DNA of 64,000 nt from an uncultured Solirubrobacteraceae bacterium (GTDB lineage: Bacteria; Actinomycetota; Thermoleophilia; Solirubrobacterales; Solirubrobacteraceae), in NCBI GenBank assembly GCA_964588985.1, contig CAZPQW010000011.1, positions 1-64,000 on the forward strand. The letters run 5' to 3'. This document shows positions 1 through 64,000 of this stretch, piece after piece; the first letter of the stretch is position 1; the number at the start of each line of letters is the position of its first letter. Both the position numbers and the translations under genes were made by a program. The notes below the pieces were generated by a model. That model was not told where the DNA came from, ran no database searches, and worked only from the letters and a program-made list of their open reading frames with translations.

Positions 1-255
1 GGGGGCGCCCCGGGGGCGCCCGGGGAGAACGAGCCCGTGGCTCCGGGGGCGCCCGGGGAGCCGCCCGGGGGCACCCCGGGCCGCCCGACGTTCAGGGCGC
101 GCGCGCCCCGGGCCGCGCCCCGGAAGCCCCGGGCCGTCCCGCCGCGCGCCGCACAGACCCGGGAGGAGCCTCACGCCGAGACGCCCGCCACGGCCGCGGA
201 CACGCGCCCCTCCGGCGGTCTGTTCGGTGGCCTGCTGGACGGGCTGATGTCATGA
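1..255 (+). CDS. Phage protein, 5'-partial, Gly/Pro-rich (GAPG repeats) with amphipathic C-terminus
   Basis: Frame is open from position 1 and ends GGLFGGLLDGLMS; stop overlaps the next ATG (ATGA at 252-255). Confidence 0.65.
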   Translation, partial: GGAPGAPGENEPVAPGAPGEPPGGTPGRPTFRARAPRAAPRKPRAVPPRAAQTREEPHAETPATAADTRPSGGLFGGLLDGLMS

Positions 256-770
256 GCGCGGTTCTCGAGCTGGAGTACACCGAGGGTGGTGGCCCGGGGA
301 TCGTCGAGCTCCCGGCCGATGTCCAGTTCGGTGGGGAGCCGGCCCCGGATGACCAGCAGGCGCTGCCGGGGGAGTACCCGGGGTGGGAGCAGGAGACCGT
401 CGAGCAGTTCTTGATGGGGCTCGGCGCCGGGGTGCACATGATGATCGGGGCGGCCGAGAAGGACTGGCTGATGACGCAGCGCGACCTCGAGCGGATCGCG
501 CCGCCGATGACCCGTATCGCGAACCGTTGGGAGCCCGCGCTTCGGCTCTCCCCGTTCGCTGACCCGCTGCTCGTCGCGCACGGGTTCGCGCTCTATGGGT
601 GGCGCAGCGCCCTGGAACGCTCCCGGGCGCTCCGCGACCAGGCCGCCGAGGAAGCCCCCGAGACGGCCGCCGCCGGGTATGTCCGCACCGACGACGACGA
701 GGACGAGCCCGAACCCGCCTTTCAAGCAGTGCAGCCCTACTTCCAAGACGGCGCGAGGCCGAGGAGCTAG
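252..770 (+). CDS. Phage hypothetical protein (possible assembly/membrane-associated factor)
   Basis: 172 aa, coupled to the upstream ORF, with a weakly hydrophobic segment PLLVAHGFALYGW. Sits upstream of the packaging ATPase. Confidence 0.75.
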   Translation: MSAVLELEYTEGGGPGIVELPADVQFGGEPAPDDQQALPGEYPGWEQETVEQFLMGLGAGVHMMIGAAEKDWLMTQRDLERIAPPMTRIANRWEPALRLSPFADPLLVAHGFALYGWRSALERSRALRDQAAEEAPETAAAGYVRTDDDEDEPEPAFQAVQPYFQDGARPRS

Positions 771-773
771 CCC

Positions 774-1163
774 ATGACCGAGAGCACCGAGCACGAGCAG
801 GACGACGTCGTCGACGGCGAGATCATTGAGGACACCGGGACCGCCGCGGAGAAGATCCTCGGGACCCTCCGGATGCTCTCCACCCCGGACGAGGACGCCG
901 GCGAGCTGCAGCTGATGCTCGCGACCGTCTGCATGGGCCTCGAGCGGAGCATCAGCGAGGCGCTGCACGAGCAGCAGCAGACGGGGGAGCTCGATGAGTT
1001 CGTGCTCGCGCTGACGAGGTTCCTCGCGACGCACCGCAGCTCCGGCGCCCGGCAGCTTCTCGTGGTCGAGATGCCGCGCCACCAGAACATCCCGGCCGGG
1101 ACCCGGCTGCATCTCCTCGACGAGGCCGCGGAGGCCGCGGCGAGCGCGACCAGCCCGCTATGA
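774..1163 (+). CDS. Phage hypothetical acidic protein
   Basis: 129 aa with SD GAGGAG upstream; stop overlaps the ATPase start. Confidence 0.75.
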   Translation: MTESTEHEQDDVVDGEIIEDTGTAAEKILGTLRMLSTPDEDAGELQLMLATVCMGLERSISEALHEQQQTGELDEFVLALTRFLATHRSSGARQLLVVEMPRHQNIPAGTRLHLLDEAAEAAASATSPL

Positions 1164-1891
1164 GAGCGATCCGGGTTCACCCCGAGGCCGACCGGGTGCT
1201 GCTTATCAGCCGCACCGGGAAAGGCAAGACGACGTTCGCGCGGTTCATCGCCGAGCAGCTGCAGCCCTGCCGGCTGATTGTGGTCGACCCGAAGGACGAA
1301 CTCGACTTCGGAGTGCAGAAGCTTCGCACCCCCGCGGAGCTCGCGCTCGGGATGCACCAGCCGATCGTGCACTACGTCCCCGCGAGCTTCGACCGCGACT
1401 CGCTCGAGGAGGCCAGCCAGATCATCTGGCTTACCCCGGGCCCCTACATCCTGTGGCTGGACGAGCTCAGCGAGCTCTCGAACCCGAACTGGTGCCCCAG
1501 CGGGTTCCGGCTCGCCGAGACACAAGGCCGACAGGGCCGCAAGCTCGTGATCGCATGCACACAGCGCCTCGCGGAATCCCACCCCGTGTTCCGCAGCCAG
1601 GCAAGCCACGTGATCGCGCTCGTCCCGTGCCCAGTCGAGAAAGACCTCAAGATGCTCGCGGGTGACGCGATACCCCGCGAGCCCGAGGAGATCCGCGCCG
1701 AGCTCGAGAGCCTGCACGCCCAGCATGGCGACTTCAGCCACCTCTGGTATGTCGAGGACGGCGACGAACTCCGCCGCTGTCAGCCGATCCCGCTGCCGAA
1801 CGGCCCCCGGGTGCCCCCCGGGGAGGGCACGGGCCCGCAGCGGCCCCCCGCTACCGCGCTCGAGGAGCCGGCGGCAGAGTCCGCGCCATGA
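1160..1891 (+). CDS. FtsK/HerA-superfamily genome packaging ATPase (PRD1 P9/A32-like)
   Basis: Walker A SRTGKGKT, IVVDPK strand, Walker B LWLDE, arginine finger QGRQ, sensor CTQR and RSQASH motif; 243 aa; next to the capsid gene. Confidence 0.88.
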   Translation: MRAIRVHPEADRVLLISRTGKGKTTFARFIAEQLQPCRLIVVDPKDELDFGVQKLRTPAELALGMHQPIVHYVPASFDRDSLEEASQIIWLTPGPYILWLDELSELSNPNWCPSGFRLAETQGRQGRKLVIACTQRLAESHPVFRSQASHVIALVPCPVEKDLKMLAGDAIPREPEEIRAELESLHAQHGDFSHLWYVEDGDELRRCQPIPLPNGPRVPPGEGTGPQRPPATALEEPAAESAP

Positions 1892-2022
1892 AAAAGATCG
1901 GATTCAGCTTCGGGTCGTTCTTCAAGATCGGACTGATCGCCATGGTGTTCATCCTCCTGGCGAAGTGGGTCCTCGCGAAGGTCAACGTCCCCGGGCTCTC
2001 AGCGGTAGCACAGGGCGTCTAA
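1888..2022 (+). CDS. Small membrane protein (44 aa), packaging-vertex candidate (P20/P22-like position)
   Basis: MKKIGFSFGSFFKIGLIAMVFILLAKWVLAKVNVPGLSAVAQGV. ATGA overlap with the ATPase; below the ORF track cutoff. Confidence 0.8.
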   Translation: MKKIGFSFGSFFKIGLIAMVFILLAKWVLAKVNVPGLSAVAQGV

Positions 2023-2026
2023 GCAG

Positions 2027-3115
2027 ATGCCTACCCCGTCGAACGCTCCGGCGACCAGCACCGGTGAAAACGAGGTTCAGGACCCAGTCCTGTTCGCCGA
2101 GCTCACCGAGCGCCAGGCGATGCCGCAGACGACCACCACGATCAAGGGCATGGCGAAGAAACAGCGCCTGCAGGTCGAAAAAGTCGGGGTCATCAGCCGC
2201 GTCAGGCTGCAGATCAAATGGAAGTTCAAAACGAAGGCCGCAAGCAAACCGGTCCTCAACCCGGGCTTCCCCTACAAGATGCTCGCCGAGCTCGCGATGC
2301 AAGCCAACGGCGTCACCGGGATCATCGACTGCAGCGCCATGACGCTCGCGCAGCGCCGCGACCGCGTGTACCGCAACCCCACAACCGCGATCGAAAACGG
2401 GCCGGCCGCCGGGACCACCCTCGAAGCCGCGAAATCCTACGAAGGCACGTTCGTGGTCGAAGTCCCGATCGCGCATGACATGGAAAGCCTGATCGGGAGC
2501 CTCCTCGCGCAGAACGAGGAGACCAACCTCAGCTTCCTACTGACGTGGGCCAGCGAAGCCGAAATGATGCACTCCGGCGAAATCGAAGGCTTCGAAGGCG
2601 AAATCGTGTGGGGCAGCACCGTCTTCAGCATCGGCTCAACGGTCGTCGGTAAGAAGGAAATGACCGTGCTCCCAGACCTGTCCGCGTTTCACGGGATCAC
2701 CGAACAGGAACCGAACCTCAACGGCACCGGCAACCAGAAGATCGAACTGACCCGCACCGAGGGGCAGCTGCTGTGCCTCACGTTCGCGATCCTCAACAAA
2801 GCCGGCGGCCAGGCGACCCTCAAGCCCCAGGAACTCACCAAGATCCAGCTCGAATACGGCGGCAACAAGGACCCCCTCGTGTGGCTCCCCGCGAGCGAAC
2901 TGATCGAGGAGAACGCGGACGACTACAACGGCGCGCTGAGCCCCGGAGGCGTCCAGTTCGCCGCGATCGACAACGAGCGCGACAACAGCCACCGCGACAT
3001 GATCATCCCCGCCGACCTCGTCGAATTCCGTGCCGTGCTCGGGGTCCCGACCAGCTTCACCCCCGAAGAAGCACGGACCCTCGTCGCGTCCGAGACGCTC
3101 TACCCGGCGGTCTAG
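2027..3115 (+). CDS. Double jelly-roll major capsid protein (Bam35/betatectivirus-like)
   Basis: 362 aa, beta-rich. Motifs FPYKML..NG, VEVPI..LIGSLLAQNEETNL, LPDLS, RDMI..LVEF and terminal VASETL match my recollection of the Bam35 capsid in colinear order. Confidence 0.85.
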   Translation: MPTPSNAPATSTGENEVQDPVLFAELTERQAMPQTTTTIKGMAKKQRLQVEKVGVISRVRLQIKWKFKTKAASKPVLNPGFPYKMLAELAMQANGVTGIIDCSAMTLAQRRDRVYRNPTTAIENGPAAGTTLEAAKSYEGTFVVEVPIAHDMESLIGSLLAQNEETNLSFLLTWASEAEMMHSGEIEGFEGEIVWGSTVFSIGSTVVGKKEMTVLPDLSAFHGITEQEPNLNGTGNQKIELTRTEGQLLCLTFAILNKAGGQATLKPQELTKIQLEYGGNKDPLVWLPASELIEENADDYNGALSPGGVQFAAIDNERDNSHRDMIIPADLVEFRAVLGVPTSFTPEEARTLVASETLYPAV

Positions 3116-3120
3116 CAGCG

Positions 3121-3486
3121 ATGCCCGTCCCCGGGTTCGACGACCCCGCCCTGAGCAGCCGCCCCCCAGCCGGTGATCTCTTCTTCGCGCCCGCCGCCGG
3201 GCTCGCCGTCTCCAAACACGAGGTGATCCGCGGCGGCGGACGCAGCAGCCCCGCCGGCGCACAAAGCCTCGACGCCAGCGCGCCGAGCTTGATGTTCGGG
3301 TCCGGGAAGTACACCAGCGACGGCGAAGTGATCGTGCACAGCAGCAAGAGCGTGCGCGGGCACTACAGCGAAATCTTGAACTTCCACGGCAGCCCCGCCC
3401 CCTGGATCCTAATCGGGATCCTCCTCGTCGCCGGGATGCTGCACCTCTCCGCCGAAGGCAAGTTCGGGTTCGGGGGCCGGGTGTGA
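3121..3486 (+). CDS. Phage membrane protein (C-terminal TM)
   Basis: ATG 5 nt after the MCP stop; TM segment PWILIGILLVAGMLHL. Confidence 0.72.
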   Translation: MPVPGFDDPALSSRPPAGDLFFAPAAGLAVSKHEVIRGGGRSSPAGAQSLDASAPSLMFGSGKYTSDGEVIVHSSKSVRGHYSEILNFHGSPAPWILIGILLVAGMLHLSAEGKFGFGGRV

Positions 3487-3609
3487 GTGGAATCACTCGC
3501 ATCGATACTCCTCACCCTGCTCGTGATCGCTCTCGTACTCGCATACGCGCAGGGCGGCACCGCGGGCGTGGGGAAGTGGCTGCACGCGAAATTCGTCGGG
3601 GAAACCTGA
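3487..3609 (+). CDS. Small membrane protein (40 aa)
   Basis: GTG immediately after the previous stop; MESLASILLTLLVIALVLAYAQGGTAGVGKWLHAKFVGET. Confidence 0.72.
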   Translation: MESLASILLTLLVIALVLAYAQGGTAGVGKWLHAKFVGET

Positions 3610-3705
3610 ATGCCGGCGGTCGGGATCGTGCTGTTCTTGATCGGCCTGTGGATCTTCATCCGCACAGTCCGCGGGAACCTCGCGAAGACGCTCACGGGTG
3701 GCTGA
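3610..3705 (+). CDS. Small membrane protein (31 aa)
   Basis: ATG immediately after the previous stop; MPAVGIVLFLIGLWIFIRTVRGNLAKTLTGG. Confidence 0.72.
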   Translation: MPAVGIVLFLIGLWIFIRTVRGNLAKTLTGG

Positions 3706-3706
3706 C

Positions 3707-4576
3707 ATGACCCACGAGCAGCGGGCCCGCCGCTACCTCCAGGCCAGCATGAACGCCGGCTACACCAACCTCCCCGCCGAGCGCCGTGAAGCCTACGAGG
3801 ACCAGATGCGCGCGCACGAGCGCGCCTACCCCCGCGTGCGCGAACACGCCCTCGCCGGCGCCGACAACGACTTCGACGAGCGCCTGAACGCGGGGGAGCG
3901 CGAACACCAGCGCCACCTCCGCCGCCAAGACGGCCTCCAGGAAGCCGACGTGCACCGCATCCGCGGCGAGCTCCGCGGCAACACCCCCAAGGCGTCCCGC
4001 CGAGCTCGCCGGCCATCCGGGACGACTGCGGGGCCGCGCGCCGCGCAGCGCGCCGTCGCGGCCGGCGGCAGCGCGATCACCGCGGCCGCCAGCGGCGGCG
4101 GGAACATCGTCATGTACTTCATCGGCGGAGCGCTCCTGCTCAGCCTCTTCTACCTCCTCGTCAAGGGCAAGGGCGCCGGCGCGCTCACCGGCATCGTCAA
4201 CACCATCGTCGGGGCCGCCGGCGCATTCGTGAAGCCCGTCGACCCGGTCGCCGCCGCGCAACGTGCACTCGGCGCGAGCCCCACCACCGGCGCGAGCCCC
4301 ACCACCCCCAGCGGGGCCGGCCAAGCAAACATCACCGCGGGCGGGAACCCCGGCCCAGCCGCGGGAGGAGCCACCGCCCCGCCCCCTGGCCAAGTCGGGA
4401 GCCAGCTCGCGGACCGCAACGCCAAAGCACGCGACGTCGCACGGGGATTGCATTTCAAAGGGGTGCTCGAACGCGAAGTCAAGGAGGGCGTCTACACCCT
4501 CCCGATCGCCGATCGCGTTCTCAAGAGCACCTTCCCCAATTACGCCCGCGAGACCCGCGAACTCGCCGGAAAGTGA
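3707..4576 (+). CDS. Phage membrane protein (central TM; DNA-delivery/membrane protein candidate)
   Basis: Charged helical N-terminus, TM IVMYFIGGALLLSLFYLLV and a Pro/Thr/Gly linker. Start 3698 (GTG) is also possible. Confidence 0.78.
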   Translation: MTHEQRARRYLQASMNAGYTNLPAERREAYEDQMRAHERAYPRVREHALAGADNDFDERLNAGEREHQRHLRRQDGLQEADVHRIRGELRGNTPKASRRARRPSGTTAGPRAAQRAVAAGGSAITAAASGGGNIVMYFIGGALLLSLFYLLVKGKGAGALTGIVNTIVGAAGAFVKPVDPVAAAQRALGASPTTGASPTTPSGAGQANITAGGNPGPAAGGATAPPPGQVGSQLADRNAKARDVARGLHFKGVLEREVKEGVYTLPIADRVLKSTFPNYARETRELAGK

Positions 4577-4580
4577 GCCC

Positions 4581-4718
4581 ATGCGCAACTTCCTCAAGAC
4601 AGCGTTCTTCCTGATCCTCGCCTACCTCGCGCTGATCCATTTCACCGGGTTCAGCAAGGACGTCAGCACCGTCCTCGGAGGCACCGGCGAACTGGTCAAG
4701 GACTTCCAGGGCCGGTAG
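4581..4718 (+). CDS. Small membrane protein (45 aa)
   Basis: MRNFLKTAFFLILAYLALIHFTGFSKDVSTVLGGTGELVKDFQGR, 4 nt after the previous stop. Confidence 0.78.
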   Translation: MRNFLKTAFFLILAYLALIHFTGFSKDVSTVLGGTGELVKDFQGR

Positions 4719-4722
4719 ACCC

Positions 4723-5004
4723 ATGGCACGGTTCGACACGCGGTTCCGTCAGCCGCCCGTGAAGATCGCGCGCGCCCAAGCCCGCAGCCAGCAGGCTGGG
4801 CTCATCACGGGCGTCACGCGGACCATCCGCGGCGCCGGCGATTTCGGGATGCGCGAAGCTCGCATGGGCAGCGTCCCGCTGAAGCTCCGGATCGGCAAAG
4901 GGATGGGGCCCGCCGCGGCCGGCGCGCTCCCGGTCGGCCGCACGCGGCGCAAGCGCGGCTACCCGCCGATCCCCGTCTCCGCCGCGAGCGCCCTGAGGGA
5001 ATAG
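4723..5004 (+). CDS. Basic phage protein (93 aa)
   Basis: Fills the gap exactly between neighbours; Arg/Gly-rich. Confidence 0.62.
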   Translation: MARFDTRFRQPPVKIARAQARSQQAGLITGVTRTIRGAGDFGMREARMGSVPLKLRIGKGMGPAAAGALPVGRTRRKRGYPPIPVSAASALRE

Positions 5005-5580
5005 ATGCCCCTGCCAGGAGCCCCGCCGAAGAAGAACAGCCGCCGGTGGATGATCTACGCCGGCGCCGTCGTCGTGCTCCTGGTCGTGCTGCTCGTCGTG
5101 AAAGGCAAAGGCGCCACGGAACCCAAAGCAGCCTCACCCGTCGTCGAAGCCCCACCGAACCTCGGGGGCGGCACCGGCGAAACCGGGGGTCTCGGCGGTG
5201 GCGGGACTGTCGCGCTTGAAGGGCCGCAGGGCAAAGAAGGCCCATCAGGCCCCCAGGGGCAGCAGGGCCCGGTAGGCGAAAACACGGTCACCAGCGAAAC
5301 GGCCGCAGCCCAGGCTACCGCCGCCGCCGCGACCGCCGTGAGATCCGCCGCGGCCGCCACGAGCTCGAGCCGGGCGGCGAGCAAGGCAGCAACCGCCGCG
5401 AAGAAAGCCGCGGCCCACAAAGGCGCCCCGAAGAAGACAGCGCCGAAGCCCCACAAGAGCACCAAACACAAGGCGCCCGCGAAGAAACCGCCCGCTCACC
5501 ACGCACCCGCGCATCACGCGCCGGCGCATAAACCTGCAGCGAAGCACAAGGCCGCACCCAAACCGCACAAGAAGAAGTAG
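5005..5580 (+). CDS. Membrane-anchored protein with collagen-like segment and Lys/Ala/Pro/His-rich tail
   Basis: TM WMIYAGAVVVLLVVLLVV; 7 G-X-Y triplets at 5221-5283; histone-H1-like C-terminus. Confidence 0.82.
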   Translation: MPLPGAPPKKNSRRWMIYAGAVVVLLVVLLVVKGKGATEPKAASPVVEAPPNLGGGTGETGGLGGGGTVALEGPQGKEGPSGPQGQQGPVGENTVTSETAAAQATAAAATAVRSAAAATSSSRAASKAATAAKKAAAHKGAPKKTAPKPHKSTKHKAPAKKPPAHHAPAHHAPAHKPAAKHKAAPKPHKKK

Positions 5581-5622
5581 CGCGTGCGCTTCCTACCCCG
5601 ACACCGAAGGAGAACCAGCCAC

Positions 5623-5943
5623 ATGTCACTGCAGCCCCTCCCAGCCAGCCCCGAGGCCTCGCCCGCCGGCGAGCCCACTGTCACCCCGGAGATCCAGGCG
5701 CTCATCGACCGCGAGGTCAGCGCGTTCGCGCAGGCCCACGGCATCCAGGCCCCCGTCGCCGAGCAGGCCGCGAGCGCCCTCGAGGCGATCGCCGCGGACG
5801 CCGAGCACTCCACGTTCGCGGAGAAGCTCGAGCACATCGCTCAGAACGGCTACCAGGCCGCCCTGCACGAGTGGGAGGACGCCCCCCCATCGCTGAAGGC
5901 GCTCGTGACCGTCGTCGGCGAGCTCGTCACGAAAGTCGGCTAG
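5623..5943 (+). CDS. Phage acidic helical protein
   Basis: SD GAAGGAG upstream of ATG 5623; 106 aa. Confidence 0.72.
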   Translation: MSLQPLPASPEASPAGEPTVTPEIQALIDREVSAFAQAHGIQAPVAEQAASALEAIAADAEHSTFAEKLEHIAQNGYQAALHEWEDAPPSLKALVTVVGELVTKVG

Positions 5944-5956
5944 AGGAACCACGGGG

Positions 5957-6100
5957 ATGAAGTGGCCCAGCACCCAGACGCGAGAAGCACTGAAGCTCAA
6001 CCTCGAGCTGCTCCTGCTGCTGATGCTGGTGCCACTCGTCCTCTACACCCTCGTCAAGGACCGCAAGGCCGGCCTACAACTCGCCCTCAACGCACGATGA
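5957..6100 (+). CDS. Small membrane protein (47 aa)
   Basis: MKWPSTQTREALKLNLELLLLLMLVPLVLYTLVKDRKAGLQLALNAR; SD GAGGA; ATGA overlap with the next ORF. Confidence 0.72.
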   Translation: MKWPSTQTREALKLNLELLLLLMLVPLVLYTLVKDRKAGLQLALNAR

Positions 6101-6378
6101 GCACCCAAGCCCCCCCAGCCCCCGAGACCACCGAGAGCCAGCGCCACCGCGAGGGCATCGGGATCTTGATCCTCGAGCCCGCGCTCGAGGAGGAGATCCG
6201 CGATCTCGGCGGACCCGGGGGCCCGCCCCGCGAGCCGGCCGCCCGCGGCCGCGGGCGAGGAGGCGACCGCCCGGACCGCATCAACCGATACCTCTTGATC
6301 TTCGCGGGGATCTGCCTCCTCGCGGCCTACTTCGCGATCATCGCCGTCCTGAACGACCCGCGCCGCGGAGACCGCTGA
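6097..6378 (+). CDS. Phage membrane protein (C-terminal TM, 93 aa)
   Basis: TM YLLIFAGICLLAAYFAIIAVL; coupled on both sides. Confidence 0.72.
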   Translation: MSTQAPPAPETTESQRHREGIGILILEPALEEEIRDLGGPGGPPREPAARGRGRGGDRPDRINRYLLIFAGICLLAAYFAIIAVLNDPRRGDR

Positions 6379-7037
6379 TGGCTGTCACGGCGGGAGCCAA
6401 AGCAGTCCCGGGCGCGGGCGGCGAACTGAACCGCGAACAGTTCGCGGAGAAGGTGCTGCAGTCGGTCGGGATCCCGGTCAACAAGACGTCGGTCGGGAAG
6501 TTCGTCGCATGGGAGAAGCAGGAGGGCGGGCACTGGAACAACACCGCTCGATACAACCCCCTCAACACCACGCTCGCGCTCCCCGGCGCCGCGAACACCG
6601 GCACCCAGGGCAACATCAAGGTCTACAACAGCTGGCAGCAAGGGATCGAAGCGACCGTGAAGACCCTGAAGGCGCCCTCCTACGCAGGGATCCTCGCAAA
6701 CCTAAAGTCTGGGACCGTCGCCGACTTCAAGATCGCCGTCAACACCAGCCCATGGGGCACGAAGTTCAGCAACCTCGGTGAAGCGATCGAACCGACCGAA
6801 GGGCTCTTCGGGCCCGCTGAGAAGCAAGGCGGTGTCACACAGACAGCCGAACAGGGCCTCGAAGAAGCCGGCCACACGATCTCCGGGCTCTTCAACACGA
6901 ACTGGGGCGAACTGGGGATGAACATCGTGCTGTTGCTCGCGGGGGCGGCCCTGGTGGTGTACGGGATCATGGTCGCTGTCCGCCCGCGCGAGAGCGCGTT
7001 CTCGCTCCCGCGGATGCCTATGCCGGTGCCGGTGTGA
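6378..7037 (+). CDS. Membrane-anchored lysozyme-like muralytic enzyme (entry enzyme; PRD1 P7/Bam35 gp26 analogue)
   Basis: AW..EGG, YNPLNT, Y.SW..GI.AT..TL and SPWGT motifs typical of lysozyme-fold peptidoglycan hydrolases; C-terminal TM. Confidence 0.72.
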   Translation: MAVTAGAKAVPGAGGELNREQFAEKVLQSVGIPVNKTSVGKFVAWEKQEGGHWNNTARYNPLNTTLALPGAANTGTQGNIKVYNSWQQGIEATVKTLKAPSYAGILANLKSGTVADFKIAVNTSPWGTKFSNLGEAIEPTEGLFGPAEKQGGVTQTAEQGLEEAGHTISGLFNTNWGELGMNIVLLLAGAALVVYGIMVAVRPRESAFSLPRMPMPVPV

Positions 7038-7041
7038 AGGG

Positions 7042-7275
7042 GTGGAGGGCCATGCGGAGGATCTACGGCTCTTGGGCTATCGGCTTGACAGGCTCGAGGA
7101 GCGGGTGCGCGGCGACTACCTCACGGAGGAGCACGCTGTGAACCGTTTTGTGACACGCGAGGAACTCGAGCGCAGCGCGAAGGTGCGCCGTGAATGGTGG
7201 CCGATCATGCTGATGGCGCTCGCCGGGATCCCGGGAACCGTCAACCTCATCTTGACCTTGAAAGGCGGCCGCTGA
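7042..7275 (+). CDS. Small coiled-coil plus C-terminal TM protein (holin-like candidate)
   Basis: 77 aa; RLDRLEER helix followed by a hydrophobic C-terminus. Confidence 0.62.
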   Translation: MEGHAEDLRLLGYRLDRLEERVRGDYLTEEHAVNRFVTREELERSAKVRREWWPIMLMALAGIPGTVNLILTLKGGR

Positions 7276-7586
7276 TGGCTTGGGATTCACTCGAACTGGG
7301 GCAGCCCGGGAACCCCGCGTGCCCCGACGTGATGGAACCCAAGAGCGAACTGCTATGCGTCGCGTCGACCCGGCTCGTGCTCCAGACGAGCGTCGCCGCG
7401 GTCTTCATCGAGCTCGGCGTGATGCCTCACGGGAAGGGCGTCGGGCTCGCGAGCGTGCAGTGGCTTGGCGAGAAACCGTTCTTGCCGATCGTCGCGTCCC
7501 TGGCCCGCGAGTTTGACGCGGTCCGGGTCCGCAACTACACGAAAGGCGTCCCCGCGCAGGTCTTGATCAGCGTCGAGGGCTTGTGA
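7275..7586 (+). CDS. Penton (single jelly-roll) candidate
   Basis: 103 aa, beta-strand-rich, directly before the spike gene as in tectiviruses; TGATG coupling. Function inferred from position. Confidence 0.55.
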   Translation: MAWDSLELGQPGNPACPDVMEPKSELLCVASTRLVLQTSVAAVFIELGVMPHGKGVGLASVQWLGEKPFLPIVASLAREFDAVRVRNYTKGVPAQVLISVEGL

Positions 7587-9958
7587 CCCACGAACTCGAG
7601 CAGCTGCAGCAGCTCGTCGAGGAATTCTCGACACAGCTACAGACCGCGGTCGCGCGGATCGAGGAGCTCGAGTCGCGCCCCGAGGCCGACCAGATCGCCG
7701 GGAACACCGCGCGGCTGAACGCTGCCGGCGAAGTCGAAGAGATCACGACCGGCAACGAAGCGCTCGCCGGCGAGATGCCATGGGCGACCGGCGAAGACAC
7801 CGAGGTGTGGCTCAGCCCCCTCGCGATCAACCCGAAGGCCCCGCCCTACAACTGCAAGTTCGACCTCTACGCGACCGTGAAAGGCTCGATCGCGGAAGAA
7901 AGCAACGAACTCACCGTCGGCGGGTACATCTTCACCACCGCAGACATCGGCAAGCAGCACAACGTGCAGGGCGCCGGCGTCGCCGCCGGCGAGCTATCCG
8001 GCGAAATCATTGGGGTCACGAAAGGCAAAGCGGTGCTGTCCGTGGCGGCGTCGACGACGGTCGCGGGAGCGAACACGCTCTTCGGGACCGACGACACGAT
8101 CGGCCTGAACAAAGCATTCGCCGACGTCAGCGGGAGCGGTCATGGCGCGATCCCGCTCGCCCGCGAAATCATCATGCCGCAGGGCGCCGCGCTCGTCACG
8201 AAACTCCTGGCGCCCCGCCACGGCGCGGTGCGCGGGTGCACGCCGGCGTGGCAGCAGACCGGACGCGTGTTCAGCTTCTACGAGGGGTGGACACAGAACG
8301 GCGGGACCACCATCTACCAGAAGTGGGGTCAGACCGAAGACGCCGTCCGCTGCAAACAGATCAGCGGCCTAGAATGGGCCGGGATCATGGAAGGGTTCTG
8401 CGTGCTGCAGCACCCCACGAACACGGGCGGGAAGGGCATCAGCTTCCGCAACGCCGCCGGCGAACCACTGCTCCTGGTCGACGGCGCGAAATTCAGGAAC
8501 ATCCGCGTCGAAGGGTTCGCGAGCGCCGGCATCGAGATCCCCACCGGCGCGGTCCCCGGCCTCTTCGAGAACGTCAACGTCGAACAAAACGGGCTCGTCG
8601 ACGGCAGCCCCGGCATCCTCTACACCTGCCACGGCACCGGCGACGACATGACGTTCACGTTCCCCTCCGGGGCGAAGAACGCGACCGCGCTGATCGAAAT
8701 CAAAGGCGCCGGCGCGACCAAAGGCAAGATCCGGATCACCGACCTCCACAGCGAGTTCGGGCCCAACGAAATCCGCCGGCCGGGCGGGGCGCCATGCCAA
8801 GCCAACGCGGTGATCCTGAACAACATCCCACGCGCCTGCGTCGACATCGCCGGGATCACCCACCGCGCCGACTCGAACAGCAAAGGCTTCGGCGCGGAAT
8901 CCGAACTCGGCGCCGCGATCAAGAGCACCGGCGGGACACCCAACCTCACCTGGAAAGCCTGCAACGTCACCGTGCAGGAACCACAAACCCAAGGCTACGC
9001 CTACGAAAACGTCACCAAGAAAGAAAAGATCGCCGCGGCCGGCGGGACACTCCTCGTCACCGGCAACGGCGAATACAACCTCGGGGAAGGCCACAGCCGC
9101 AGCGTCCGCGCGATCGGCGACGAAGCGACGAACATCACGCTCACCGACGACCTCCTCGTCTACACCACCACGCTCACCGGTGAACACGCCGCGAACCTCC
9201 CGCAGGTCGCCGGCGCCGAAGGCCCCGCCCCCCGCCTCGGCCAAGAATTCGAGCTGAAAGACGCCACCGGCCTGATGTCCAACACGCTCCTCGTGAACGT
9301 GGCAGCGCACGCAGGCGACACGCTCGTAGGAGACACACAGCTCGTCTCCCCATACAGCACCCTCAAAGTGGTCTGGGACGGCACCGTGTGGGTCGGGACC
9401 CTCACCGTCAACCCCGTCATGGACTGGAAGAATCCCACATCCGGTGAGGAGGTCATGCCGCTCGCGGAGGCCCAAGCAACCGCGCTCGCGCTGACCACCG
9501 GGCAGATGCTCTTCACGATCTTCGAGGCGAAACGCACCGAGCCCATAACGAAGATTCGGATCCCGACCGGCACCACCGGACACCTCGCGGAAGGCGCCGG
9601 CGCCGCGGTCGAAGCCGGCATCTTCACCGTCGCCAGCAACGGCGCGCTCGCGCTGATCACGAAGACCGCGAGCGAAGTGAAAGCCATGGAAAAAGCCCAA
9701 GAAGAGACCCAACAAGCACTCCTCGCTGAATGGGCAAAGAAACGCGGCGTGAAGTACGCCTACGGGCTCCTCGTCGTCAGCAGCGCGATGCCAACGACAG
9801 TCGGAGCGAACTTCGCATCCGCCGCGATCGCGGGCGGCGGGAACGGCCGGCCTCGGCGCTGCGGCGTCGTCACCGGCCTCGCGAGCATCCCCGCAGAAGT
9901 CGCCCCAGGATCGATCGCGAACCTCGTCCGCGCCCCCTACGCCATGTTCGTGCCGTGA
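7583..9958 (+). CDS. Spike/receptor-binding protein with beta-helix (pectate-lyase-like) region
   Basis: 791 aa; N-terminal coiled coil; GTDDTIGLNKAF..IIMPQG tailspike-type motif; beta-helix-like repeats. Confidence 0.8.
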   Translation: MTHELEQLQQLVEEFSTQLQTAVARIEELESRPEADQIAGNTARLNAAGEVEEITTGNEALAGEMPWATGEDTEVWLSPLAINPKAPPYNCKFDLYATVKGSIAEESNELTVGGYIFTTADIGKQHNVQGAGVAAGELSGEIIGVTKGKAVLSVAASTTVAGANTLFGTDDTIGLNKAFADVSGSGHGAIPLAREIIMPQGAALVTKLLAPRHGAVRGCTPAWQQTGRVFSFYEGWTQNGGTTIYQKWGQTEDAVRCKQISGLEWAGIMEGFCVLQHPTNTGGKGISFRNAAGEPLLLVDGAKFRNIRVEGFASAGIEIPTGAVPGLFENVNVEQNGLVDGSPGILYTCHGTGDDMTFTFPSGAKNATALIEIKGAGATKGKIRITDLHSEFGPNEIRRPGGAPCQANAVILNNIPRACVDIAGITHRADSNSKGFGAESELGAAIKSTGGTPNLTWKACNVTVQEPQTQGYAYENVTKKEKIAAAGGTLLVTGNGEYNLGEGHSRSVRAIGDEATNITLTDDLLVYTTTLTGEHAANLPQVAGAEGPAPRLGQEFELKDATGLMSNTLLVNVAAHAGDTLVGDTQLVSPYSTLKVVWDGTVWVGTLTVNPVMDWKNPTSGEEVMPLAEAQATALALTTGQMLFTIFEAKRTEPITKIRIPTGTTGHLAEGAGAAVEAGIFTVASNGALALITKTASEVKAMEKAQEETQQALLAEWAKKRGVKYAYGLLVVSSAMPTTVGANFASAAIAGGGNGRPRRCGVVTGLASIPAEVAPGSIANLVRAPYAMFVP

Positions 9959-10635
9959 CCCAAGAGCAACGCATCGCCCAGCTCGAGCAGAAGGTCCAAG
10001 CCCTCGAAGGCCACCAAGACCAAATCACCCCCGGCGCCTACAGCATCAACTCCGAAGGCAAGATCGAGGAGAAACTCACCGGGCACCTCGAAGCCCAAGG
10101 CATCGACCTGCCACTCGGATCCGGTGAACCAAGCAGGATCACATGGGGCGCCAGCGGCCGCCAGGGCGTGATCTTCACAGGCCCCTCAGGAGCCTCGGGG
10201 GCCGTCCTACAGATGAGGGCCTACTCGGAAACCGAGCAGACCCTGCTCGATCTCGCCGCCGACGGAGAAGGCAACGGGCTGGCGAACCTCGTCGTCGATG
10301 CGCACGCAGTTACGCTTCTCGACGCGGACGGCAACAGCGCATTCGCGCGCCTCAGCACCCTCGGCAATATCCGTCTCTCATTCGGGATCGCGACCCTCAC
10401 CTATCCCGGCGGCAGCGAACAGAGCGATACCGCGACTATCGCGAGCTTCCCCGAAGCCAAAAGCGGCGGCGCGCTCTACTTCACCCAGGCCGTCGAGGCC
10501 GAAGGCAACAGCCGCTTCGGCGTGGTCGTCAACCCCGCCGCCGACAGCTTTGACCTCTACCTCCAGAGCACCGTGGGGGAACCCCCAGCCGGCACCAAAG
10601 AGCACTGCTACTGGCTCGCGATCCTCATCGACTGA
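9955..10635 (+). CDS. Second spike/vertex protein (226 aa)
   Basis: GTGA overlap; starts MTQEQRIAQLEQKVQALEG; N-terminus resembles that of the 791-aa spike. Confidence 0.75.
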   Translation: MTQEQRIAQLEQKVQALEGHQDQITPGAYSINSEGKIEEKLTGHLEAQGIDLPLGSGEPSRITWGASGRQGVIFTGPSGASGAVLQMRAYSETEQTLLDLAADGEGNGLANLVVDAHAVTLLDADGNSAFARLSTLGNIRLSFGIATLTYPGGSEQSDTATIASFPEAKSGGALYFTQAVEAEGNSRFGVVVNPAADSFDLYLQSTVGEPPAGTKEHCYWLAILID

Positions 10636-10650
10636 AAGGAGAGAACCGCC

Positions 10651-10719
10651 ATGCGCCACCGCAAACCGAAGGGCCACAAAAAGGGCTGCAAATGCGTCGT
10701 CTGCCGACGCAAACGCTGA
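10651..10719 (+). CDS. 22-aa highly basic peptide with H-x3-C-x-C-x2-C motif
   Basis: MRHRKPKGHKKGCKCVVCRRKR; strong SD AAAGGAG upstream; fills the gap between spike and lysin. Confidence 0.62.
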   Translation: MRHRKPKGHKKGCKCVVCRRKR

Positions 10720-10754
10720 TAGGACTGAGTCTCAAACGAGGAAGGGAGCGGCCC

Positions 10755-11402
10755 ATGTGGGTCATGTACGACAGCACCGACGTGGGCCAAATCCCCACCA
10801 ACGCACAAGCCGTCGCCGGCTACGTCGGCGGACACTGGCCGACCTACCCCGAGCTCGTCAAGCGCTTCCCGCACGCCCAACACCTCTCGATCGCCGTCAG
10901 CGCCCAAGAGGACGCCGACTGCCTCGACATCGAGAAAGGCGACGCCACACCAGCCGACGCCCCAGGCTGGTACCACCGCCAACGCGCACGCGGCCTCACG
11001 CGGCCCGCGTTCTACGGCAGCCTCTCGCTCATCCCCGCGATCATGAGCACCCTCGGGTTCGCCGGGATCCCACGCAGCGCCTACCGCATCCTGAGCGCCC
11101 ACTACACCGGACACCCCCACATCTGCGGTCCCGCGTGCGGCCTCTCACCGCCCGCGGACGGCACCCAATGGACTGGCGGGAACAGGTACGACGAGTCGCT
11201 CCTCAGCAGCGCGTTCTTCAACGCCCCGCCCCCGAGCCCGCTCACCCCCGAAGAGCAGCTCGTGATCGCGCACATCCGCCGCCTCCGCCAAGAGATCTAC
11301 AACGCCGCCGAACACGGCCAGCTACCCAACGGACACCCCACCCAACGCGGCTGGCGCCTCCACCACCGCGCCGAGCGCTACCAACTCCTCAAACACCCCT
11401 GA
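10755..11402 (+). CDS. Putative endolysin (GH25-like/TIM-barrel glycoside hydrolase)
   Basis: MYDS..IP..A.AVAGYVGG, LDIEKGDA, AHYTG.PH and TQW..YDES motifs; SD AGGGAG before ATG 10755. Confidence 0.72.
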   Translation: MWVMYDSTDVGQIPTNAQAVAGYVGGHWPTYPELVKRFPHAQHLSIAVSAQEDADCLDIEKGDATPADAPGWYHRQRARGLTRPAFYGSLSLIPAIMSTLGFAGIPRSAYRILSAHYTGHPHICGPACGLSPPADGTQWTGGNRYDESLLSSAFFNAPPPSPLTPEEQLVIAHIRRLRQEIYNAAEHGQLPNGHPTQRGWRLHHRAERYQLLKHP

Positions 11403-11462
11403 GCTGGGGCTCACGCTGAGGGAGCGTAAAGGATTCTGTCCGGTCCAACCTGCAGGATCGCT

Positions 11463-11481
11463 CTAACGTCACCAACGTTAG
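11463..11481. promoter_or_regulatory. Perfect inverted repeat (operator candidate) CTAACGT-N5-ACGTTAG
   Basis: Contains a TAACGT -10-like hexamer and overlaps the SD (AGGAGG) of the 55-aa ORF. Confidence 0.5.
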
Positions 11482-11493
11482 GAGGGTCTTCCT

Positions 11494-11661
11494 ATGCAGG
11501 TCGTTTTGGAGCGCGAGAAGGAAACGAAGAACACCGTGCGGTTCAGGGAGCCGGACGGCGACGGAGAGCAGCAGCTCGGCATCATCTACGTCCCCAAGAG
11601 CACGGTGAGCGCTCTCGGGGATCCTGCTCTGCTGCAGATCACGCTCGCGGCAGCGGCCTAG
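11494..11661 (+). CDS. Small protein (55 aa), possible AbrB/swapped-hairpin DNA-binding protein
   Basis: MQVVLEREKETKNTVRFREP..LGIIYVPKSTVSALGDPALLQITL; strong SD AGGAGG. Confidence 0.7.
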   Translation: MQVVLEREKETKNTVRFREPDGDGEQQLGIIYVPKSTVSALGDPALLQITLAAAA

Positions 11662-11662
11662 A

Positions 11663-11715
11663 ACGACACCGGCCGGACAGGCGCTATTGCGTTCCGTCCG
11701 GCCGGGTCGTAACAT
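11663..11715 (+). promoter_or_regulatory. Long hairpin overlapping a sigma70-type promoter TTGCGT-17-TAACAT
   Basis: Arms at 11663-11678 and 11696-11710; -35 at 11687-11692, -10 at 11710-11715, ATG 8 nt downstream. Confidence 0.55.
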
Positions 11716-11723
11716 TCGCGCCT

Positions 11724-12188
11724 ATGGATGGGGTCTCATCCACAAGCGCACGATCCAATCTAGCCAACCGGCCCGATAGATCGCACGGACGCTTGCAAGC
11801 AGAACTCCGCCGCGACTTCGAAGCGGCGTTTGGAAGGCAGCCCCGGACCCGCCAGCTCGAGCACCTCGAGAACGCCGCCACGTGGATGATCCGGACGCGC
11901 CAGCACTCTGGGCCCGCGATCCGGCGGAGCTGGCCACAGATCGCGCGCGGCTGCGGGTTCCCGGATCTCGGGACCGTGCGCGCCGTCAGCGATCGCTGGA
12001 CTCGCCAGCTTTACCGGACGTTTGGCTATCTTCGTGAGATGGGCTGGGTCGACGGCTGGGAGGCCGTGATAGAGAGCAAGGGCAACTCGAGCGGGATCAT
12101 CTTGCGCGTGGGCCCCAAGGCTCCTGCGGGCCCGCTACCCTCCGGGGCTCGCCGGAGTAGCTCAGCTGGTAGAGCGCCTGTCTTGTAA
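11724..12188 (+). CDS. Winged-HTH protein (replication initiator or regulator candidate) overlapping the tRNA 5' half
   Basis: SWPQIARGCG..QLYRTFGYLREMGWV plus a beta wing; preceded by a good promoter; TAA stop lies in the tRNA anticodon loop. Confidence 0.6.
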   Translation: MDGVSSTSARSNLANRPDRSHGRLQAELRRDFEAAFGRQPRTRQLEHLENAATWMIRTRQHSGPAIRRSWPQIARGCGFPDLGTVRAVSDRWTRQLYRTFGYLREMGWVDGWEAVIESKGNSSGIILRVGPKAPAGPLPSGARRSSSAGRAPVL

Positions 12189-12223
12189 ACAGGGGGTCAG
12201 GGGTTCGAGTCCCCTCTCCGGCT
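12151..12223 (+). tRNA. tRNA-Thr(UGU)
   Basis: Acceptor GCCGGAG/CTCCGGC, D-arm GCTC/GAGC, anticodon stem CCTGT/ACAGG with loop CTTGTAA (TGT at 12184-12186), T-arm AGGGG-TTCGAGT-CCCCT; CCA not encoded. Confidence 0.97.
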
Positions 12224-12243
12224 TCGCAAGCTCCCCGGCTCGC

Positions 12244-12861
12244 CTAAGGGGCCAGACGCTCGATCAACCAGCCGTCGCTCTGACGCCGGTAGCGCAGTCG
12301 GTCGTGGAGGCGATCTTTGCGCTGCTGCCAGAACTCGAAGGTCTCCGCGGCGAGGCGGAAGCCGCCCCAATTGCTCGGCAGCGGAAGCTCGCTGTCCTCG
12401 TACTGCCCGTCCAGCTCGGCGACACGGCGCTCCAGCACCTGGCGACTGTCGATCGTGTGGCTCTGCGGCGAGGCGAGCGCGCTGAGCTGGCTGCCGCGCG
12501 GGCGTTCGCGGACATAGGCGGCCGTCTCCTCGGTGCTGGTGCGCGCGACGGGACCCTCGATCCTCACCTGCCGGCCGAGGACGTCCCAGTGAAAGAGCAG
12601 CGCCGCCCGCGGATTGGCGGCGAGCTCGCGACCCTTGCGACTGTCGTAGTTCGAGTAGAAGACGAACCCGCTCTCGTCGAAGCCCTTGAGGAGGACCATG
12701 CGAACCGACGGAGCGCCGTCCGCAGACGCGGTGGCGAGCGCGACGGCTTCGGCCAGGCGAACGTCGTCGGCCGCCTCCGCCTCCCGATACCACGCGGCGA
12801 ACTGGCGCACGGGATCGGGGTGGACATCCTCCTCGCGCAGCGGCTGTCCGTGATCGGTCAC
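12244..12861 (-). CDS. pdxH: Pyridoxamine 5'-phosphate oxidase
   Basis: PSVRMVLLKG, FYSNYDSRKG, RQVRIEG and EFWQQRKDRLHDRLRY motifs. Start 12861 (GTG, leaderless) or 12879. Confidence 0.93.
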   Translation of the reverse strand: MTDHGQPLREEDVHPDPVRQFAAWYREAEAADDVRLAEAVALATASADGAPSVRMVLLKGFDESGFVFYSNYDSRKGRELAANPRAALLFHWDVLGRQVRIEGPVARTSTEETAAYVRERPRGSQLSALASPQSHTIDSRQVLERRVAELDGQYEDSELPLPSNWGGFRLAAETFEFWQQRKDRLHDRLRYRRQSDGWLIERLAP

Positions 12862-12970
12862 GCTGGCATTGTGTCCCATCAGCGCTCGGGCACCGTGATC
12901 GTGCCCCAAGGATTGATATCTGCGCCGATATCTGTTTGCTGTCAGCTGAATGTTGGCTAGGCTGCGCCGC

Positions 12971-14971
12971 ATGTCCTTCCGTGCGCGCATCTCGATCCTC
13001 ACGTGTGTCCTCATGTACTCGCTCGCCGCGATGCCGGCCGCTGCCAACGCAGCCGCCTACGAAGTGGCGGTCACCACCACCGAAGACCGCGGCCTGACGG
13101 ACAACCCCAACTACTGCAGCGGGGAAGGCGCCGGCGGGGAAGAATGCCCGTTGCGCGCGGCCCTCGAAACGGCCAGCGAGATCACGTTCTTCGGCGGCGA
13201 AGAAATCGTCGTGGCGGTCCCCGCCGGCCACTACCTGCTGAGCAAAGGACCACTGCCGCTGGGTGACGCGCACGCCAAATCGTGTGTGTCGGGCGCCACG
13301 AAACCGGCATGCCCGGTCACGCTGAAGGGCGCCGGCGCAGGACTGACGATCATCGACGGGCAGGGTGCGAGCCGGCTGATCACCACAACCGAAGAAGCCG
13401 GGCCGGTGACGATCGCCGGGGTCGAGCTCACCCACGGCGCGGCGAAAAACGCAGGGGCGATCTATGCGTTCCTGACCGCCCTGACGGTGCGCGAAGCGCT
13501 GATCACCGAAAACGAAGCGACCGAACTGGGCGGAGCGATCGAGGCCGACTACAGCCCTGGACTGCTCGTGGAGAACAGCTCGATCACCCACAACGTCGCC
13601 TCCTACGGCGGTGGCATCCTGGCCCATGTCTCACTGGTCGAAATGATCGGCTCTACGCTTGCGAGCAATCACGCCTCCAAAGCCGGAGGTGGACTCACGC
13701 TGGAAGAGAACGCCGGCCTGGGGGCGATCGTGACCGACTCGACGATCGCAAACAACACGGCGCTCACTTCAGGTGGAGGCATCGCGGCACTCGCCACCTC
13801 ATTCGTGCTGCTGCACTACTCGACGGTCACCGCCAACGCCGCGGCGGAAGGTGGCGCGGTATTTGGCGCCGATCCCCTGGCGATCGAAGGCTCGATCCTC
13901 GCGGGCGACTCGCCCGACGAGTGCGCTGCGGCGAAAAACGCAAGCGCGGCCGGCGTGAACATCCTCTTCGGATCGTCCTCCTGCTCCTTCTCCGGGCCGG
14001 GGCCCCTCGCGGTCGACCCTCGACTCGGACCGCTCTCTGCGAGTGGCGGTCTCGGAGCCACGGTCCCGCTGCTTCATGGCAGTCCGGCCGTGGACGCAGG
14101 CGGCACCTCGTGCCCCGCCACGAATACCGGTGCGGGCCAGATCGACGGGCGCGGCGTTCGGCGCCCACAGGGAGCCGGATGCGACCTCGGAGCGTTCGAG
14201 TCCGCAGCCGATGCGGGGATCGCCCTCGCGGCGTCCCCGAACCCGGCGCTCGTGGGCGGCTCGCTTTCGCTGACGGCCAGCGCGTCCAACGTCGGACTCG
14301 AACCTCTGACGGGCGTGAGCGTGACGGTCCCCGTCCCCGCGGGTGCGAGCTTCGTCTCGGCGCCGGTGGGCTGCACAGCGGCGTTCGCCACAACTGCCAC
14401 TGTCACCTGCCAGCTCGGCTCGCTCGCCCCCGGACAGACGAGGTCCGTCTCGATCGCCATCCGCCCAGAACAGCTGGGCGCGCTGGTTGAGAGCGCGTCG
14501 GTGACCACCGACCAAGCCGACTACAACCCGTCGAACGACTCGACGACCGTCGCGAGCGTCGTCGCCACCGGGGTGACCAAAGCCCTGCCGCCCCTCAACT
14601 CGGCATCGGCGGCGCTCCTCAGCAAGATCCTCGCAGTCGACGCGCACGGCAACGTCACGATTCGCGTCAGGTGCACGGGCGGCCTCGGCGCACGCTGCCA
14701 GGACACCGTCGCGATCTACTCTGCCCGCGGGATCCTGCCCGCCGTCCTCGCCCGCCGCAGCTCCCGCGCCGTCCTGCTCGCTCGGCGTCATCTCGTCCTC
14801 GCGGTGGGCAAGACCGCCGTCCTGCATCTGCGCCTCGACCGGGCGGGCATGAAGCTACTGAGAGTGCATCGCGTCGCGTCCGCACGTCTCCTGATGGGCG
14901 CCGTCGCCACCGGCAGCGCAGGCAGCGTGCGCGGGTACGCGGTCGAGCTGGTGCGCGCACGACGACATTGA
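12971..14971 (+). CDS. Secreted protein with CSLREA-like/beta-helix (GGAI repeats), choice-of-anchor-Q-like and DUF11 domains
   Basis: Signal peptide; CPLRAAL; GGAI/GGGI repeats; GSPAVDAG..DGRG..RPQG.GCDLGAFE; DYNPSNDS. Confidence 0.8.
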   Translation: MSFRARISILTCVLMYSLAAMPAAANAAAYEVAVTTTEDRGLTDNPNYCSGEGAGGEECPLRAALETASEITFFGGEEIVVAVPAGHYLLSKGPLPLGDAHAKSCVSGATKPACPVTLKGAGAGLTIIDGQGASRLITTTEEAGPVTIAGVELTHGAAKNAGAIYAFLTALTVREALITENEATELGGAIEADYSPGLLVENSSITHNVASYGGGILAHVSLVEMIGSTLASNHASKAGGGLTLEENAGLGAIVTDSTIANNTALTSGGGIAALATSFVLLHYSTVTANAAAEGGAVFGADPLAIEGSILAGDSPDECAAAKNASAAGVNILFGSSSCSFSGPGPLAVDPRLGPLSASGGLGATVPLLHGSPAVDAGGTSCPATNTGAGQIDGRGVRRPQGAGCDLGAFESAADAGIALAASPNPALVGGSLSLTASASNVGLEPLTGVSVTVPVPAGASFVSAPVGCTAAFATTATVTCQLGSLAPGQTRSVSIAIRPEQLGALVESASVTTDQADYNPSNDSTTVASVVATGVTKALPPLNSASAALLSKILAVDAHGNVTIRVRCTGGLGARCQDTVAIYSARGILPAVLARRSSRAVLLARRHLVLAVGKTAVLHLRLDRAGMKLLRVHRVASARLLMGAVATGSAGSVRGYAVELVRARRH

Positions 14972-14998
14972 GCTGCCCGCGCTATCGGCAGGACGGCG

Positions 14999-15151
14999 CT
15001 AAGACCCCGTCACACCAACGACCACGAGCGTCACGCCGAGAACCAGCAGCAAACCCGGGACGAGCTTCCCGGCGGTCGAGTCGGTGTCTGCCCAGCGGCT
15101 CCAGGCCAGAGTTCCGGCGATCAGGATCGCCCCTGTGACGAGTTCGATCAT
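14999..15151 (-). CDS. Small two-TM membrane protein (50 aa)
   Basis: MIELVTGAILIAGTLAWSRWADTDSTAGKLVPGLLLVLGVTLVVVGVTGS; occupies an otherwise empty gap. Confidence 0.5.
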   Translation of the reverse strand: MIELVTGAILIAGTLAWSRWADTDSTAGKLVPGLLLVLGVTLVVVGVTGS

Positions 15152-15253
15152 CGTCGGTCAACTCTTCCACACAGCCCATAAACACCCACCCTCGCCCGAT
15201 AAACGTCATACTCTCGATCGAGTTAGTACTACGTTTCCCAAGGCGCTGAGACC

Positions 15254-16774
15254 ATGCCCAAGTACATCGGCGCGATCGACCAGGGAACGACGAGCACCCG
15301 CTTCATCCTGTTCGACCGCGACGGCCGGATCGCGGCGATCGACCAACGCGAGCACGAGCAGATCAACCCGCGCGCAGGCTGGGTCGAGCACGACGCGACC
15401 GAGATCTGGCTGCGAACGCGGGAAGTGATCGGCGGGGCGCTCGCCCAGTCGGACGCCGAGGCGGGCGACGTGGCGGCGATCGGCATCACCAACCAGCGCG
15501 AGAGCACCGTCGTGTGGGATCGCGAGACGGGCGAGCCGATCCACAACGCGCTCGTGTGGCAGGACACGCGCACCGACCAGCTGGTGCGCGAGCTCGCGGG
15601 CACGGAGGGCGTGGACCGCCTGCGCGAGCGCGTCGGCCTGCCTCTGTCGACGTACTTCTCAGGCCCCAAGATCACTTGGCTGCTCGACAACGTCCCCGGC
15701 GCGCGCGAGCGGGCGGAGAACGGCGAGCTGGCGTTCGGCACGATGGACACCTGGGTGCTGTGGAACCTGACCGGCGGCACGGCTGGCGGCGTGCACGTGA
15801 CCGACGCGACCAACGCGAGCCGGACGATGCTGATGGACCTCGAGACGCTCGACTGGCACCCGCCTAGCCTCGATCTGATGGGCATCCCCCGCGCGATGCT
15901 GCCCGAGATCCACTCGTCCAGCGAGCACTACGGAGAGGCGGCGGGCACTGCCGTCGGCGGCCGGCCGATCACCGGCATCCTCGGCGATCAGCAGGCGGCG
16001 CTGTTCGGGCAGACGTGCTTCGAGCGGGGCGAGGCGAAGAACACCTACGGCACCGGGTCCTTCCTACTGCTGAACACCGGCGGGGAGATCGCGCGCTCGC
16101 AGAACCTGCTCACGACCGTCGCGTACAAGCTCGGCGACGAAGAGCCCGCGTATGCACTGGAGGGCTCGATCGCCGTGACCGGCGCGCTCGTGCAGTGGCT
16201 GCGCGACCGGCTGGGGCTGATCGACACCGCCGCCGAGGTCGAGGATCTGGCCCGCACCGTGCGGGACAACGGGGGCGTGTACTTCGTGCCCGCGTTCTCC
16301 GGCCTGTTCGCGCCCTACTGGCGCGACGACGCCCGTGGCGTGATCGTGGGTTTGACTGCTTATTCAAATAGGGGCCACATCGCGCGGGCGGCGCTGGAGG
16401 CGACCGCATGGCAGACCCGCGAGGTGATCGACGAGGCGAACGCCGTCTCGGGAGTCTCGTTCACGGAGCTGAAGGTCGACGGCGGGATGACCGCGAACGA
16501 GCTGTTGATGCAGTTTCAATCAGACGTGCTCGGCGTGCCGGTGGTGCGCCCCACGGTTACCGAGACAACCGCGCTCGGCGCCGCATTCGCCGCGGGGCTC
16601 GCGTGCGGCTTCTGGTCGGACGTGGAGGAGCTGCGCGAGCGCTGGTCGGAGGACAAGCGCTGGGATCCGCGGATGGACGCGGCAACTCGCGAGCGCGAGT
16701 ACGCCAGGTGGAAGAAGGCCGTCACGCGCTCCTTCGACTGGGTCGAGCAGGAGGAGACCGCGCAGGAGCTGTAG
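15254..16774 (+). CDS. glpK: Glycerol kinase
   Basis: [40 protein letters not shown] and ETTALGAA motifs. Confidence 0.97.
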
Positions 16775-16777
16775 TCG

Positions 16778-17065
16778 CTAAGCGGAGGCGCTGTGGGCGG
16801 TTGCCCACTCGACGATCGCGCCGGACCCGTTGATCGTGCTGCCGTCGTCGAGCACGAGCACGGGGACGTCCTCCTGCCCGGTCAGCTCGCGGATCTCGTC
16901 GCGCTTGCCCCTGCGGCTGAAGGGGACGTTTTTGAAGCCCCCGACCACCTTCACGTTGTAGGTGTGCCCAGCCTTGTCGAGCGCCTCGGCGGCGACGCCG
17001 CACGGGTGCTTGACGATCGGCGCGTTCGCGCCGTGCGTGCGCGCGGGGCAGGTGTAGAGGTCCAT
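16778..17065 (-). CDS. Glutaredoxin/GST-N-terminal-like protein
   Basis: MDLYTC..HPC..ELTGQEDVPVLVLDDG..GSGAIVEW; -10 TACACT upstream. Confidence 0.8.
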   Translation of the reverse strand: MDLYTCPARTHGANAPIVKHPCGVAAEALDKAGHTYNVKVVGGFKNVPFSRRGKRDEIRELTGQEDVPVLVLDDGSTINGSGAIVEWATAHSASA

Positions 17066-17097
17066 GGGGCGGAGTGTAGTGCTGCAGCGCCGCGTCG

Positions 17098-18906
17098 TTA
17101 GCCGCCGTACATCCCGTCGATCGCGGCGGCGTACTTCTCCGCGATCGGCTTGCGCTTGAGCTTCATCGTCGGCGTGAGCTCGTCCGCGCCCGGGAGCCAG
17201 TCGCCCTCGACGAGGGTGAACTTCTTTATCTGTTCCACTTTCGCGAGCTTCTCGTTGGCGGCGTCCACCGCCTCCTGGACCGTCGCGCGGACGAGCTCGT
17301 TGCGAGCGAGCGACTCGAGCGAGGTGTCCTCGATGCCCTGCTGCGCCGCCCACGCGGGCGCGAAGTCGGTGTCGAGCACAATCAGCGCGGTGTTGTAGGG
17401 GCGCATGTCCCCGATGCAGCACGCCTGGCCGATCAGCGGCGAGGCGGTCTTGATCGTCGCCTCGATGTTCGCGGGGGACATGTTCTTGCCGCCCGCGCTG
17501 ATGATCAGCTCCTTCTTGCGATCGACGATCGTCAGGTAGCCGTCCTCGTCGAACGCGCCGATGTCGCCCGTGCGCAGCCAGCCGTCCTCGGTGAACGTCT
17601 CCGCCGTCTTCTCCGGCAGGTTGCGGTAGCCGAGCATCACCACTTCGGATTTGACGAGCACCTCGCCGTCGGTGTCGAGCTTGATCTCGACTCCCGGGGC
17701 GGGCGGGCCGACCGTCCCGATCTTGATCTTCGCGCTCGGGTTCACGCTGCCGGCGCCGCACGTCTCGCTCATGCCCCACAGCTCCGCGAGCGGCAGGCCG
17801 ATCGCGTGGAAGAACTCGAGCACTTCAACCGGCGTGGGCGCCGCGCCGACGTTGATCGCCTCGACCTGGTCGAGGCCGAGCATCGAGCGCAGGCCCGCGA
17901 AGATCTCCGCGTCCGCCTTGGCGACCTGCTCGGCGAGCTCCGCGGGGACCGGTTCGCCCTTCTGCTCGAGGCGAACCTTGGCGATGCTCGCGTCGAGCGC
18001 CGCCTGCATCTTCTCGCGCTGCTCCTCGGGCTGGCCGGCGACCATCGTCTCAAGGCCCGCCTTCAGCTTCTCCCAGATGCGCGGCACCGCGAAGAACCAG
18101 CTCGGGCGGACTTCCGGCAGGTAGCTGAGGACCTGGCGTGGGTCCTCGCAGCAGGTGATCTGCAGGCCGAAGACGATCGGCAGATAGTGGTGGGCGTTGC
18201 GCTCGGCGACGTGCGCGCTCGGCAGCCACGAGATGACGCGACCATTCTGCGGGAACTCGATCAGCTCGTCGAGCCCCTCGACGGCGGCGAGCAGGTTGCG
18301 GTGGATCAGCTGCACCCCCTTCGGCGGGCCGGTGGTCCCCGAGGTGTAGATCAGGGTGAGCACGTCGGTGGGCTTGATCTGAGCGACGGACGCCTCGATG
18401 TCGAAGCTCGTGTCCATCGCCTCGACATCGGCGAGAGAGAGCGTTCCCTCGGGCGCGTCGCCGTCGATCACGATCACGTGCTCCAGGTTGGGCAGGTCCC
18501 TGCGCGCCTCGAGCACCTGCGGCAGGTACTGCTGCTCGCAGATCAGCATCTTTGCGTCGGCGTCCTGCACCAGGTACTGGATCTGCTCGGCGGTGTAGGT
18601 GTTGTAGATCGAGAACGGCGCCGCGCCGAGCATCATCCCCGCGAGGTCGCACAGGTGGAACTCGGGACGGTTGGAGAGCATCAGGGCGAGCGTGTCGCCG
18701 TGTCCGAGACCTAGCTCGGCGAGAGAGCCGGCGAGCGCATCGACGCGGTCGCGCAGCTCGCCCCACGTGATCGAGAACTCGTCGCCTTTGGTGCGGATCG
18801 CGACCTCGTCCGCGCGCCCGGCGGCGGTGATGCGGAACGCCGCGGCTATCGTCGGCGCGCTCGCCGCCAACTCGCGCGTACCGATTTCGGTCACTGCAGC
18901 CTCCAT
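17098..18906 (-). CDS. Long-chain fatty acyl-CoA synthetase (FadD family)
   Basis: YTSGTTGPPKGV, WGMSET, GWLRTGDIG, DRKKELI and ELTPTMKLKR motifs. Confidence 0.93.
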   Translation of the reverse strand: MEAAVTEIGTRELAASAPTIAAAFRITAAGRADEVAIRTKGDEFSITWGELRDRVDALAGSLAELGLGHGDTLALMLSNRPEFHLCDLAGMMLGAAPFSIYNTYTAEQIQYLVQDADAKMLICEQQYLPQVLEARRDLPNLEHVIVIDGDAPEGTLSLADVEAMDTSFDIEASVAQIKPTDVLTLIYTSGTTGPPKGVQLIHRNLLAAVEGLDELIEFPQNGRVISWLPSAHVAERNAHHYLPIVFGLQITCCEDPRQVLSYLPEVRPSWFFAVPRIWEKLKAGLETMVAGQPEEQREKMQAALDASIAKVRLEQKGEPVPAELAEQVAKADAEIFAGLRSMLGLDQVEAINVGAAPTPVEVLEFFHAIGLPLAELWGMSETCGAGSVNPSAKIKIGTVGPPAPGVEIKLDTDGEVLVKSEVVMLGYRNLPEKTAETFTEDGWLRTGDIGAFDEDGYLTIVDRKKELIISAGGKNMSPANIEATIKTASPLIGQACCIGDMRPYNTALIVLDTDFAPAWAAQQGIEDTSLESLARNELVRATVQEAVDAANEKLAKVEQIKKFTLVEGDWLPGADELTPTMKLKRKPIAEKYAAAIDGMYGG

Positions 18907-19039
18907 CCCGTGCTCCTCCCGCTTCCTGACAGCCCCACCCCAGGGGCGATATATCGACCTGAAACCGTACAGGTCACTCAAATGATCATAGCCTGCCGAT
19001 GACGCTTCGCGCACCTGAGCAGAGGGCTACGCTGCGGCG

Positions 19040-20416
19040 ATGCGCACGGGAGATCTCGGCTTCTGGTGGCGCTCGGTGGGCGGTCCCCCGCCACCCCGTG
19101 CGCCGCTGCCAGGGCCGACGGAGGCGGACGTGGCGATCGTTGGCGCCGGCTACACGGGCCTGTGGACCGCGTACTACCTCGTGCGTGCGCAGCCGTCGCT
19201 GCGGATCGTGGTGCTCGAGCGCGAGACCGCCGGGTTCGGCGCCTCCGGGCGCAACGGCGGCTGGGTGTCCGGGTTCTTCTCCGGGCCGGCGCGCGTCTAC
19301 GAACGGGGCGGCGCAAGTGCGAGCTATGCGCGACTGCAGCGGGCGATGTTCGACACCGTCGAGGAGGTCGCCGCCGTCCTCGCTGAGCACGGGATCGACG
19401 CGGACTTCGTCAAGGGCGGGCACCTCGCGCTGGCGCTCGGCCCGGCCCAGGCGCAACACCTGCGCGACGAGGTCGCGGCAGCGCGTAAGCACGGCATCGA
19501 CGAGGCTGACCTGAGCAAGCTGTCCGCCGAGCAGCTCGCGCCGCGTCTGCGCGTGGCGGGCGCCGATGGGGCGACGTTCTCGCCGCACGTCGCGCGCGTG
19601 CATCCCGTCAAGCTCCTCACGGGCCTCGCCGACGCGGTCGAGCGGCTCGGAGTGACCATCCACGAGCGCACGCCCGTGAGCGAGATCCGCCCGCACGAGG
19701 CGCTCACGCAGTTCGGCACGGTCGGCGCGCGCTGGATCGTGCGCGCAACCGAGGGCTACACCGCGAGCCTGCGCGGCCTGAAGCGGGCGCTCGTACCGAT
19801 GAACAGCTCGATGATCGTCACCGAGCCACTCGCCCCGTCGACGTGGGAGGAGATCGGCTGGGCCGGCAGCGAGGTCGTGAGCGACAGCGCGCACGTCTAC
19901 GCCTACCTCCAGCGCACGGCCGACGGTCGCATCGCGATCGGCGGTCGCGGTATCCCCTATCGCTTCGCCTCGCGCACCGACGGGCGCGGCGAGACGGCCA
20001 CGACGACGATCGCGAGCCTGCGCGAGAAGCTGTCGAGCATGTTCCCCGCCGCCGCGGCCACGCCCGTGGACCACGCGTGGTCGGGCGTGCTCGGCGTCCC
20101 GCGCGACTGGTGCATGTCGGTCGACGCCGACCCGCGCACGGGGATCGCGTGGGCGGGCGGCTACGTGGGCGAGGGCGTCGCCGCGGCGAACCTCGCGGGC
20201 CGCACGCTGCGCGACCTGATCCTCGGCGAGCGCACGAGCCTGACCGAGCTGCCGTGGGCTGGGCGCGCGCCGAGCAGATGGGAGCCCGAGCCGCTGCGCT
20301 GGCCGGCCATCCACGGCGTGTACTCGCTCTACCGCGCCGCCGACCGCATCGAGCGCAGGACCGGGCGCCCGTCGCGCCTGGGGAGCCTCGTGGACGCCGC
20401 ATCGGGGCGCGTTTGA
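19040..20416 (+). CDS. FAD-dependent oxidoreductase (DAO/PuuB-like)
   Basis: IVGAGYTGLW, GASGRNGG and GYVGEGV motifs; leaderless -10 TACGCT. Confidence 0.9.
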   Translation: MRTGDLGFWWRSVGGPPPPRAPLPGPTEADVAIVGAGYTGLWTAYYLVRAQPSLRIVVLERETAGFGASGRNGGWVSGFFSGPARVYERGGASASYARLQRAMFDTVEEVAAVLAEHGIDADFVKGGHLALALGPAQAQHLRDEVAAARKHGIDEADLSKLSAEQLAPRLRVAGADGATFSPHVARVHPVKLLTGLADAVERLGVTIHERTPVSEIRPHEALTQFGTVGARWIVRATEGYTASLRGLKRALVPMNSSMIVTEPLAPSTWEEIGWAGSEVVSDSAHVYAYLQRTADGRIAIGGRGIPYRFASRTDGRGETATTTIASLREKLSSMFPAAAATPVDHAWSGVLGVPRDWCMSVDADPRTGIAWAGGYVGEGVAAANLAGRTLRDLILGERTSLTELPWAGRAPSRWEPEPLRWPAIHGVYSLYRAADRIERRTGRPSRLGSLVDAASGRV

Positions 20417-20540
20417 CAGCGCACGCGTGATTGCGATCCGATCCGTAAAAAGGCCGTACCGCATCGAATTCCTCCGCACGGGGTTAGAGAGCCAGAGAGA
20501 CGTTCGTACACAAGACCCCTAGCCCGAAGGAGAGGCACAG

Positions 20541-21902
20541 ATGCGTTCAAACAAGCTGAACGTGGCCATCGCGGCCGCGTCCGCTCTGCTGCTACTGGCT
20601 CCGGCCGGTGCGGCGGCGCGCGAACACCATCCCCGGTTCGACCGTAGGCACGCGAACCCCAGCGCGGGCTGCCGCGTGAAACTCAACGTCGCGCCCCACG
20701 TGCTCACGGCGGGCGAATCGGTACTCGCCTACGGGCAGCTGACGTGCGCGGTCCCCGCCTCCGAGCAGGCGCAGACGGTGACGCTCTACGAGCACTCGCT
20801 CGGCACGACCGGCTACGTGCCGGCTGGTACAGCCACGACCGACGAACACGGCTTCTACGAGCTGACCGTGAGCTCGATCACCGCCAACAGCAACTTCTAC
20901 GTGGTCGCGGGCGGTGCACGCAGCGGCACCAAGCTGGCGCGTGTGGCCGCACAGGTGACCCTTGCGGGCCCGGCCGAAGGCAGCCAGATCCTGACCGCTT
21001 TGAAGACCGGCAGGCGCAACCGCGTGACGTTCACCGGCACCGTCAGCCCTGACGACGTCGGCGCGATCGTCGTGCTGCAACGCCAGAACGCGATCACCGG
21101 CAACGACTGGCACCGGATCGAGGCCAGTGTGGTCAAGCCCGACGGTACCTATTCGCTCACCCACGTGTTCCGCGTGCCGGGCGACGCGAACATCCGCGTG
21201 CTCGTGCGGAGCAACCGGCGCAACATCCCGAGCGCCTCGAACGTGCTCAACTACGAGATCTCGCAGGCGCAGAACCCGCAGTTGACGATCGCGAGCTCGT
21301 CCGACCCGATCGCCTTCGGGCAGTCGGTGACGATCAGCGGCGCCGCCGCCGGTGCACCGAACACGCCGGTAACGCTGTTCGCACGCACCGCTCATCAGGG
21401 CGGTTTCGCGCCCGTCGCTCAGACCACGACCGACGGCAGCGGCAACTACGCGTTCGCCGCACAGTCGCCGGTGGCGAGCACCTTCTACCAGGTGCGCGGT
21501 GCGGGTAGAGCCTCAGCTGTGCTGTACGAGGGCGTCAAAGACGTGCTCACCGCGCAGGTGTCCGCAACCACGATTGCAGCCGGACAGTCGGTCACGTTCT
21601 CCGGCGGCGTCACGCCGGATCACACCAACCACGTGATCTACCTGGAGCGCCAGAATGCAGCCGGCACCTCGTTCCACGTCGTGGAGGTGGCGGTGATCGG
21701 TGCGGGCTCGACCTACTCGATCACGCATGCGATCTACTCCGTTGGACCGGGCGTGTACCGCGTGAAGGTTCCCGGAGACCCCCAGAACGGCGGCACGGTC
21801 AGCCCCGACTTCACCATCACGACCACACCGCCGGCACCCTCGACGCTGAAGCCCGAGGCTCCCGGCAACTCGACCCAGCCCTCGCAGGGCCAGGTCAACT
21901 AG
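20541..21902 (+). CDS. Secreted protein with tandem Ig-like beta-sandwich domains
   Basis: Signal peptide; repeated V.F.G.V.P..V.L(Q/E)RQNA and TTD..G.Y modules; SD GAAGGAG. Confidence 0.82.
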   Translation: MRSNKLNVAIAAASALLLLAPAGAAAREHHPRFDRRHANPSAGCRVKLNVAPHVLTAGESVLAYGQLTCAVPASEQAQTVTLYEHSLGTTGYVPAGTATTDEHGFYELTVSSITANSNFYVVAGGARSGTKLARVAAQVTLAGPAEGSQILTALKTGRRNRVTFTGTVSPDDVGAIVVLQRQNAITGNDWHRIEASVVKPDGTYSLTHVFRVPGDANIRVLVRSNRRNIPSASNVLNYEISQAQNPQLTIASSSDPIAFGQSVTISGAAAGAPNTPVTLFARTAHQGGFAPVAQTTTDGSGNYAFAAQSPVASTFYQVRGAGRASAVLYEGVKDVLTAQVSATTIAAGQSVTFSGGVTPDHTNHVIYLERQNAAGTSFHVVEVAVIGAGSTYSITHAIYSVGPGVYRVKVPGDPQNGGTVSPDFTITTTPPAPSTLKPEAPGNSTQPSQGQVN

Positions 21903-21919
21903 CCGGGACACCTCGAATA

Positions 21920-21980
21920 GAGCCAGGCACAGCACTGTGGCCGTCTCCGGGAGGGGGCGGCCACAGCTGTGTTCGGGCTC
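21920..21980. terminator. Long hairpin between convergent genes (bidirectional terminator candidate)
   Basis: CTGTGGCCGTCTCC-GGGA-GGGGGCGGCCACAG core at 21935-21966 with extended pairing. Confidence 0.7.
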
Positions 21981-21984
21981 GAGT

Positions 21985-22632
21985 TCAGGCGGCGACGGCG
22001 CGCGACTGCAGGTGCGCGCCGACCTTGCGCTTGACCCGCTGCAGCGCGTTGTCCACGGTCTTCGTGTCGCACGAGAGACGCTCGCCGACCTGCTCGTAGG
22101 AGTAGCCGTCGAGGTACAGCGACAGCACCCGGCTCTCGAGCTCCGAGAGCGCCGTCGAGAGGCACCCGACCAGCGAGCGCAGCTCCTCCGAGGAGATCAC
22201 CTGGTTGACCGGGTCGTGAACCGTCGGCCCGGGCAGCATCTGGTCGAGCGTCGGCACGTCGTCCCCGCTGCCCGCGGGCGTCGAGGAGAACGACACGTAC
22301 TGGTTCAGCGGCGTGTGCTTGTTGCGCGTCGCCGTCTTGACCGCGGTGATGATCTGGCGGGTGATGCAGAGCTCCGCGAAGTTGCGGAAGCTCGACTCGC
22401 GATCGGTGCGGAAGTCGCGAATCGCCTTGTACAGCCCGACGAGGCCCTCCTGGATCAGATCTTCGGAGTCGCCTCCCGCGAGGAAGTACGAGGACGCCTT
22501 CAGACGCACGAAACCGTGGTAGCGCCTGACGAGACGGTCGAAAGCGTTGCGGTCTCCCTGCTTCGCAAGCGCAATCAGAAAAAGATCTTCGACCTTAGGT
22601 TCAGAGTTAGGGTTATGCGTTATTCGAGCCAC
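21985..22632 (-). CDS. sigH: RNA polymerase sigma factor SigH (Bacillus sigma-H type)
   Basis: DLIQEGLVGLYKAIRDF, FAELCITRQIITAVKTATRNKHTPLNQYVS and KTVDNALQRVKRK; SD AAAGGA before GTG 22632. Confidence 0.92.
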   Translation of the reverse strand: MARITHNPNSEPKVEDLFLIALAKQGDRNAFDRLVRRYHGFVRLKASSYFLAGGDSEDLIQEGLVGLYKAIRDFRTDRESSFRNFAELCITRQIITAVKTATRNKHTPLNQYVSFSSTPAGSGDDVPTLDQMLPGPTVHDPVNQVISSEELRSLVGCLSTALSELESRVLSLYLDGYSYEQVGERLSCDTKTVDNALQRVKRKVGAHLQSRAVAA

Positions 22633-22753
22633 GAGCAGATCCTTTCTTGGGCCCACCTCCATGGCGGCCCCCAAAATTGCTCCGTGGCGCACTCCTCCCC
22701 TGGCGCCAAAGCTATTCAATTCCTAAGGTTTCTCAACCTTAGGTTCAGCGTTA
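22592..22753. repeat. Repeated AACCTTAGGTT-type boxes around the sigH start
   Basis: ACCTTAGGTTCAG(A/C)GTTA at 22592-22609 and 22736-22753; inverted copy CCTAAGGTT at 22722-22730. Confidence 0.65.
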
Positions 22754-22788
22754 AGTCTGCGGCAGCTTTACACAGTTATGAAACCTTG

Positions 22789-23508
22789 TCAAGCGTTCGC
22801 GCTGCGAATCTGCAAGATCTCGTACAGCATCGCCGCGGCGGCCGCGCTCACGTTCAGCGACTCGATCCTGCCCAGCAGCGGCAGCGATATCAGCTCGTCG
22901 CAGGCGCTCGCCACGCGCGGACGCAGACCGCTGCCCTCGCTGCCCAGCACGAGCACCACCCCCGCGCCGCCGTATTGGGGCGAGTCATAAGGGACCGGCG
23001 CCTTCCCGCTCGCACCGTCGGCGCTCGCGCCGTAGCACCAGCAGCCTGCCCGCCGCGCGTCCGCGAGGAAGTCCGCGAGGTTGCGCACGCGCGCCACGGG
23101 CAGGTGCTCGACCGCCCCGGCGGAGGCCTTGCACACGGCGGGGGTTATCTCGGCGGCCCTACGCTCGGGGATCACGATGCCTGCCGCACCCGCGCACTCC
23201 GCGGTGCGACAGATCGAGCCGAGGTTCTGCGGGTCCTGGATCTGGTCGAGCGCGACCAGCAGGGGGCTCTCCTTCGCGAGCAGCTCGTCGGCGCCGGCGT
23301 AGTGGTAGGAGCCGGCCTCCGCGCAGATCCCCTGGTGAGAGGCTGAGCCGCAGCGGCTCTCGATCTCCTCCGCGGTGACGGTCCGTGTCTTCACGCCCGC
23401 GAGCCACGGCTCTCGCACCGCGCCCGCGGTGACCCACACATCGGTCACCTGGTGCGCGCGTCGGCCCCGCAGGGCCTCTCTGACGGGGTTTCGCCCGTAG
23501 AGGATCAC
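22789..23508 (-). CDS. rlmB: 23S rRNA (guanosine-2'-O)-methyltransferase RlmB
   Basis: LYGRNPVREAL, HQGI, DPQNLGSI, KASAGA, GSEGSGL and SLNVSAA; GTGA overlap with cysS. Confidence 0.93.
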   Translation of the reverse strand: MILYGRNPVREALRGRRAHQVTDVWVTAGAVREPWLAGVKTRTVTAEEIESRCGSASHQGICAEAGSYHYAGADELLAKESPLLVALDQIQDPQNLGSICRTAECAGAAGIVIPERRAAEITPAVCKASAGAVEHLPVARVRNLADFLADARRAGCWCYGASADGASGKAPVPYDSPQYGGAGVVLVLGSEGSGLRPRVASACDELISLPLLGRIESLNVSAAAAAMLYEILQIRSANA

Positions 23509-24881
23509 AGCGGCAGCAGCTCGAAGCCGCCCGCGCCGTCGCGGACCGCCCAGCCCTGCGCGGCGATCTCGTCTCGCAGGCGATCTGAGGCCTCGAAGTC
23601 GCGTTCCGCTCGCGCCTGCTCGCGGCGTTCGGCCAGCTCGCGCACCTCTGCGGGCGCCTCTTCGACGGCGTCCAGCAGCGCGTCGAGCCCGAGCACGCCG
23701 AGCATCTCGCGCAGATGGGAGTCGCCCGGCGAGTCCCCGTGCACAGGGCTCGCCGTCTCGCGGATCCATTCGTTGAGGACCGAAAGCGCACCGGGCGTGT
23801 TGAAGTCCCGAGCGAGAGCGTCGAAGAACCTGTCTCTCAAACCGTTCAGGTCGGCCGGCGAATCTCCCGGTGACAGCCGACGTCCGGCCTCGCGGATGCG
23901 GTTGACGTTCGCCTGTGCCTGCTCGAGCGCCGTGTCAGAGAACGCGAGAGGCTGGCGATAGTGGCCGGAGATGAGATACATCATCACTGTGTCCCGCCCA
24001 TAGCGCTCGATCACCTCGTGCAGCAGCGCGATATTCCCCACCGACTTGGCCATCTTCTCGCCGGTGAACTGGATCATCCCGTTGTGCATCCACAGCTTCG
24101 CCAGATCCCGCCCGCGGGCCGCGCGGGTCTGGGCGGCCTCGTTCTCGTGGTGGGGGAACAGGAGATCCGAGCCGCCGCCGTGGATGTCGAATTCGACGCC
24201 CAGGTGCTCCTCGGCCATCGCCGAGCACTCAATGTGCCAGCCGGGACGACCGGGACCCCAGGGCGAATCCCACACGGTGTCCTCGCCGGGCTTGTGAGCC
24301 TTCCAGAGGGCGAAGTCCAGGGGATCCTGCTTGCGCGCGATCGGAGCTTCGAGATCGGGCTGGTGATCATCCGATTCATCCTCGCCCTGGTCCATGCTGT
24401 CGGGGTCCCGATGAGAGAGCGTGCCGTAGTCCTTATCGGAGCGCACGCTGAAGTAGACATCCCCGCCCGCCGCGTAGGCATGGTCGGTATCGATAAGCGC
24501 AGCGATGTAGGCCCTGATCCCGTCCATTGTCTCTGAGGCAAGGGGCTCGACATCGGGACGTCCCAGCCCCAGCGCACTCGTGTCAGCGAGATAATGGGCA
24601 GTCATCTCCGCAGCCAACTCAGCGCTAGACCCTCCCCGCGCGGCAACGTAGATCTTGTCGTTGACGTCCGTAACGTTGACGACCAACCTCACCTTGTAGC
24701 CATTGTGCTCGAGAAAGCGCTTGAGCAGGCTGAACACCACGAACGGCCTTGCGTTGCCGATGTGGATACGGCTGTAGACCGTCGGTCCGCAGGCATAGAT
24801 CCCGATGGGCCGCTCGGGGTCGGGAGGGCGCAGCTGCAGCAGCTCACCGGTACGGGTGTCGCGGAGCTTGACTCTTCGCAT
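23505..24881 (-). CDS. cysS: Cysteine--tRNA ligase
   Basis: YACGPTVY, HIGN, GRPGWHIECSAM, FPHHENE and KMAKS. Confidence 0.97.
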   Translation of the reverse strand: MRRVKLRDTRTGELLQLRPPDPERPIGIYACGPTVYSRIHIGNARPFVVFSLLKRFLEHNGYKVRLVVNVTDVNDKIYVAARGGSSAELAAEMTAHYLADTSALGLGRPDVEPLASETMDGIRAYIAALIDTDHAYAAGGDVYFSVRSDKDYGTLSHRDPDSMDQGEDESDDHQPDLEAPIARKQDPLDFALWKAHKPGEDTVWDSPWGPGRPGWHIECSAMAEEHLGVEFDIHGGGSDLLFPHHENEAAQTRAARGRDLAKLWMHNGMIQFTGEKMAKSVGNIALLHEVIERYGRDTVMMYLISGHYRQPLAFSDTALEQAQANVNRIREAGRRLSPGDSPADLNGLRDRFFDALARDFNTPGALSVLNEWIRETASPVHGDSPGDSHLREMLGVLGLDALLDAVEEAPAEVRELAERREQARAERDFEASDRLRDEIAAQGWAVRDGAGGFELLPL

Positions 24882-24907
24882 CGCCGCGCAACCCTAGCGG
24901 GCGTACG

Positions 24908-25387
24908 TCAGCTCGCGTGGCGAACGCTTGCGACCGCGAGCGCGGCGACGCCCTCGCCGCGGCCGACGAACCCGATCCGCTCGCCGGTGCTCGCCTTCAC
25001 GTTGACCCGTTTCGGCTCCAGTCCGAGCGCACCGGCGAGGCGCTCGCGGATCGCGAGGCGGTGCGGGGAGAGCTTGGGCGCCTCCATGATCACGGTGCAG
25101 TCGACGTTCACTATCTCCATCCCCTGCCCCACGACCATCGCGACGACCTCTTCGAGCAGCGCGATCGAGTCGGCGTCGCGCCAGCGCTCGTCGGTGTCGG
25201 GGAAGTGCTCGCCGATGTCACCAAGTCCACACGCGCCGAGCAGCGCGTCGATCGTCGCGTGCGCGAGCACGTCCGAGTCGGAGTGACCCTCGAGGCCGCG
25301 CTCGTTGGGTATCTCGATGCCGCCGATCACGAGCCTGCGCCCCTCGACGAGACGGTGCGAATCGAAGCCGATGCCGGCGAGCGTCAT
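24908..25387 (-). CDS. ispF: 2-C-methyl-D-erythritol 2,4-cyclodiphosphate synthase
   Basis: GIGFDSHRL, GHSDSDVLAHA, GDIGEHFPD and VNVKAST. Confidence 0.96.
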   Translation of the reverse strand: MTLAGIGFDSHRLVEGRRLVIGGIEIPNERGLEGHSDSDVLAHATIDALLGACGLGDIGEHFPDTDERWRDADSIALLEEVVAMVVGQGMEIVNVDCTVIMEAPKLSPHRLAIRERLAGALGLEPKRVNVKASTGERIGFVGRGEGVAALAVASVRHAS

Positions 25388-26259
25388 GTGGAGCGCGCCC
25401 CGCTGGAGTCCGTCGCGCCGATCGGCTCGAGGCGACGCTCGCGCCCGTCGAACACGCACAGCTCGCGCACGCCGAGGCTCTCGAGCAGCGCCAGCGCCTG
25501 GTCGTAGTCCGCGCCGACGTCCTCCGGCCGGTGCGCGTCGCTGGAGAGCGCGATCGGAGCGCCCGCGTCGAGGCACATCTCGAGGAACGCCTTGGACGGG
25601 TACATCTCCCCCACGGGCTTGCGCAGCCCTGCGGTGGACAGCTCGACCGCGATGCCGGTGTCGGCGATCGCTTCGATCGCGGGCTCGTAGTAGCGACGCA
25701 GGTCGCCCTCGGGCCGCGGGCGGTCGGGGCGGGCAGGGTGGGCGGGACTCCAGTACTTCACGAGATCCGGGTGGGCGAGGATGTCGAACAGGCCGCTGCG
25801 GGCGGCCTCGGCGATCGACTCGAAGTAGCGACGCCAGATCTCCTCGGCGCTGCGCCCGGAGCTCCACACGCCGTAGTCGTCCATGTCCACCGCGCCGTCG
25901 CGCAGGAAGTGCACCGAGCCGACGACGTAGTCGAAGTCGCGCGCCTGCAGCAGGTTCGCCATGCGGTCCTCCGCGCCGGGGACGAAGTCCGCCTCGATCC
26001 CCAGCCGCAGATCCGTCTGCTCGCGCACGAACGCGCAGTACTCGTCGATGTCGTCACTCGCGTTCGCACGCCAGAACGGGTGCGCCCACACGTCGAGCAC
26101 CTGGGTGAAGCGGTACACGTGCTCGGAGACGCCCAGCTCGGCGATCCCGCGCTCGCTCGCGGCGGCGCGGTAGCGCTCGGCGTTGGCCTGCGTGAAGTGC
26201 TCCGCGGCGGTGGAGTCGAGGCCGTCGGGCCGGAGGTGGAGGTGGTAGTCGGTGAGCAT
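25384..26259 (-). CDS. PHP-domain histidinol-phosphatase (HisJ/HisK family)
   Basis: DYHLH, SEH, GIEAD, DYVVGSVH, AHPDLVK and SSDAH.PEDVG. Confidence 0.88.
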   Translation of the reverse strand: MLTDYHLHLRPDGLDSTAAEHFTQANAERYRAAASERGIAELGVSEHVYRFTQVLDVWAHPFWRANASDDIDEYCAFVREQTDLRLGIEADFVPGAEDRMANLLQARDFDYVVGSVHFLRDGAVDMDDYGVWSSGRSAEEIWRRYFESIAEAARSGLFDILAHPDLVKYWSPAHPARPDRPRPEGDLRRYYEPAIEAIADTGIAVELSTAGLRKPVGEMYPSKAFLEMCLDAGAPIALSSDAHRPEDVGADYDQALALLESLGVRELCVFDGRERRLEPIGATDSSGARST

Positions 26260-26296
26260 CCTTGGCGGGTGCGATTCAAGCAGGAATCCGTGCGTG

Positions 26297-26968
26297 TCAA
26301 CCGCGGGAGCGCTCGGCAAGCAGCAACTCCGCCACGCGCAGGTCGGTCGGCGTGGTCACCTTGAGGTTCTCGTCGCTCGCGGCGACCACCAGCACCCTGC
26401 CGCCCGCCTGCTCGACGAGCCAGGCGTCGTCGCTGGCGCGCGCGAGCTCGTCCGCCGGCACGTCCAGGGCGCGCTCGAGCGCTCCGCGACGGAACACCTG
26501 CGGCGTCTGCACCGCCCACAGCTCGCCGCGATCGAGCGTTTCGCTGACCGCGCCCGCCGCGTCCACGCGCTTGATCGTGTCGGTGACGGGCACCGCGGCG
26601 ATCGCCGCGTCGGCGCTCGGGTCGCTCTCGAGCGCCGAGATCACCGCGCTGGCGAGCTCGACGCTCAGCAGCGGGCGCGCGGCGTCGTGGACAAGCACGA
26701 GCTGCTCGTCGCCGCCCTCCCCCGCCGCCGCGAGCGCTCTGCGCACGGAGTCCGAGCGCACCGCTCCGCCGTCGATGCCGGTGACACCAGCGGGGGCGGT
26801 GGTGCCCGGCGGGAGTGCCACAACGATCCGCTCGACGCCGCTCACCTGAGAGAGGACGTCGATGCTCCACTGCAGCAGCGGTCGGCCGGCGAGCTCGACG
26901 AGCGCCTTGGGCCTATCGGCTCCGAGGCGCTCGCCGCTGCCGGCGGCGACGATCAGTGCGACGGTCAT
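26297..26968 (-). CDS. ispD: 2-C-methyl-D-erythritol 4-phosphate cytidylyltransferase
   Basis: AAGSGERLG..PKA, VLVHDAARP, VQTPQVF and NLKVTTPTDL. Confidence 0.96.
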   Translation of the reverse strand: MTVALIVAAGSGERLGADRPKALVELAGRPLLQWSIDVLSQVSGVERIVVALPPGTTAPAGVTGIDGGAVRSDSVRRALAAAGEGGDEQLVLVHDAARPLLSVELASAVISALESDPSADAAIAAVPVTDTIKRVDAAGAVSETLDRGELWAVQTPQVFRRGALERALDVPADELARASDDAWLVEQAGGRVLVVAASDENLKVTTPTDLRVAELLLAERSRG

Positions 26969-27045
26969 CGCGGATGAACACTAGAGCTGTCGCGCACGCG
27001 GCAATGAGACCCGCGACGGGTGCTGCCGCGTGCGCGAAAGCCTGG

Positions 27046-27633
27046 CTACTTGGCGCCAGCCACTGCCATCTGGCTGGTGGCCGAGTCGGCGAGCAGCTCG
27101 TCGAGGTAGTTCTCGGCCTCTTCCTCGTCCTTGTCGAGCGCGTACATCAGCTCGGAGGCGAGGATCTTCTTGGTGCGGGTGTACATCTGCTTCTCGCCGG
27201 TGGACAGCCCCTTCTCGCTCTCACGCAGCGAGAGGTTGCGCACGACCTCGGCCAGCTCGTAGATGTCGCCCGTCTTGATCTTGTCGCGGTTGTGCTTGAA
27301 GCGGCGGTTCCAGTTCTTCGGCATCTCCGAGACCTCGTCGCGGAGCACGTCGAGAACCTTTTTCACGGTTTCCTCGTCGATGACCCTGCGCAGGCCGGCG
27401 ATGGCCGCGTTCTCGGTGGGCACGCGGACGGTCATGTCGTTGTGGAGGATCTTGATCGTGAGGTACTCACGGCGTTCGCCGAGGACCTCCATCTCCTCCT
27501 TCTTCAACACCTTGCCCGCACCGTGATGGGGATACACGACTTGGTCACCGAGCTCGAACTCGATGTATTCGACCTCGCGTGTGACCTCGAGGTCGTCTGC
27601 GAGCGCTGCTTCTTCGGTTGCTTGTGCGGGAAT
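27046..27633 (-). CDS. carD: CarD family transcriptional regulator (apparent ATT start)
   Basis: FELGDQVVYPHHGAG, NWNRRFK, LAEVVRNL and LSTGEK; SD AAGGAGG 6 nt before an in-frame ATT at 27633. Confidence 0.9.
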   Translation of the reverse strand: MPAQATEEAALADDLEVTREVEYIEFELGDQVVYPHHGAGKVLKKEEMEVLGERREYLTIKILHNDMTVRVPTENAAIAGLRRVIDEETVKKVLDVLRDEVSEMPKNWNRRFKHNRDKIKTGDIYELAEVVRNLSLRESEKGLSTGEKQMYTRTKKILASELMYALDKDEEEAENYLDELLADSATSQMAVAGAK

Positions 27634-27679
27634 GGGTGTCCTCCTTCGTTGCGACCGACCATCATGGTCGGCTCTTTAC

Positions 27680-28789
27680 TCAAGTCTGTAGGTAGCGATC
27701 CACGAGGTTGAGCTCCTGCAGCCTGCGCAGGCCCTCGCGGATGTCCTTGGCGCGGATCTCGCCCACGCCCTCGACGCTCTCGAGCTCTGAGTCGCCGGCG
27801 GCGAGCAGCTCGTCCAGGCCGCCGAACTCGCTGACGATCTGCGAGACGACGATCTTGGGAAGTCTGGGTATACGCCCGAGCACGCGGTAGCCGCGCGGTG
27901 AGACGGGATAGTCGAGCGTGTTGAGCTTGCGGTCGTAGCCGAGCAGCTCCGCCAGTCGGCCGAAGTCGAGCAGGTCCTGGTGGGCGAGCCGGCCGATCTC
28001 CTCGAGCGCGGGCGCGAACGCCTCGTCGGAGTAGTTCGACAGGTAGTCCCGCACGAGCGCGGCCTTCTCCGCCGCCGCGCCGACCATCGTCTCCTCGAGC
28101 TGCATCTCGATCAGCCGTCCCTCGCTGCCGAGCTCCACGATGTAGCGCTCGATCTCGACCGCCATGCGCGTCACGAGCTCCGAGCGCTGCAGCACCGTGA
28201 GCACGTCGTGCAGGGTGGCGCCGCCCTCGAACTCGAGCGCGGTCAAGCGCGTGGAGACCTGGTCGAGGCGGGTGCGGAACTTGTCGAGCGTGGCGAGCGC
28301 CTGGTTGGCCTTGGCGAGCACGATCGGGATGTCTTCGAGGATGTACTTGACGCCGTCCACGTACACCGAGACGACCTCGCGGCGCTGGGAGACGGCGATC
28401 ACGAGCGCGTCGGTCTGCTTGGAGACGCGCTCGGCGGTCCTGTGCCTGGTGCCGGTCTCGTGCGAGAGGATCGTCGGATCGGGCATCAGCTGCACGTTCG
28501 CCATCGTGATCTTGGTGGCGTTCGCGTTGAGGATGATCGCCCCGTCCATCTTGGCGATCTGGTACAGGAACGCGGGGGTGTAGTCGATGTCGAGCTTGAT
28601 CCCGCCGGAGTTGAGGAAGCTGAGGTCCTCGGGCTCGCCGATCACGATCAAACCGCCCGTGCGCGCGTGCAGGATGCTCTCGATGCCCTCCCGCAGCGCG
28701 GTGCCGGGCGCAATCATCTCCAGCGCCCTCATCAGCCCTGGATCCGGTCGTACTTCGTTGTCTTGATCTTCGCCGGATCGTGGAGCCAC
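27680..28789 (-). CDS. disA: DNA integrity scanning diadenylate cyclase DisA
   Basis: APGTALREG, KMDGAI, ETGTRHRTAER and C-terminal HhH VEGVG. Confidence 0.96.
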   Translation of the reverse strand: MAPRSGEDQDNEVRPDPGLMRALEMIAPGTALREGIESILHARTGGLIVIGEPEDLSFLNSGGIKLDIDYTPAFLYQIAKMDGAIILNANATKITMANVQLMPDPTILSHETGTRHRTAERVSKQTDALVIAVSQRREVVSVYVDGVKYILEDIPIVLAKANQALATLDKFRTRLDQVSTRLTALEFEGGATLHDVLTVLQRSELVTRMAVEIERYIVELGSEGRLIEMQLEETMVGAAAEKAALVRDYLSNYSDEAFAPALEEIGRLAHQDLLDFGRLAELLGYDRKLNTLDYPVSPRGYRVLGRIPRLPKIVVSQIVSEFGGLDELLAAGDSELESVEGVGEIRAKDIREGLRRLQELNLVDRYLQT

Positions 28790-28858
28790 GATCCCTCATT
28801 CTAGGGCATTCGGCGATCTCTCAGCCGCTCGTACACTGGGGACACCCCAGGCCAGAAA

Positions 28859-30370
28859 CTATTGCTGCGCCTGGCATTCCCCGCCGTCCTCGCGCGCCAG
28901 CGCCAACGGGCGCCGCTCGGACGATCCGACCAGCGCGATCGGCGCGCCTTCCCGCTCTGGGACCCGCTGGCCTCCCCTGCCGTTCGGAGAGGAGCCCGGC
29001 AGCGCCGCCGCGAGGGCCTGGCGCAAGGTCGCGACCTCGCACGCCGCGCCTCCGCTCTCGACGGGCGCGATCACGCCGCTGAGGCCGTGCTTGGCGGCCT
29101 CTTCGAGGCGTCGCTCGGGATGCCCCACCCAGCGCAGCTCGCCCGTCAGCCCGAGCTCGCCGAAGCACGCTCGCGGAGAGCCCTTCAAAGGCACGCCGCG
29201 ACTCGCGCTGGCGACCGCGAGCGCAACCGCGAGGTCGCACCCCGGCTCGTCCACTCGGACCCCGCCGACGACGTTTACGAACACGTCCGCCGCGCCGGTG
29301 CGCACGTTGCCGTGCCGACCGAGGATCGCCAACACGAGCGCGAGCCGATTGCGATCGAGGCCGGAGACGACCCTGCGCGGCTGTTCGAGCTCTGAGGGCG
29401 CCACCAGCGCCTGCACCTCCACGAGCAGGGGCCGAGATCCCTCCATCGCGGCGAGCACCACGCTCCCGGGGGCGCGGGTGGCCTCGGCGACGAACCTCGC
29501 GGAGGCGTCGAGCACCTCCACCAGGCCGCCCTGGCGCATCTCGAAGAGGCCCGACTCGTTGGTCGAGCCGAAGCGGTTCTTCAGCGCTCGCAGTTCGCGG
29601 TAGGGCCGCTCGCGTTCGCCTTCGAACTGCAGCACGCAGTCGACCATGTGCTCGAGCACGCGCGGACCCGCGAGCGCCCCGTCCTTGGTCACGTGCCCGA
29701 CGAGGATCACCGCCACGCCCTGCGCCTTCGCGAGCTGCATGATCCGGCCCGCTACCTCGCGCACCTGCCCCACCGAGCCGGGGGCGCCGGAGAGCTCAGC
29801 CGCGCAGAGCGTCTGCACCGAGTCAATCACGCACACCTGCGGCGCCTCCGCCGCGAGCGTATCGAGCACGGTGTCGAGGTCGGTCTCCGCGAGGATCGGG
29901 ACGAACAAGGCGCCGGGGGCGAGCCGCTCCGCGCGCAGCCTCACCTGCTCGGCTGACTCCTCGCCGCTTACGTAGAGCGTCCTGTGACCCGACTGCTGCA
30001 GATGGCCGAGCACCATGTTCGTGAGCGTCGACTTGCCGATTCCGGGCGATCCGCCGAGCAGCACGAGCGATCCCGGCACCAGGCCCCCGCCCAGCACGCG
30101 GTCGAGCTCGCCGATGCCGGTCGACATGCGCTTGACCGGGTCCGCGCCCACCTCCCGCAGCGGCAACGGCACGACCGTCCCGCCACCGCCTGTTCCACTC
30201 GCTGCGCGCTCTGAGCGCCGTGCGGCGCTCGCGCCACGCCCCCCCGCGCGCTTCGGCGCGATCGACTCCTCCACGAGCGTATTCCACGCCTCACACCCAG
30301 GGCACTGCCCGTGCCACTGCGCGGACTGAAAGCCGCACTGCGAGCAGACGTGGATGGTCGTACGGGCCAT
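28859..30370 (-). CDS. radA: DNA repair protein RadA/Sms
   Basis: C4 zinc finger, GSPGIGKSTL and KNRFG. Confidence 0.96.
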   Translation of the reverse strand: MARTTIHVCSQCGFQSAQWHGQCPGCEAWNTLVEESIAPKRAGGRGASAARRSERAASGTGGGGTVVPLPLREVGADPVKRMSTGIGELDRVLGGGLVPGSLVLLGGSPGIGKSTLTNMVLGHLQQSGHRTLYVSGEESAEQVRLRAERLAPGALFVPILAETDLDTVLDTLAAEAPQVCVIDSVQTLCAAELSGAPGSVGQVREVAGRIMQLAKAQGVAVILVGHVTKDGALAGPRVLEHMVDCVLQFEGERERPYRELRALKNRFGSTNESGLFEMRQGGLVEVLDASARFVAEATRAPGSVVLAAMEGSRPLLVEVQALVAPSELEQPRRVVSGLDRNRLALVLAILGRHGNVRTGAADVFVNVVGGVRVDEPGCDLAVALAVASASRGVPLKGSPRACFGELGLTGELRWVGHPERRLEEAAKHGLSGVIAPVESGGAACEVATLRQALAAALPGSSPNGRGGQRVPEREGAPIALVGSSERRPLALAREDGGECQAQQ

Positions 30371-30400
30371 CCGGCCAGGTTACGGGCCGGCGGGGACGGC

Positions 30401-30919
30401 TCAGCCGTCGCCCACGACGGGGCTGCGGCGCTCGTAGAGGGCAACGTCGCGCCAGCGTCCGTCGGGCATCTGCCCGACCCGCCTGCGTACCCCCACGAGC
30501 GTGAAGCCGCAGCTCTCGTGCAGGGCGACGCTGGCCGTGTTCTCGGGGAAGATGCCCGCCTCGACCGTCCAGAACCCCGCCGCCTCGGAGCTCTCGATCA
30601 AGCCTTCGAGCAGCGTGTGCCCGACGCCGCGGCGTGTGTGCTCGGGAGCGACGTAGATGCTCACCGCGCCCACTCCGCGATAGACGTGGCGGCTGGATAC
30701 CCGACTGAGCGCCGCCCAGCCGAGGATCTCTCCGTCGGCGGCACGGGCGACGACCCCGGGCAGACCGGCACGCACGCTCGACCACTGCTCCCACGTGGGA
30801 GCAGCGGGCTCGAATGTGGCGTTACCGCCGAGGATCCCAGCTTCGTAGATGCGTGCGGCGGCAGGCCACTCCTCGGCCGTAAGAGACGCCAGGAGGACCC
30901 GATCGAGATTGGCGCCCAG
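30401..30919 (-). CDS. GNAT acetyltransferase (phosphinothricin/methionine-sulfoximine acetyltransferase-like); start codon uncertain
   Basis: In-frame WPAAARIYEAGI..NATFE lies upstream of the first GTG (30775); also RRGVG and IFPENTASVALHESCGF..VG. Best start is CTG 30919. Confidence 0.8.
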   Translation of the reverse strand: MGANLDRVLLASLTAEEWPAAARIYEAGILGGNATFEPAAPTWEQWSSVRAGLPGVVARAADGEILGWAALSRVSSRHVYRGVGAVSIYVAPEHTRRGVGHTLLEGLIESSEAAGFWTVEAGIFPENTASVALHESCGFTLVGVRRRVGQMPDGRWRDVALYERRSPVVGDG

Positions 30920-30930
30920 CGGTGCCGCGC

Positions 30931-33513
<2,583 letters not shown>

Positions 33514-33581
33514 TGTGTGATCCCTTCCTGCTTGGACGGTGCCTCAAGGAGCTTTTGTGGTCCGGATAACGCCTGTGGAGC

Positions 33582-33590
33582 AGTCTACCA
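33582..33590 (-). promoter_or_regulatory. Extended -10 promoter (TGGTAGACT) for clpC
   Basis: TGn-TAGACT about 70 nt upstream of the clpC ATG. Confidence 0.5.
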
Positions 33591-33662
33591 ATCGGTCCCC
33601 CTGCTCTAACGGGGTCATCGGCAGCGGGGGGTCCCGGCTTGATCGACGCCCGATCAGAACCC

Positions 33663-35165
33663 TCAGTCGCGCATCGCGGGGAACAGCACGACCTCGCGGA
33701 TCGAGTCGCGCCCGGTCAGCAGCATCACCAGCCGGTCGACACCGAGGCCGACGCCTCCCGCCGGCGGCATCCCCTGCTCGAGCGCCTGCACGAACAGCTC
33801 GTCGTAGGGCTGGACCTCCTCCTCGCCGAGCGTCGCGAGCCGCTGCTGGGCCTCGAAGCGCTCGCGCTGGATGTCCGGATCGGTTAGCTCGCTGAACGCG
33901 TTGGCGATCTCCATGCCGCCCGCGAATGCCTCCCAGCGCTCCACCAGGCCGGGCCTGGAGCGGTGCTGGCGCGCGAACGGCGAGAGCTCCACGGGGTAAT
34001 CCATGACGAACGTCGGCTGCACGAGCGTCGGCTCCACGAACTTCGACAGCAGGTCGTCGGCCATCTGCTCCCAGCTGGCGTCCTCGGTGCGTATCTCGAG
34101 ACCCCGCTGGAGGATCTCCGCACGAAGCGCCTCCGTGTCTCCAGCAACCGAGATGTCGATGCCGGTGGCCTCGGCGATCGACTCCACGAAGCCCACTCGC
34201 CGCCACGGCTCGGAGAAGTCGATCTCACCCGCGTAGTCGATCGCGTGTGCCGCTCCGCGCACGATCGCTTCCAGGCGCGCGGCCGCGTCGTTGTAGTCGG
34301 CGTAGGCCTCGTAGAACTCGACCATCGTGAACTCGGGGTTGTGCTTGGAGGAGACGCCCTCGTTGCGGAAGTCCTTGCCCAGCTCGTACACCCGCTCGAG
34401 TCCGCCGACGATCAGGCGCTTGAGGTAAAGCTCGGTGGCGATCCGCAGGTACAGCGTGCGCTCGAGCGCGTTGTGGTGGGTCGTGAACGGCCGCGCGAGC
34501 GCGCCGCCGTAGAGCGGCTGCAGCACCGGCGTTTCGACCTCCAGGAAACCAGCGCCGTCAAGGTAGGCACGCACCGCGGAAACGATCCGCGCGCGGTCGG
34601 CGAACAGCCGGCGGGCCTCCTCGCTGGAGATCAGGTCGAGCTCGCGCCGGCGGTAGCGCAGCTGCACGTCGCTCAGGCCCGCGTGCTTGTCCGGCGGCGG
34701 ACGCAGCGCCTTCGCGAGGATCTGAAAGCCCTGCACCCGCAGCGAGATCTCGCCGCGACGGCTGCGCAGCGCGGCGCCGTCCACGCCGAGGATGTCGCCC
34801 ACGTCGAGCGAGGTCAGCCGCTCGAACGCCTCCTCGCCGAGCACGTCGATCCGCGCGTGCAGCTGGATCTTGCCGGTGCGGTCGACCACGTCCAGGAACG
34901 CCATCTTGCCCGCCTCCCGGCGCGCCGCGATCCTGCCCGCCACGCGATGGGCGTCATCGGTTTCCTCCCCGCTCTCCAGGTGCGCGTACGCCGCGAGGAC
35001 GTCCGCGATCGGCTCCGCGTCGGGGAATGAGTAGGGGAACGCGTCGGGGTCCGCCTCGCGCAGACGCTCGGCCTTGGCGCGACGCTCCGCGATCAGCTCG
35101 TTGAGGCCGTGCCTGCTCGACTCGCCCTCCGGCTGCTCCTCGGGCGGTTGCTCGGTTCCGCTCAC
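33663..35165 (-). CDS. lysS: Lysine--tRNA ligase (class II)
   Basis: YRRRELDL, GGALARPF, LRIATELYLKRL, FRNEG and GVGLGVDRL. Confidence 0.97.
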   Translation of the reverse strand: MSGTEQPPEEQPEGESSRHGLNELIAERRAKAERLREADPDAFPYSFPDAEPIADVLAAYAHLESGEETDDAHRVAGRIAARREAGKMAFLDVVDRTGKIQLHARIDVLGEEAFERLTSLDVGDILGVDGAALRSRRGEISLRVQGFQILAKALRPPPDKHAGLSDVQLRYRRRELDLISSEEARRLFADRARIVSAVRAYLDGAGFLEVETPVLQPLYGGALARPFTTHHNALERTLYLRIATELYLKRLIVGGLERVYELGKDFRNEGVSSKHNPEFTMVEFYEAYADYNDAAARLEAIVRGAAHAIDYAGEIDFSEPWRRVGFVESIAEATGIDISVAGDTEALRAEILQRGLEIRTEDASWEQMADDLLSKFVEPTLVQPTFVMDYPVELSPFARQHRSRPGLVERWEAFAGGMEIANAFSELTDPDIQRERFEAQQRLATLGEEEVQPYDELFVQALEQGMPPAGGVGLGVDRLVMLLTGRDSIREVVLFPAMRD

Positions 35166-35175
35166 CGCGGCGAGC

Positions 35176-35661
35176 CTACTCGAGGCCGACGTCGATCTTG
35201 GTGATCTTGAGCTTGCGCGCCGGGCCTTTGGGGACCTGCACGGCGACGGTGTCGTTGCGCTTGTGGCCGATCAGCGCGCGACCCACCGGAGACTCGTTGG
35301 AGAGCTTGTATTCGTCGGGCTTGGCCTCCGCCGAGCCGACGATCGTGTATTTGACCGACTTGCCGGTCTTTTCGTCCTTGACGTGCACCACCGAACCGAC
35401 CTGCACGACATCGGTGGAGAGGTCTTTGGCCTGGATGACCGTGGCCATGCGGAGCTTCTCCTGCAGCTGGGCGATGCGGCTCTCGACCATCGCCTGCTCG
35501 TTCTTGGCGTCGTCGTACTCGGAGTTCTCGGAGATGTCCCCGAACTCTCGGGCCTCCTTGATGCGCTGGGCTACCTCTTTGCGCTTCTCGGTTGAGAGCA
35601 GCTCAAGCTCGTCCTGCAGCTTCTGAAGACCTTCGGGGGTGAGGATGACGTCCTTCGGCAT
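35176..35661 (-). CDS. greA: Transcription elongation factor GreA
   Basis: AREFGDISENSEYDDAKNEQ and SNESPVGRALIG. Confidence 0.96.
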   Translation of the reverse strand: MPKDVILTPEGLQKLQDELELLSTEKRKEVAQRIKEAREFGDISENSEYDDAKNEQAMVESRIAQLQEKLRMATVIQAKDLSTDVVQVGSVVHVKDEKTGKSVKYTIVGSAEAKPDEYKLSNESPVGRALIGHKRNDTVAVQVPKGPARKLKITKIDVGLE

Positions 35662-35709
35662 GTTGGCGGGCGGGACTCGATTCCACGGGTTGATGGCGCG
35701 TCCGACGGC

Positions 35710-35734
35710 ACACAAAACCCCGCTCGCGGCGGGG
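35710..35734 (-). terminator. Intrinsic terminator in the greA leader
   Basis: Minus strand CCCCGC-CGCGA-GCGGGG-TTTTGTGT, lying between -10 TATACT (35768-35773) and the greA start. Confidence 0.65.
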
Positions 35735-35814
35735 ATGTCAGCGGCCGGAGGCTTCAGCGAGCGCAGCAGTATAGCGGGGGGCTGGGTCCGCCGGGCAGGA
35801 ACGCAGAACGTGCC

Positions 35815-36852
35815 TCAGACCGCCACTGCCGGAGCCATCGGCTGGAGCTGGAGCGCGCTCCTGACCTGCTCCAGCGTGTCCGCACTCTGCAGCGATTCCT
35901 GCAGCGACTTGGCATCACGCGAGGGCAGCTGCAGACCCACTACATACCAGGGGTAGAACTTGCGCAAGTAGCGCGTCGCGCGCAGCTCGCCGAGATGCTC
36001 GACGGCGCACTCGATCGTCCAGTCGAGCTCCTCCAGGACCTCGGCACGCGTGGGACCGTGCTCGCGTGTTCCGAGGAGCTGCGCGAAGAGCCACGGGTTG
36101 CCGAGCGCTCCACGCGCGAGCATCACCGCCGCCGCGCCGGTCAGCTCGAAGGCCTCGCGCGCATGCTCGGCGTCACTGAGCCCGCCGGTGAGGATCACGG
36201 GCGCGTCGAGCGAGTCAACCAGCTGGCGCGCCAGCTCGTAGTCGGGTACGCCCTTGTGATGGACGGCCGCGGAGCGGGGGTGGAACGCGATCGCCGCGAC
36301 CCCCGCCTCCTCGACCAGCCGGTGCGCGACCTCGAAGCCACTCGTGTCTCCCGCTCGCAGCCCCGAGCGCAGCTTGACCGTCACGGGAATTCCGCCCACG
36401 CCGCCCGCGCCCTCGACCGTCGCGCTCGCGACCGCCACCGCACGATCCGGGTCGGCGAGCAGCGCGGCGCCGGCGCCGGTCTTGCGGACCTTCGGGACCG
36501 GGCAGCCCATGTTGATGTCGATCGCGTCCGCGCCCAGCCCCGCCACGTGCGCCGCCGCCTCGCGCATCGTCGCGGGGTCTTCGCCGAACAGCTGGATCGA
36601 CACCGGCCCGCCCTCGCGCTCGCGCGGGTCGATGCGCAGCATCTCGTTGCAGGTCCGCTCGTTGCCGTAGTGGATCGCGTGAGAGGAGACCATCTCCGAG
36701 AACGCCATGCCCGCGCCGTAGCGCTTCGCCTGCAGGCGCACGAACCAGTTGCCGATACCCGCCAGCGGGGCGAGCATCACTCGGTTGGGGACGCGCAGCG
36801 GGCCGAGCGTCCATGAGTCGGTGAGCGACCTCGAGTCGGGCATCTCCCCCAT
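35815..36852 (-). CDS. dusB: tRNA dihydrouridine synthase DusB
   Basis: LAPLAG, IDINMGCPVPKV, PVTVKLRSG and RGALGNPWLF. Confidence 0.93.
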   Translation of the reverse strand: MGEMPDSRSLTDSWTLGPLRVPNRVMLAPLAGIGNWFVRLQAKRYGAGMAFSEMVSSHAIHYGNERTCNEMLRIDPREREGGPVSIQLFGEDPATMREAAAHVAGLGADAIDINMGCPVPKVRKTGAGAALLADPDRAVAVASATVEGAGGVGGIPVTVKLRSGLRAGDTSGFEVAHRLVEEAGVAAIAFHPRSAAVHHKGVPDYELARQLVDSLDAPVILTGGLSDAEHAREAFELTGAAAVMLARGALGNPWLFAQLLGTREHGPTRAEVLEELDWTIECAVEHLGELRATRYLRKFYPWYVVGLQLPSRDAKSLQESLQSADTLEQVRSALQLQPMAPAVAV

Positions 36853-36874
36853 TGTTACGAGCCGCGACGACCGC

Positions 36875-37639
36875 TCAGGAGTTGCGCTCGTGCAACAACC
36901 GTAGCCCGGTGAGCGTGAGCAGGTCGTCGACCTCCTCGATCTCCTCGGCGTACGGCACCACCAGTCGGGCGAGGCCGCCGGTGGCGATCACGTCGGTGCG
37001 TTCGCCGAGCTCGTCGTACAGCCGCCTGAGGATCGCGTCTATGGCGCCCGCGTAGCCGAACACGACCCCGGAGCGGATCGCGTCGATGGTGTTCTTGCCG
37101 ATCACGCTCTTCGGCGGAGCGAGGTCGATCTTGGGCAGGCGCGCGCCGCGCTCGGAGAGCGCTTCGAGGGAGATCTCGATGCCGGTCATCAGCGCGCCGC
37201 CCAGATACTCGCTGTCGCGTGAGACCACGTCGAAGGTGGTGGCGGTGCCGAAGTCCACGCACACCGCCGCGCCGCCGAAGCGCTCGCGGATGGCAACCGC
37301 GTTGACGAGCCTGTCGGCGCCGATCTCGCGAGGGTTGTCGTAGCGGATTGCCATCCCGGTCTTCGTCCCGGGGCCGACGGCGAGCATCTCGTGCCCTAGG
37401 TAGCGACCCGCCATCTCCGTCCACTCGGGCTCCAACTGAGGAACGGTCGAAGACACGATCGACGCTTTCAGGTCGGCGAATCCGTAGCCGCGCAGCTCGA
37501 GCAGATTTCGCAGCGCCGCGCCCAGCTCGTCAGCGGTGGACTGGCGCACGGTGGCGAAACGCCAGTGCTCGAGCAGCTCATCGCCCTCATAGGCGCCAAA
37601 GTGGGTCTGCGTGTTTCCGACGTCGACGGCGAGCAGCAT
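36875..37639 (-). CDS. coaX: Type III pantothenate kinase
   Basis: AVDVGNT, IGADRLVN, VDFGTATT and TGG. Confidence 0.96.
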   Translation of the reverse strand: MLLAVDVGNTQTHFGAYEGDELLEHWRFATVRQSTADELGAALRNLLELRGYGFADLKASIVSSTVPQLEPEWTEMAGRYLGHEMLAVGPGTKTGMAIRYDNPREIGADRLVNAVAIRERFGGAAVCVDFGTATTFDVVSRDSEYLGGALMTGIEISLEALSERGARLPKIDLAPPKSVIGKNTIDAIRSGVVFGYAGAIDAILRRLYDELGERTDVIATGGLARLVVPYAEEIEEVDDLLTLTGLRLLHERNS

Positions 37640-37662
37640 CGGCGACCATTATGCTCGGCACG

Positions 37663-38415
37663 ATGGCTGCAGGCACACTCAAGCTCTACTCGCTCCCCGG
37701 CTCGCACCCGTGCGCGGCGGTCGAGGTCGCGCTGAAGCTGAAGTCGATCCCCTACAAGCGGGTCGATCTGCTCCCCCTATCGCAGGTTCTAGCCGGCCCT
37801 CTGCTGTACGGCGGCACGACCGTTCCCGGCATCCGCGGCGGCGGAGAGCGGCTGGTCGGCTCGCGCGCGATCATGCGCCGACTCGACGAGCTAGCCGCCG
37901 AGCCGGCGCTGCTGCCCCCACCCGGCGACCCCGCCTACGCGCGCGTGCTGGAGATCGAGCGCTGGGGCGACGAGGTCCTGCAGAGCGTGCCGCGGCGACT
38001 GATCGACGCTGCGTTCATCCGCCGCCCCGACACGATGGAGAGCTATGTGGGAGACGCGAAGCTTCCGCTTCCGCGCCCGCTGCTGCGACCCGCGATGCCG
38101 CTCACCGCACGGCTGATGGCGGTCAAGAACAAGGCCCGCGACGAGAACGCTCGCGCGGACATGGCGGCGCTCCCCGGCCAGTTCGACAGGATCGACGCGT
38201 GGATCTCAGACGGGCTGCTCGGCGGCGAGCGCCCGAACGCCGCGGACCTGCAGATCGGCAGCGCGATTCGGCTGATGATGAGCATCGGCGACGTCCGACC
38301 GCTGATCGAGGGACGCCCGTGCGAGGCGCTCGCACGCTACTTCCCCCCGCTGGCGGGCGCAATCCCCGCGGGCGTGCTGCCAGCCGCGTGGCTGCCCACC
38401 CCCACGGCTCCTTAG
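37663..38415 (+). CDS. Glutathione S-transferase family protein
   Basis: SHPC, TVPG..GSRAIMR.LD and PNAADLQI. Confidence 0.85.
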   Translation: MAAGTLKLYSLPGSHPCAAVEVALKLKSIPYKRVDLLPLSQVLAGPLLYGGTTVPGIRGGGERLVGSRAIMRRLDELAAEPALLPPPGDPAYARVLEIERWGDEVLQSVPRRLIDAAFIRRPDTMESYVGDAKLPLPRPLLRPAMPLTARLMAVKNKARDENARADMAALPGQFDRIDAWISDGLLGGERPNAADLQIGSAIRLMMSIGDVRPLIEGRPCEALARYFPPLAGAIPAGVLPAAWLPTPTAP

Positions 38416-38445
38416 AACTTCGGCGCTACAGTCGCGGTGCGACTC

Positions 38446-39018
38446 ATGCGCACCCTCGATCCGCAGGACCTCAGCCAACACGTGGACCGGCTCTACCGCG
38501 CCGCGTGGGCGCTGTGCGGCTCGCGCGAGGACGCTGAGGACCTCGTTCAGGAGACGTTCGCACGCGTTCTGTCGCGTCCGCGGGTGCTCACCGGAGACGA
38601 CGATCTCTACTACCTGATGCGCGTGCTGCGCAACACGTTCCTCACGGGACTTCGCACCGCGTCGCGGCGTCCGGTGACGGTCGCCACGCTGGAAGACGTG
38701 GTGGCGGCGGACCCCCGGCCGATGGGGCGCCCCGCCGAGGCGCTCGAGGTCCAGGAGCTGTATGCGACGATCGCGACGCTCCCGGAAGACTTCCGCCTCG
38801 CCCTCGTCGCGGTGGACGTGCTCGGCCTCTCCTACCGCGAGGCTGCCCGCGCCCTGCGCGTGCGCGAGGCGACGCTCACCACGCGGCTGTTCCGAGCTCG
38901 CAAGCAGGTCGTCAAGCGCCTCACACCCGACCCATCACCCTCGCCTGCATCCTCATCGGTCAGCAGACGGGAAGAGAGGAACGCCGGCGGAGTCTTGTCC
39001 GGTGAAGGAGCGCAATGA
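38446..39018 (+). CDS. ECF RNA polymerase sigma factor
   Basis: DAEDLVQETF, GLSYREAA and TRLFRAR. Confidence 0.93.
   Translation: MRTLDPQDLSQHVDRLYRAAWALCGSREDAEDLVQETFARVLSRPRVLTGDDDLYYLMRVLRNTFLTGLRTASRRPVTVATLEDVVAADPRPMGRPAEALEVQELYATIATLPEDFRLALVAVDVLGLSYREAARALRVREATLTTRLFRARKQVVKRLTPDPSPSPASSSVSRREERNAGGVLSGEGAQ
38966..38996 (+). promoter_or_regulatory. ECF promoter motif copy 1 (inside the sigma gene 3' end, upstream of the anti-sigma gene)
   Basis: GACGGGAAG-N7-CGCCGGCGG-A-GTCTT, near-identical to the copy at 39709. Confidence 0.68.
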
Positions 39019-39704
39019 GCGAGCGACGCCAAAATCCCGAAGCCGACCTGATCGAGCGCCTGCGCACGATCGATGTCCGTGCGCCCGAGGAGCTTCATCG
39101 CCGTGTGCAGACACTCGTCGCCGAGCACACGTCGGGATCGCGCGTGCGAGGCGGAGTCGGCGGACGCACCCGTCGGCCTCTGCTGCTCGGCGGCGCCGGT
39201 ACCGCCGTAGCGGCTGCCACCGTGGTCCTCGTTCTCGCGCTCACAGGCGGAGACTCGTCGAAGCTGAACGTGCACGAGGTGTCCGCGCGAACGCTGCTGG
39301 CCGCAACGACCGCCGCCCCTCGCGAGAGCCTCCGCGAACGCGGCGCGCTGACGGAGAACGTCGACGGCGTGGCCTTCCCCTACTGGAAAGAGCGCTTCGG
39401 CTGGCGCGCAAGCGGCGCGCGCAGCGACACGCTCGACGGCCGAACCGTGAGGACTGTGTTCTACACCGACGCGAGCGGGAAGCGCATCGGCTACGCGATC
39501 GTGTCCGGCACGCCGGCGCCCGCCGCGAAGGGCGGCGCGGTCGTGTGGCGTCACGGCGCGCCCTACCGGCTGTTGAGCGAACACGGCGTGACGAGCGTCG
39601 TATGGCTGCGCTCGGGGCGCCTGTGCGTGGTCGCAGGGCGTGGCGTGTCGAGCTCCACGCTCCTGGCGCTCGCCAGCTGGCGTGAGCGCGGCAGCGCTGC
39701 CTGA
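39015..39704 (+). CDS. Putative transmembrane anti-sigma factor
   Basis: Coupled to the ECF gene; APEELH.RV, a single TM and an extracytoplasmic domain. Confidence 0.8.
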   Translation: MSERRQNPEADLIERLRTIDVRAPEELHRRVQTLVAEHTSGSRVRGGVGGRTRRPLLLGGAGTAVAAATVVLVLALTGGDSSKLNVHEVSARTLLAATTAAPRESLRERGALTENVDGVAFPYWKERFGWRASGARSDTLDGRTVRTVFYTDASGKRIGYAIVSGTPAPAAKGGAVVWRHGAPYRLLSEHGVTSVVWLRSGRLCVVAGRGVSSSTLLALASWRERGSAA

Positions 39705-39708
39705 AGAC

Positions 39709-39739
39709 GACGGGAAGGTTCCGCCGCCGGCGGTGTCTT
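39709..39739 (+). promoter_or_regulatory. ECF promoter motif copy 2 (upstream of the cupredoxin gene)
   Basis: GACGGGAAG-N7-CGCCGGCGG-T-GTCTT. Confidence 0.7.
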
Positions 39740-39795
39740 CACGGGCAGGCGGTCCCAGCACGCGGCCGAGAACCACCGACACCGAAGGAGCCCGG

Positions 39796-40137
39796 ATGAC
39801 CAGGAAGAGATTCATGTTGCCGGCAGCACTCGCGTTGGCGAGCGCGGCGCTGATTCCCGCGGCAGCTCTAGGTGGCGCGCGCGCAGCCGTCAGGCACACG
39901 GTGACGCTGAAGAACTTCCGCTTTCACCCTGGCAGCCTCACGATCAACCGCGGCGACACCGTGACGTGGGGGTGGCACGACGGAGAAACGGAACACAACG
40001 TGACCTTTCACGGCTTTCACTCGCACACGCAATCGAGCGGCACCTACACGGTGCGCTTCACCCGCGCGGGCACCTTCAACTACCACTGCACGATCCACGT
40101 CTCGGAAGGCATGAAGGGCAAGATCGTCGTTCGCTAG
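39796..40137 (+). CDS. Secreted plastocyanin/azurin-like cupredoxin
   Basis: Signal peptide; GDTVTW, HNV and YHCTIH..GMKG copper ligands; SD GAAGGAG. Confidence 0.9.
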   Translation: MTRKRFMLPAALALASAALIPAAALGGARAAVRHTVTLKNFRFHPGSLTINRGDTVTWGWHDGETEHNVTFHGFHSHTQSSGTYTVRFTRAGTFNYHCTIHVSEGMKGKIVVR

Positions 40138-40175
40138 GACTGGTGGGGACGCCGGGCGCAGTGCGCGCTGGGTCG

Positions 40176-40700
40176 TCAGCCGCCGGGCACGTCGAGCGGC
40201 GGACCGGCCCAGCGCACGCCCTCCTGGAGGGGGAGCGCGGCGAGCGCGTCGGCGAGCGAGCGCCCGTCGGGGGCGCGCAGCGCGAAGTCCAGCTCGAGTG
40301 CGGGGATCAGCACGAAGCGTCGGCTGAGCAGCTGCGTGTGCGGCAGTGTCATGCGCTCGTGGGAGATCTCGACGTCGCCGAGCAGCAGGATGTCGATGTC
40401 GATCGTGCGCGGCCCGTGACGGACGCCGCCCTCGCCGCGGCCGAGCTCCAGCTCCAGGCGCTTGACCGCGTCGAGCAGCTCCAGGGGCGGGAGCGCGGTG
40501 CGCACACGCAGGCACGCGTTGAGGAAGCTCGGCTGGTCGAGCACCTCCCCCACCGGGTCGGTGTCGTACACCGACGACGAAGCGAGCACCTCGACTCCCA
40601 CCGCCGCCAGCGCATCGACCGCGCCCTGCAGGTGCGCGCGACGGTCGCCCACGTTCGAGCCGAGTCCGAGCAGCCCGATGCGATCCTCTGGAGCGCTCAT
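40176..40700 (-). CDS. folK: 2-amino-4-hydroxy-6-hydroxymethyldihydropteridine diphosphokinase
   Basis: LGLGSNVGDR, FLNA, GPRTIDIDILL, LPH and RRFVLIP. Confidence 0.95.
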   Translation of the reverse strand: MSAPEDRIGLLGLGSNVGDRRAHLQGAVDALAAVGVEVLASSSVYDTDPVGEVLDQPSFLNACLRVRTALPPLELLDAVKRLELELGRGEGGVRHGPRTIDIDILLLGDVEISHERMTLPHTQLLSRRFVLIPALELDFALRAPDGRSLADALAALPLQEGVRWAGPPLDVPGG

Positions 40701-40713
40701 TCGCCCTCGCGAC

Positions 40714-41109
40714 TCAGGCGCGGGTGGTCTGAAGGCCGGCCTGAGCGACCTTCTCGCCCATCGCCTGCGCGAACGGCAACAGGCCCGAGATCGGACGCAG
40801 CATCACGGTGAAGTCCGCGATCAGGCCGCCCTCGTCGAATCGCAGCAGATCGATGCCCTCCAGCTCGCGGCCGTCGATCGCGGCGCGGAACACCAGTATG
40901 TGCGCCCCGTCGGTCTCGAGCTCGTCGGTGTAGCGAAAGTCCTCGAACGTCTGCGCGACGAGCCCGAGCAGCTTGGTAACGGTCTCCCGTCCGACGAACG
41001 GATGGAAGGTCGCGGGGCTGTGGAAGACGACGTCGGGGGCGAGCAGCTCGCTGGCGGCGTCAATGTCCATGCTCTCCACGGCGGCGCGGAAACGCGCTGC
41101 GGCGCTCAT
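40714..41109 (-). CDS. NTF2/SnoaL-like protein
   Basis: LAPDVVFHSP..PFVGR, FEDFRY and GIDL..FTVMLRP; ATGA overlap with mmpL. Confidence 0.85.
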   Translation of the reverse strand: MSAAARFRAAVESMDIDAASELLAPDVVFHSPATFHPFVGRETVTKLLGLVAQTFEDFRYTDELETDGAHILVFRAAIDGRELEGIDLLRFDEGGLIADFTVMLRPISGLLPFAQAMGEKVAQAGLQTTRA

Positions 41110-43253
41110 GCGGGCATCTCCCGCGGTGCGCCCTCGTGCAACCCGATGCGCGCATGCAGCCGGCGCAGCGGACGCGGCGCCCACCACGTGCGCTCGCCCA
41201 GGCGGCCCATCAGCGCGGGCACGAGCAGCGCGCGCACGACCGTCGCGTCGATCGCCACCGCGAGCGCCGCGCCGACGCCGAGCTGCTTGATGAAGAAGAT
41301 GTGCGACGTCACGAACGCGCCGATCGCGACGCACAGCAAGAGCGCGGCCGCCGTGATCAGCCGCCCGGTGCGCTCTAGTCCCTGAGCGACCGCGTCGCGG
41401 GTGGACAGCCCCATGTCGTGCGCCTCCTTGATCCTCGCGAACAGGAACACACCGTAGTCGGTCGACAGCGCGAACGCCACGACGAACAGGAGCACCAGGT
41501 TCGACTCCTCGAGGCCCCCGATCGGGCTGAATCCCATCAGCGAGGAGAGGTGGCCATCCTGGAATATCAGCACCAGCAGGCCGGCGCCGACGGCGACGGT
41601 CAGCGCGTTCATCACCAGCGCGAGCAGCGGCAGCACGAGCGAGCCGGTCATCAGGAAGATGATGCCGCCGGTGACGAGCGCGAGGATCACGAGCGCAGGA
41701 TCGACGTTCGCCGCGACCGCCGCCTTCTGGTCGACGAACCACGCCGTGGGGCCGCCCACGAGCAGCGTCGAGGAGGACGCGAGCGTGCGCAGCCTTCGGA
41801 TCAGCCGCTGGTTAACCGAGGAGCCATCCTGGCCCCTGGGGTTCAGTTCGAACTGCCACGTTTCGCGGCCGTAGTAACGGGGCGGCACGAGGCTCGCCTG
41901 CCCGGACGCGATCGCCTGCGCGCGCTGTGCCAACCCCGTGACCGTCTGGCGCGCGCCGGCCGGTGCGCGCACGACCAGCGTGATCGCCTGTGAGCCGTTC
42001 ACTGGGAAGTCGCGACCGAGTGTTTCGGCGACCTGGCGCGGCTGCGAGGAGCTCGGCAGCACGCGAGCGTCGGGCGGGGTGAGCTGTAGGCGCAGGGCTG
42101 GGAGCGAGATCGCGATCAGCGCGACCGCGGTGACGAGCGCGATCAGGCCCGGGCGACGCATCACGCCGCGCGCGAGCCGATACCAGGCGCCGCGCTCGGA
42201 CGGCTGCGCGATGTCCTGAGCGCTGCGCTGCATCCAGCGGGGCGCGAGCGAGTCGATGCGCGGACCGAGCGCCACGAGCACCGCCGGCAGCACCACGAGC
42301 GCAACCGCGCCGTCGGCCAGCGCCACGAGCCCGCCGCCCACGCCCATCGAGTAGAGGAATCGCAGCGGGAACACGAGCAGGCACGAGAGCGCGCCCGCGA
42401 CGGTCAGCGAGCTGTAGAGCACCGTGCGCCCGGCGGTCTCGAGCGTGCGCCTGATCGCAGTAGCGGTGTCTGCGCCGCGGGCGAGCTCTTCGCGGTAGCG
42501 CGAGAGCACGAACAGGCTGTAGTCGATGCCGAGGCCGAGGCCGATGCCGGTGACGAGGTTGACCGCGAAGATTGACAGGCCCGCGAACTGGTCGATCAGC
42601 CGCAGCAGCAGGAACGTGGCCACGATCGCGAAGCCGCCCACGAGCAGCGGCAGGACGGCGGCGATCAGGCCACGGAACACCCAAAGCGAGAGCAGCAGCA
42701 GGATCGGGAAGGCGAACGTCTCCGCGGCCCGCAGGTCCGAGCTGGTGCGTTCGTTGATTTCGCTGAACGCCACGTCGTTGCCGCCGAAGCTAACGCCGCT
42801 GCCAGCGAGCAGCGGGCGAACGTGTGCGACCGCGTCCTTCGAGCGTTCGCGATTCGTGAACGCCGCCAGCACGACCGTCTGTCGCCCGTCGCGCGAGACG
42901 AGCTCGGGCAGGTGGGTGCTCGGATAGTCGATCACGCGTTGGAAGCCTGGCTGCTTCGAAAGCAGCGCGGCCACCCGCGTCGTCTCAGCGGCGGCGGCTG
43001 GATCGCTGCGCACGTCGGCCCCGCTCGGCACAAGCGCCGCGACGCCGAATCCGGCGGACTGGCCTGTGGCTCGTTCGATCGCATGCAGCGCCTGCTGGTT
43101 CTGCGAGTGCGGGTCCTGGAAATCCGAGGATTCGCTCTTGAGGATCGAGACGACCGGGGCTCCCAGCGCGGCCGCCACCAGGAACAGGACGCCCGCGAGG
43201 ATCAGCACGCGGCGGGTGTGCCCGGTTGCGAGCGCCAGCAGCCGAGAGGTCAT
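41106..43253 (-). CDS. MMPL family (RND) transporter
   Basis: GLGIDYSLF..RYREE, LSTDYGVFL..RIKE and TGRLITAAA; many TMs. Confidence 0.93.
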   Translation of the reverse strand: MTSRLLALATGHTRRVLILAGVLFLVAAALGAPVVSILKSESSDFQDPHSQNQQALHAIERATGQSAGFGVAALVPSGADVRSDPAAAAETTRVAALLSKQPGFQRVIDYPSTHLPELVSRDGRQTVVLAAFTNRERSKDAVAHVRPLLAGSGVSFGGNDVAFSEINERTSSDLRAAETFAFPILLLLSLWVFRGLIAAVLPLLVGGFAIVATFLLLRLIDQFAGLSIFAVNLVTGIGLGLGIDYSLFVLSRYREELARGADTATAIRRTLETAGRTVLYSSLTVAGALSCLLVFPLRFLYSMGVGGGLVALADGAVALVVLPAVLVALGPRIDSLAPRWMQRSAQDIAQPSERGAWYRLARGVMRRPGLIALVTAVALIAISLPALRLQLTPPDARVLPSSSQPRQVAETLGRDFPVNGSQAITLVVRAPAGARQTVTGLAQRAQAIASGQASLVPPRYYGRETWQFELNPRGQDGSSVNQRLIRRLRTLASSSTLLVGGPTAWFVDQKAAVAANVDPALVILALVTGGIIFLMTGSLVLPLLALVMNALTVAVGAGLLVLIFQDGHLSSLMGFSPIGGLEESNLVLLFVVAFALSTDYGVFLFARIKEAHDMGLSTRDAVAQGLERTGRLITAAALLLCVAIGAFVTSHIFFIKQLGVGAALAVAIDATVVRALLVPALMGRLGERTWWAPRPLRRLHARIGLHEGAPREMPA

Positions 43254-43297
43254 CGTCCGCTCTCCTCCCTGTCGGTGTCGCGCAACCGCACTCCTAC

Positions 43298-43327
43298 ATT
43301 ATGAGTGACTGCTAACTAACTTGTCAA
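43298..43327 (-). promoter_or_regulatory. Near-consensus sigma70 promoter for mmpL, with an AT-rich imperfect palindrome (TetR-type operator candidate) in the spacer
   Basis: TTGACA-AGTTAGTTAGCAGTCACT-CATAAT on the minus strand (18-nt spacer). Confidence 0.65.
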
Positions 43328-43350
43328 GGGCAAGTTCAGCTAGATGGATC

Positions 43351-43800
43351 TCAATCGGACGCTTCGCGCCAGACCTCGACCGAGACCTCGTCCACCGGAA
43401 GCGCGATCGGCGGCTCCGGCTTGGCCGCCTTCACCCACACGCCCTCGAGGTCGTAGTCGGCGAGCAGCCGGTCGGCGATCGTGCTGCAGAGCCGCTCGAG
43501 CGTTTTGTGCGAGCGCTGCTGGGCGATCAGCGCGACGAGCTGGCAGACCTCGGCGTAGTCGACCGTGTCCTCGAGCGAGTCCGTTACGGTCGCGTCGGTC
43601 TCGCCGATGTCCAGACGCAGGTCGAGCACCAGGCGCTGGCCCACCTCGCGCTCGGCCTCGGTGACACCGTGGTGGGTGTACAGCGAAAGTCCGCTGATCT
43701 CGATCGTGACCGCCTCGGCGGCCTCTTCGCCCTCCTCTTCGAGACCTGCGTCGTCGTCTAGCTCGTCTGGGTCCTCGCCATGCCCCTCGTCGTCGGCCAC
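43351..43800 (-). CDS. folB: Dihydroneopterin aldolase
   Basis: HHGV..EREVGQ, DSLEDTVDY, TLERL and KPEPPI; acidic N-terminal extension. Confidence 0.92.
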   Translation of the reverse strand: MADDEGHGEDPDELDDDAGLEEEGEEAAEAVTIEISGLSLYTHHGVTEAEREVGQRLVLDLRLDIGETDATVTDSLEDTVDYAEVCQLVALIAQQRSHKTLERLCSTIADRLLADYDLEGVWVKAAKPEPPIALPVDEVSVEVWREASD

Positions 43801-44618
43801 GAGCCCAACGTAGCAGCCGCCACCGTCAGCGCGGCGCTCACCGGGCCGACGTCGTGCACGCGGAACAAGCTCGCCCCGCGCTCATACGCGAGCACGTTCG
43901 TCGCGATCGTCCCCGGTAGGCGCTCCTCCGGGGACACGGGCTCGCGCTCGCCCGCACCGTCGGCGATCAGCCGGCCGAGGAAGCTCTTGCGCGAGGTCCC
44001 CACGAGGAGTGGGCAACCGAGCGAAGTCAGCTCATCGAGGCGAGCGAGCAGCACGAGGTTGTGCTCGAGCGTCTTGCCGAAGCCGATGCCCGGGTCGAGC
44101 ACGATCCGCTGCTCGGGGATGCCGGCGCTCACCGCGAAGCTCAGACGCTCCTCGAGAAACGCCTTGACGTCGTCGACCACATCTTTGTATTGAGGCCCAC
44201 CCTCGCGCTGCATCGTGCGGGGCTCGCCGAGCATGTGCATCAGACAGCAGTCGACGCCGCTTTCGGCCACCACGCCGACCATCCCCGGATCGGCTCGCAG
44301 CGCGCTCACGTCGTTGACGATGCTCGCCCCCGCGGCGATCGCGGCTCGCGCCACCGCCGCCTTGGACGTGTCGATCGAGACCTGCGGAGGCGTGGAGATC
44401 CAATCGGTCGCGGCGATCCCCTCGAGCACCGGCAGCACCCTGCGCAGCTCCTCCTCACCCGAGACCGGCTCGGCTCCCGGCCGCGTCGACTCGCCACCCA
44501 CATCCAGGATGTCCGCGCCTTCTGCGACCAGCGTCAACGCGTGCGCGATCGCATCGCCCGCGTCGAGGTACTCCCCTCCGTCTGAGAACGAGTCGGGGGT
44601 CACGTTCACAACCCCCAT
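43758..44618 (-). CDS. folP: Dihydropteroate synthase
   Basis: MGVVNVTPDSFSDGG, DVGGESTRPG, LDPGIGFGK, SRKSFLG and RVHDV; start may lie slightly upstream. Confidence 0.95.
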   Translation of the reverse strand: MGVVNVTPDSFSDGGEYLDAGDAIAHALTLVAEGADILDVGGESTRPGAEPVSGEEELRRVLPVLEGIAATDWISTPPQVSIDTSKAAVARAAIAAGASIVNDVSALRADPGMVGVVAESGVDCCLMHMLGEPRTMQREGGPQYKDVVDDVKAFLEERLSFAVSAGIPEQRIVLDPGIGFGKTLEHNLVLLARLDELTSLGCPLLVGTSRKSFLGRLIADGAGEREPVSPEERLPGTIATNVLAYERGASLFRVHDVGPVSAALTVAAATLGSWPTTRGMARTQTS

Positions 44619-44637
44619 GATTCGGAACGGCGAGGCG

Positions 44638-46626
44638 TCAGGCAGGTTCTGGGCGCTCTTTGTCGCTGGCTCTGATCTCAGCCGTTCCACCCGCGAGCCC
44701 TGGCCTCGGAACCGGGCGCGGCACGGTCTCGCGCTCCGCGCGCTCAGCCGAGGCGGGCGGCGCGGGAAGCTCCGGCGTGGCGGCGTCTTCGATGCCGAAC
44801 ACCTCCTCCTCGCTCTTGCCCGCGAGCAGCGCCGCGAACTCCTCCTTCTCGATCGTCTCGCGTTTGACGAGGATCTCGGAGATGTTCTTCAGGTCGTGCT
44901 CGTGTTCGGAGAGGATGCTCGTCGCGCGCTGGTGGGCGGACTCGATGATGCGGCGAATCTCGTCGTCGATCTCGCGGGCGATCTCGTCGGAGTAGTCCGG
45001 TTCGCTGGAGAATTCGCGGCCGAGGAACGGCTGGCTGTGGTCGTGGCCGAACACGCGCGGCCCGAGCTTCTGGCTCATGCCGAAGCGCATCACCATCTGC
45101 TTCGCCGTGGCGGTGACCTTCTCGATGTCGTTGGAAGCTCCGGTGGTGATCTCGCCGAAGACGATTTCCTCGGCGGCGCGTCCGCCGAGCGTCATCGCCA
45201 TCGTGTCCTCGAGCTCGGCGCGCGTGGTCAGGAAACGGTCCTCCTGGGGCATCGAGATCGTGTAGCCGAGCGCCTGGCCACGTGAGATCACGGAGATCTT
45301 GTGCACCGGGTCAGCGTGCTCGAGGAAGTGGCCCACGAGCGCGTGGCCCATCTCGTGGTAGGCGGTGATGAGGCGCTCTTTCTCGCTCATCACGCGCGTC
45401 TTCTTCTCCGGGCCGGCGATCACGCGCATGATCCCCTCCTCCAGCTCGACCTGGCCGATCTCGCGCTTGCCGGTGCGCGCGGACAGCAGCGCCGCCTCGT
45501 TGATCAGGTTGGAGAGGTCAGCGCCGGTAAAGCCCGGGGTCTGTCCCGCGAGCGCGTCGATGTCGATGACCTTCGCGAGCGGCTTGCCGCGCGTGTGGAC
45601 CTCGAGGATCTTCGCGCGACCCTTGCGGTCGGGGCGGTCGACGGCGATCTGGCGGTCGAAGCGCCCGGGGCGCAGCAGCGCCGGGTCGAGGATGTCGGGC
45701 CGGTTGGTGGCCGCGATCATGATGATGTTGTCCTTCGCCTCGAAGCCGTCCATCTCGACGAGCAGCTGGTTGAGCGTCTGCTCGCGCTCGTCGTGACCGC
45801 CGCCCAGGCCCGCGCCGCGGTGGCGGCCGACGGCGTCGATCTCGTCCATGAAGATGATGCACGGGCTGTTCTGCTTGGCCTGCTCGAACAGATCGCGGAC
45901 GCGCGATGCGCCGACGCCGACGAACATCTCCACGAAGTCCGAGCCGGAGATCGAGAAGAACGGCACGCCCGCCTCGCCGGCGACCGCGCGCGCGAGCAGC
46001 GTCTTGCCCGTTCCCGGGGGGCCGTACAGCAGCACGCCGGTGGGGATCCGCGCACCGAGCGCCTGGAACTTCTTCGGGTTCTCCAGGAACTCCTTGATCT
46101 CGTGGAGCTCCTCCACCGCCTCGTCCACGCCGGCCACGTCGCGGAAGGTGATCTTCGGCGAGTCCGCGGACATGCGCTTGGCGCGCGACTTGCCGAACGA
46201 CATCACTTTCGAGCCGCCGCCCTGGACCTGGTTCATGATGAAAAGCCAGAACCCGAAGAACAGCAGGATCGGGACGATGTAGCCGAGCAGGCTCAGCAGC
46301 GCGTCGCTCTTTTCCGCTTCGATGTTGAACTTGACCCCGGGAACGCTTTCGAGCTTTTTGAGCAGTTCGGGCGTGGCCTGTTCGATGAAGCCGATTTCGT
46401 AGCTTTCCTTGTTCGCCTTGCTGTTGAGCTTGACTTCGAGCGCTTTGCCCTTGTTCTTCAGCAGGACCGATTCGACTTCGCCTTTGGGGATCTCCGTGGA
46501 GACCAGCGTCTGATAGCTGTGCGAATGCCGGTTGGACGAACTCGGCGTGAAGAATTTGACGGCGAGAAACGCCAACACCACGACGATGAGGATCGGAAAT
46601 GCGGCGCTCTTGAAGAAGCGGGTCAT
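44638..46626 (-). CDS. ftsH: ATP-dependent zinc metalloprotease FtsH
   Basis: Two TMs; [11 protein letters not shown] motif and HEMGH. Confidence 0.97.
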
Positions 46627-46747
46627 GGCGAGTTCCTGAGGGTCCTGGCACCGTCTGAGGTCGTGACCACCGCTCCCCAGCGTACCATGCAGGACCGGCC
46701 CTTCGGGCGGTTGCGCGGGACGCTCGAGACCCGAAGGCCGAGGCTCT

Positions 46748-47296
46748 CTAGCTGTCCAGCACCGCCACGTAGGGCAAGTTGCGGTGGCGCTCGGCGTAGT
46801 CGAGCCCATAGCCGACCACAAAGCGGTCGGGTATCTCAAAGCCCACGTAGCGAGTGGGCAGGTCGACCTTGCGCCGCTCGGGCTTTGTCAGAAGCGCGCA
46901 CACCTCGAGCGTGCGCGGGTTGCGCGAGCCGAGGTTGCGAAGCAGGTACTGCAGAGTCAACCCGGAGTCGACGATGTCCTCGACGATCAGCACGTCGCGG
47001 TCTTCTATCGACGCGTCGAGGTCCTTGAGGATGCGAACCACGCCGGAGGAGTCGGTGGCGGAGCCGTAGGAGGCGACCGCCATGAAGTCGACCTCGACGG
47101 GGATGTCGATGAAGCGCATGAGATCGCTCAGGAAGAACACCGCGCCCTTGAGCACGCCTACGAGCAGCAGCGGCCTGCCGGCATAGTCGCGAGAGATCTC
47201 CTCGCCAAGTTCCACCACCCTACGCTGCAGGTCCTCGGCGGTGACCAGCACCTCGCCCAGACCTGGCTCGACTGAGACGCGTGCGGGTGTGGCCAC
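46748..47296 (-). CDS. hpt: Hypoxanthine phosphoribosyltransferase
   Basis: [18 protein letters not shown] and FVVGYGLDY. Confidence 0.96.
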
Positions 47297-47306
47297 GCGA
47301 GGGAGT

Positions 47307-48314
47307 CTAGTCCTCGTGCGGCGGCTGCTCGGCGGGGGAGCGCTCGGCGCGTGGCGGAAGCTTCACCATCGTGAGGACGCCGTCCTCGATGACGGCGCCG
47401 GCACGCCCCCCTACGTGCAGCTCCGCGCGGCCGCCGCGACGACCGAGCGCGATCAGCTCCTCGACGCGCTCGCCGGCCTGCGGTACGTACGTGCCCGCGG
47501 CCTCCTCGGCGAGGCGCACCACCACCAGTCGTGCCAGCGCGGCCGGCAGCTGGCTCAGCCGGAGGATCGCGATGCCCGCGCGCCCGGCGAGCTCGCCTGT
47601 GACGAGCTCGTCGAGCAGCTCGGTCTCCTCGCGCAACAGCGCGGCGGTGCGCAGCACGTTGGCCTCGGCGGCGGGGTGCACGGCGCGCAGGGCCGGCAGC
47701 AGCCCGTGCCTAACACGAGTGCGGGCATAGCGCTCGTCCGCGTTGCTCTCGTCCTCTCGCCAGCCGAGCCCCTGTGCTTCGCAGTAGGCGGCCGTCTGCT
47801 CGCGCGTGACCCCCAGCAACGGGCGGATCAGGCGCCCCTCGCTCGCGACCATCCCCTGCAACGCGCGCCGTCCGGGAGAGGCCGCCAGCCGGTAGAGGAT
47901 CGTCTCGACCTGGTCGCTGGCGGTGTGGCCCGTGGCGACGAGCGCATCGCGCCGTTGCGCCGACCGCGTCGCCGCGTCGTAGCGCAGCTCGCGCGCCCAC
48001 GCCTGCACGTTGCCGGCGGCTCCCGGCATACCCGGCGAGCCCGCGTCGCGCTCCGCGCGCACCACCTCCAGCTCGACGCCCAGCCGCTCGCACACCGCCG
48101 CGCAGTGACGCTCGTCCGCGTCCGCCTGCTCGCGCAGCCCGTAGTTGACATGCAGGGCGCTCACCCACTCCGGGCCAAGCAGCGCCACGGCCACGTCGAG
48201 CAGACAGGTCGAATCGCGCCCTCCGGAGAGCATCGCGAGGATCGGACGCCCGCCCGCCGCGCGCGCGAACAGCCCGCTCGCGCCGATCGTCTCGCGCACC
48301 TCCTCGACGATCAT
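47307..48314 (-). CDS. tilS: tRNA(Ile)-lysidine synthetase
   Basis: [29 protein letters not shown] and IRPLL. Confidence 0.94.
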
Positions 48315-48316
48315 CT

Positions 48317-49537
48317 CTACCCCTCGCGAGCGGAGGCCACGAACAGCTCCGTCGGCTCGGAGAAGCCCTTCAGCCGAACCTCGCCGATGCGGATGAACTC
48401 GAGGCCGTCGTGCCCCTGAGCGCTTTCCACCACCGAGCGCGTCACGAGCACCTCCCCGCCTCCCGCCCTTGCGACCACGCGCGCGGCCTGATTGACCTCG
48501 CGGCCGAAGTAGTCGCCGTCGCGGTAGAGCGCCTCGCCGTAGTGCACGCCGATCCGCGGCGGCGGCTCGCCGGGCGCGATCTGGTCCTGCAGGCCGACCG
48601 CCCATGCCGTCAGCGCGGCCACGTCGGAACCCACGACCATCACCTCGTCGCCGAGCGTCTTGATCACGCGCGCGTCCAGCGGCAGGCTCTGCGCAACGGC
48701 CCTGACGAACCCTTCCACCGTGCTTACCGCCGCCTCGTCCCCGCGCTCGACGGTCAGGCGCGCGTAGCCGGCGAGGTCGGCGAACGCGATCGCCACGCGC
48801 AGCCGTCCCTCCTCGAGGACGTCGTCGCCCAGGTCGGCCTCCATGTGACCGATCATGTCCTGCTCCACGAAGTGCGTGAGGAAACGGCCGTGCAGGTAGT
48901 TCATGAACGGCGCCGCGAACGGGAATATCTCGCGCACCAGCCCCTCCATCTCCTCGGCGACCTCGACGCTCGGCACGCCCGCGCGCATCAGCGGCTCGTG
49001 CACGTAGAGATGGACCAGCCGCACCTCCGCGTCGGCGATCTGCGCGATCACCTGGCCGTAGACGCGCATCAGCTGCAGGAACGCTGGCAGCGGAAAGCCA
49101 GCGCCGAGCATCGTGGACACGTAGCGCATCATCTCCAGGTCTTCGTCGGAGATCGCCTCCAGTGGAAGGGTGCCGAGGCCCATGGTGATGTAGATCTCTT
49201 CGATCAGCTCCGGCTTGACGCCGCTCTCGCGCGCGGCGTCCTTGAGCGAGTGCCGCGGCTCGGAGCTGCGCAGCATGTTCTCGATCGGCCCGACGGCGAG
49301 CTGGCCGTTGTCGCTGGCCTGCTTGATTCGCTCGAGCGTGTGACCGCGAGCGCGAAGCCTCGCGACCACGCGGACGTAGGCCATGGCGGAAGGGGTCCAG
49401 CGTCCGTCGTAGCCGGGGACCAGGCCCTTGGCGACCCAGCGGCGGACCGTCGCGGCGGAGACGCCAGCGCGCGCGGCCACCTGAGCGAGCGTCAGCTCGC
49501 CGGTCTCGCGCACTGGATCAGCGTCGGGCTCGTTCAC
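48317..49537 (-). CDS. Class III adenylate cyclase with N-terminal MerR-like HTH
   Basis: LAQVAARAGVSAATVRRW HTH; AFADLAGY, IKTLGDEVM and DYFGREVNQAARV. Confidence 0.9.
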   Translation of the reverse strand: MNEPDADPVRETGELTLAQVAARAGVSAATVRRWVAKGLVPGYDGRWTPSAMAYVRVVARLRARGHTLERIKQASDNGQLAVGPIENMLRSSEPRHSLKDAARESGVKPELIEEIYITMGLGTLPLEAISDEDLEMMRYVSTMLGAGFPLPAFLQLMRVYGQVIAQIADAEVRLVHLYVHEPLMRAGVPSVEVAEEMEGLVREIFPFAAPFMNYLHGRFLTHFVEQDMIGHMEADLGDDVLEEGRLRVAIAFADLAGYARLTVERGDEAAVSTVEGFVRAVAQSLPLDARVIKTLGDEVMVVGSDVAALTAWAVGLQDQIAPGEPPPRIGVHYGEALYRDGDYFGREVNQAARVVARAGGGEVLVTRSVVESAQGHDGLEFIRIGEVRLKGFSEPTELFVASAREG

Positions 49538-49592
49538 TCAGACGCGAGGCGCGGCGGGCATTCCCATACCTCGAAGTCTAAAGTCGCGGCCG

Positions 49593-50312
49593 ATGGCACA
49601 CGATCCACCCCACCCGGAAGCGGCGCGTCAGCCCTCGATCCACCTGCGTCCGACGGCGGAGTTGAGCGAGCGCGTGCTGCTGCCCGGCGACCCTGGCCGC
49701 GCGCTGATGCTGGCCCAGGCCCTGCTGCAGGAGCCGCGCATGTTCAACCACCACCGCGGCCTGTGGGGCTACACCGGCACAGCAAGCGATGGCGGCAAGC
49801 TGACGATCCAGGCGACCGGCATGGGCGGACCGTCGGCGGCGATCGTGCTGCACGAGCTGATCGTGCTGGGAGCCCGCCGGGCGATCCGTGTGGGCACCTG
49901 CGGCGCGCTCGCTCCTGGGCTCGAGCTGGGCGAGCTCGTGGTGGCATGCGAGGCGATCTGCGCCGACGGCACCTCGCGCGCGCTGGGCGCGGGCGAGCGG
50001 ATCGCGGCCGACCCGGCGCTCACGCGCGCGCTGACGCGCGAGGCGCGGGGAGCGCGCGAAGGCGCCGTCGTGAGCGTGGATCTCTTCTACGAGGACGGCG
50101 ACCCGGGCGATGGTCGCGACGCGCTCGCGGTGGAGATGGAGGCGGCGACGCTGTTCGCGGTCGGCGCCCGAGCGCACGTTCCCGTGGCCTGTGTGCTGGC
50201 TGTGTCCGACACGTTCGACGGAGAGGGCAACCGCGCGCGAATCGAGGATGATGCGCTGCTCGCCGCTGCGGAGAGGATGGGGGCGGCGGCGATCGCCGCC
50301 CTCGCGGCCTGA
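49593..50312 (+). CDS. deoD: Purine nucleoside phosphorylase (DeoD type)
   Basis: LLPGDPGRA, TGMGGPS, IRVGTCG, DLFY and VEMEAA. Confidence 0.88.
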   Translation: MAHDPPHPEAARQPSIHLRPTAELSERVLLPGDPGRALMLAQALLQEPRMFNHHRGLWGYTGTASDGGKLTIQATGMGGPSAAIVLHELIVLGARRAIRVGTCGALAPGLELGELVVACEAICADGTSRALGAGERIAADPALTRALTREARGAREGAVVSVDLFYEDGDPGDGRDALAVEMEAATLFAVGARAHVPVACVLAVSDTFDGEGNRARIEDDALLAAAERMGAAAIAALAA

Positions 50313-50324
50313 ACCGCTTGGGCC

Positions 50325-50867
50325 TCAGCCCGCTTTGGGCTTGGCTCTTGCCGCTTTGGCTTTCGCCGGTTTGGCTGCCGCTTTGGGCTTGGCGGCCGGT
50401 GTTCCCGATTTGCCTCGGACGCCAGCCGCTTTCGCGGTCGCCTTCGGTTTCGCCGCTTTGGCTTTCGGCTGCGCTTTGGCCGCCGCTTTGGGCTTGGCCG
50501 GCTGGTCGAGCTTGCTCGTGAGCGTGCGCAGCTGCTGCTCGATCGCGGACAGGCGCGCCTCGACCCCGCCCGTGGACGTGCCGCGATCGAGGCGGTCGAC
50601 GCCGTCCTCGATGCCCTCCAGCCGGTGGGAGACCGAGCGCAGCCGCCTCGTCAGCCGTTCGATGTCGGCCGCGGAGGGGATGTTGAGCGCGCTCAGCGCC
50701 ACCTCCTGTGCCTGCGCCGCCTTCTCGCGGGCCTCGAACGCGCGACCGATCGCGCCGGTCAGGAGCGGGTTTTCCAGCAGATCAGACAGCGCCTTGCCGA
50801 GCCGCTCCTCGGTGTTGCCGCCCAGGCGATCGCGCAGGTGCTTGGCGACATTGCTCGCGTCGGACAT
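50325..50867 (-). CDS. Phasin/PhaF-like protein with Lys/Ala/Pro-rich tail
   Basis: LNIPSAADIERL.RRL motif, a coiled coil and KPKAAAK repeats. Confidence 0.7.
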   Translation of the reverse strand: MSDASNVAKHLRDRLGGNTEERLGKALSDLLENPLLTGAIGRAFEAREKAAQAQEVALSALNIPSAADIERLTRRLRSVSHRLEGIEDGVDRLDRGTSTGGVEARLSAIEQQLRTLTSKLDQPAKPKAAAKAQPKAKAAKPKATAKAAGVRGKSGTPAAKPKAAAKPAKAKAARAKPKAG

Positions 50868-50890
50868 CTTCTGAAGGATACGGTGCAGCG

Positions 50891-51799
50891 ATGGGTCAGC
50901 GACTTTTCATCTTCGTGCAGATGGAGTTCCCGTGGATCCTCGGCCCGCCCGACGGTAGGTACCTGCTGCGCGCCGAGCGGGACGGAGAGCCGGAGCGCGT
51001 CGTGGTGATCGACACGCTGGCGGCCACTCGCGACCGAAAGGCGGCTCGCGGCGGATCGATCCTCAGGCGCTCGAGCCCCACCGAGGCCCCACCGGAACCC
51101 GATCCCGAGTCGGTCAGCACGACGCGCGTGACGGTGATCGATCCGATCTCGCTGTCGTCCGAGAACCAGGCCCGTGCTTGGCTCGAGGATCTGGGTGGCG
51201 ATCGCGAGGTGCTCGCCGCCGTCGCGGTCGTCAACCGCGTTCTGTACTCGCATCGCATCGCCTCCGCGGACCCCCACGTCCACGAGGTCTCCCCCGCCCA
51301 GGCGCTCGCGATCAGGGCCGGCTGGGGCGAGGGCGAGCAGGTGGCCGACGGTCGCTGGCTGCACGCGCGCGTGCTGCCGTGGAAGCGTCCCGGCCACGGC
51401 TCGGGCGGCGCACTGCGAGTTGGCCGCGCGCGGTCGCTCGCGCTTCGCCCCCAGGAGCGCCTCGCGGAGCTGCTGGGCGCCCACGGGCAGGCGTTGGGAT
51501 GCGAGGAGCTGGCCCTGCGCGCACGTCTGGACCTGGACCACGGGCGCACGCGCCTCGCGGCGCTCGAGCTCGATCGAGCGCTCGCGCTGGCCGCCACCGA
51601 GCTGCGGTCGGAGACCCGGCCGGACCTCGACATCCGCATCGCCGAGCTCGAACAGCTGCACACGGGCGTCGTCGAGCAGGCGACCGGCGCGCTGGCAAAG
51701 GAGGTCGCGGAGCTGGACGTGGAGGCCGTGACCCACGCGCTGGAGCGGCTCGAGGCGGCGCTGCGCGCGCGTTCGGCCACGGGCTTTAGTCTGCAGTGA
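50891..51799 (+). CDS. Hypothetical protein
   Basis: MGQRLFIFVQMEFPW..GPPDGRY; leaderless -10 TACGGT; overlaps the next start. Confidence 0.75.
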   Translation: MGQRLFIFVQMEFPWILGPPDGRYLLRAERDGEPERVVVIDTLAATRDRKAARGGSILRRSSPTEAPPEPDPESVSTTRVTVIDPISLSSENQARAWLEDLGGDREVLAAVAVVNRVLYSHRIASADPHVHEVSPAQALAIRAGWGEGEQVADGRWLHARVLPWKRPGHGSGGALRVGRARSLALRPQERLAELLGAHGQALGCEELALRARLDLDHGRTRLAALELDRALALAATELRSETRPDLDIRIAELEQLHTGVVEQATGALAKEVAELDVEAVTHALERLEAALRARSATGFSLQ

Positions 51800-52935
51800 C
51801 GATGGATCCGACGACCACGGCGATAGGAACCTGGAGCGGCGGGCGCTTCATGCACTTCGGCGAGCCGTTGGAGGACGAGCGCCTGAGCGCACTCCTGCGT
51901 CCGGGCGAAGGCATCGACACGGTGATCACCGCGGACGTGTACGGCAGCGGGGAGGCGGATCTCGCGCTCGGCCGAGCGCTCGAGGGTCTCCGACGCGAGG
52001 ACTACTGCCTCGTGGGCGCTATCGGGCACGACTTCTACACGGGCGAGCGCGACGGCGCGAAGGGCTTTCCCCGCTTCACCGACCCGCTACTGCGAGGCGA
52101 GGCGGACTACGCGCGGTACATCCGCGAGGCCACCGAGCGCAGCCTCGAGCGCTGCGGGGTGGAGCGCTTCGATCTGCTGCTGCTGCACAACCCCGACCAC
52201 GTCGGCTACTCGAGCCCGGTCGTGTGGGAGGGCATGCGGGCGGTCCGCGACGCCGGACTCACCGAGCGCCTGGGCGTCGCGCCGGGCCCGGCGAACGGCT
52301 TCACGCTCGACCTGATCGACTGCTTCGAGCGCTTCGCTGAGCTGATCGACTGGGCGATGATCATCCTCGGCCCGCTCGAGCCGTGGCCCGGCGAGCTCGT
52401 GCTCGACGCCGCGGCCAAACACGACGTGAGCCTGATCACGCGAGTGGTCGACTACGGCGGGATGTTTCACGACGACGTGCTGCCCGGCCACGCCTTCGCG
52501 CCCTACGACCACCGCAAGTTCCGTCCCGACGGCTGGGTGCAGGCGGGCAGGGAGAAGCTCGAGCTGATGCGCCCCTACGCGGAGCGCCACAGTCTGACGA
52601 TGCTGCAGCTCGCGTGCGCGTGGAACCTGTCTCTGCCGGGCGTGCGCTGCGTGGTCCCGTCGTTGATCCAGGAGAGCGGAGCGCACGCGCGCGCGATCGA
52701 GGACAAGCGCGCCGAGCTGGCCGCCGTCACGGCGGATGCGATCCTCAGCGAAGAGGAGGTGGAGGCGATCCGCGCGATCGGCGAGAACACCGGCTGCATG
52801 GCGCTGAAGGGCGCCAGCCTCGAACACCAGGGGTCGGCGCTCGCAGACAGATGGAGCGTCGACGATCAGCTCTCTCAGGTGGCCGGCCGCTGGGGCATCG
52901 ACCCCGATCGGGACCTGCTGCCGCACGCGGTCTAG
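51796..52935 (+). CDS. Aldo/keto reductase
   Basis: TADVYGSG, ERSLERCG..FDLLLLHNPD and QLACAWNL. Confidence 0.88.
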   Translation: MTMDPTTTAIGTWSGGRFMHFGEPLEDERLSALLRPGEGIDTVITADVYGSGEADLALGRALEGLRREDYCLVGAIGHDFYTGERDGAKGFPRFTDPLLRGEADYARYIREATERSLERCGVERFDLLLLHNPDHVGYSSPVVWEGMRAVRDAGLTERLGVAPGPANGFTLDLIDCFERFAELIDWAMIILGPLEPWPGELVLDAAAKHDVSLITRVVDYGGMFHDDVLPGHAFAPYDHRKFRPDGWVQAGREKLELMRPYAERHSLTMLQLACAWNLSLPGVRCVVPSLIQESGAHARAIEDKRAELAAVTADAILSEEEVEAIRAIGENTGCMALKGASLEHQGSALADRWSVDDQLSQVAGRWGIDPDRDLLPHAV

Positions 52936-53597
52936 AGCCCCAGCCGCCCCGGCAGCTCCTCCATCGCATCCAGAATCTCCGCACCGGCTTGCCTCAGCGC
53001 GTCCTCGTCGCTGTCAGCGGCGTAGCCGAACACGCGCATCCCGGCCGCCACAGCGGCCACCACACCCGACGGCGTGTCCTCCACGACGACGCACGCGGAC
53101 GGATCGACTCCCATCGTGCTCGCCGCATGGAGAAAGAGATCGGGATGCGGCTTGCCGCGCGCGACGGAGTGCGCCGAGAACAGGGCACGATCGGCGAACA
53201 GGTAGCCGAGACCTGTGAGCTGGAGCGAGAGCCGCGTCTTCTCGAGCTTGCCCTGCGAGGCCACGCAAACGGCCAGTCCCGCATCGCGCACCTGCGCGAC
53301 TGCCGCGGCGGCCCCATCCACAGCTCGCAGCTCCCGTCGAAATACCTCCGCGCGCGTGCGCTCGTAGCTCTCGAGCCAGCCCGGGGGCAACGAGCGACCG
53401 AGCTCCGCCTCGGCCGCGATCCCGATGTCGCCGAGCAGCAACCCCTGGTAGTCGCGGCGAGCCTCCTCGAGCGTCTTCGAAAGCCCCTCCTCGCTCAGCA
53501 TGCGTGCGAGCACGTCGTTTGAGATCCGCTCGCTGTCGACGAGCACACCGTCGCAATCGAAGATGACCAGCTCGGGCTCCCGCCCGACGGCGCTCAC
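52932..53597 (-). CDS. HAD family phosphatase
   Basis: IFDCDGVLVDSE, GKPHPDLF and VEDTPSGV. Confidence 0.92.
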   Translation of the reverse strand: MSAVGREPELVIFDCDGVLVDSERISNDVLARMLSEEGLSKTLEEARRDYQGLLLGDIGIAAEAELGRSLPPGWLESYERTRAEVFRRELRAVDGAAAAVAQVRDAGLAVCVASQGKLEKTRLSLQLTGLGYLFADRALFSAHSVARGKPHPDLFLHAASTMGVDPSACVVVEDTPSGVVAAVAAGMRVFGYAADSDEDALRQAGAEILDAMEELPGRLGL

Positions 53598-54166
53598 GGC
53601 GACAGGCGCGTGGTGCGCCATCCCTCCTCGGCCCGCTCGAACAGCAGGCGCTCGTGCATCCTGTCGGGCGCTTGGGTCCAGAACTCGACCGCTTCGGGAA
53701 CGACGCGGATGGCTCCCCAGTCGGGCGGACACTGGGGAGGAGCCTCGAGCACGTTCATGAGATGCGCGTGGCGGGCGCGCAGCGGCTCGATGTCCTCGAT
53801 CGGCGTGCCCTGTCGGGAGACGAGCGTCTGGACCCGGTGTGAGATGTCCCGCTCGGAGAACAGCTCGAGCGCGAGCGCTCGCTCGGCCACCTTCGCCTCA
53901 CCGGTCACGTGCACCTGCCGGCCGACGGTGGGCCAGTGGAAAAGAAGAGCCACGTTCGGATTGCTCTCGATCTCGCGAGCTTTGCGGGTCCACAGCGCGG
54001 AGGTGAACACGAGCGCGTCGCCCTCCACGCGCTTGAGCGACACGGTCCGCGCGGACGGTCGCCCATCCGCGCCGACGGTGACGAACGCGACTGCAGCGGG
54101 CTCCGGTGCTCCCGCCGATCGCGCGTCGCCCAACCAGCGATTCAGCAGCGCGATCGGATCGCTCAT
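53594..54166 (-). CDS. PdxH/PhzG-like FMN-dependent oxidase (divergent paralogue)
   Basis: PSARTVSLK, RKARE, RQVHVTG and EFW..DRMHER. Confidence 0.85.
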   Translation of the reverse strand: MSDPIALLNRWLGDARSAGAPEPAAVAFVTVGADGRPSARTVSLKRVEGDALVFTSALWTRKAREIESNPNVALLFHWPTVGRQVHVTGEAKVAERALALELFSERDISHRVQTLVSRQGTPIEDIEPLRARHAHLMNVLEAPPQCPPDWGAIRVVPEAVEFWTQAPDRMHERLLFERAEEGWRTTRLSP

Positions 54167-54182
54167 GAGGGTCCTGACGCTA

Positions 54183-54749
54183 CTACATGTGCAGGTTGCC
54201 GATCACCTGGACTTCGGCGTTGGAGTTGTTGCGGTCGAGCACGCCGTAGAAGCCGCCCTTGCCGGAGATGTGCGCGTAGCGACCGGTCCCGCCTACGATC
54301 GTGGCGGTGCCTCCGAAGCTTTCATAGCGACCGTTGCCTGAGTGGAGTTTCGCGCTGCCGTGACCGGAGATCGAGCCGCCGCCGAGGTGAAACGTAAAGC
54401 TCGACGTGGTGGTGCTTCCGTTGAAGCTCAGTGTCGCGTGCGCCGTGCCCACGAGCGTGCCTGTGGCACGACCTTCCTCGGTCAGTGTGTTCCCGTTCGC
54501 GTTCAGCAGGTGCATCTTGGCCGCGTCTCGCACCACCAGGATCCGCGCCGTCACCGCGCTCGGCTGCCGCGACTCGCCGCGAGCGAGGCCCGCGGCGATG
54601 CCGCCGTCCAACGCCCCGCCGGCGACCGCCGCCACGGCGACCGCCGCGGCGAACATCCGGGTCTTGTTACCTGGGCGCACCATCAGCCCAACATATCCGG
54701 CAGTCGTGGAGCCCGGCGACAGTGTTTCCATCTGCGTCGAGGAGCTCAT
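54183..54749 (-). CDS. Exported beta-barrel protein (allene-oxide-cyclase/dirigent-like signature)
   Basis: Hydrophobic signal segment; IVGGTGRYAHISGKG motif; ATGA coupling with the upstream gene (alternative start 54683). Confidence 0.65.
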   Translation of the reverse strand: MSSSTQMETLSPGSTTAGYVGLMVRPGNKTRMFAAAVAVAAVAGGALDGGIAAGLARGESRQPSAVTARILVVRDAAKMHLLNANGNTLTEEGRATGTLVGTAHATLSFNGSTTTSSFTFHLGGGSISGHGSAKLHSGNGRYESFGGTATIVGGTGRYAHISGKGGFYGVLDRNNSNAEVQVIGNLHM

Positions 54750-55846
54750 ATGCGAGGCTCGCGCCCACTCCCAGACCGCGTGCGGCCCGCCGCGCGACGC
54801 GCGCGAAGCACCCACATGCTCGGTGTCGCCGCTCCCCCGAGCACAGCAAGGATGCGTTCGGATATGGGCGCGGCCTCGGGAAGGGAAGCCTCGGGGGCCG
54901 TCAGATAGAGACTGACCATGCCGGCGAGGATGAGGGCGTGCAGATCGCCGCCGCGCAGTCCGCGAGCCGCCCCCAGTGCCCGCTCGGTGATCATCTGTAA
55001 ACGCGCGCCCGCTTCCTCGGCTGAGCTGTAGTGAGACAGCAGGCTGACCTGTCCGGCGCCGGCGTCCTCACCTAGGTCGACGAGGCTGTCGAGCAGTGTG
55101 TGCAGAGCACCGATCCACGGGTAGTAGGCCCGCTCGATCGCGGCGATGTCCCCTGAGCTGAGCCGCGGATCAGCGGCGGCCGCGAGCAGCGCGAGGACCG
55201 CCAGCGAGGAGGCGCCGGCGGCGGCCGTCTCCCACCATTGCAGGGCTGAGTCTGGCGAGGTTTGATCGTCTGCCCAGCGCGCAAGAGCGCTGTGATCGCC
55301 CTGATTGAGTGCTTGATAGGCGATGATTCGAGTAATCGCAGCCTCGGTGGGCCCTGAAGCTGGACGGTTGTTCGACATTTGAGCGAGCGCACCGCGAGTC
55401 GTGTCGATCATGTCCAGGAGGTAGCCACCATCCTCGGAGCTCGCGCAAAGCGCGTAGTAGTCGTCGTGAGGGACCCCCGGTTGCAGCGCGCGCAGCAGTG
55501 CCAGGTGCAGCTGCCGCGCGTTTGCCGAGCGATCTCCGCAGGGCTGCTCGGCGAGCAGGTCGGCGTAGTCGTAGGCGGCCTGCCAGGCGACGATCATCCG
55601 CACCGTCAAAGCGCGGCTCCTGCTGGGCACAAGCACCGCAAACGCGGCTGCTCCCTCGATATTTCCGCGCTTCGACAGCTGCGCCTCGAGCGCGACCCGA
55701 CGCAGCAACGGATCGTCGATCGAGGCGGCACGAGCCTTCCAGTGGCGCATCTCCCGAGCGAGGTGGGGATATACGCCCAACCAGTAACGCAACGCCGTCT
55801 GAACAAACAAGGCCCCCGATGAGAAACGCCTCCATGTTGTGCTCAT
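54746..55846 (-). CDS. DUF2600/YtpB-like (tetraprenyl-beta-curcumene synthase family) terpene synthase
   Basis: W..RA..I.DP.LR..AL, EGAA, Q..YDY.D, EDGGYL, WWE.AAA.SSL and YYPWIGALH.LLDSLVD..ED. Confidence 0.85.
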   Translation of the reverse strand: MSTTWRRFSSGALFVQTALRYWLGVYPHLAREMRHWKARAASIDDPLLRRVALEAQLSKRGNIEGAAAFAVLVPSRSRALTVRMIVAWQAAYDYADLLAEQPCGDRSANARQLHLALLRALQPGVPHDDYYALCASSEDGGYLLDMIDTTRGALAQMSNNRPASGPTEAAITRIIAYQALNQGDHSALARWADDQTSPDSALQWWETAAAGASSLAVLALLAAAADPRLSSGDIAAIERAYYPWIGALHTLLDSLVDLGEDAGAGQVSLLSHYSSAEEAGARLQMITERALGAARGLRGGDLHALILAGMVSLYLTAPEASLPEAAPISERILAVLGGAATPSMWVLRARRAAGRTRSGSGREPRI

Positions 55847-55904
55847 ACGCACAACATCGCCAGCGAACCGCCGCTGCCAAAGTCAGCTGACTGCTAAACC
55901 TGTG

Positions 55905-58472
55905 TCACTCCTGAAAGCTCGTCTGGGCCGATACGCGCGCCGCGGAAAGGCCCGGGAGGGCGACAACTGTGAGCGCGATGCCCCCGACGAGCAACAGCGT
56001 GAGCAGCACCTGCACCAGCCCAAGAGAGAAGGGCGCGGGGAACCCCGTCGTCAGTTTCAGCCACCGGCTCGCGAGTGCGTGGCCGTAGAGTCCGAAGATC
56101 GCGCCGTCGGCGCAACCGATCCCGAGGACGATGCCGCTCTCCAGCAAAAGCGAGCGCCACAGTTGGCGGCTGTCGAAGCCCTGGGACTTCAACGAGGCGA
56201 GCCTGTCCCGCCGCTGCCAGATCGCGGCGCTGAGCGCAAACGCAACCGACAGCGCAGCCACCAGTAGCAGCAGCGTCGATATCTGCCCCAGGCTCCGCAG
56301 GGCCTGCCTGGCGTTCGCACGGAACTGCGCTTCGCGCTGGCCACGCGTCTGCACCGACAGCCCCGGGCGCGCACCGATCGCCGCCTGAACCGATCGCACG
56401 CCCTGAGTCGGCGTCACCCCCGGCCGGAGGTTGACCTCCAGAGCCGCGGGATTCGTGGTCTGCCAGCCTCGACGGAAATCGGCTGTCGACATCGTGATCG
56501 CTCCCGCCGGCCATCCCACGTTCGTGGTGACCGCAGCCACACCAAGGCGCTGTTGCCCCGACGGTGTGGGCAGAGTGAAGCTACCGCCGACCTCGAGGTG
56601 GCGTTCGTCCGCGAACCCATCCGAGACCGCGGCCCAGCCGCCTTGACGCAGCAGGCTCGTGGCGTGGGCGAGGTTGCCCTCCAGCAACTGCGAGGACTGG
56701 ATCATCGCGCTGTCGCTCGGCGGCCGCGCGCGAATCCACAGCCTGCGTTTGCCGACGTCCAGGAGTGCGCCCTGATACACGCGCACCGAGGCCACGTCGC
56801 GCGTGCGGGCGATCCTGTCCACCGCGCCGCGAGCCAGGAAGCTGTCCGTGGTGAACACGTTTTCTCCGGTGGTCACCCACACGTCGGCGGTACCCAGATA
56901 CTGAGTGATCGCCGCGTTCAGGCCCGTGGTCAGATCGTGTCGTGCGCCCTGTATGGCCACGCTCCCGTACACCGCCAGCGCCGCCACGCTGGCAAGCGCG
57001 ACCGAGCGCGTGGCCGTGGCGCGCAGTTCGACCACCGCGAGCGCAAGCATGCTGCCGCGCAGACGCTCGCTGACCGGAGCGATCGCGGCGCCTGTGAGCG
57101 CGAAGATGCCCGGGCTCAGGCACGCGGCGGCGAGCGCGAGCAGCACTCCACCGACGATCGTCAGGCTGGGCGCCGCGAGCACCACGATCGTCACGGCCGC
57201 CAACAGCGTCAGGCCGATCGTGGTGAGCAGTGCGATCGAGCTCGTGCCAATGCCGTGGCCCACCTCACCCCGCTCGTGGAGAACCGCATCCACGGGACGC
57301 CGGGGATTCATGTCGAAGGTCGGCGGCAGCGATGCGAGCAATGCGGCGAGCACACCGCACGCCGTGGCCAGAAGGACCGTCGTCGTATGCACCACCTGGT
57401 GCGATCCGATCGGAAACGCAAACGTGAGGTAGCTGGGGATTTCGCGGAACAGCGTGCGCGACAGCAGACTCCCCGCGGCCACGCCCGCGAGCGAGGCGAC
57501 AACCCCGAGCATCACCGCCTGCGAGGCGAGGATCAGTAACACCTGCCGAGGTCCGAAGCCCTGTGTGCGCAGCTCCGCGACGAAGCGACGACGCTCGGGC
57601 ACCGTCAGCAGCATCGCGTTGAGCGCGAGCAGAAACCCGACCATCGCGCTGATCGCCGCGAACAGCGTCGTCGACTGGCTGGTCGGGCGAGCGGCCTGTT
57701 CGAGCAGCGCCAGCTCGTGATCGGCTGGCTCCACGTCGAGCCGCCCGCCCGCCAACCCGCGCAGCTCGCGTTCGACGCGTGCGTCCTGGCCCGCCTGAGG
57801 CTGAACCAGCACCTGCGTGACTCGTCGCGACTTGTCGGTGAGGCTCTGCGCCACCGGCAGCAGCGCCAAGACGATCGGGCTGTTTGCCACGGGCCCCACG
57901 ATCTGTTCGGGTAGGACCGCGCGCACGATCGCGGCGTGAGAGTCGCCGCTGGAGCGGATCTCGACCGACTGCCCGGCCTCGGCGTTCACGGCCGCCGCGA
58001 CGCTCGACGGGAGTCCGACTCCTCCTGTCAACAGCGACGTCCCGGCCCCGAGGTTCTTCGTTGCCGTGGTGTTGAGCGTGACCAGACTTGCTGTCACGCC
58101 GAGCACCTGGATCACCTGACGCCCCTTCGGCCCGACGATCACAGCGTCCTCTTTCAGGACCGGTGAGGCGACCCTCACTCCCGGCAGTTCTCCGACTCGC
58201 GTCGCCAACCGTTCGTCGAACCCACTGGAGGAGCGCGACACGAGCTGGAGGCGCGCGGTTCCCGTCACTGCGTGGACGAGGTCGCCGGCCGAGCTGACGA
58301 TGCTGGTGTTCGCGACGAGCACTCCGAACATCAGCGCCACGCCCGTCGCGATCCCCAAGCCAGCGAGCAGCTCCTGGATCTTGTGGTCCTTCAGCCGCCA
58401 GCGATAGAGGTCGATCAACGCGCTCAGCCGCACACCGAGCACGGCCGGCTTCGGCATTCTGCTGGGCATCAT
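55905..58472 (-). CDS. ABC transporter permease (FtsX/MacB type, duplicated)
   Basis: ERRR..A.LRTQG and QRR..LASLKSQG motifs; two large extracytoplasmic loops. Confidence 0.88.
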   Translation of the reverse strand: MMPSRMPKPAVLGVRLSALIDLYRWRLKDHKIQELLAGLGIATGVALMFGVLVANTSIVSSAGDLVHAVTGTARLQLVSRSSSGFDERLATRVGELPGVRVASPVLKEDAVIVGPKGRQVIQVLGVTASLVTLNTTATKNLGAGTSLLTGGVGLPSSVAAAVNAEAGQSVEIRSSGDSHAAIVRAVLPEQIVGPVANSPIVLALLPVAQSLTDKSRRVTQVLVQPQAGQDARVERELRGLAGGRLDVEPADHELALLEQAARPTSQSTTLFAAISAMVGFLLALNAMLLTVPERRRFVAELRTQGFGPRQVLLILASQAVMLGVVASLAGVAAGSLLSRTLFREIPSYLTFAFPIGSHQVVHTTTVLLATACGVLAALLASLPPTFDMNPRRPVDAVLHERGEVGHGIGTSSIALLTTIGLTLLAAVTIVVLAAPSLTIVGGVLLALAAACLSPGIFALTGAAIAPVSERLRGSMLALAVVELRATATRSVALASVAALAVYGSVAIQGARHDLTTGLNAAITQYLGTADVWVTTGENVFTTDSFLARGAVDRIARTRDVASVRVYQGALLDVGKRRLWIRARPPSDSAMIQSSQLLEGNLAHATSLLRQGGWAAVSDGFADERHLEVGGSFTLPTPSGQQRLGVAAVTTNVGWPAGAITMSTADFRRGWQTTNPAALEVNLRPGVTPTQGVRSVQAAIGARPGLSVQTRGQREAQFRANARQALRSLGQISTLLLLVAALSVAFALSAAIWQRRDRLASLKSQGFDSRQLWRSLLLESGIVLGIGCADGAIFGLYGHALASRWLKLTTGFPAPFSLGLVQVLLTLLLVGGIALTVVALPGLSAARVSAQTSFQE

Positions 58473-59176
58473 CCAGCCGACGCAGGGACCAGATCTGGGT
58501 CCAAACCGTCGGACAGACGCCCGTCTTTGAGCGTATAGACACGGTCGACGAGCTGGCTCGCATGCGGATCGTGCGTTACCAGCAGGCCCGGCGTCTGGTG
58601 TTCGTGGCAGATATCGCGCAGCAGTTCGAGGGTCTGACTGCTGCGACGCGAGTCGAGGTTGCCCGTCGGCTCGTCGGTGAGCAGCAGCCGCGGCTCGTTG
58701 ACCAACGCCCGTGCGATCGCAACCCGCTGGCGCTCGCCCATCGACAGCCGGTCGGGCGTGTGTTCGGCTCGGGCGCCCAGCCCCACCCGCTCCAGCCACG
58801 GCTGCGCTCTTCGCCTGGCCTCACGCAGGCTCAGCCCGTGTCCCAGAAGCTTGATCGCGGCGTTGTCGAGCGCGGAGGCGCCGGAGATCAGATGGAACGT
58901 CTGGAAGACGAAGCCGACATCGTGGAGGCGATATGCGGCGCTCTCGGCCGCGCTCATACGCGAGACCTCGCTCCCGTCGAAGTGGATGCTCCCCTCGTCG
59001 GGCGTGAGCAGTCCGGCGGAGAGCAAGAGCAGCGTCGTCTTGCCGGACCCGCTGGGGCCGTACAGCGCTACGAACTCGCCCTCGGAGACCGTCAGCGAGA
59101 CACCGTCGACCGCGTTTACGACCTCGGCGCCACTTGGATAGTGCTTGACGACATCTCGCAGCTCCAGTGCGCTCAC
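58469..59176 (-). CDS. ABC ATP-binding protein (LolD/MacB type)
   Basis: GPSGSGKTT, FVFQ, LSMGERQRVAIARAL, DEPTGNLD and VTHD. Confidence 0.93.
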   Translation of the reverse strand: MSALELRDVVKHYPSGAEVVNAVDGVSLTVSEGEFVALYGPSGSGKTTLLLLSAGLLTPDEGSIHFDGSEVSRMSAAESAAYRLHDVGFVFQTFHLISGASALDNAAIKLLGHGLSLREARRRAQPWLERVGLGARAEHTPDRLSMGERQRVAIARALVNEPRLLLTDEPTGNLDSRRSSQTLELLRDICHEHQTPGLLVTHDPHASQLVDRVYTLKDGRLSDGLDPDLVPASAG

Positions 59177-59916
59177 GGCGAGGAGCGCGCCCTGCCATAC
59201 GCACGCTGGTCCGGAAATTGGACGACCGTGCCAGCCTGGTCCATCGAGCGTAGCCGTCCCTGATCGATCGACATGATCCGGTGCGCACGGCGCAGGGGCG
59301 CCACGTCCTCGGAGGCGACCACGATCGCCACCCGCGAGTCCTTGCCAAGCGAGCACAGCAGGTCGTAGAGCTCCACGCCCTCGCTCGGGCTGAGCAGCAC
59401 CGCCGGCTCGTCGATCAGCAGCAGTCTCGGCTTGTGCACAAACGCGCGGGCGAGGGCGACCCTGACGCGCTCGACGCGTGAGAGGCGATCGGTGGCCATG
59501 TACGCGCAACGCGAGACGCCCATCCTTTCGAGCGCGAGATGAGCCGGCTCCTTGGCCTCGCGCAGGCTCATGCCATCGCTCAGCAGCGGCAGCGCCACGT
59601 GCTCGACGACCGGCTTGTTGCGTCCCGGACGCCAGTCGGTCGACACGAGCCCAATGCCGCCGTAGCGCTGCAGCTTCGCGCGCGCGTCCGCGGACATGCT
59701 CCCCACGTCGCGACCGTCGAACCACACAGACCCCGAGTCGGGGAGTTCCGTGGCCGCTGCCACCCGCAGCAGCGTCGTCTTGCCGGATCGCCGCACGCCC
59801 CATATGCCGACGAAGTCGCCCTCGTCGATTTCCAGCGACAGATCGTCGAGAGCTCGAATCTCCCCACGGCCATCCGCATAGGACTTCGTGACGTGCTGCA
59901 GCGAGAGGAGACTCAT
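59173..59916 (-). CDS. ABC ATP-binding protein, degenerate
   Basis: GVRRSGKTT, LSRVERVRV signature and IDEPAVLL; H-loop replaced by SED. Confidence 0.85.
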   Translation of the reverse strand: MSLLSLQHVTKSYADGRGEIRALDDLSLEIDEGDFVGIWGVRRSGKTTLLRVAAATELPDSGSVWFDGRDVGSMSADARAKLQRYGGIGLVSTDWRPGRNKPVVEHVALPLLSDGMSLREAKEPAHLALERMGVSRCAYMATDRLSRVERVRVALARAFVHKPRLLLIDEPAVLLSPSEGVELYDLLCSLGKDSRVAIVVASEDVAPLRRAHRIMSIDQGRLRSMDQAGTVVQFPDQRAYGRARSSP

Positions 59917-60515
59917 CGCATCCTGCCTGTCGACTCATTGGCTACGAACTCCGCGATCCACCGTCGCGCCATGACGATCCATCGCAACTCCGCTTGAAGG
60001 CTCTCATCGACCGCCATCCGCGTCAAGTTCATCGCGAGGCCCGCCCACGAGCCCATCGGCACCTCGGCTTCCTGGGTCTTGTGCAGCATCGCGAAGCAGT
60101 CGCGTTCGTAGTCGTCGAGCGCGCTCAGAAGCTGGGGCGCGTGTCGCGCGCTCGACATCGCGATCTTCGCCTGCAGCTCCGCGCGCATCGGCTCCTTGCC
60201 GACTGGGGTTTCCATCCACGCAGCCACAACCGACTCGGCCCGCTCGGTCGCCAAGTAGACGCGCTGCCCATCGCCCACCCGCCCCGTCGCCTCCTTGATG
60301 CTCGAGGAGACGAGCCCGTCCTCCTCGAGCCGATCGAGCGTTCCGTAGACGCTCTGCCGGGTCACGCGCCACGCCGGGCCGAGACGCCGCTCGACGAGAG
60401 TTCCCAGGCGGTATCCGCCAAGCGGCTGATCGCCCTCGCTCACGAGCAGCGCGAGGAGCGCCCCCCGCAAGGGCGAGCCTCCCACCTGCTTCTTCTCCGG
60501 CATCGCCGCTGACAT
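59913..60515 (-). CDS. PadR family transcriptional regulator
   Basis: ALLALL..GYRL..W..SVYGTLDRLEEDGLV..VY..T and AELRW. Confidence 0.88.
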   Translation of the reverse strand: MSAAMPEKKQVGGSPLRGALLALLVSEGDQPLGGYRLGTLVERRLGPAWRVTRQSVYGTLDRLEEDGLVSSSIKEATGRVGDGQRVYLATERAESVVAAWMETPVGKEPMRAELQAKIAMSSARHAPQLLSALDDYERDCFAMLHKTQEAEVPMGSWAGLAMNLTRMAVDESLQAELRWIVMARRWIAEFVANESTGRMR

Positions 60516-60713
60516 CGCGCTCCACCCCCAAGTCGAGAGCCGTTTGGCAACAAGAACGATACGTGAAACTTCGATCGGTCGATAGATCGTTGGTCTGGAC
60601 AAAACTATCCCGACCAGCTGGCTGAGCCTTTCACATCCTGCGTATTACTGCTCGCATCTCGCATAGCGACAATGTTTACCGGGACATCCCGAACGTTTCT
60701 CACTGTTTATGAG

Positions 60714-60742
60714 TTGACAACCCATCAGGCGTGACCTATACA
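60714..60742 (+). promoter_or_regulatory. sigma70-like promoter TTGACA-17-TATACA
   Basis: Perfect -35 and 17-nt spacer in an AT-rich divergent intergenic region. Confidence 0.5.
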
Positions 60743-60774
60743 ACGCGCGTCTGGCCGACGATCATCGCGCGTAC

Positions 60775-61164
60775 GTGATTACGAACGCACGAAGCTCCTC
60801 CCATGCCACATCGTCGACCGAGCCGGTGTACATCGAGCTGACCCAGGCCCAGGTCGATCGCGTCGTACGCGGAGCTTCGGGGGCGGGCACGATGTCCGCC
60901 CTGATGGCTGGGCTCGGAGGCGTACGCCAGACGCTGCAGGACGCACCTGAGCAGATCGAGGACAGACGCCTCTCCAGATCGCTGCTGTCCGGCCTGCTGC
61001 TGCTCGCCTGCTTCCCGACCGACGGCACGTACCTCAGCAACACCGAGGTCGCGCGACTGGTCGGCATGAACATGAGCACCGCCCACCGCTACATCTCCAC
61101 GCTCGTCTCGGTCGGACTGCTCGAACGCGACCCCGGAACGCGTCACTACCGGCTGGCGCAATGA
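60775..61164 (+). CDS. Stand-alone IclR-type HTH protein
   Basis: SLLSGLLLLACF..LSNTEVARLVGMNMSTAHRYISTLVSVGLLERDP..YRL; no effector domain; start uncertain. Confidence 0.8.
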   Translation: MITNARSSSHATSSTEPVYIELTQAQVDRVVRGASGAGTMSALMAGLGGVRQTLQDAPEQIEDRRLSRSLLSGLLLLACFPTDGTYLSNTEVARLVGMNMSTAHRYISTLVSVGLLERDPGTRHYRLAQ

Positions 61165-61814
61165 CGCTCCCCTTCGCCGCGGATCTCGGATCGACGACTC
61201 GGCCGTCCACGATCGATGACGGCCCGACGATCGTCGGCGAGGAGCAGGAGCTGCTCGATCTGCAGACCCAGCTGCTGCTCGCCGATCGCACCCATCCGGT
61301 CGTGGCGCTCACTCTCGACGAAGAGGAGATCGACGCCGCCGTCCTTTGGCTCGAGGAGATTCGCCCGATCGTCGGCCCGGACACGCGCGTCTACTTCGTC
61401 GAGGAACCTCTGTTGAGCCTCCTGCGCGAGGGACTCGGACGCAAGCTCGCACTGACACCCGGCTCGGCGCGGATCTGGTGGCCGGGGCTCTCCACGCGCA
61501 GCGATCCCGGCGACCACCCACTCGTGCTGGCGCTCGAGGGCGAGAGCCGCGTGGACGTGCTCGCTGAGCTCGCTCGCCAGTTCGACCTCAGCCGCCCGCA
61601 CGTCCGCCGCGAGCTCAAGCTCATCGAGGATGCTCGAGCGCTGGCTGAACACCGTCTCGCCGAGATCGTCGAGCAGGACCAGAGGACGGCGGAGCGCCTG
61701 CGCGACGCCCACCGCGAACGCCACCGTGAAGCGACCCGCGCACAGGCAGCCGAGGCTCGGCTGAACGATGCGCTCAAGCGGCTCGCGGAGTGCGACTGCG
61801 AAGAGTCGGCCTAG
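61161..61814 (+). CDS. Hypothetical protein with C-terminal coiled coil
   Basis: ATGA-coupled to the HTH gene; RTHPVVAL and GSARIWWPG..DP.DHPL. Confidence 0.72.
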   Translation: MTLPFAADLGSTTRPSTIDDGPTIVGEEQELLDLQTQLLLADRTHPVVALTLDEEEIDAAVLWLEEIRPIVGPDTRVYFVEEPLLSLLREGLGRKLALTPGSARIWWPGLSTRSDPGDHPLVLALEGESRVDVLAELARQFDLSRPHVRRELKLIEDARALAEHRLAEIVEQDQRTAERLRDAHRERHREATRAQAAEARLNDALKRLAECDCEESA

Positions 61815-62611
61815 GGGACCAGCTCGACCCCGAGCGCGCTCGCCAGCGTCGCGAGGCCCTCGACCACGTCTCCGTCGAAGCGCACGCTCGCGATCTCGTC
61901 CAGCGGCGTGGTGCCCTGGGTGAGGATCGCCACCGATCCACCCCTCGCCCTGGTCAACAGCGGCAGCCCCGCCACGGGATGGACCTCCAGCGAGGAGCCG
62001 ATGCACAGCAGCACGTCAGCGCCTTTGCACAGCTCGCGCGCACGCCCCAGCGAGCGCTCGTCGAGCATCTCGCCGAACAGCACCACATCGGGCTTCAGCG
62101 GGCCGTCGCACGCCTCGCAGCGCGGCACGCCGTCGGGGTCTTCGGCCAGCCGAGTACGCACCTCCTCGAGCCCGATGCGCCCGCCGCAGACGGGGCAGGA
62201 GCACGTGGCGATGCTCCCGTGCACCTCCACCAGCTCACGTGTGCCGGCGACACGGTGGAGCATGTCGATGTTCTGCGTGATCACGCCGTCGAGCATGCCC
62301 CGCTCCTCGAGCGCAACGAGCACACGGTGCGCGCCGTTGGGCTGCTTACCCCCGAGCGTCGCGAAGCGTTCGCCGTAGAAGCGCCAGAAGCGCACCGGGT
62401 CGCCGCGGAATGCCTCGATGTGCGCCACCTCCATCGGGTTCACGTTCTCCCACAGCCCCGTCCGCGGGGTGCGGAAGTCGGGGATCCCCGACGGGACCGA
62501 GATGCCCGCCCCGGTCAGCGCTACGACCGAGCGGGCGCCTTCGATCAGCTCGGCGAGCGTCTGGATCGCCGGGCGCACGCCGAGAGCGGCCGGTAGGCCG
62601 CCCCTACCCAA
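61811..62611 (-). CDS. cobB: NAD-dependent deacylase (sirtuin)
   Basis: TGAGISVPSGIPDFR, ITQNIDMLH, HGS, two CxxC motifs, KPDVVLFGE and GSSLEVHP. Confidence 0.93.
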   Translation of the reverse strand: MGRGGLPAALGVRPAIQTLAELIEGARSVVALTGAGISVPSGIPDFRTPRTGLWENVNPMEVAHIEAFRGDPVRFWRFYGERFATLGGKQPNGAHRVLVALEERGMLDGVITQNIDMLHRVAGTRELVEVHGSIATCSCPVCGGRIGLEEVRTRLAEDPDGVPRCEACDGPLKPDVVLFGEMLDERSLGRARELCKGADVLLCIGSSLEVHPVAGLPLLTRARGGSVAILTQGTTPLDEIASVRFDGDVVEGLATLASALGVELVP

Positions 62612-62614
62612 CTC

Positions 62615-64000
62615 TCACTCGCCCTTGAAGCTCGGCGCGCGTTTGCCGAGGAACGCGGAGATGCCCTCCTTGGCGTCCGCGCTCGCGAACACCGCGGCGA
62701 ACGCACGCTTCTCGTCCTCGACGCCCTGGTCTAGATCGCCGGCCCCTGAGACGCTCTTGATCTGCGCCACCGCGAGCGGCGCCTGCCCGGCGAGCTTGCG
62801 CGCCCACTGCAGCGCGGTGTCGAGCAGTTCGTGGTCCTCAACCAGGCGGTTCACCAACCCGAGCTCGAATGCTTCATCGGCCAGGATCGGATCGCCGACG
62901 AGGTTCATCTCGAGCGCCTTGTTCGTGCCAACCAGGCGTGGCAGACGCTGGGTGCCGCCGAAGCCGGGGATGATCCCCAGCTTGATCTCCGGCTGGCCGA
63001 AGATCGCCGAGCGCGCCGCGATCCGCACGTCGCACGCCATCGCGAGCTCGCAGCCGCCGCCGAACGCGAGGCCGTTGACCGCCGCGATCGTCACGACCCC
63101 GTCCTCGCCGAGCTCTTTGAAGAGCGCGTGCGCGGAGTGGATCAGCTGCTCGCCCGCTGATTCGTCCATCGTCGTGAACGCCTTGATGTCGGCGCCCGCG
63201 CAGTAGAGGAACGGGTTCGAGGAGGCGATCACCAGCGCGTGCACGCCTGAGCTCTTGACCTTGCTCCAGACCTTGCCCAGGTCCTCCACCACCTGCGGGG
63301 AGATCGAGTTCATCTGGCCGTTCGCCAGCCACGCGATCGCCACGCCGTCGGCGCGCGTCTCTAGCTTGACGACCTCGGCCGGCTGCTCGGCGTCCGGCTG
63401 CGGGTAGGCGTAGAAGCCCTGGCCGCTCTTCTGGCCGAGGCGTCCCTGAGCGACGAGACGGCGCAGGATCGTCGGCGGCATGAAGCGCTCGCCGTAGCGC
63501 TCCTGCGCGTTCTCCATCCGCTCGAGGACCGTGTCGAGGCCCTCGACGTCGGCCTTCATGAACGGCGGCATCAACCCTCTGCGAGGGTCCAGGCCGGCGC
63601 CGGCCATCATCCCGAAGTCGATGTCGCGGTGGGTCGCGACGCCCTCCTCGAGCACCAGGCACGCCTCGATCAGTGTCTTCAGCGACAGCATCTCCACCAG
63701 CTCCGCCACGTTCGGCTCGTTGTCGCCCGAGATGTTCGGCTCGCCCTGTGCGTTGTAGAAGCCATCGCCGCCGGTCTTCGCGCCGAGCTTGCCGTCGGCC
63801 ACGAGCTTCTGCATGCCCTTGGGCACGTAGAAGCGTTCCTCGCCGTAGGACTCGACGAGGTGCTCGGCGACGTGCAGCACCGTGTCCAGGCCGAGCAGGT
63901 TCACCAGGTAGTAGGGGCCGATCGGCACCACGCCCGCGGCTCCGACGCCCTCGTCGATCGCTTTGATCGACAGGCCCTTCTCCTCCTGCTCGCGCCACAC
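62615..64000 (-). CDS. 3-hydroxyacyl-CoA dehydrogenase C-terminal domains fused to enoyl-CoA hydratase (5'-partial)
   Basis: GKLGAKTG and GRLGQKSGQGFY; CAGADI, AFGGGCELA and GQPEIKLGIIPGFGGTQRL. Confidence 0.9.
   Translation of the reverse strand: MWREQEEKGLSIKAIDEGVGAAGVVPIGPYYLVNLLGLDTVLHVAEHLVESYGEERFYVPKGMQKLVADGKLGAKTGGDGFYNAQGEPNISGDNEPNVAELVEMLSLKTLIEACLVLEEGVATHRDIDFGMMAGAGLDPRRGLMPPFMKADVEGLDTVLERMENAQERYGERFMPPTILRRLVAQGRLGQKSGQGFYAYPQPDAEQPAEVVKLETRADGVAIAWLANGQMNSISPQVVEDLGKVWSKVKSSGVHALVIASSNPFLYCAGADIKAFTTMDESAGEQLIHSAHALFKELGEDGVVTIAAVNGLAFGGGCELAMACDVRIAARSAIFGQPEIKLGIIPGFGGTQRLPRLVGTNKALEMNLVGDPILADEAFELGLVNRLVEDHELLDTALQWARKLAGQAPLAVAQIKSVSGAGDLDQGVEDEKRAFAAVFASADAKEGISAFLGKRAPSFKGE

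Follow-up and report, generated by a model that had tools for sequence, protein, structure and literature searches.

The 64,000-nt window analysed here very probably opens within the late arm of an integrated, temperate and tailless virus of the PRD1/Bam35 type, with a double jelly-roll (DJR) capsid and a probably circular genome. The initial annotation had read the region as a chromosomally integrated tectivirus-like prophage, and that main interpretation is supported; all three of the tests proposed there as able to refute it came out in its favour. Unlike known tectiviruses, the virus carries an integrase in place of its own DNA polymerase. The host, judged from its sequences, is a soil actinobacterium, a Solirubrobacteraceae bacterium of the class Thermoleophilia; its RpoB shares 90-94% identity with the RpoB of a Solirubrobacteraceae MAG.

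Results

A provirus bounded by copies of the 5' half of a tRNA gene

The provirus totals 16.4 kb. Positions 1-12181 of the window form its right 12.2 kb, the late (virion and lysis) arm, and the left 4.2 kb lie at the start of a separate contig, C38; the source genome (G000) is in 48 contigs, two of which divide the element between them. Because the window begins at base 1 of its own contig, C11, the element is cut by the contig end and not by the window edge. Direct repeats of 31 nt bound the element and are identical in extent to the 5' half of tRNA-Thr(TGT). The attL copy (C38 4178-4208) matches the 5' end of the tRNA at 29/31 positions, and ARAGORN called no tRNA on C38. The left arm also holds small wHTH genes, zinc-ribbon genes and an intact ORF for a 267-aa tyrosine integrase (PF00589, E 7.6e-35), and no tailed-phage or conjugative genes were present in this flank.

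The junction with the host is genuine and not a misassembly. A single 21,051-nt contig from an independent run (run X3, record 9) spans the whole element: host flank and attL are followed by 4,156 nt, then by a repeat of 32 nt and finally by window 1-13000, over which it shows 0 differences from the window. Both att copies are present on this contig, 16,387 nt apart, and the same integrated arrangement was found inside a 3.5-Mb contig of another genome. Integration at a tRNA, as originally proposed, is borne out by the repeats, the integrase and the contig that crosses both junctions, and a detail can be added: the target is the 5' half of the gene. In 3/3 integrated copies the repeat corresponds to the tRNA 5' half (nt 1-31 here), with the tRNA gene downstream of the element. 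Since the repeats are nt 1-31 of tRNA-Thr(TGT), the element supplies the immediate upstream sequence of the tRNA. The usual rule, attributed to Williams 2002, is said to be the reverse, with the att repeat covering the 3' part of the tRNA and the element lying downstream. The integrase would be expected to act on attP and on the tRNA gene at its 5' half, recombining the two.

The late operon

The window carries 23 plus-strand ORFs between positions 1 and 12188, slightly fewer than the 25 or so first estimated; their co-orientation and coupling stand. Gaps of 5 nt or less occur at 16/22 junctions, 8 of which are overlaps, and GC3 is 0.75-0.95 in all ORFs, typical coding values here. Every one of the late ORFs, like the integrase gene, has an open frame. 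The features are as follows.

1-255, + strand: C-terminal portion of a basic, Pro/Gly-rich protein, the product of the late operon's first gene; frame open from base 1, GC3 0.92; the start of the gene is on C38, bases 1-96, reverse strand
252-770, + strand: conserved 172-aa protein 5' of the ATPase gene; 48-59% identity in 6 related loci
774-1163, + strand: conserved acidic protein, 129 aa; 49-68% identity in related loci
1160-1891, + strand: genome-packaging ATPase of the Bam35 gp14 / PRD1 P9 kind (phrog_2666, E 4.1e-14)
1888-2022, + strand: single-pass membrane protein, 44 aa; TM-like segment at residues 14-32; conserved in relatives
2027-3115, + strand: double jelly-roll capsid protein, 362 aa (phrog_5863, AF2, Foldseek, family profile)
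3121-3486, + strand: protein of ~120 aa with C-terminal TM segment; adjoins the capsid gene in relatives too
3487-3609, + strand: membrane protein, 40 aa
3698-4576, + strand: 292-aa protein with two TM-like segments mid-protein; 43-61% identity in relatives
4581-4718, + strand: membrane protein, 45 aa
4723-5004, + strand: basic conserved protein, 93 aa
5005-5580, + strand: 191-aa protein with N-terminal TM anchor (residues 16-34), collagen-like Gly-X-Y stretch and Ala/Lys/Pro-rich basic tail
5584-5943, + strand: 119-aa protein; GC3 0.92; no family match
5957-6100, + strand: membrane protein, 47 aa
6097-6378, + strand: 93-aa protein, hydrophobic segment C-terminal; GC3 0.90
6378-7037, + strand: 219-aa protein with C-terminal TM anchor (residues 183-201); candidate virion-associated wall hydrolase
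7042-7275, + strand: 77-aa protein, TM segment at C-terminal side
7275-7586, + strand: small beta-barrel protein, 103 aa, at the position of the tectivirus penton
7583-9958, + strand: candidate spike / receptor-binding protein, 791 aa; varies among relatives
9955-10635, + strand: 226-aa protein, variable distal module
10692-11402, + strand: 236-aa protein at the lysin position
11494-11661, + strand: 55-aa protein; GC3 0.86
11724-12188, + strand: N-terminal fragment (154 aa) of a ~390-aa wHTH gene, prophage form
12151-12181, + strand: attR core, equal to nt 1-31 of tRNA-Thr(TGT); full tRNA at 12151-12223 (ARAGORN)

The C-terminal end encoded at 1-255 has a homologous end in a related locus (L003), and the run X3 contig extends this gene upstream through the 32-nt repeat. 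The products of 252-770 and 774-1163 matched nothing in Pfam or PHROGs; the former is possibly an assembly factor.

The 362-aa protein is, on its modelled fold, a double jelly-roll capsid protein, as predicted from the sequence at the outset. Its AlphaFold (AF2) model is of high confidence (pLDDT 94.2, pTM 0.92), and a Foldseek search of the PDB returned PRD1 P3 as the best match (E 2.8e-17, TM 0.74), followed by the STIV capsid protein and PBCV-1. Likewise, a profile of 75 capsid-family members matched PRD1 P3 (E 1e-13) and the STIV coat protein (E 6e-11); PM2 P2 was absent both from the 8 PDB sequences matched by the profile and from the Foldseek matches listed. The capsid protein also matched phrog_5863 (E 7.2e-8), as did 69/75 members of the wider capsid family. 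This family is labelled 'minor head protein' and has a length of 356, both in agreement with Bam35 ORF18 in RefSeq. By tblastn, the capsid protein matched phiG2 ORF13 (E 1e-5).

The assignment of the adjacent gene to the P9/A32-type packaging ATPases was also upheld. In addition to phrog_2666, tblastn of the ATPase against phages matched only 8 Bacillus tectivirus records, at ORF14 (Bam35, pGIL01, Sato and Sole; E 3e-3 to 1e-2, 81% coverage). The G-x-G-K-T motif is invariant in 7 relatives, in which other columns are also kept, and a PDB profile search gave generic P-loop matches only. The label of phrog_2666, 'terminase large subunit', was dismissed as a sign of a tailed phage, as RefSeq places the same label on Bam35 ORF14, a packaging ATPase. 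Apart from two apparent exceptions, this label and the 'tail fiber' matches described next, neither Pfam (17 window proteins) nor PHROGs (12 window proteins) detected a terminase, portal, HK97 or tail family, in agreement with the absence of tailed-phage genes noted earlier. The 5005-5580 protein has weak Pfam matches to Collagen and HC2, and its PHROG matches to 'tail fiber' (best E 1.4e-5) were rejected, being confined to the collagen-like Gly-X-Y stretch.

A Kyte-Doolittle scan placed a TM-like segment in 10/22 ORFs, to which the 6097-6378 ORF adds one, giving 11/23, with that of 7275-7586 marginal; the early figure was about ten membrane proteins. This content points only indirectly to an internal membrane in the virion.

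The tectivirus-like order of the genes was confirmed, but the labels transglycosylase, penton and lysin, which had been attached to three distal products, found no verifying match in Pfam, PHROGs, PDB or BFVD. Neither the proposed lysin and wall hydrolase nor the proposed spike gained a significant family assignment. For the 6378-7037 protein there is one family hint (phrog_9589 'endolysin', E 0.021), and its PDB sequence matches include no hydrolase, only lectins at E 0.039 or weaker. The AF2 model of the 7275-7586 protein, which is 44-64% identical in 4 relatives, is a small beta barrel (pLDDT 85.4) whose best PDB matches are weak and non-viral, namely cupin-type barrels (E 4e-3, TM ~0.5); nothing in BFVD fell below E 1e-3, and no penton was among the matches listed. 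Residues 99-179 of the 791-aa protein matched phrog_32881 'pectin lyase activity' (E 3.2e-5), and tblastn found no homologue of this protein in related loci. The 236-aa protein had no Pfam, PHROG or PDB match, and its syntenic counterpart in L003 is an Amidase_2 protein (PF01510, E 1.7e-15).

Integration splits a gene beside the integrase

The right end of the element lacks an inverted terminal repeat, as first described, but the supposed wHTH module there is instead the N-terminal fragment of a gene split by integration. The last 13 codons of the 11724-12188 ORF are read from the tRNA gene. Its product aligns at 56% identity (E 5e-55) with residues 1-156 of an uninterrupted 396-aa homologue, P0216, and the rest of P0216 matches the ORF that follows attL on C38 (68% identity, E 1e-100), which is convergent with int. 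Because attP lies inside this ~390-aa gene adjoining int, integration parts the wHTH N-terminal domain, at attR, from the C-terminal 240 aa, at attL. Excision would rebuild the full-length gene. The shortened wHTH protein, specific to the lysogen, may act as a switch; it might serve as a repressor, as in actinobacteriophage BPs with its integration-dependent immunity, or, alternatively, the split might inactivate a replication initiator. The split gene matched no Pfam or PHROG family. Its language-model neighbours were Phage_rep_O, HTH_36 and DnaT-like, with only 117-144/256 features in common, which provides a lead only. On inspection, P0216 and the C38 ORF both end in Arg-rich sequence, with no ssrA-like C-terminal tag visible.

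Relatives and distribution

The gene order is shared by relatives of two kinds, proviruses integrated at tRNA-Gly and unit-length contigs, and all 6 longer loci have it together with int at 60-70% identity. In genome G001 the provirus has 32-nt repeats of the tRNA-Gly 5' half on both sides, 16,712 nt apart, and the L020 provirus is likewise flanked by the tRNA-Gly 5' half. Locus L015 (14,325/16,111 nt covered) has tRNA-Gly nt 1-27 beside int and no tRNA gene (ARAGORN), which is consistent with the fragment being an attP. Among 90 homologues of the capsid protein (MCP), the longest contig is 15.3-17.1 kb for 17 and >30 kb, up to 3.66 Mb, for 11.

The family was present in 1/401 sampled genomes of the class, that one being G000 itself, and the element did not occur in the other genomes sampled from its genus (2) or its family (26). 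Two scans of IMG/VR contigs, each with a few short peptide patterns, confirmed no relative there. The suggestion that the host group has no isolated DJR virus does not hold for Actinobacteria, from which Toil, Delta- and Epsilontectivirus and Microbacterium phages are described (PMC5894146, PMC11768872). For Thermoleophilia, no isolated DJR phage was found described in the literature.

Replication, genome form and alternative explanations

The protein-primed polymerase family PF03175 was absent from G000, while the positive controls Bam35c and phiG2 were detected. Similarly, when polymerase and terminal-protein sequences of Bam35 and phiG2 were used as queries, tblastn gave nothing at E 1e-2 in G000; the sole match, at a chance-level E of 0.64, was to window 12268-12555, host DNA right of the tRNA. 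There was no ITR-like match between the element ends, and Pfam and PHROGs recognised no replication gene in the element. The genome is probably circular. Support for the circular intermediate that had been proposed comes from a relative, the 17,072-nt metagenome contig L013, in which an exact direct repeat of 123 nt at the two termini is compatible with a circle; a template that was concatemeric or terminally redundant could also have produced this repeat. The tRNA-Gly 5' fragment beside int in L015 is a further indirect sign of an excised form among relatives. For the present copy, the matches listed for the contigs of four runs included neither an excised circle nor an attP junction or empty attB, and contigs drop rare forms. 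The genome would circularise and be replicated by the host replisome, and the virions would have an internal membrane and take up DNA via the ATPase at a vertex.

It is unlikely, given the following, that the element is a cryptic or domesticated remnant, i.e. a retained structural module without excision or infectious particles, fixed in or used by the host, for example in the manner of a transfer agent. Such a remnant would fit the lack of an excised form among the four runs' listed matches and of a recognisable replication gene, as well as a split gene whose full-length product cannot be made while integrated. However, open frames and coding-type GC3 are found throughout the 23 late ORFs and in the integrase gene, the att repeats differ at only 2/31 positions and unit-length relatives free of host DNA exist, one with a terminal repeat. 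Furthermore, the element is missing from the other sampled genomes of its genus and family and is therefore not a fixed host trait.

Dependence on a helper virus for replication or assembly, as in a satellite or an integrative plasmid with capsid genes, is more improbable still. The genome is small and without an identifiable replication enzyme, but ATPase, capsid, membrane proteins, vertex-region block and lysis-position gene are together in one operon, and G000 contains no second DJR capsid gene for a helper (1 match only). Finally, a tectivirus of the classical type with a linear, protein-primed genome, or a prophage in linear plasmid form, misjoined to host DNA by the assembler, brought to mind by the Bam35-type capsid protein and ATPase and by an element broken between two of 48 contigs, is counted as refuted, unless an artefact is common to both assemblies, by the separate run X3 contig over both junctions, the missing polymerase, terminal protein and ITR, the integrase with its tRNA-derived direct repeats and the same arrangement inside another genome's 3.5-Mb contig.

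Discussion

The integrated, tailless DJR virus described here shares its capsid and packaging ATPase families with the Betatectiviruses (Bam35, pGIL01, Sato, Sole) and with Lysinibacillus phiG2 of the Tectiviridae. Genome size is similar, about 15 kb in those viruses, and the Tectiviridae gene order is also common to the element: ATPase, small TM protein, capsid, many small TM proteins, vertex/spike block and lysis. The protein-primed polymerase, terminal protein and ITR of Tectiviridae were not found in the element, which has a tyrosine integrase, tRNA att sites and a probably circular genome. Known Betatectiviruses and phiG2 are described as persisting as linear plasmid prophages (PMC5894146, PMC11768872), whereas the element integrates into the chromosome. 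The Bam35-Toil DJR group, as outlined by Yutin et al. 2018 (PMC5894146), has Terrabacteria hosts and the MCP, ATPase and lytic genes found here; it comprises (pro)viruses of Actinobacteria and Firmicutes, some without a polymerase. The element's relatives examined differ from this group in that all carry a tyrosine integrase, although the group's genome maps may include similar elements.

DJR viruses that integrate are on record in the same source, namely corticoviral prophages resembling PM2 and, with tyrosine integrases, the STIV / TKV4 / MVV group (PMC5894146). They follow the same life style, combining a DJR capsid, a tyrosine recombinase and chromosomal integration, but the capsid of the element is nearest to PRD1 P3 by both profile and fold.

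The split gene has two parallels. In BPs, attP is reported to lie in a DNA-binding protein gene adjoining int, as here, and in both cases the prophage product is C-terminally shortened and the host is an actinobacterium (Villanueva et al. 2015, PMC4557955). Integration of BPs, which is tailed, removes 33 residues including an ssrA-like tag (PMC4557955), whereas the tailless element loses ~240 residues, a whole C-terminal region, with no such tag visible. Archaeal 'suicidal' integrases of the SSV type are also described as having the att site within a viral gene, which is divided when the virus inserts at a tRNA gene (PMC8371274). There the integrase itself is split, while here the integrase is whole and its neighbour is split.

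A tentative joint reading, to which slightly less than even weight is given, is that the element represents an undescribed family-level lineage of Solirubrobacterales viruses that combines a circular, integrase-bearing replicon, targeting of tRNA 5' halves and the use of integration as a switch. If so, the protein-primed linear replicon would have been replaced by a circular genome with a tyrosine integrase, and the virus would supply the sequence upstream of its host's only tRNA-Thr(UGU) gene. The prophage would make only the DNA-binding N-terminal domain, as a repressor or an inactive initiator, and excision would rebuild the full protein.

Results

Late operon, capsid and packaging ATPase

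The window covers bases 1-64000 of contig C11, which belongs to the 3.41-Mb genome of an uncultured Solirubrobacteraceae bacterium (G000; 48 contigs, 95.9% complete, 68% GC). The element runs off the start of this contig at base 1, and window 1-12188 contains 23 ORFs, every one on the plus strand, of which 11 encode a TM-like hydrophobic segment. The gap is 5 nt or less at 16 of the 22 ORF junctions, eight of these being overlaps, and the third-position GC of the late ORFs (0.75-0.95) lies in the range expected of real genes in a genome of 68% GC. The co-oriented, coupled arrangement reported in the initial annotation is thus upheld, with 23 ORFs counted rather than "about 25". The features of the window on which the analysis rests are as follows.

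Features of the window
1160-1891, plus strand: 243-aa packaging ATPase
2027-3115, plus strand: 362-aa double jelly-roll (DJR) capsid protein
5005-5580, plus strand: 191-aa protein
11724-12188, plus strand: 154-aa ORF, wHTH
12151-12223, plus strand: tRNA-Thr(TGT), the sole tRNA in the window; attR core at 12151-12181

The 362-aa protein matches phrog_5863 (E 7.2e-8), whose label "minor head protein" and length of 356 agree with Bam35 ORF18 in RefSeq. A full-library search with the protein returned 126 representatives at E <=1e-3, and a profile of 75 of them, 69 of which match phrog_5863, recovered PRD1 P3 (E 1e-13) and the STIV coat protein (E 6e-11). The AlphaFold model made on the 75-member alignment (pLDDT 94.2, pTM 0.92) found PRD1 and PR772 P3 as its best Foldseek matches in the PDB (E 2.8e-17, TM 0.74), followed by the STIV capsid protein and then the PBCV-1 and iridovirus capsids. 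The 243-aa protein matches phrog_2666 (E 4.1e-14), and its sole tblastn matches are the ORF14 packaging ATPases of eight Bacillus tectivirus records; its profile gave P-loop matches only against the PDB. Model, structural match and profile together bear out the DJR capsid that had been read from the sequence, and the PHROG and ORF14 matches do the same for the packaging ATPase.

No tailed-phage family was matched by the late-operon proteins scanned in Pfam (17 window proteins) or PHROGs (12), in line with the initial annotation: an apparent "terminase" is the label of phrog_2666 itself, i.e. the ATPase match, and "tail fiber" PHROG matches are confined to a collagen-like repeat. For the minor genes, four family alignments (g3127, g3698, g252, g774) compared by hhalign with 40 single Bam35 and phiG2 proteins gave probabilities of at most 28.6, the top score being g252 against phiG2 ORF10, and PDB sequence searches with the lysin-position protein, a 219-aa protein and the spike candidate returned nothing meaningful. 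A penton identity was not adopted for its candidate, whose matches by fold, all at E >1e-3, were to cupin-type barrels and unnamed viral proteins; the labels penton, wall hydrolase, lysin and spike are positional guesses. The 191-aa protein combines an N-terminal TM anchor with a collagen-like Gly-X-Y run and with a long basic tail, rich in Ala/Lys/Pro/His, that gives a weak histone-H1-like HC2 match (E 0.034); inside the virion it may serve as a membrane-anchored DNA-binding protein.

The left arm and the ends of the provirus

A blastn search of G000 with window 1-12200 (E 1e-5) gave the self match only, so no second copy or overlap was found at that threshold. A short-word search with the tRNA region, the only search in which this copy appeared, located a 31-nt copy of tRNA-Thr nt 1-31 (29/31 identical) at 4178-4208 of a second contig, C38, on which ARAGORN called no tRNA. 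Read along the reverse strand of C38 from 4208 to 1, the order is:

Left arm on C38
1: attL, 4178-4208
2: ORF convergent with the integrase gene; 267-aa tyrosine integrase (PF00589, E 7.6e-35)
3: 124-aa wHTH-like protein
4: two zinc-ribbon proteins
5: DUF7574 protein (E 8e-12; also phrog_6881, E 3.7e-8)
6: two small opposite-strand genes, 196-426 and 419-772, plus strand of C38
7: start of a Pro/Gly-rich gene whose end is window 1-255

Rhizosphere runs carry the element at full identity. Public run X3 provides an independent check: one of its contigs, 21,051 nt long (depth 28), holds the attL copy, 4,156 nt, a 32-nt repeat, 18 nt and window 1-13000, the last with no differences; X3 may be a source sample of the G000 assembly. 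Because this one contig spans attL, the left arm and window 1-13000, the provirus is contiguous, with 16,387 nt from attL to attR, and the contig break is a short repeat. The break (window 1-81 / C38 base 1) falls in the low-complexity Pro/Gly-rich gene, where the 32-nt stretch of the X3 contig just upstream of window base 1 is a near-repeat of window 50-81; this repeat probably stopped the assembler. Misassembly of the host junction, raised as a risk in the initial annotation, is refuted by the X3 contig, unless both assemblies share an artefact. The integrase and attL that were to be sought in the upstream flank are both present on C38, and the proposed right boundary of 12188 is essentially correct, the att core ending at 12181.

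Two early-region genes, at 1576-1914 and 800-1186 on the minus strand of C38, are the one for the DUF7574 protein and one for a zinc-ribbon protein. The zinc-ribbon protein shows weak similarity to an HNH-endonuclease PHROG (E 6.6e-4), and neither of the two suggests a replication enzyme. The two small genes point away from the late operon, match no family and recur in every relative at 40-62% identity; they are candidates for a lysogeny or early-control module.

A tRNA 5'-half attachment site

Integration at a tRNA, as first proposed, is confirmed by the tRNA-Thr-derived direct repeats at both ends. In each of the three integrated copies, this element and two relatives, the repeat corresponds to the opening 31-32 nt of the tRNA, with the provirus upstream of the intact gene; Williams reportedly described in 2002 that elements normally use the 3' part of a tRNA and lie downstream. 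The two attL mismatches sit at tRNA positions 21 and 27, and crossover is therefore predicted within nt 1-20, where the intact tRNA would keep host sequence.

ARAGORN found tRNA-Thr(TGT) to be the only gene with that anticodon in G000, the other tRNA-Thr genes being CGT and GGT. The provirus has placed 16.4 kb between the gene and its native upstream region, so that expression must now rely on proviral sequence or on transcription reading through from the truncated wHTH gene; a scan of 11300-12400 for consensus promoters and terminators found nothing. No circular junction or empty site was present among the public-run matches listed, these runs being assembled contigs and so uninformative on excision. 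One short contig of run X5 (window 12180) matches the tRNA 5' half but has a different anticodon-arm sequence after it, which probably means another tRNA, or another strain sharing the first 30 nt, rather than an att junction.

A gene split by integration

The 154-aa ORF reads into the tRNA, which supplies its last 13 codons, and on C38 this frame crosses the attL core and stays open for another 240 codons. When longer relatives of the 154-aa protein were sought, P0216 was found, an uninterrupted 396-aa homologue on a 17,292-nt contig that is taken as a free relative. Residues 1-156 of P0216 align with the window ORF (56% identity, E 5e-55) and residues 151-382 with the C38 ORF (68% identity, E 1e-100), and the join between the two pieces falls in the att-encoded residues. 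Since P0216 aligns to both pieces, the free genome encodes one protein of ~390 aa and the prophage its N-terminal wHTH part only. A non-coding reading, based on the codon-position GC of badly framed slices, was overturned by the frame plot and by the uninterrupted P0216. The small DNA-binding/wHTH module first described at the right end is the N-terminal part of a gene split by integration.

In L013, a metagenome locus of a relative, a 351-aa ORF likewise spans a tRNA-like attP and matches the N-terminal part at E 5e-7 and the C-terminal piece at no better than E 0.31. The lineage that uses tRNA-Gly has a different, unsplit gene of 232-281 aa in this place. Pfam and PHROGs gave no fitting family for the split-gene protein, and P0216, used as query, recovered no homologue but itself; Phage_rep_O, HTH_36 and DnaT-like clusters are among the language-model neighbours, but their low shared-feature counts make them leads only.

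Replication genes

A search that picks up the protein-primed polymerase family PF03175 in both Bam35c and phiG2 did not find it in G000. Queried by tblastn, the polymerases of Bam35 and phiG2 and the terminal protein of Bam35 gave nothing in G000 at E 1e-2; in the relatives' loci and window 1-13000 the sole match was at chance level (E 0.64), in host DNA to the right of the tRNA at window 12268-12555. The two ends of the element share no inverted repeat.

Relatives, spread and host

Capsid homologues number 90, at 29-73% identity (88 at >=45%). Nearly all come from metagenome-derived sources, two being named Solirubrobacteraceae by source. The longest contig is 15.3-17.1 kb, equal to unit length, for 17 of the 90, and exceeds 30 kb, reaching 3.66 Mb, for 11. 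Late gene order is conserved across all six longer loci, which also share the two divergent small genes and an integrase at 60-70% identity. The region between the integrase and the divergent small genes varies, as do the distal spike and lysis genes.

In G001, a Solirubrobacteraceae metagenome-assembled genome, a relative lies inside a 3.5-Mb contig between 32-nt direct repeats 16,712 nt apart that are the 5' half of the adjacent tRNA-Gly(GCC), and the metagenome locus L020 has the same arrangement at tRNA-Gly. RpoB segments of G000 and G001 are 90-94% identical. The G001 capsid gene is frameshifted, probably by assembly error rather than decay because rpoB of G001 is itself broken, into three frames. 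Compared with L020 and other relatives, the whole late block and the two divergent small genes of the G001 element (L009, G001 C3 155500-175400) are inverted relative to the att-gene-int module; this inversion may be real or an artefact, the broken rpoB and capsid frames suggesting indel errors in the assembly.

Other relatives are apparently free. L015 (14,325 of 16,111 nt covered) has only tRNA-Gly nt 1-27 beside the integrase gene, ARAGORN finding no tRNA gene, which fits an attP, and the 17,072-nt L013 contig begins and ends with an exact direct repeat of 123 nt, as would fit a circle of 16,949 nt. L013 (1469-1494) and L014 (1154-1179) share a 26-nt sequence resembling a tRNA 5' half, the first 15 nt of which equal the start of two G000 tRNAs; neither contig has a tRNA gene, and the sequence is probably their attP, for a tRNA of their host.

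Solirubrobacteraceae belong to the Thermoleophilia, Actinomycetota. The element family was present in one of 401 sampled genomes of this class, G000 itself, and is rare in genome collections. Two scans of IMG/VR, with single-protein and with alignment patterns, confirmed no relative, the few peptide patterns making this weak evidence of absence.

Discussion

The late operon is a complete one of the tectivirus type, the integrase is intact, and the att sites are drawn from the 5' half of a tRNA. The element is without self-replication enzymes of the tectivirus kind, and those of its relatives that have unit length look like free genomes. Linear genomes with protein-primed replication define the Tectiviridae, whose temperate members are maintained as linear plasmids. 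Two defining traits are missing here, the polymerase with its terminal protein and the ITRs, and the element is therefore classed as tectivirus-like rather than as a member.

By capsid and ATPase it belongs to the Bam35-Toil assemblage (Yutin et al. 2018). In PMC11768872 the isolated actinobacterial tectiviruses are described as having ITRs and no integrase, whereas this element has a tyrosine integrase and no ITRs. Tyrosine integrases are known from DJR proviruses of the PM2 and STIV groups (PMC5894146), and the additional files of that paper may list similar actinobacterial proviruses. The kind is thus already known, polymerase-less DJR elements and integrating DJR elements both being in print; the new points are a Bam35-type virion combined with a tyrosine integrase and a probably circular genome that has no pPolB, as well as the host class, the tRNA 5'-half site and the integration-split gene. 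The literature search found no paper naming both Solirubrobacter and double jelly-roll, and papers with both Thermoleophilia and Tectiviridae are, by title, soil surveys.

A life cycle can be proposed in which the genome circularises, as the first reading had supposed probable, and host machinery replicates it from an origin, perhaps bound by the wHTH protein. The integrase would then insert the genome at the tRNA and so truncate the wHTH protein, the truncated form helping to maintain lysogeny. Integration-dependent immunity in the actinobacteriophage BPs, whose attP lies in the repressor gene (PMC4557955), is the closest precedent. The archaeal "suicidal" integrases, also with attP inside a gene (PMC8371274), are a second parallel, although here the integrase stays whole. 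Excision would rebuild the split gene; DNA would then be packaged by the ATPase into DJR capsids lined with a membrane, and attachment and lysis would fall to the distal genes.

In this lineage a virion module of the Bam35/PRD1 type goes together with another way of replicating and of establishing lysogeny: a tyrosine integrase, a chromosomal site and, probably, a circular genome. Module exchange is documented within the double jelly-roll virus kingdom, and in the literature searched this soil bacterial class is without a described virus of this kind. Such elements seem under-detected, because 90 capsid homologues occur in metagenome-derived collections and none was confirmed in the pattern-scanned IMG/VR contigs. 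The 5'-half tRNA attachment and the integration-split gene are testable mechanisms for locking in lysogeny, and the integrase and att pairs could serve as tools for actinobacteria that are hard to engineer.

Follow-up and report, generated by a model that had tools for sequence, protein, structure and literature searches.

An approximately 16.3-kb provirus with a double jelly-roll (DJR) capsid gene is inserted at the 5′ end of the host tRNA-Thr(UGU) gene in an uncultured Solirubrobacteraceae soil bacterium (genome G000). The window, by which we mean the whole stretch of DNA analysed, is the first 64,000 nt of contig C11 and holds the right-hand part of the element, with the left-hand part lying on contig C38 (Table 1). 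C11 starts inside a Pro/Gly-rich (collagen-like) repeat gene, and the ends of C38 and C11 are both in PG-rich repeat. The two contigs are unjoined in the assembly, and neither has an end overlap of 15 nt or more with any other contig of the assembly; the link between them is made by synteny, by the split gene described below and by one public contig. This public contig of 21,051 nt, on which internal distances are not readable, covers positions 11200-12700 without differences and has a second, 31-nt match ending at 12181.

The virus genes include those for a capsid protein, a putative ATPase and an integrase. The 362-aa capsid protein matches a cluster named by PF09018 (Phage_Capsid_P3_N) at a TM-score of 0.80, and the PM2-type P2 coat at 0.62; by this one comparison of a predicted model, with no solved structure involved, the provirus is a predicted carrier of a PRD1/PM2-like DJR major capsid protein. 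The putative packaging ATPase, encoded next to the capsid gene, has weak AAA/DUF87 (HerA) Pfam matches (E 0.02-0.09). In the integrase, which is whole, the HGLRH and Y motifs are visible in a tyrosine-recombinase catalytic domain, and at 267 aa the protein seems too short for a lambda-type arm-binding domain. Assignment as a XerC/D equivalog was considered and rejected, the Xer-like NCBIfam matches (1e-30) being far below the curated cut-offs. No DNA polymerase or rolling-circle Rep was found among the ORFs scanned.

Table 1 Features of the provirus and its surroundings. Positions refer to the window except where contig C38 is named; L028 is a metagenome contig.
Feature	Position	Strand	Remarks
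Right-hand 12.15 kb of provirus	1..12150	+	All genes on + strand; PHROG matches; host synteny on both sides
Putative genome-packaging ATPase, P-loop, 243 aa	1160..1891	+	phrog_2666 'terminase large subunit', 4.1e-14, partial profile coverage
Major capsid protein, predicted double jelly-roll (PRD1 P3-like), 362 aa	2027..3115	+	ESM Atlas TM 0.80; phrog_5863, 7e-8
Putative spike or receptor-binding protein, 791 aa	7583..9958	+	Weak phrog_32881 'pectin lyase activity', 3.2e-5; no Pfam family
Inverted repeat, 10-bp arms, just 5′ of split gene	11669..11705	+	Loop CTATTG..TTCCGT same in L028, stems differ
Split gene, prophage (truncated) form, 154 aa	11724..12188	+	Winged-helix N-domain, short spacer and 12 residues RRSSSAGRAPVL
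TACCCT, -10-like hexamer in viral DNA	12136..12141	+	9 nt before tRNA start
attR core, 20 bp, tRNA nt 1-20, GCCGGAGTAGCTCAGCTGGT	12151..12170	+	Identical to attL C38:4208-4189 and to L028 attP
Intact tRNA-Thr(UGU)	12151..12223	+	ARAGORN, tRNA-Thr(tgt); sole tRNA called in window
TAA stop of truncated ORF	12186..12188	+	tRNA nt 36-38 (third anticodon base, A37, A38)
Host pdxH, first host gene 3′ of tRNA	12244-13047	-	Pfam PNPOx_N 4e-27, PNP_phzG_C 6e-19; 20 nt past tRNA
Left-hand 4.18 kb of provirus (integrase, C-terminal half of split gene, attL)	C38:4177-1		Outside window
Tyrosine integrase, 267 aa, whole	C38:2651-3454	Opposite to split gene	Convergent with split gene; PF00589, 7.6e-35, catalytic domain 77-248

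The tRNA-Thr(UGU) at the right-hand junction was the sole tRNA of that anticodon detected in the assembly. A BLAST search of the genome locates a copy of its nt 1-31 at C38:4208-4178 (93.5% identity over 31 nt, with 20 exact bases followed by 9 of 11), on a contig where no tRNA gene was called. One side of this copy is occupied by a host PF01553 acyltransferase (6.8e-30) and the other by the integrase ORF (Phage_integrase, 7.6e-35). The same acyltransferase lies near tRNA-Thr(TGT) or its fragment in 12 of 14 relatives' loci, and C38:4.2-11.4 kb is syntenic with the left flank of the relatives' tRNA-Thr loci. With a copy of the tRNA 5′ part at its far end, beside host DNA, the provirus is a reversed-orientation (5′-type) tRNA-integrating element. 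A preliminary description of the locus had already placed the element on the 5′ side of an intact tRNA-Thr, in reversed geometry; the far-end copy and the left-flank synteny bear this out, and the duplicate of the tRNA 5′ part by which that description proposed to check the left end is present on C38 beside the integrase.

Two joints result. At attL, viral DNA adjoins the retained host upstream region with tRNA nt 1-20, and at attR, viral DNA is joined to the rest of the tRNA at position 12151, so that the tRNA is complete. Nucleotides 21-73 of the tRNA are host-derived, and nt 1-13 (or up to 20), together with all upstream DNA, are virus-derived. Host pdxH follows directly on the 3′ side, as had been noted beforehand, 20 nt beyond the tRNA and on the minus strand. 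It is absent from the tRNA-Thr loci of 14 relatives, making the right flank variable, and no provirus homologues beyond a weak integrase match were found at those 14 loci. Among the Logan contigs of four runs, neither an excised (attP) nor an empty (attB) form could be recognised. Some Logan contigs have loose ends at 12150-12157 that resemble tRNA genes of other organisms.

The last gene before the tRNA is the truncated winged-helix ORF, which runs into it. Its tail, RRSSSAGRAPVL, is read from 12150-12185, that is, from one viral base and tRNA nt 1-35, and the position of its stop is set by the tRNA itself, where U36-A37-A38 reads TAA. This stop takes up the last three bases of the 7-nt loop CTTGTAA (12182-12188), in agreement with the coordinates of the preliminary description. 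Third-position GC of 0.8-1.0 over approximately 11800-12100, and five homologues of 149-161 aa (49-64% identity), four of which also end in RRSSSAGRAPVL, speak for the 154-aa ORF being a genuine gene rather than an artefact of high GC.

This ORF encodes the N-terminal half, a winged helix, of a conserved protein of approximately 396 aa with two domains. The other half of this protein is encoded at the far end of the provirus. An attP assembled in silico from the two junctions of G000 reads through the tRNA-like core for 396 codons with no internal stop and continues into C38:4187-3445. Natural unintegrated forms of 396 aa (P0006) and 407 aa (L028) also read straight through a tRNA-like core. 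P0006, on a 17,292-bp contig, is 56% identical to the N-terminal ORF over 156 aa, and the match of its C-terminal half to the C38 ORF was judged by eye from the sequences and alignment A4 (71% identity). In L028, the fused ORF is accompanied by a convergent integrase, 52% identical to that of this element, and by no tRNA. The reconstructed ORF and the two natural fused forms thus substantiate the earlier proposals that attP lies inside a coding gene and that integration alters the C terminus of its product, here from approximately 396 to 154 aa; extension of the ORF to 396 codons is also the outcome of the in-silico attP check put forward with them.

The family comprises 59 sequences (22 full-length, 26 N-only and 11 C-only). 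A D-arm-like peptide stands directly after the N-domain in 45 of the 48 sequences that bear this domain, its tRNA origin being read from the protein alone except in G000 and L028. It occurs in two frames only, 26 times as the SS[AV]G type and 19 times as the VAQ type; in the third frame, T8-A9-G10 would be a stop. What follows the peptide differs among the 45. Twenty-five, which are cluster representatives at no more than 50% identity and have linkers of varying length, read on for at least 188 residues. Another 12 stop 9-10 codons later with six different tails, and these are the short forms, all of which, the window's own included, end at that distance past the motif. A further six stop 20-58 residues later and two end after four. 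Searches for the split-gene family found it in at least 1 of 401 genomes in the order and at least 1 of 401 in the phylum, in both cases G000, counts that are floors because both searches used a stricter first pass. There was no match in viral contigs with the N-terminal ORF and P0006 as queries, in metagenome contigs with P0006 (the alignment A2 query led to L028), in genome contigs with alignment A1 or, by tblastn of P0006, in 50,697 phage and 72,556 plasmid records.

As opposed to one gene that is split, the locus could hold two separate genes that overlap incidentally, a reading that we consider rather unlikely. The winged-helix gene would be self-contained at approximately 140 aa, its read-through into the tRNA or the next gene would be functionless, and the C-domain protein would always be made from its own GTG; the interdomain stretch would be regulatory, containing the tRNA promoter, the att core, a terminator, and the promoter and RBS of the next gene. 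The linker has properties that fit. Third-position GC drops to 0.35-0.7 over approximately 80-110 codons in both G000 and L028, and a terminator-like hairpin with a T-run lies within the linker at C38:4117-4100, with a hairpin of different stem at the same place in L028; given these two features, the linker may be regulatory DNA that merely stays open, and a single linker would be open by chance in 17-21% of shuffles. The C-terminal half on C38 also keeps an internal Shine-Dalgarno-like AGGAAGG, 5 nt before an in-frame GTG at C38:3999, and the C-only database protein P0007 starts exactly at the equivalent GTG (MGARV). Because 6 of the 45 motif bearers stop within the linker, the fusion is not universal. 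However, the chance of openness, 0.17-0.21 per element, applies before the 1-in-3 frame match, giving approximately 6-7% combined, whereas 25 of the 45 motif bearers read on. The frame from the N-domain into the tRNA is kept in all six tRNA-Thr members despite indels in the spacer, and only the two stop-free D-arm frames are in use, which argues for a single gene interrupted by integration.

The AlphaFold model of P0006 (mean pLDDT 79) has two well-modelled domains and a poorly modelled connection. Both the N- and the C-domain are mostly above 90 (block-mean pLDDT >90 for residues 21-135), and residues 146-210 are below 50; attP falls in this poorly modelled linker between the N-terminal winged helix and the C-terminal helical domain. 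The model has winged-helix structural matches at Z 6-7.9. No Pfam, PHROG or NCBIfam family matched the split protein, with no Pfam match in 56 members; a sequence profile search of the PDB returned a MarR chain alone (E 0.0035), and Foldseek gave no PDB match at E 0.001 or better. For the C-domain alone, structure comparison (VIA) peaked at Z 5.7 with no clear fold match. The DnaD domain 2i5u scores Z 6.0 with the whole model and Z 4.7 with the C-domain alone (74 residues aligned, rmsd 2.9). Atlas leads for the split protein, at 0.88, are Phg_2220_C, L_lactis_RepB_C and DnaB_2, a class flagged 'often chance'.

In a three-way comparison, exactly tRNA nt 1-20 are common to attL, attR and the L028 attP. 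Since attL and attR agree as far as nt 20 and differ from nt 21 on, the crossover is probably located in the D-loop rather than the anticodon loop, with strand exchange at nt 14-20, between the inverted D-stem arms GCTC/GAGC. The mismatches at nt 21 and 27 could be post-integration decay, which would allow a crossover anywhere in nt 1-31. Anticodon and T-loops are known sites of crossover in tRNA genes, and a D-loop crossover would mirror them. The preliminary description had favoured the anticodon loop and a virus that carries the whole 5′ half of the tRNA; neither agrees with a shared core of nt 1-20, the most that the virus supplies, and a similarity that ends at nt 31, before the loop. Under an anticodon-loop crossover, the attL copy would once have matched tRNA nt 1-38 and have since decayed. 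That similarity extends to nt 31 at all, and that other elements of the genus, integrating in the anticodon-loop manner, have left 3′ fragments starting at nt 31/32 or nt 37, would fit such a history, but it is made very improbable by three observations: attL has none of the loop (TAGGAGG as against CTTGTAA after nt 31), the independent L028 attP matches the tRNA only to nt 20, and in the other tRNA-Thr relatives integrated and free forms part directly behind ..SSAG, at nt 20. It is scarcely credible that the geometry is ordinary or the picture artefactual, with the virus carrying the tRNA, or with the fragment on C38 left over from an old, unrelated event and the true ends of the element elsewhere: the unjoined contigs and the absence of pdxH beside tRNA-Thr in relatives would suit such a reading, but relative G014 has a tRNA that is the same over 72 nt, the right flank of G015 matches the window at 17-20 kb (17101-20242, with homologous genes approximately 4-7 kb 3′ of the tRNA there), each tRNA copy borders on one half of a single conserved gene in just the way seen in the natural attP forms, and BLAST found no 3′ fragment of tRNA-Thr(UGU) in the genome, as a classical 3′-type element would have left.

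Integration at the 5′ end through the D-loop would leave the rebuilt tRNA to be transcribed from viral DNA, either from the -10-like TACCCT or within the transcript of the winged-helix gene, and the virus may supply the tRNA promoter. A CTAnnCTC motif, which TACCCT resembles, stands 9-12 nt before the tRNA-Thr start in 6 of the 11 upstream regions compared from relatives (five of nine intact genes and one truncated copy), and a sixth intact gene (L016) has it approximately 35 nt further upstream. The L028 attP has no TAnnnT before its core and the CTAnnCTC motif is absent. A sigma-70 consensus scan of 11400-12400 returned no promoters, so that the -10 reading of TACCCT derives solely from the comparison with relatives. 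At attL, transcription from the displaced host promoter would be stopped by the hairpin and T-run of the viral arm.

Zhao and Williams (2002, J Bacteriol 184:859) reportedly described integrative elements whose recombination involves the 5′ part of a tRNA gene. Recombination with this part is called 'considerably less frequent' than with the 3′ part in the text of Krupovic et al. (2019, PMC6563490), where archaeal cases are cited. Similar to the 5′-type elements as outlined there, this one lies upstream of an intact tRNA, its repeat is the tRNA 5′ part and the upstream region of the gene has been replaced; beyond that outline, a conserved viral gene for a two-domain protein here holds attP, the core extends no further than the D-loop, and the arrangement is repeated across a protein family that has at least six different tRNA-like tails. 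A literature search found no prior description of the split-gene family or its arrangement, and supplementary integration-site tables (for example, Table S2 of PMC6563490) may hold further 5′-type cases.

The arrangement can be set beside integration-dependent immunity in BPs-type mycobacteriophages. There, as summarized by Hatfull (2022, PMC9262239), attP lies in a gene of DNA-binding fold beside the tyrosine integrase gene, attB overlaps a tRNA, the tRNA 3′ end is part of the core, rep is co-transcribed with int, and approximately 30 residues with an ssrA-like tag are lost. The provirus likewise has attP beside a tyrosine integrase gene and within the gene for a protein of predicted DNA-binding (winged-helix) fold, and its attB overlaps a tRNA gene; in both systems the 3′ part of the gene is removed on integration and the new stop comes from host junction sequence. 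It departs from the BPs system as summarized there in that its core is the tRNA 5′ end (nt 1-20), int is convergent on the opposite strand, a folded domain of approximately 240 aa is separated, and the virus has a predicted double jelly-roll capsid. The viral form also has no -LAA-like end, the C termini being Arg-rich (RRRRYS in G000, RARRR in P0006 and RKERDG in L028). In the 'suicidal' SSV-type integrases of archaea, as presented by Badel et al. (2020, PMC7253208), attP likewise lies within an ORF of the element that integration splits in two; that ORF is the integrase itself, whereas here the integrase stays whole (267 aa) and another gene is split.

Of the features attributed to bacterial DJR capsid proviruses by Yutin et al. 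(2018, PMC5894146), namely a small genome, a DJR capsid gene, an adjacent small P-loop ATPase and a tyrosine recombinase, the provirus has the small genome and the recombinase, together with a predicted DJR capsid gene and, next to it, a gene for a small P-loop protein that is a putative packaging ATPase; 5′ tRNA targeting and the attP-bearing winged-helix gene set it apart from the proviruses as described there. In tRNA-dependent lysogeny as outlined by Guerrero-Bustamante and Hatfull (2024, PMC10865867), the integrase is likewise of the tyrosine type, attB lies within a tRNA gene and the core is short, but the tRNA is not rebuilt and a phage-borne replacement is provided, unlike the rebuilt tRNA here. 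Two relatives, G007 and G017, may show this replacement-tRNA type at the same locus.

We consider it likely that the provirus lies in the 5′ end of tRNA-Thr(UGU), that its attP is in a two-domain gene which integration splits by exchange in the D-loop, that the tRNA would then be transcribed from viral DNA and that the splitting would be a switch. The full-length protein would work in the free virus, where it may initiate replication or serve as a regulator, and in the lysogen the winged-helix fragment alone would act differently or not at all. The switch may be one of lysogeny or replication. Possible, and offered tentatively, is an integration-operated gene switch shared across the family among small capsid-bearing viruses. 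In the free state, such a virus would produce a protein of approximately 396 aa, built of winged helix, linker and helical domain and perhaps a replication initiator, whose disordered linker doubles as an attachment site mimicking the first 20-30 nt of a host tRNA, the tRNA varying by lineage. Once recombined in the D-loop, the gene would no longer yield a working full-length protein, the winged-helix fragment could hold the same DNA sites as a repressor, and the host's only tRNA-Thr(UGU) would come to depend on viral DNA for its transcription. With the fragment's stop lying within the tRNA, that stop would be lost when RNase P processes a co-transcript, which would tie the level of the fragment to tRNA maturation.

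To our knowledge, the tRNA-targeting elements that have been mapped nearly all restore the tRNA gene's 3′ end, and programs that delimit prophages assume so. Such programs will misplace the ends of 5′-type elements, and gene callers will go on treating tails encoded by tRNA, such as RRSSSAGRAPVL, as protein. Taken together, the two junctions, the two natural unintegrated forms and the protein family show a lineage that consistently uses the tRNA 5′ end, apparently with crossover in the D-loop. Beside the SSV integrases and the BPs-type repressors, this is a third kind of attP-inside-gene arrangement, in which one folded domain is parted from another and viral DNA comes to stand before the only tRNA-Thr(UGU) gene of the host. 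It raises the questions of how a short integrase recognizes a D-arm and whether a host tRNA can be driven by a virus, and it brings into view gene splitting as a possible means of choosing between lysogeny and replication in non-tailed viruses.

An intact tRNA-Thr, the only one with a UGU anticodon found in the G000 assembly (the uncultured Solirubrobacteraceae bacterium), carries a provirus of about 16.3 kb on its 5′ side. The tRNA, the ORF that stops within it, TACCCT and pdxH are all present where the preliminary description had put them; the stop codon of the ORF is the final three bases of the anticodon loop CTTGTAA (12182–12188).

Features at the junction between the provirus and tRNA-Thr
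Feature	Position	Strand	Basis or remark
tRNA-Thr(tgt)	12151–12223	+	ARAGORN, sole tRNA in window
ORF, 154 aa	11724–12188	+	stop TAA 12186–12188
TACCCT	12136–12141	+	read from sequence
pdxH	12244–13047	−	Pfam PNPOx_N 4e-27

The window is the initial 64 kb of contig C11, one of 48 in the assembly, and the element therefore extends past the contig start. When the genome was searched by BLAST with 12101–12260, one further match stood out, a copy of tRNA nucleotides 1–31 on the minus strand of a second contig (C38:4208–4178, 93.5% identity over 31 nt), which supplies the left-boundary duplicate that had been anticipated. ARAGORN called no tRNA on C38. Read in the tRNA orientation, C38 carries an outward-pointing PF01553 acyltransferase, 56 nt, the tRNA fragment, a 224-aa ORF that shares the fragment's strand and, converging on that ORF, another of 267 aa bearing a Phage_integrase domain (7.6e-35). 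Of 14 relatives in the genus compared at their tRNA-Thr(TGT) locus, 12 have the same acyltransferase near the tRNA or its fragment, on the 5′ side and pointing away in 10 of those 12; one locus, L026, has only a 3′ tRNA fragment, inverted, and at another, L019, the acyltransferase match reaches only 53% identity. The left flank at four loci (L014, L017, L018 and L021) is gene-for-gene syntenic with C38:4.2–11.4 kb. The ends of C38 and C11 do not overlap; both run out in a Pro/Gly-rich coding repeat with the frame continuing, and this repeat is probably why the assembly broke there. A public 21,051-nt contig spans 11200–12700 with zero differences and shows another 31-nt match, whose end is at 12181 and which is given as a joint on that contig. 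We therefore assign the element to C38:4177–1 plus C11:1–12150. The break lies in a collagen-like Pro/Gly repeat of a provirus gene (window 1–250 and C38 1–100, ..KPPGEPPG / GAPGAPGENEPVAPGAPGEPPGG..).

On the other side of the tRNA, pdxH is not close by in the relatives' loci compared, and the immediate 3′ flank is therefore a variable region. The relative G015 has homologues of the genes at 17101–20242 about 4–7 kb 3′ of its tRNA; in the window, pdxH and the following 673-aa ORF (12244–17100) separate these genes from the tRNA. In three relatives, pdxH is either on a separate contig or at a distance of over 1 Mb.

Every ORF of the element except the integrase points in one direction. A 362-aa protein (2027–3115) resembles double jelly-roll capsid proteins in an Atlas structure search, with TM 0.80 for a cluster that takes its name from Phage_Capsid_P3_N and TM 0.62 for PM2-type P2. 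The neighbouring gene encodes a P-loop ATPase of 243 aa (phrog_2666, 4e-14), and a product of 791 aa gives a weak hit of pectin-lyase-like type; no polymerase or rolling-circle Rep was seen among the 24 element ORFs scanned. The element belongs with the small proviruses of non-tailed type that carry a tyrosine integrase, described by Yutin et al. 2018.

Alignment of the two provirus–host junctions, attL on C38 and attR at 12151, with a related unintegrated site, attP, on the metagenome contig L028 limits exact identity to tRNA nt 1–20. Past the core only attR continues as the true tRNA; attL has GGAGCGTCTGT from nt 21 before becoming unrelated, and L028 has CAAGCAAGG. The sequences upstream of the core all differ. 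The D-loop is bounded by the D-stem arms GCTC and GAGC (AAGC in L028), and an overlap region at nt 14–20 would account for the exact end of identity. Crossover in the anticodon loop, as originally proposed, is not supported because that loop falls outside the repeat.

The 154-aa ORF is probably one half of a longer gene. Its five homologues measure 149–161 aa, and four share the C-terminal RRSSSAGRAPVL, the translation of 12150–12185, that is, one viral base plus tRNA nt 1–35. A search of longer proteins returned P0006, a 396-aa protein on a 17,292-bp contig, whose first 156 residues are 56% identical to the 154-aa ORF and whose last ~180 residues correspond to the 224-aa ORF beside attL (71% identity in alignment A4). 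L028, which has no tRNA, carries a fused ORF of 407 aa, followed by a convergent integrase 52% identical to that of the element. When the two ends from G000 are fused in silico through the core they share, the frame runs uninterrupted for 396 codons.

P0006, used as the query of a full HMMER search, returned 54 cluster representatives; once P0001, P0003 and P0006 itself were added, along with both pieces from G000, 59 sequences were classed as full-length (22), N-only (26) or C-only (11). A peptide resembling a translated tRNA D-arm directly follows the N-domain in 45 of 48 N-domain sequences, as SS[AV]G (26) or VAQ (19), the two frames that avoid TAG at tRNA nt 8–10; we infer from protein sequence that it would be of tRNA origin in members other than G000 and L028 as well. 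Past the motif, 25 of the 45 read on for at least 188 residues, 12 stop after 9–10 codons (with six different tails), 6 stop after 20–58 residues and 2 break off after 4 residues, probably where their contigs end. That an early stop recurs agrees with a UAA made by U36-A37-A38 in many tRNAs, bases typical of tRNAs that read ANN codons.

Because fused forms predominate (25 versus 6 stopping in the linker) and the frame survives spacer indels, the two halves are probably one gene, with a disordered linker that doubles as att site and regulatory DNA. AlphaFold gives pLDDT mostly above 90 for both domains and below 50 for residues 146–210. That the halves are instead two separate genes seems unlikely against these fused forms and the maintained frame, although third-position GC is low in the linker of both elements, a terminator-like hairpin lies inside the linker (with an equivalent in L028), AGGAAGG and an in-frame GTG come after the linker, with the C-only protein P0007 starting at that GTG, and a single linker is open by chance in 17–21% of shuffles.

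In the structural model of this probably single protein, the N-domain is a winged helix, matching kleisin, CRP, RepE and Pi-initiator domains (Z 6–7.9); Foldseek returned nothing beyond weak MarR and CodY rows. No structural match to the C-domain is clear (best Z 5.7); a DnaD domain scores Z 4.7–6.0, and Atlas leads at 0.88 are to DnaD-like and RepB families, flagged as often chance, so that a role as replication initiator or regulator is only a lead. Immediately upstream of the gene is an inverted repeat (window 11669–11705; L028 about 1130–1170) with a conserved loop, CTATTG(C/A)(G/T)TTCCGT, and differing stem sequences. In the window, a TAACAT hexamer precedes the ATG by 8 nt, suggesting a leaderless transcript.

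The DNA upstream of 12151 is entirely viral. In the upstream regions of 11 relatives' tRNAs (9 intact genes, 2 truncated copies), GTTACAGTTG stands at about −35 in five (four intact genes, one truncated copy) and also in the G000 attL, and CTAnnCTC lies 9–12 nt before the tRNA start in six (five intact genes, one truncated copy) and ~35 nt further upstream in L016. Viral CTACCCTC occupies the CTAnnCTC position in G000, L028 has no motif there, and a consensus scan found no promoter. Same-metagenome contigs (runs X1 and X5) that match near 12150 have a tRNA-Thr-like gene after CGCTACCCTC or CGCTACCATC, with a spacing nearly equal to that of the viral TACCCT and consensus agreement of only 0.68–0.70; they could be related proviruses, or else promoters native to other species. 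The host upstream region at attL is now directed into the viral arm, where a hairpin and T-run lie ~60 nt past the tRNA fragment. The RNA of C38:4208–4085 (minus strand) folds into a four-way junction from the fragment to the terminator-like hairpin, acceptor-strand bases pairing with bases 3′ of the hairpin (−68.1 kcal/mol, z −3.1, 0 of 200 shuffles as stable); the L028 counterpart is weaker (z −1.8).

Classical 3′-type integration in the anticodon loop also has a hot spot at this tRNA gene, with three tandem 3′ fragments (nt 31/32–73) in G006 (L023, contig C5: 4758, 8152 and 13213) and one in G013 (L015: 7243–7284). In two relatives, the native tRNA-Thr beside the acyltransferase is truncated, to nt 1–35 in G007 (L022, contig C10: 8666–10724) and nt 1–38 in G017 (L024: 252–290; L025: 8675–8940). 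Each has nearby a tRNA-Thr(TGT) whose sequence differs (acceptor GCCGACG): in G007 it is 1.86 kb off, past a 471-aa ATPase ORF, and in G017 it is on a separate contig, followed ~150 nt downstream by a 3′ fragment (nt 37–73). By analogy with tRNA-dependent lysogeny, this looks like integration without tRNA rebuilding, a replacement tRNA being brought in. L026 (G021, contig C42: 1–990) begins exactly at tRNA nt 31 with the fragment directed towards the acyltransferase, which may mean that an inversion took place at the att site or that the assembly broke there. Elsewhere in G000 (C27:31243–31339), ARAGORN reports a ‘tRNA-???’ of 97 nt whose anticodon (ggag) has four bases.

Recombination in the 5′ part of a tRNA gene reportedly has a bacterial precedent in work by Zhao and Williams from 2002. 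It is known but rare (PMC6563490). In SSV-type integrases and BPs-type repressors, attP lies within a gene; the G000 split gene shares this logic with the latter, whereas the element lacks three of their defining features, namely an ssrA-like tag, a rep-int operon and a 3′ core. We found no description of the split-gene family in the literature searched. The reversed arrangement at tRNA-Thr is real, on more support than was accessible to the preliminary description, and we rate it as a variation on already known kinds of integration, with a well-posed candidate mechanism.
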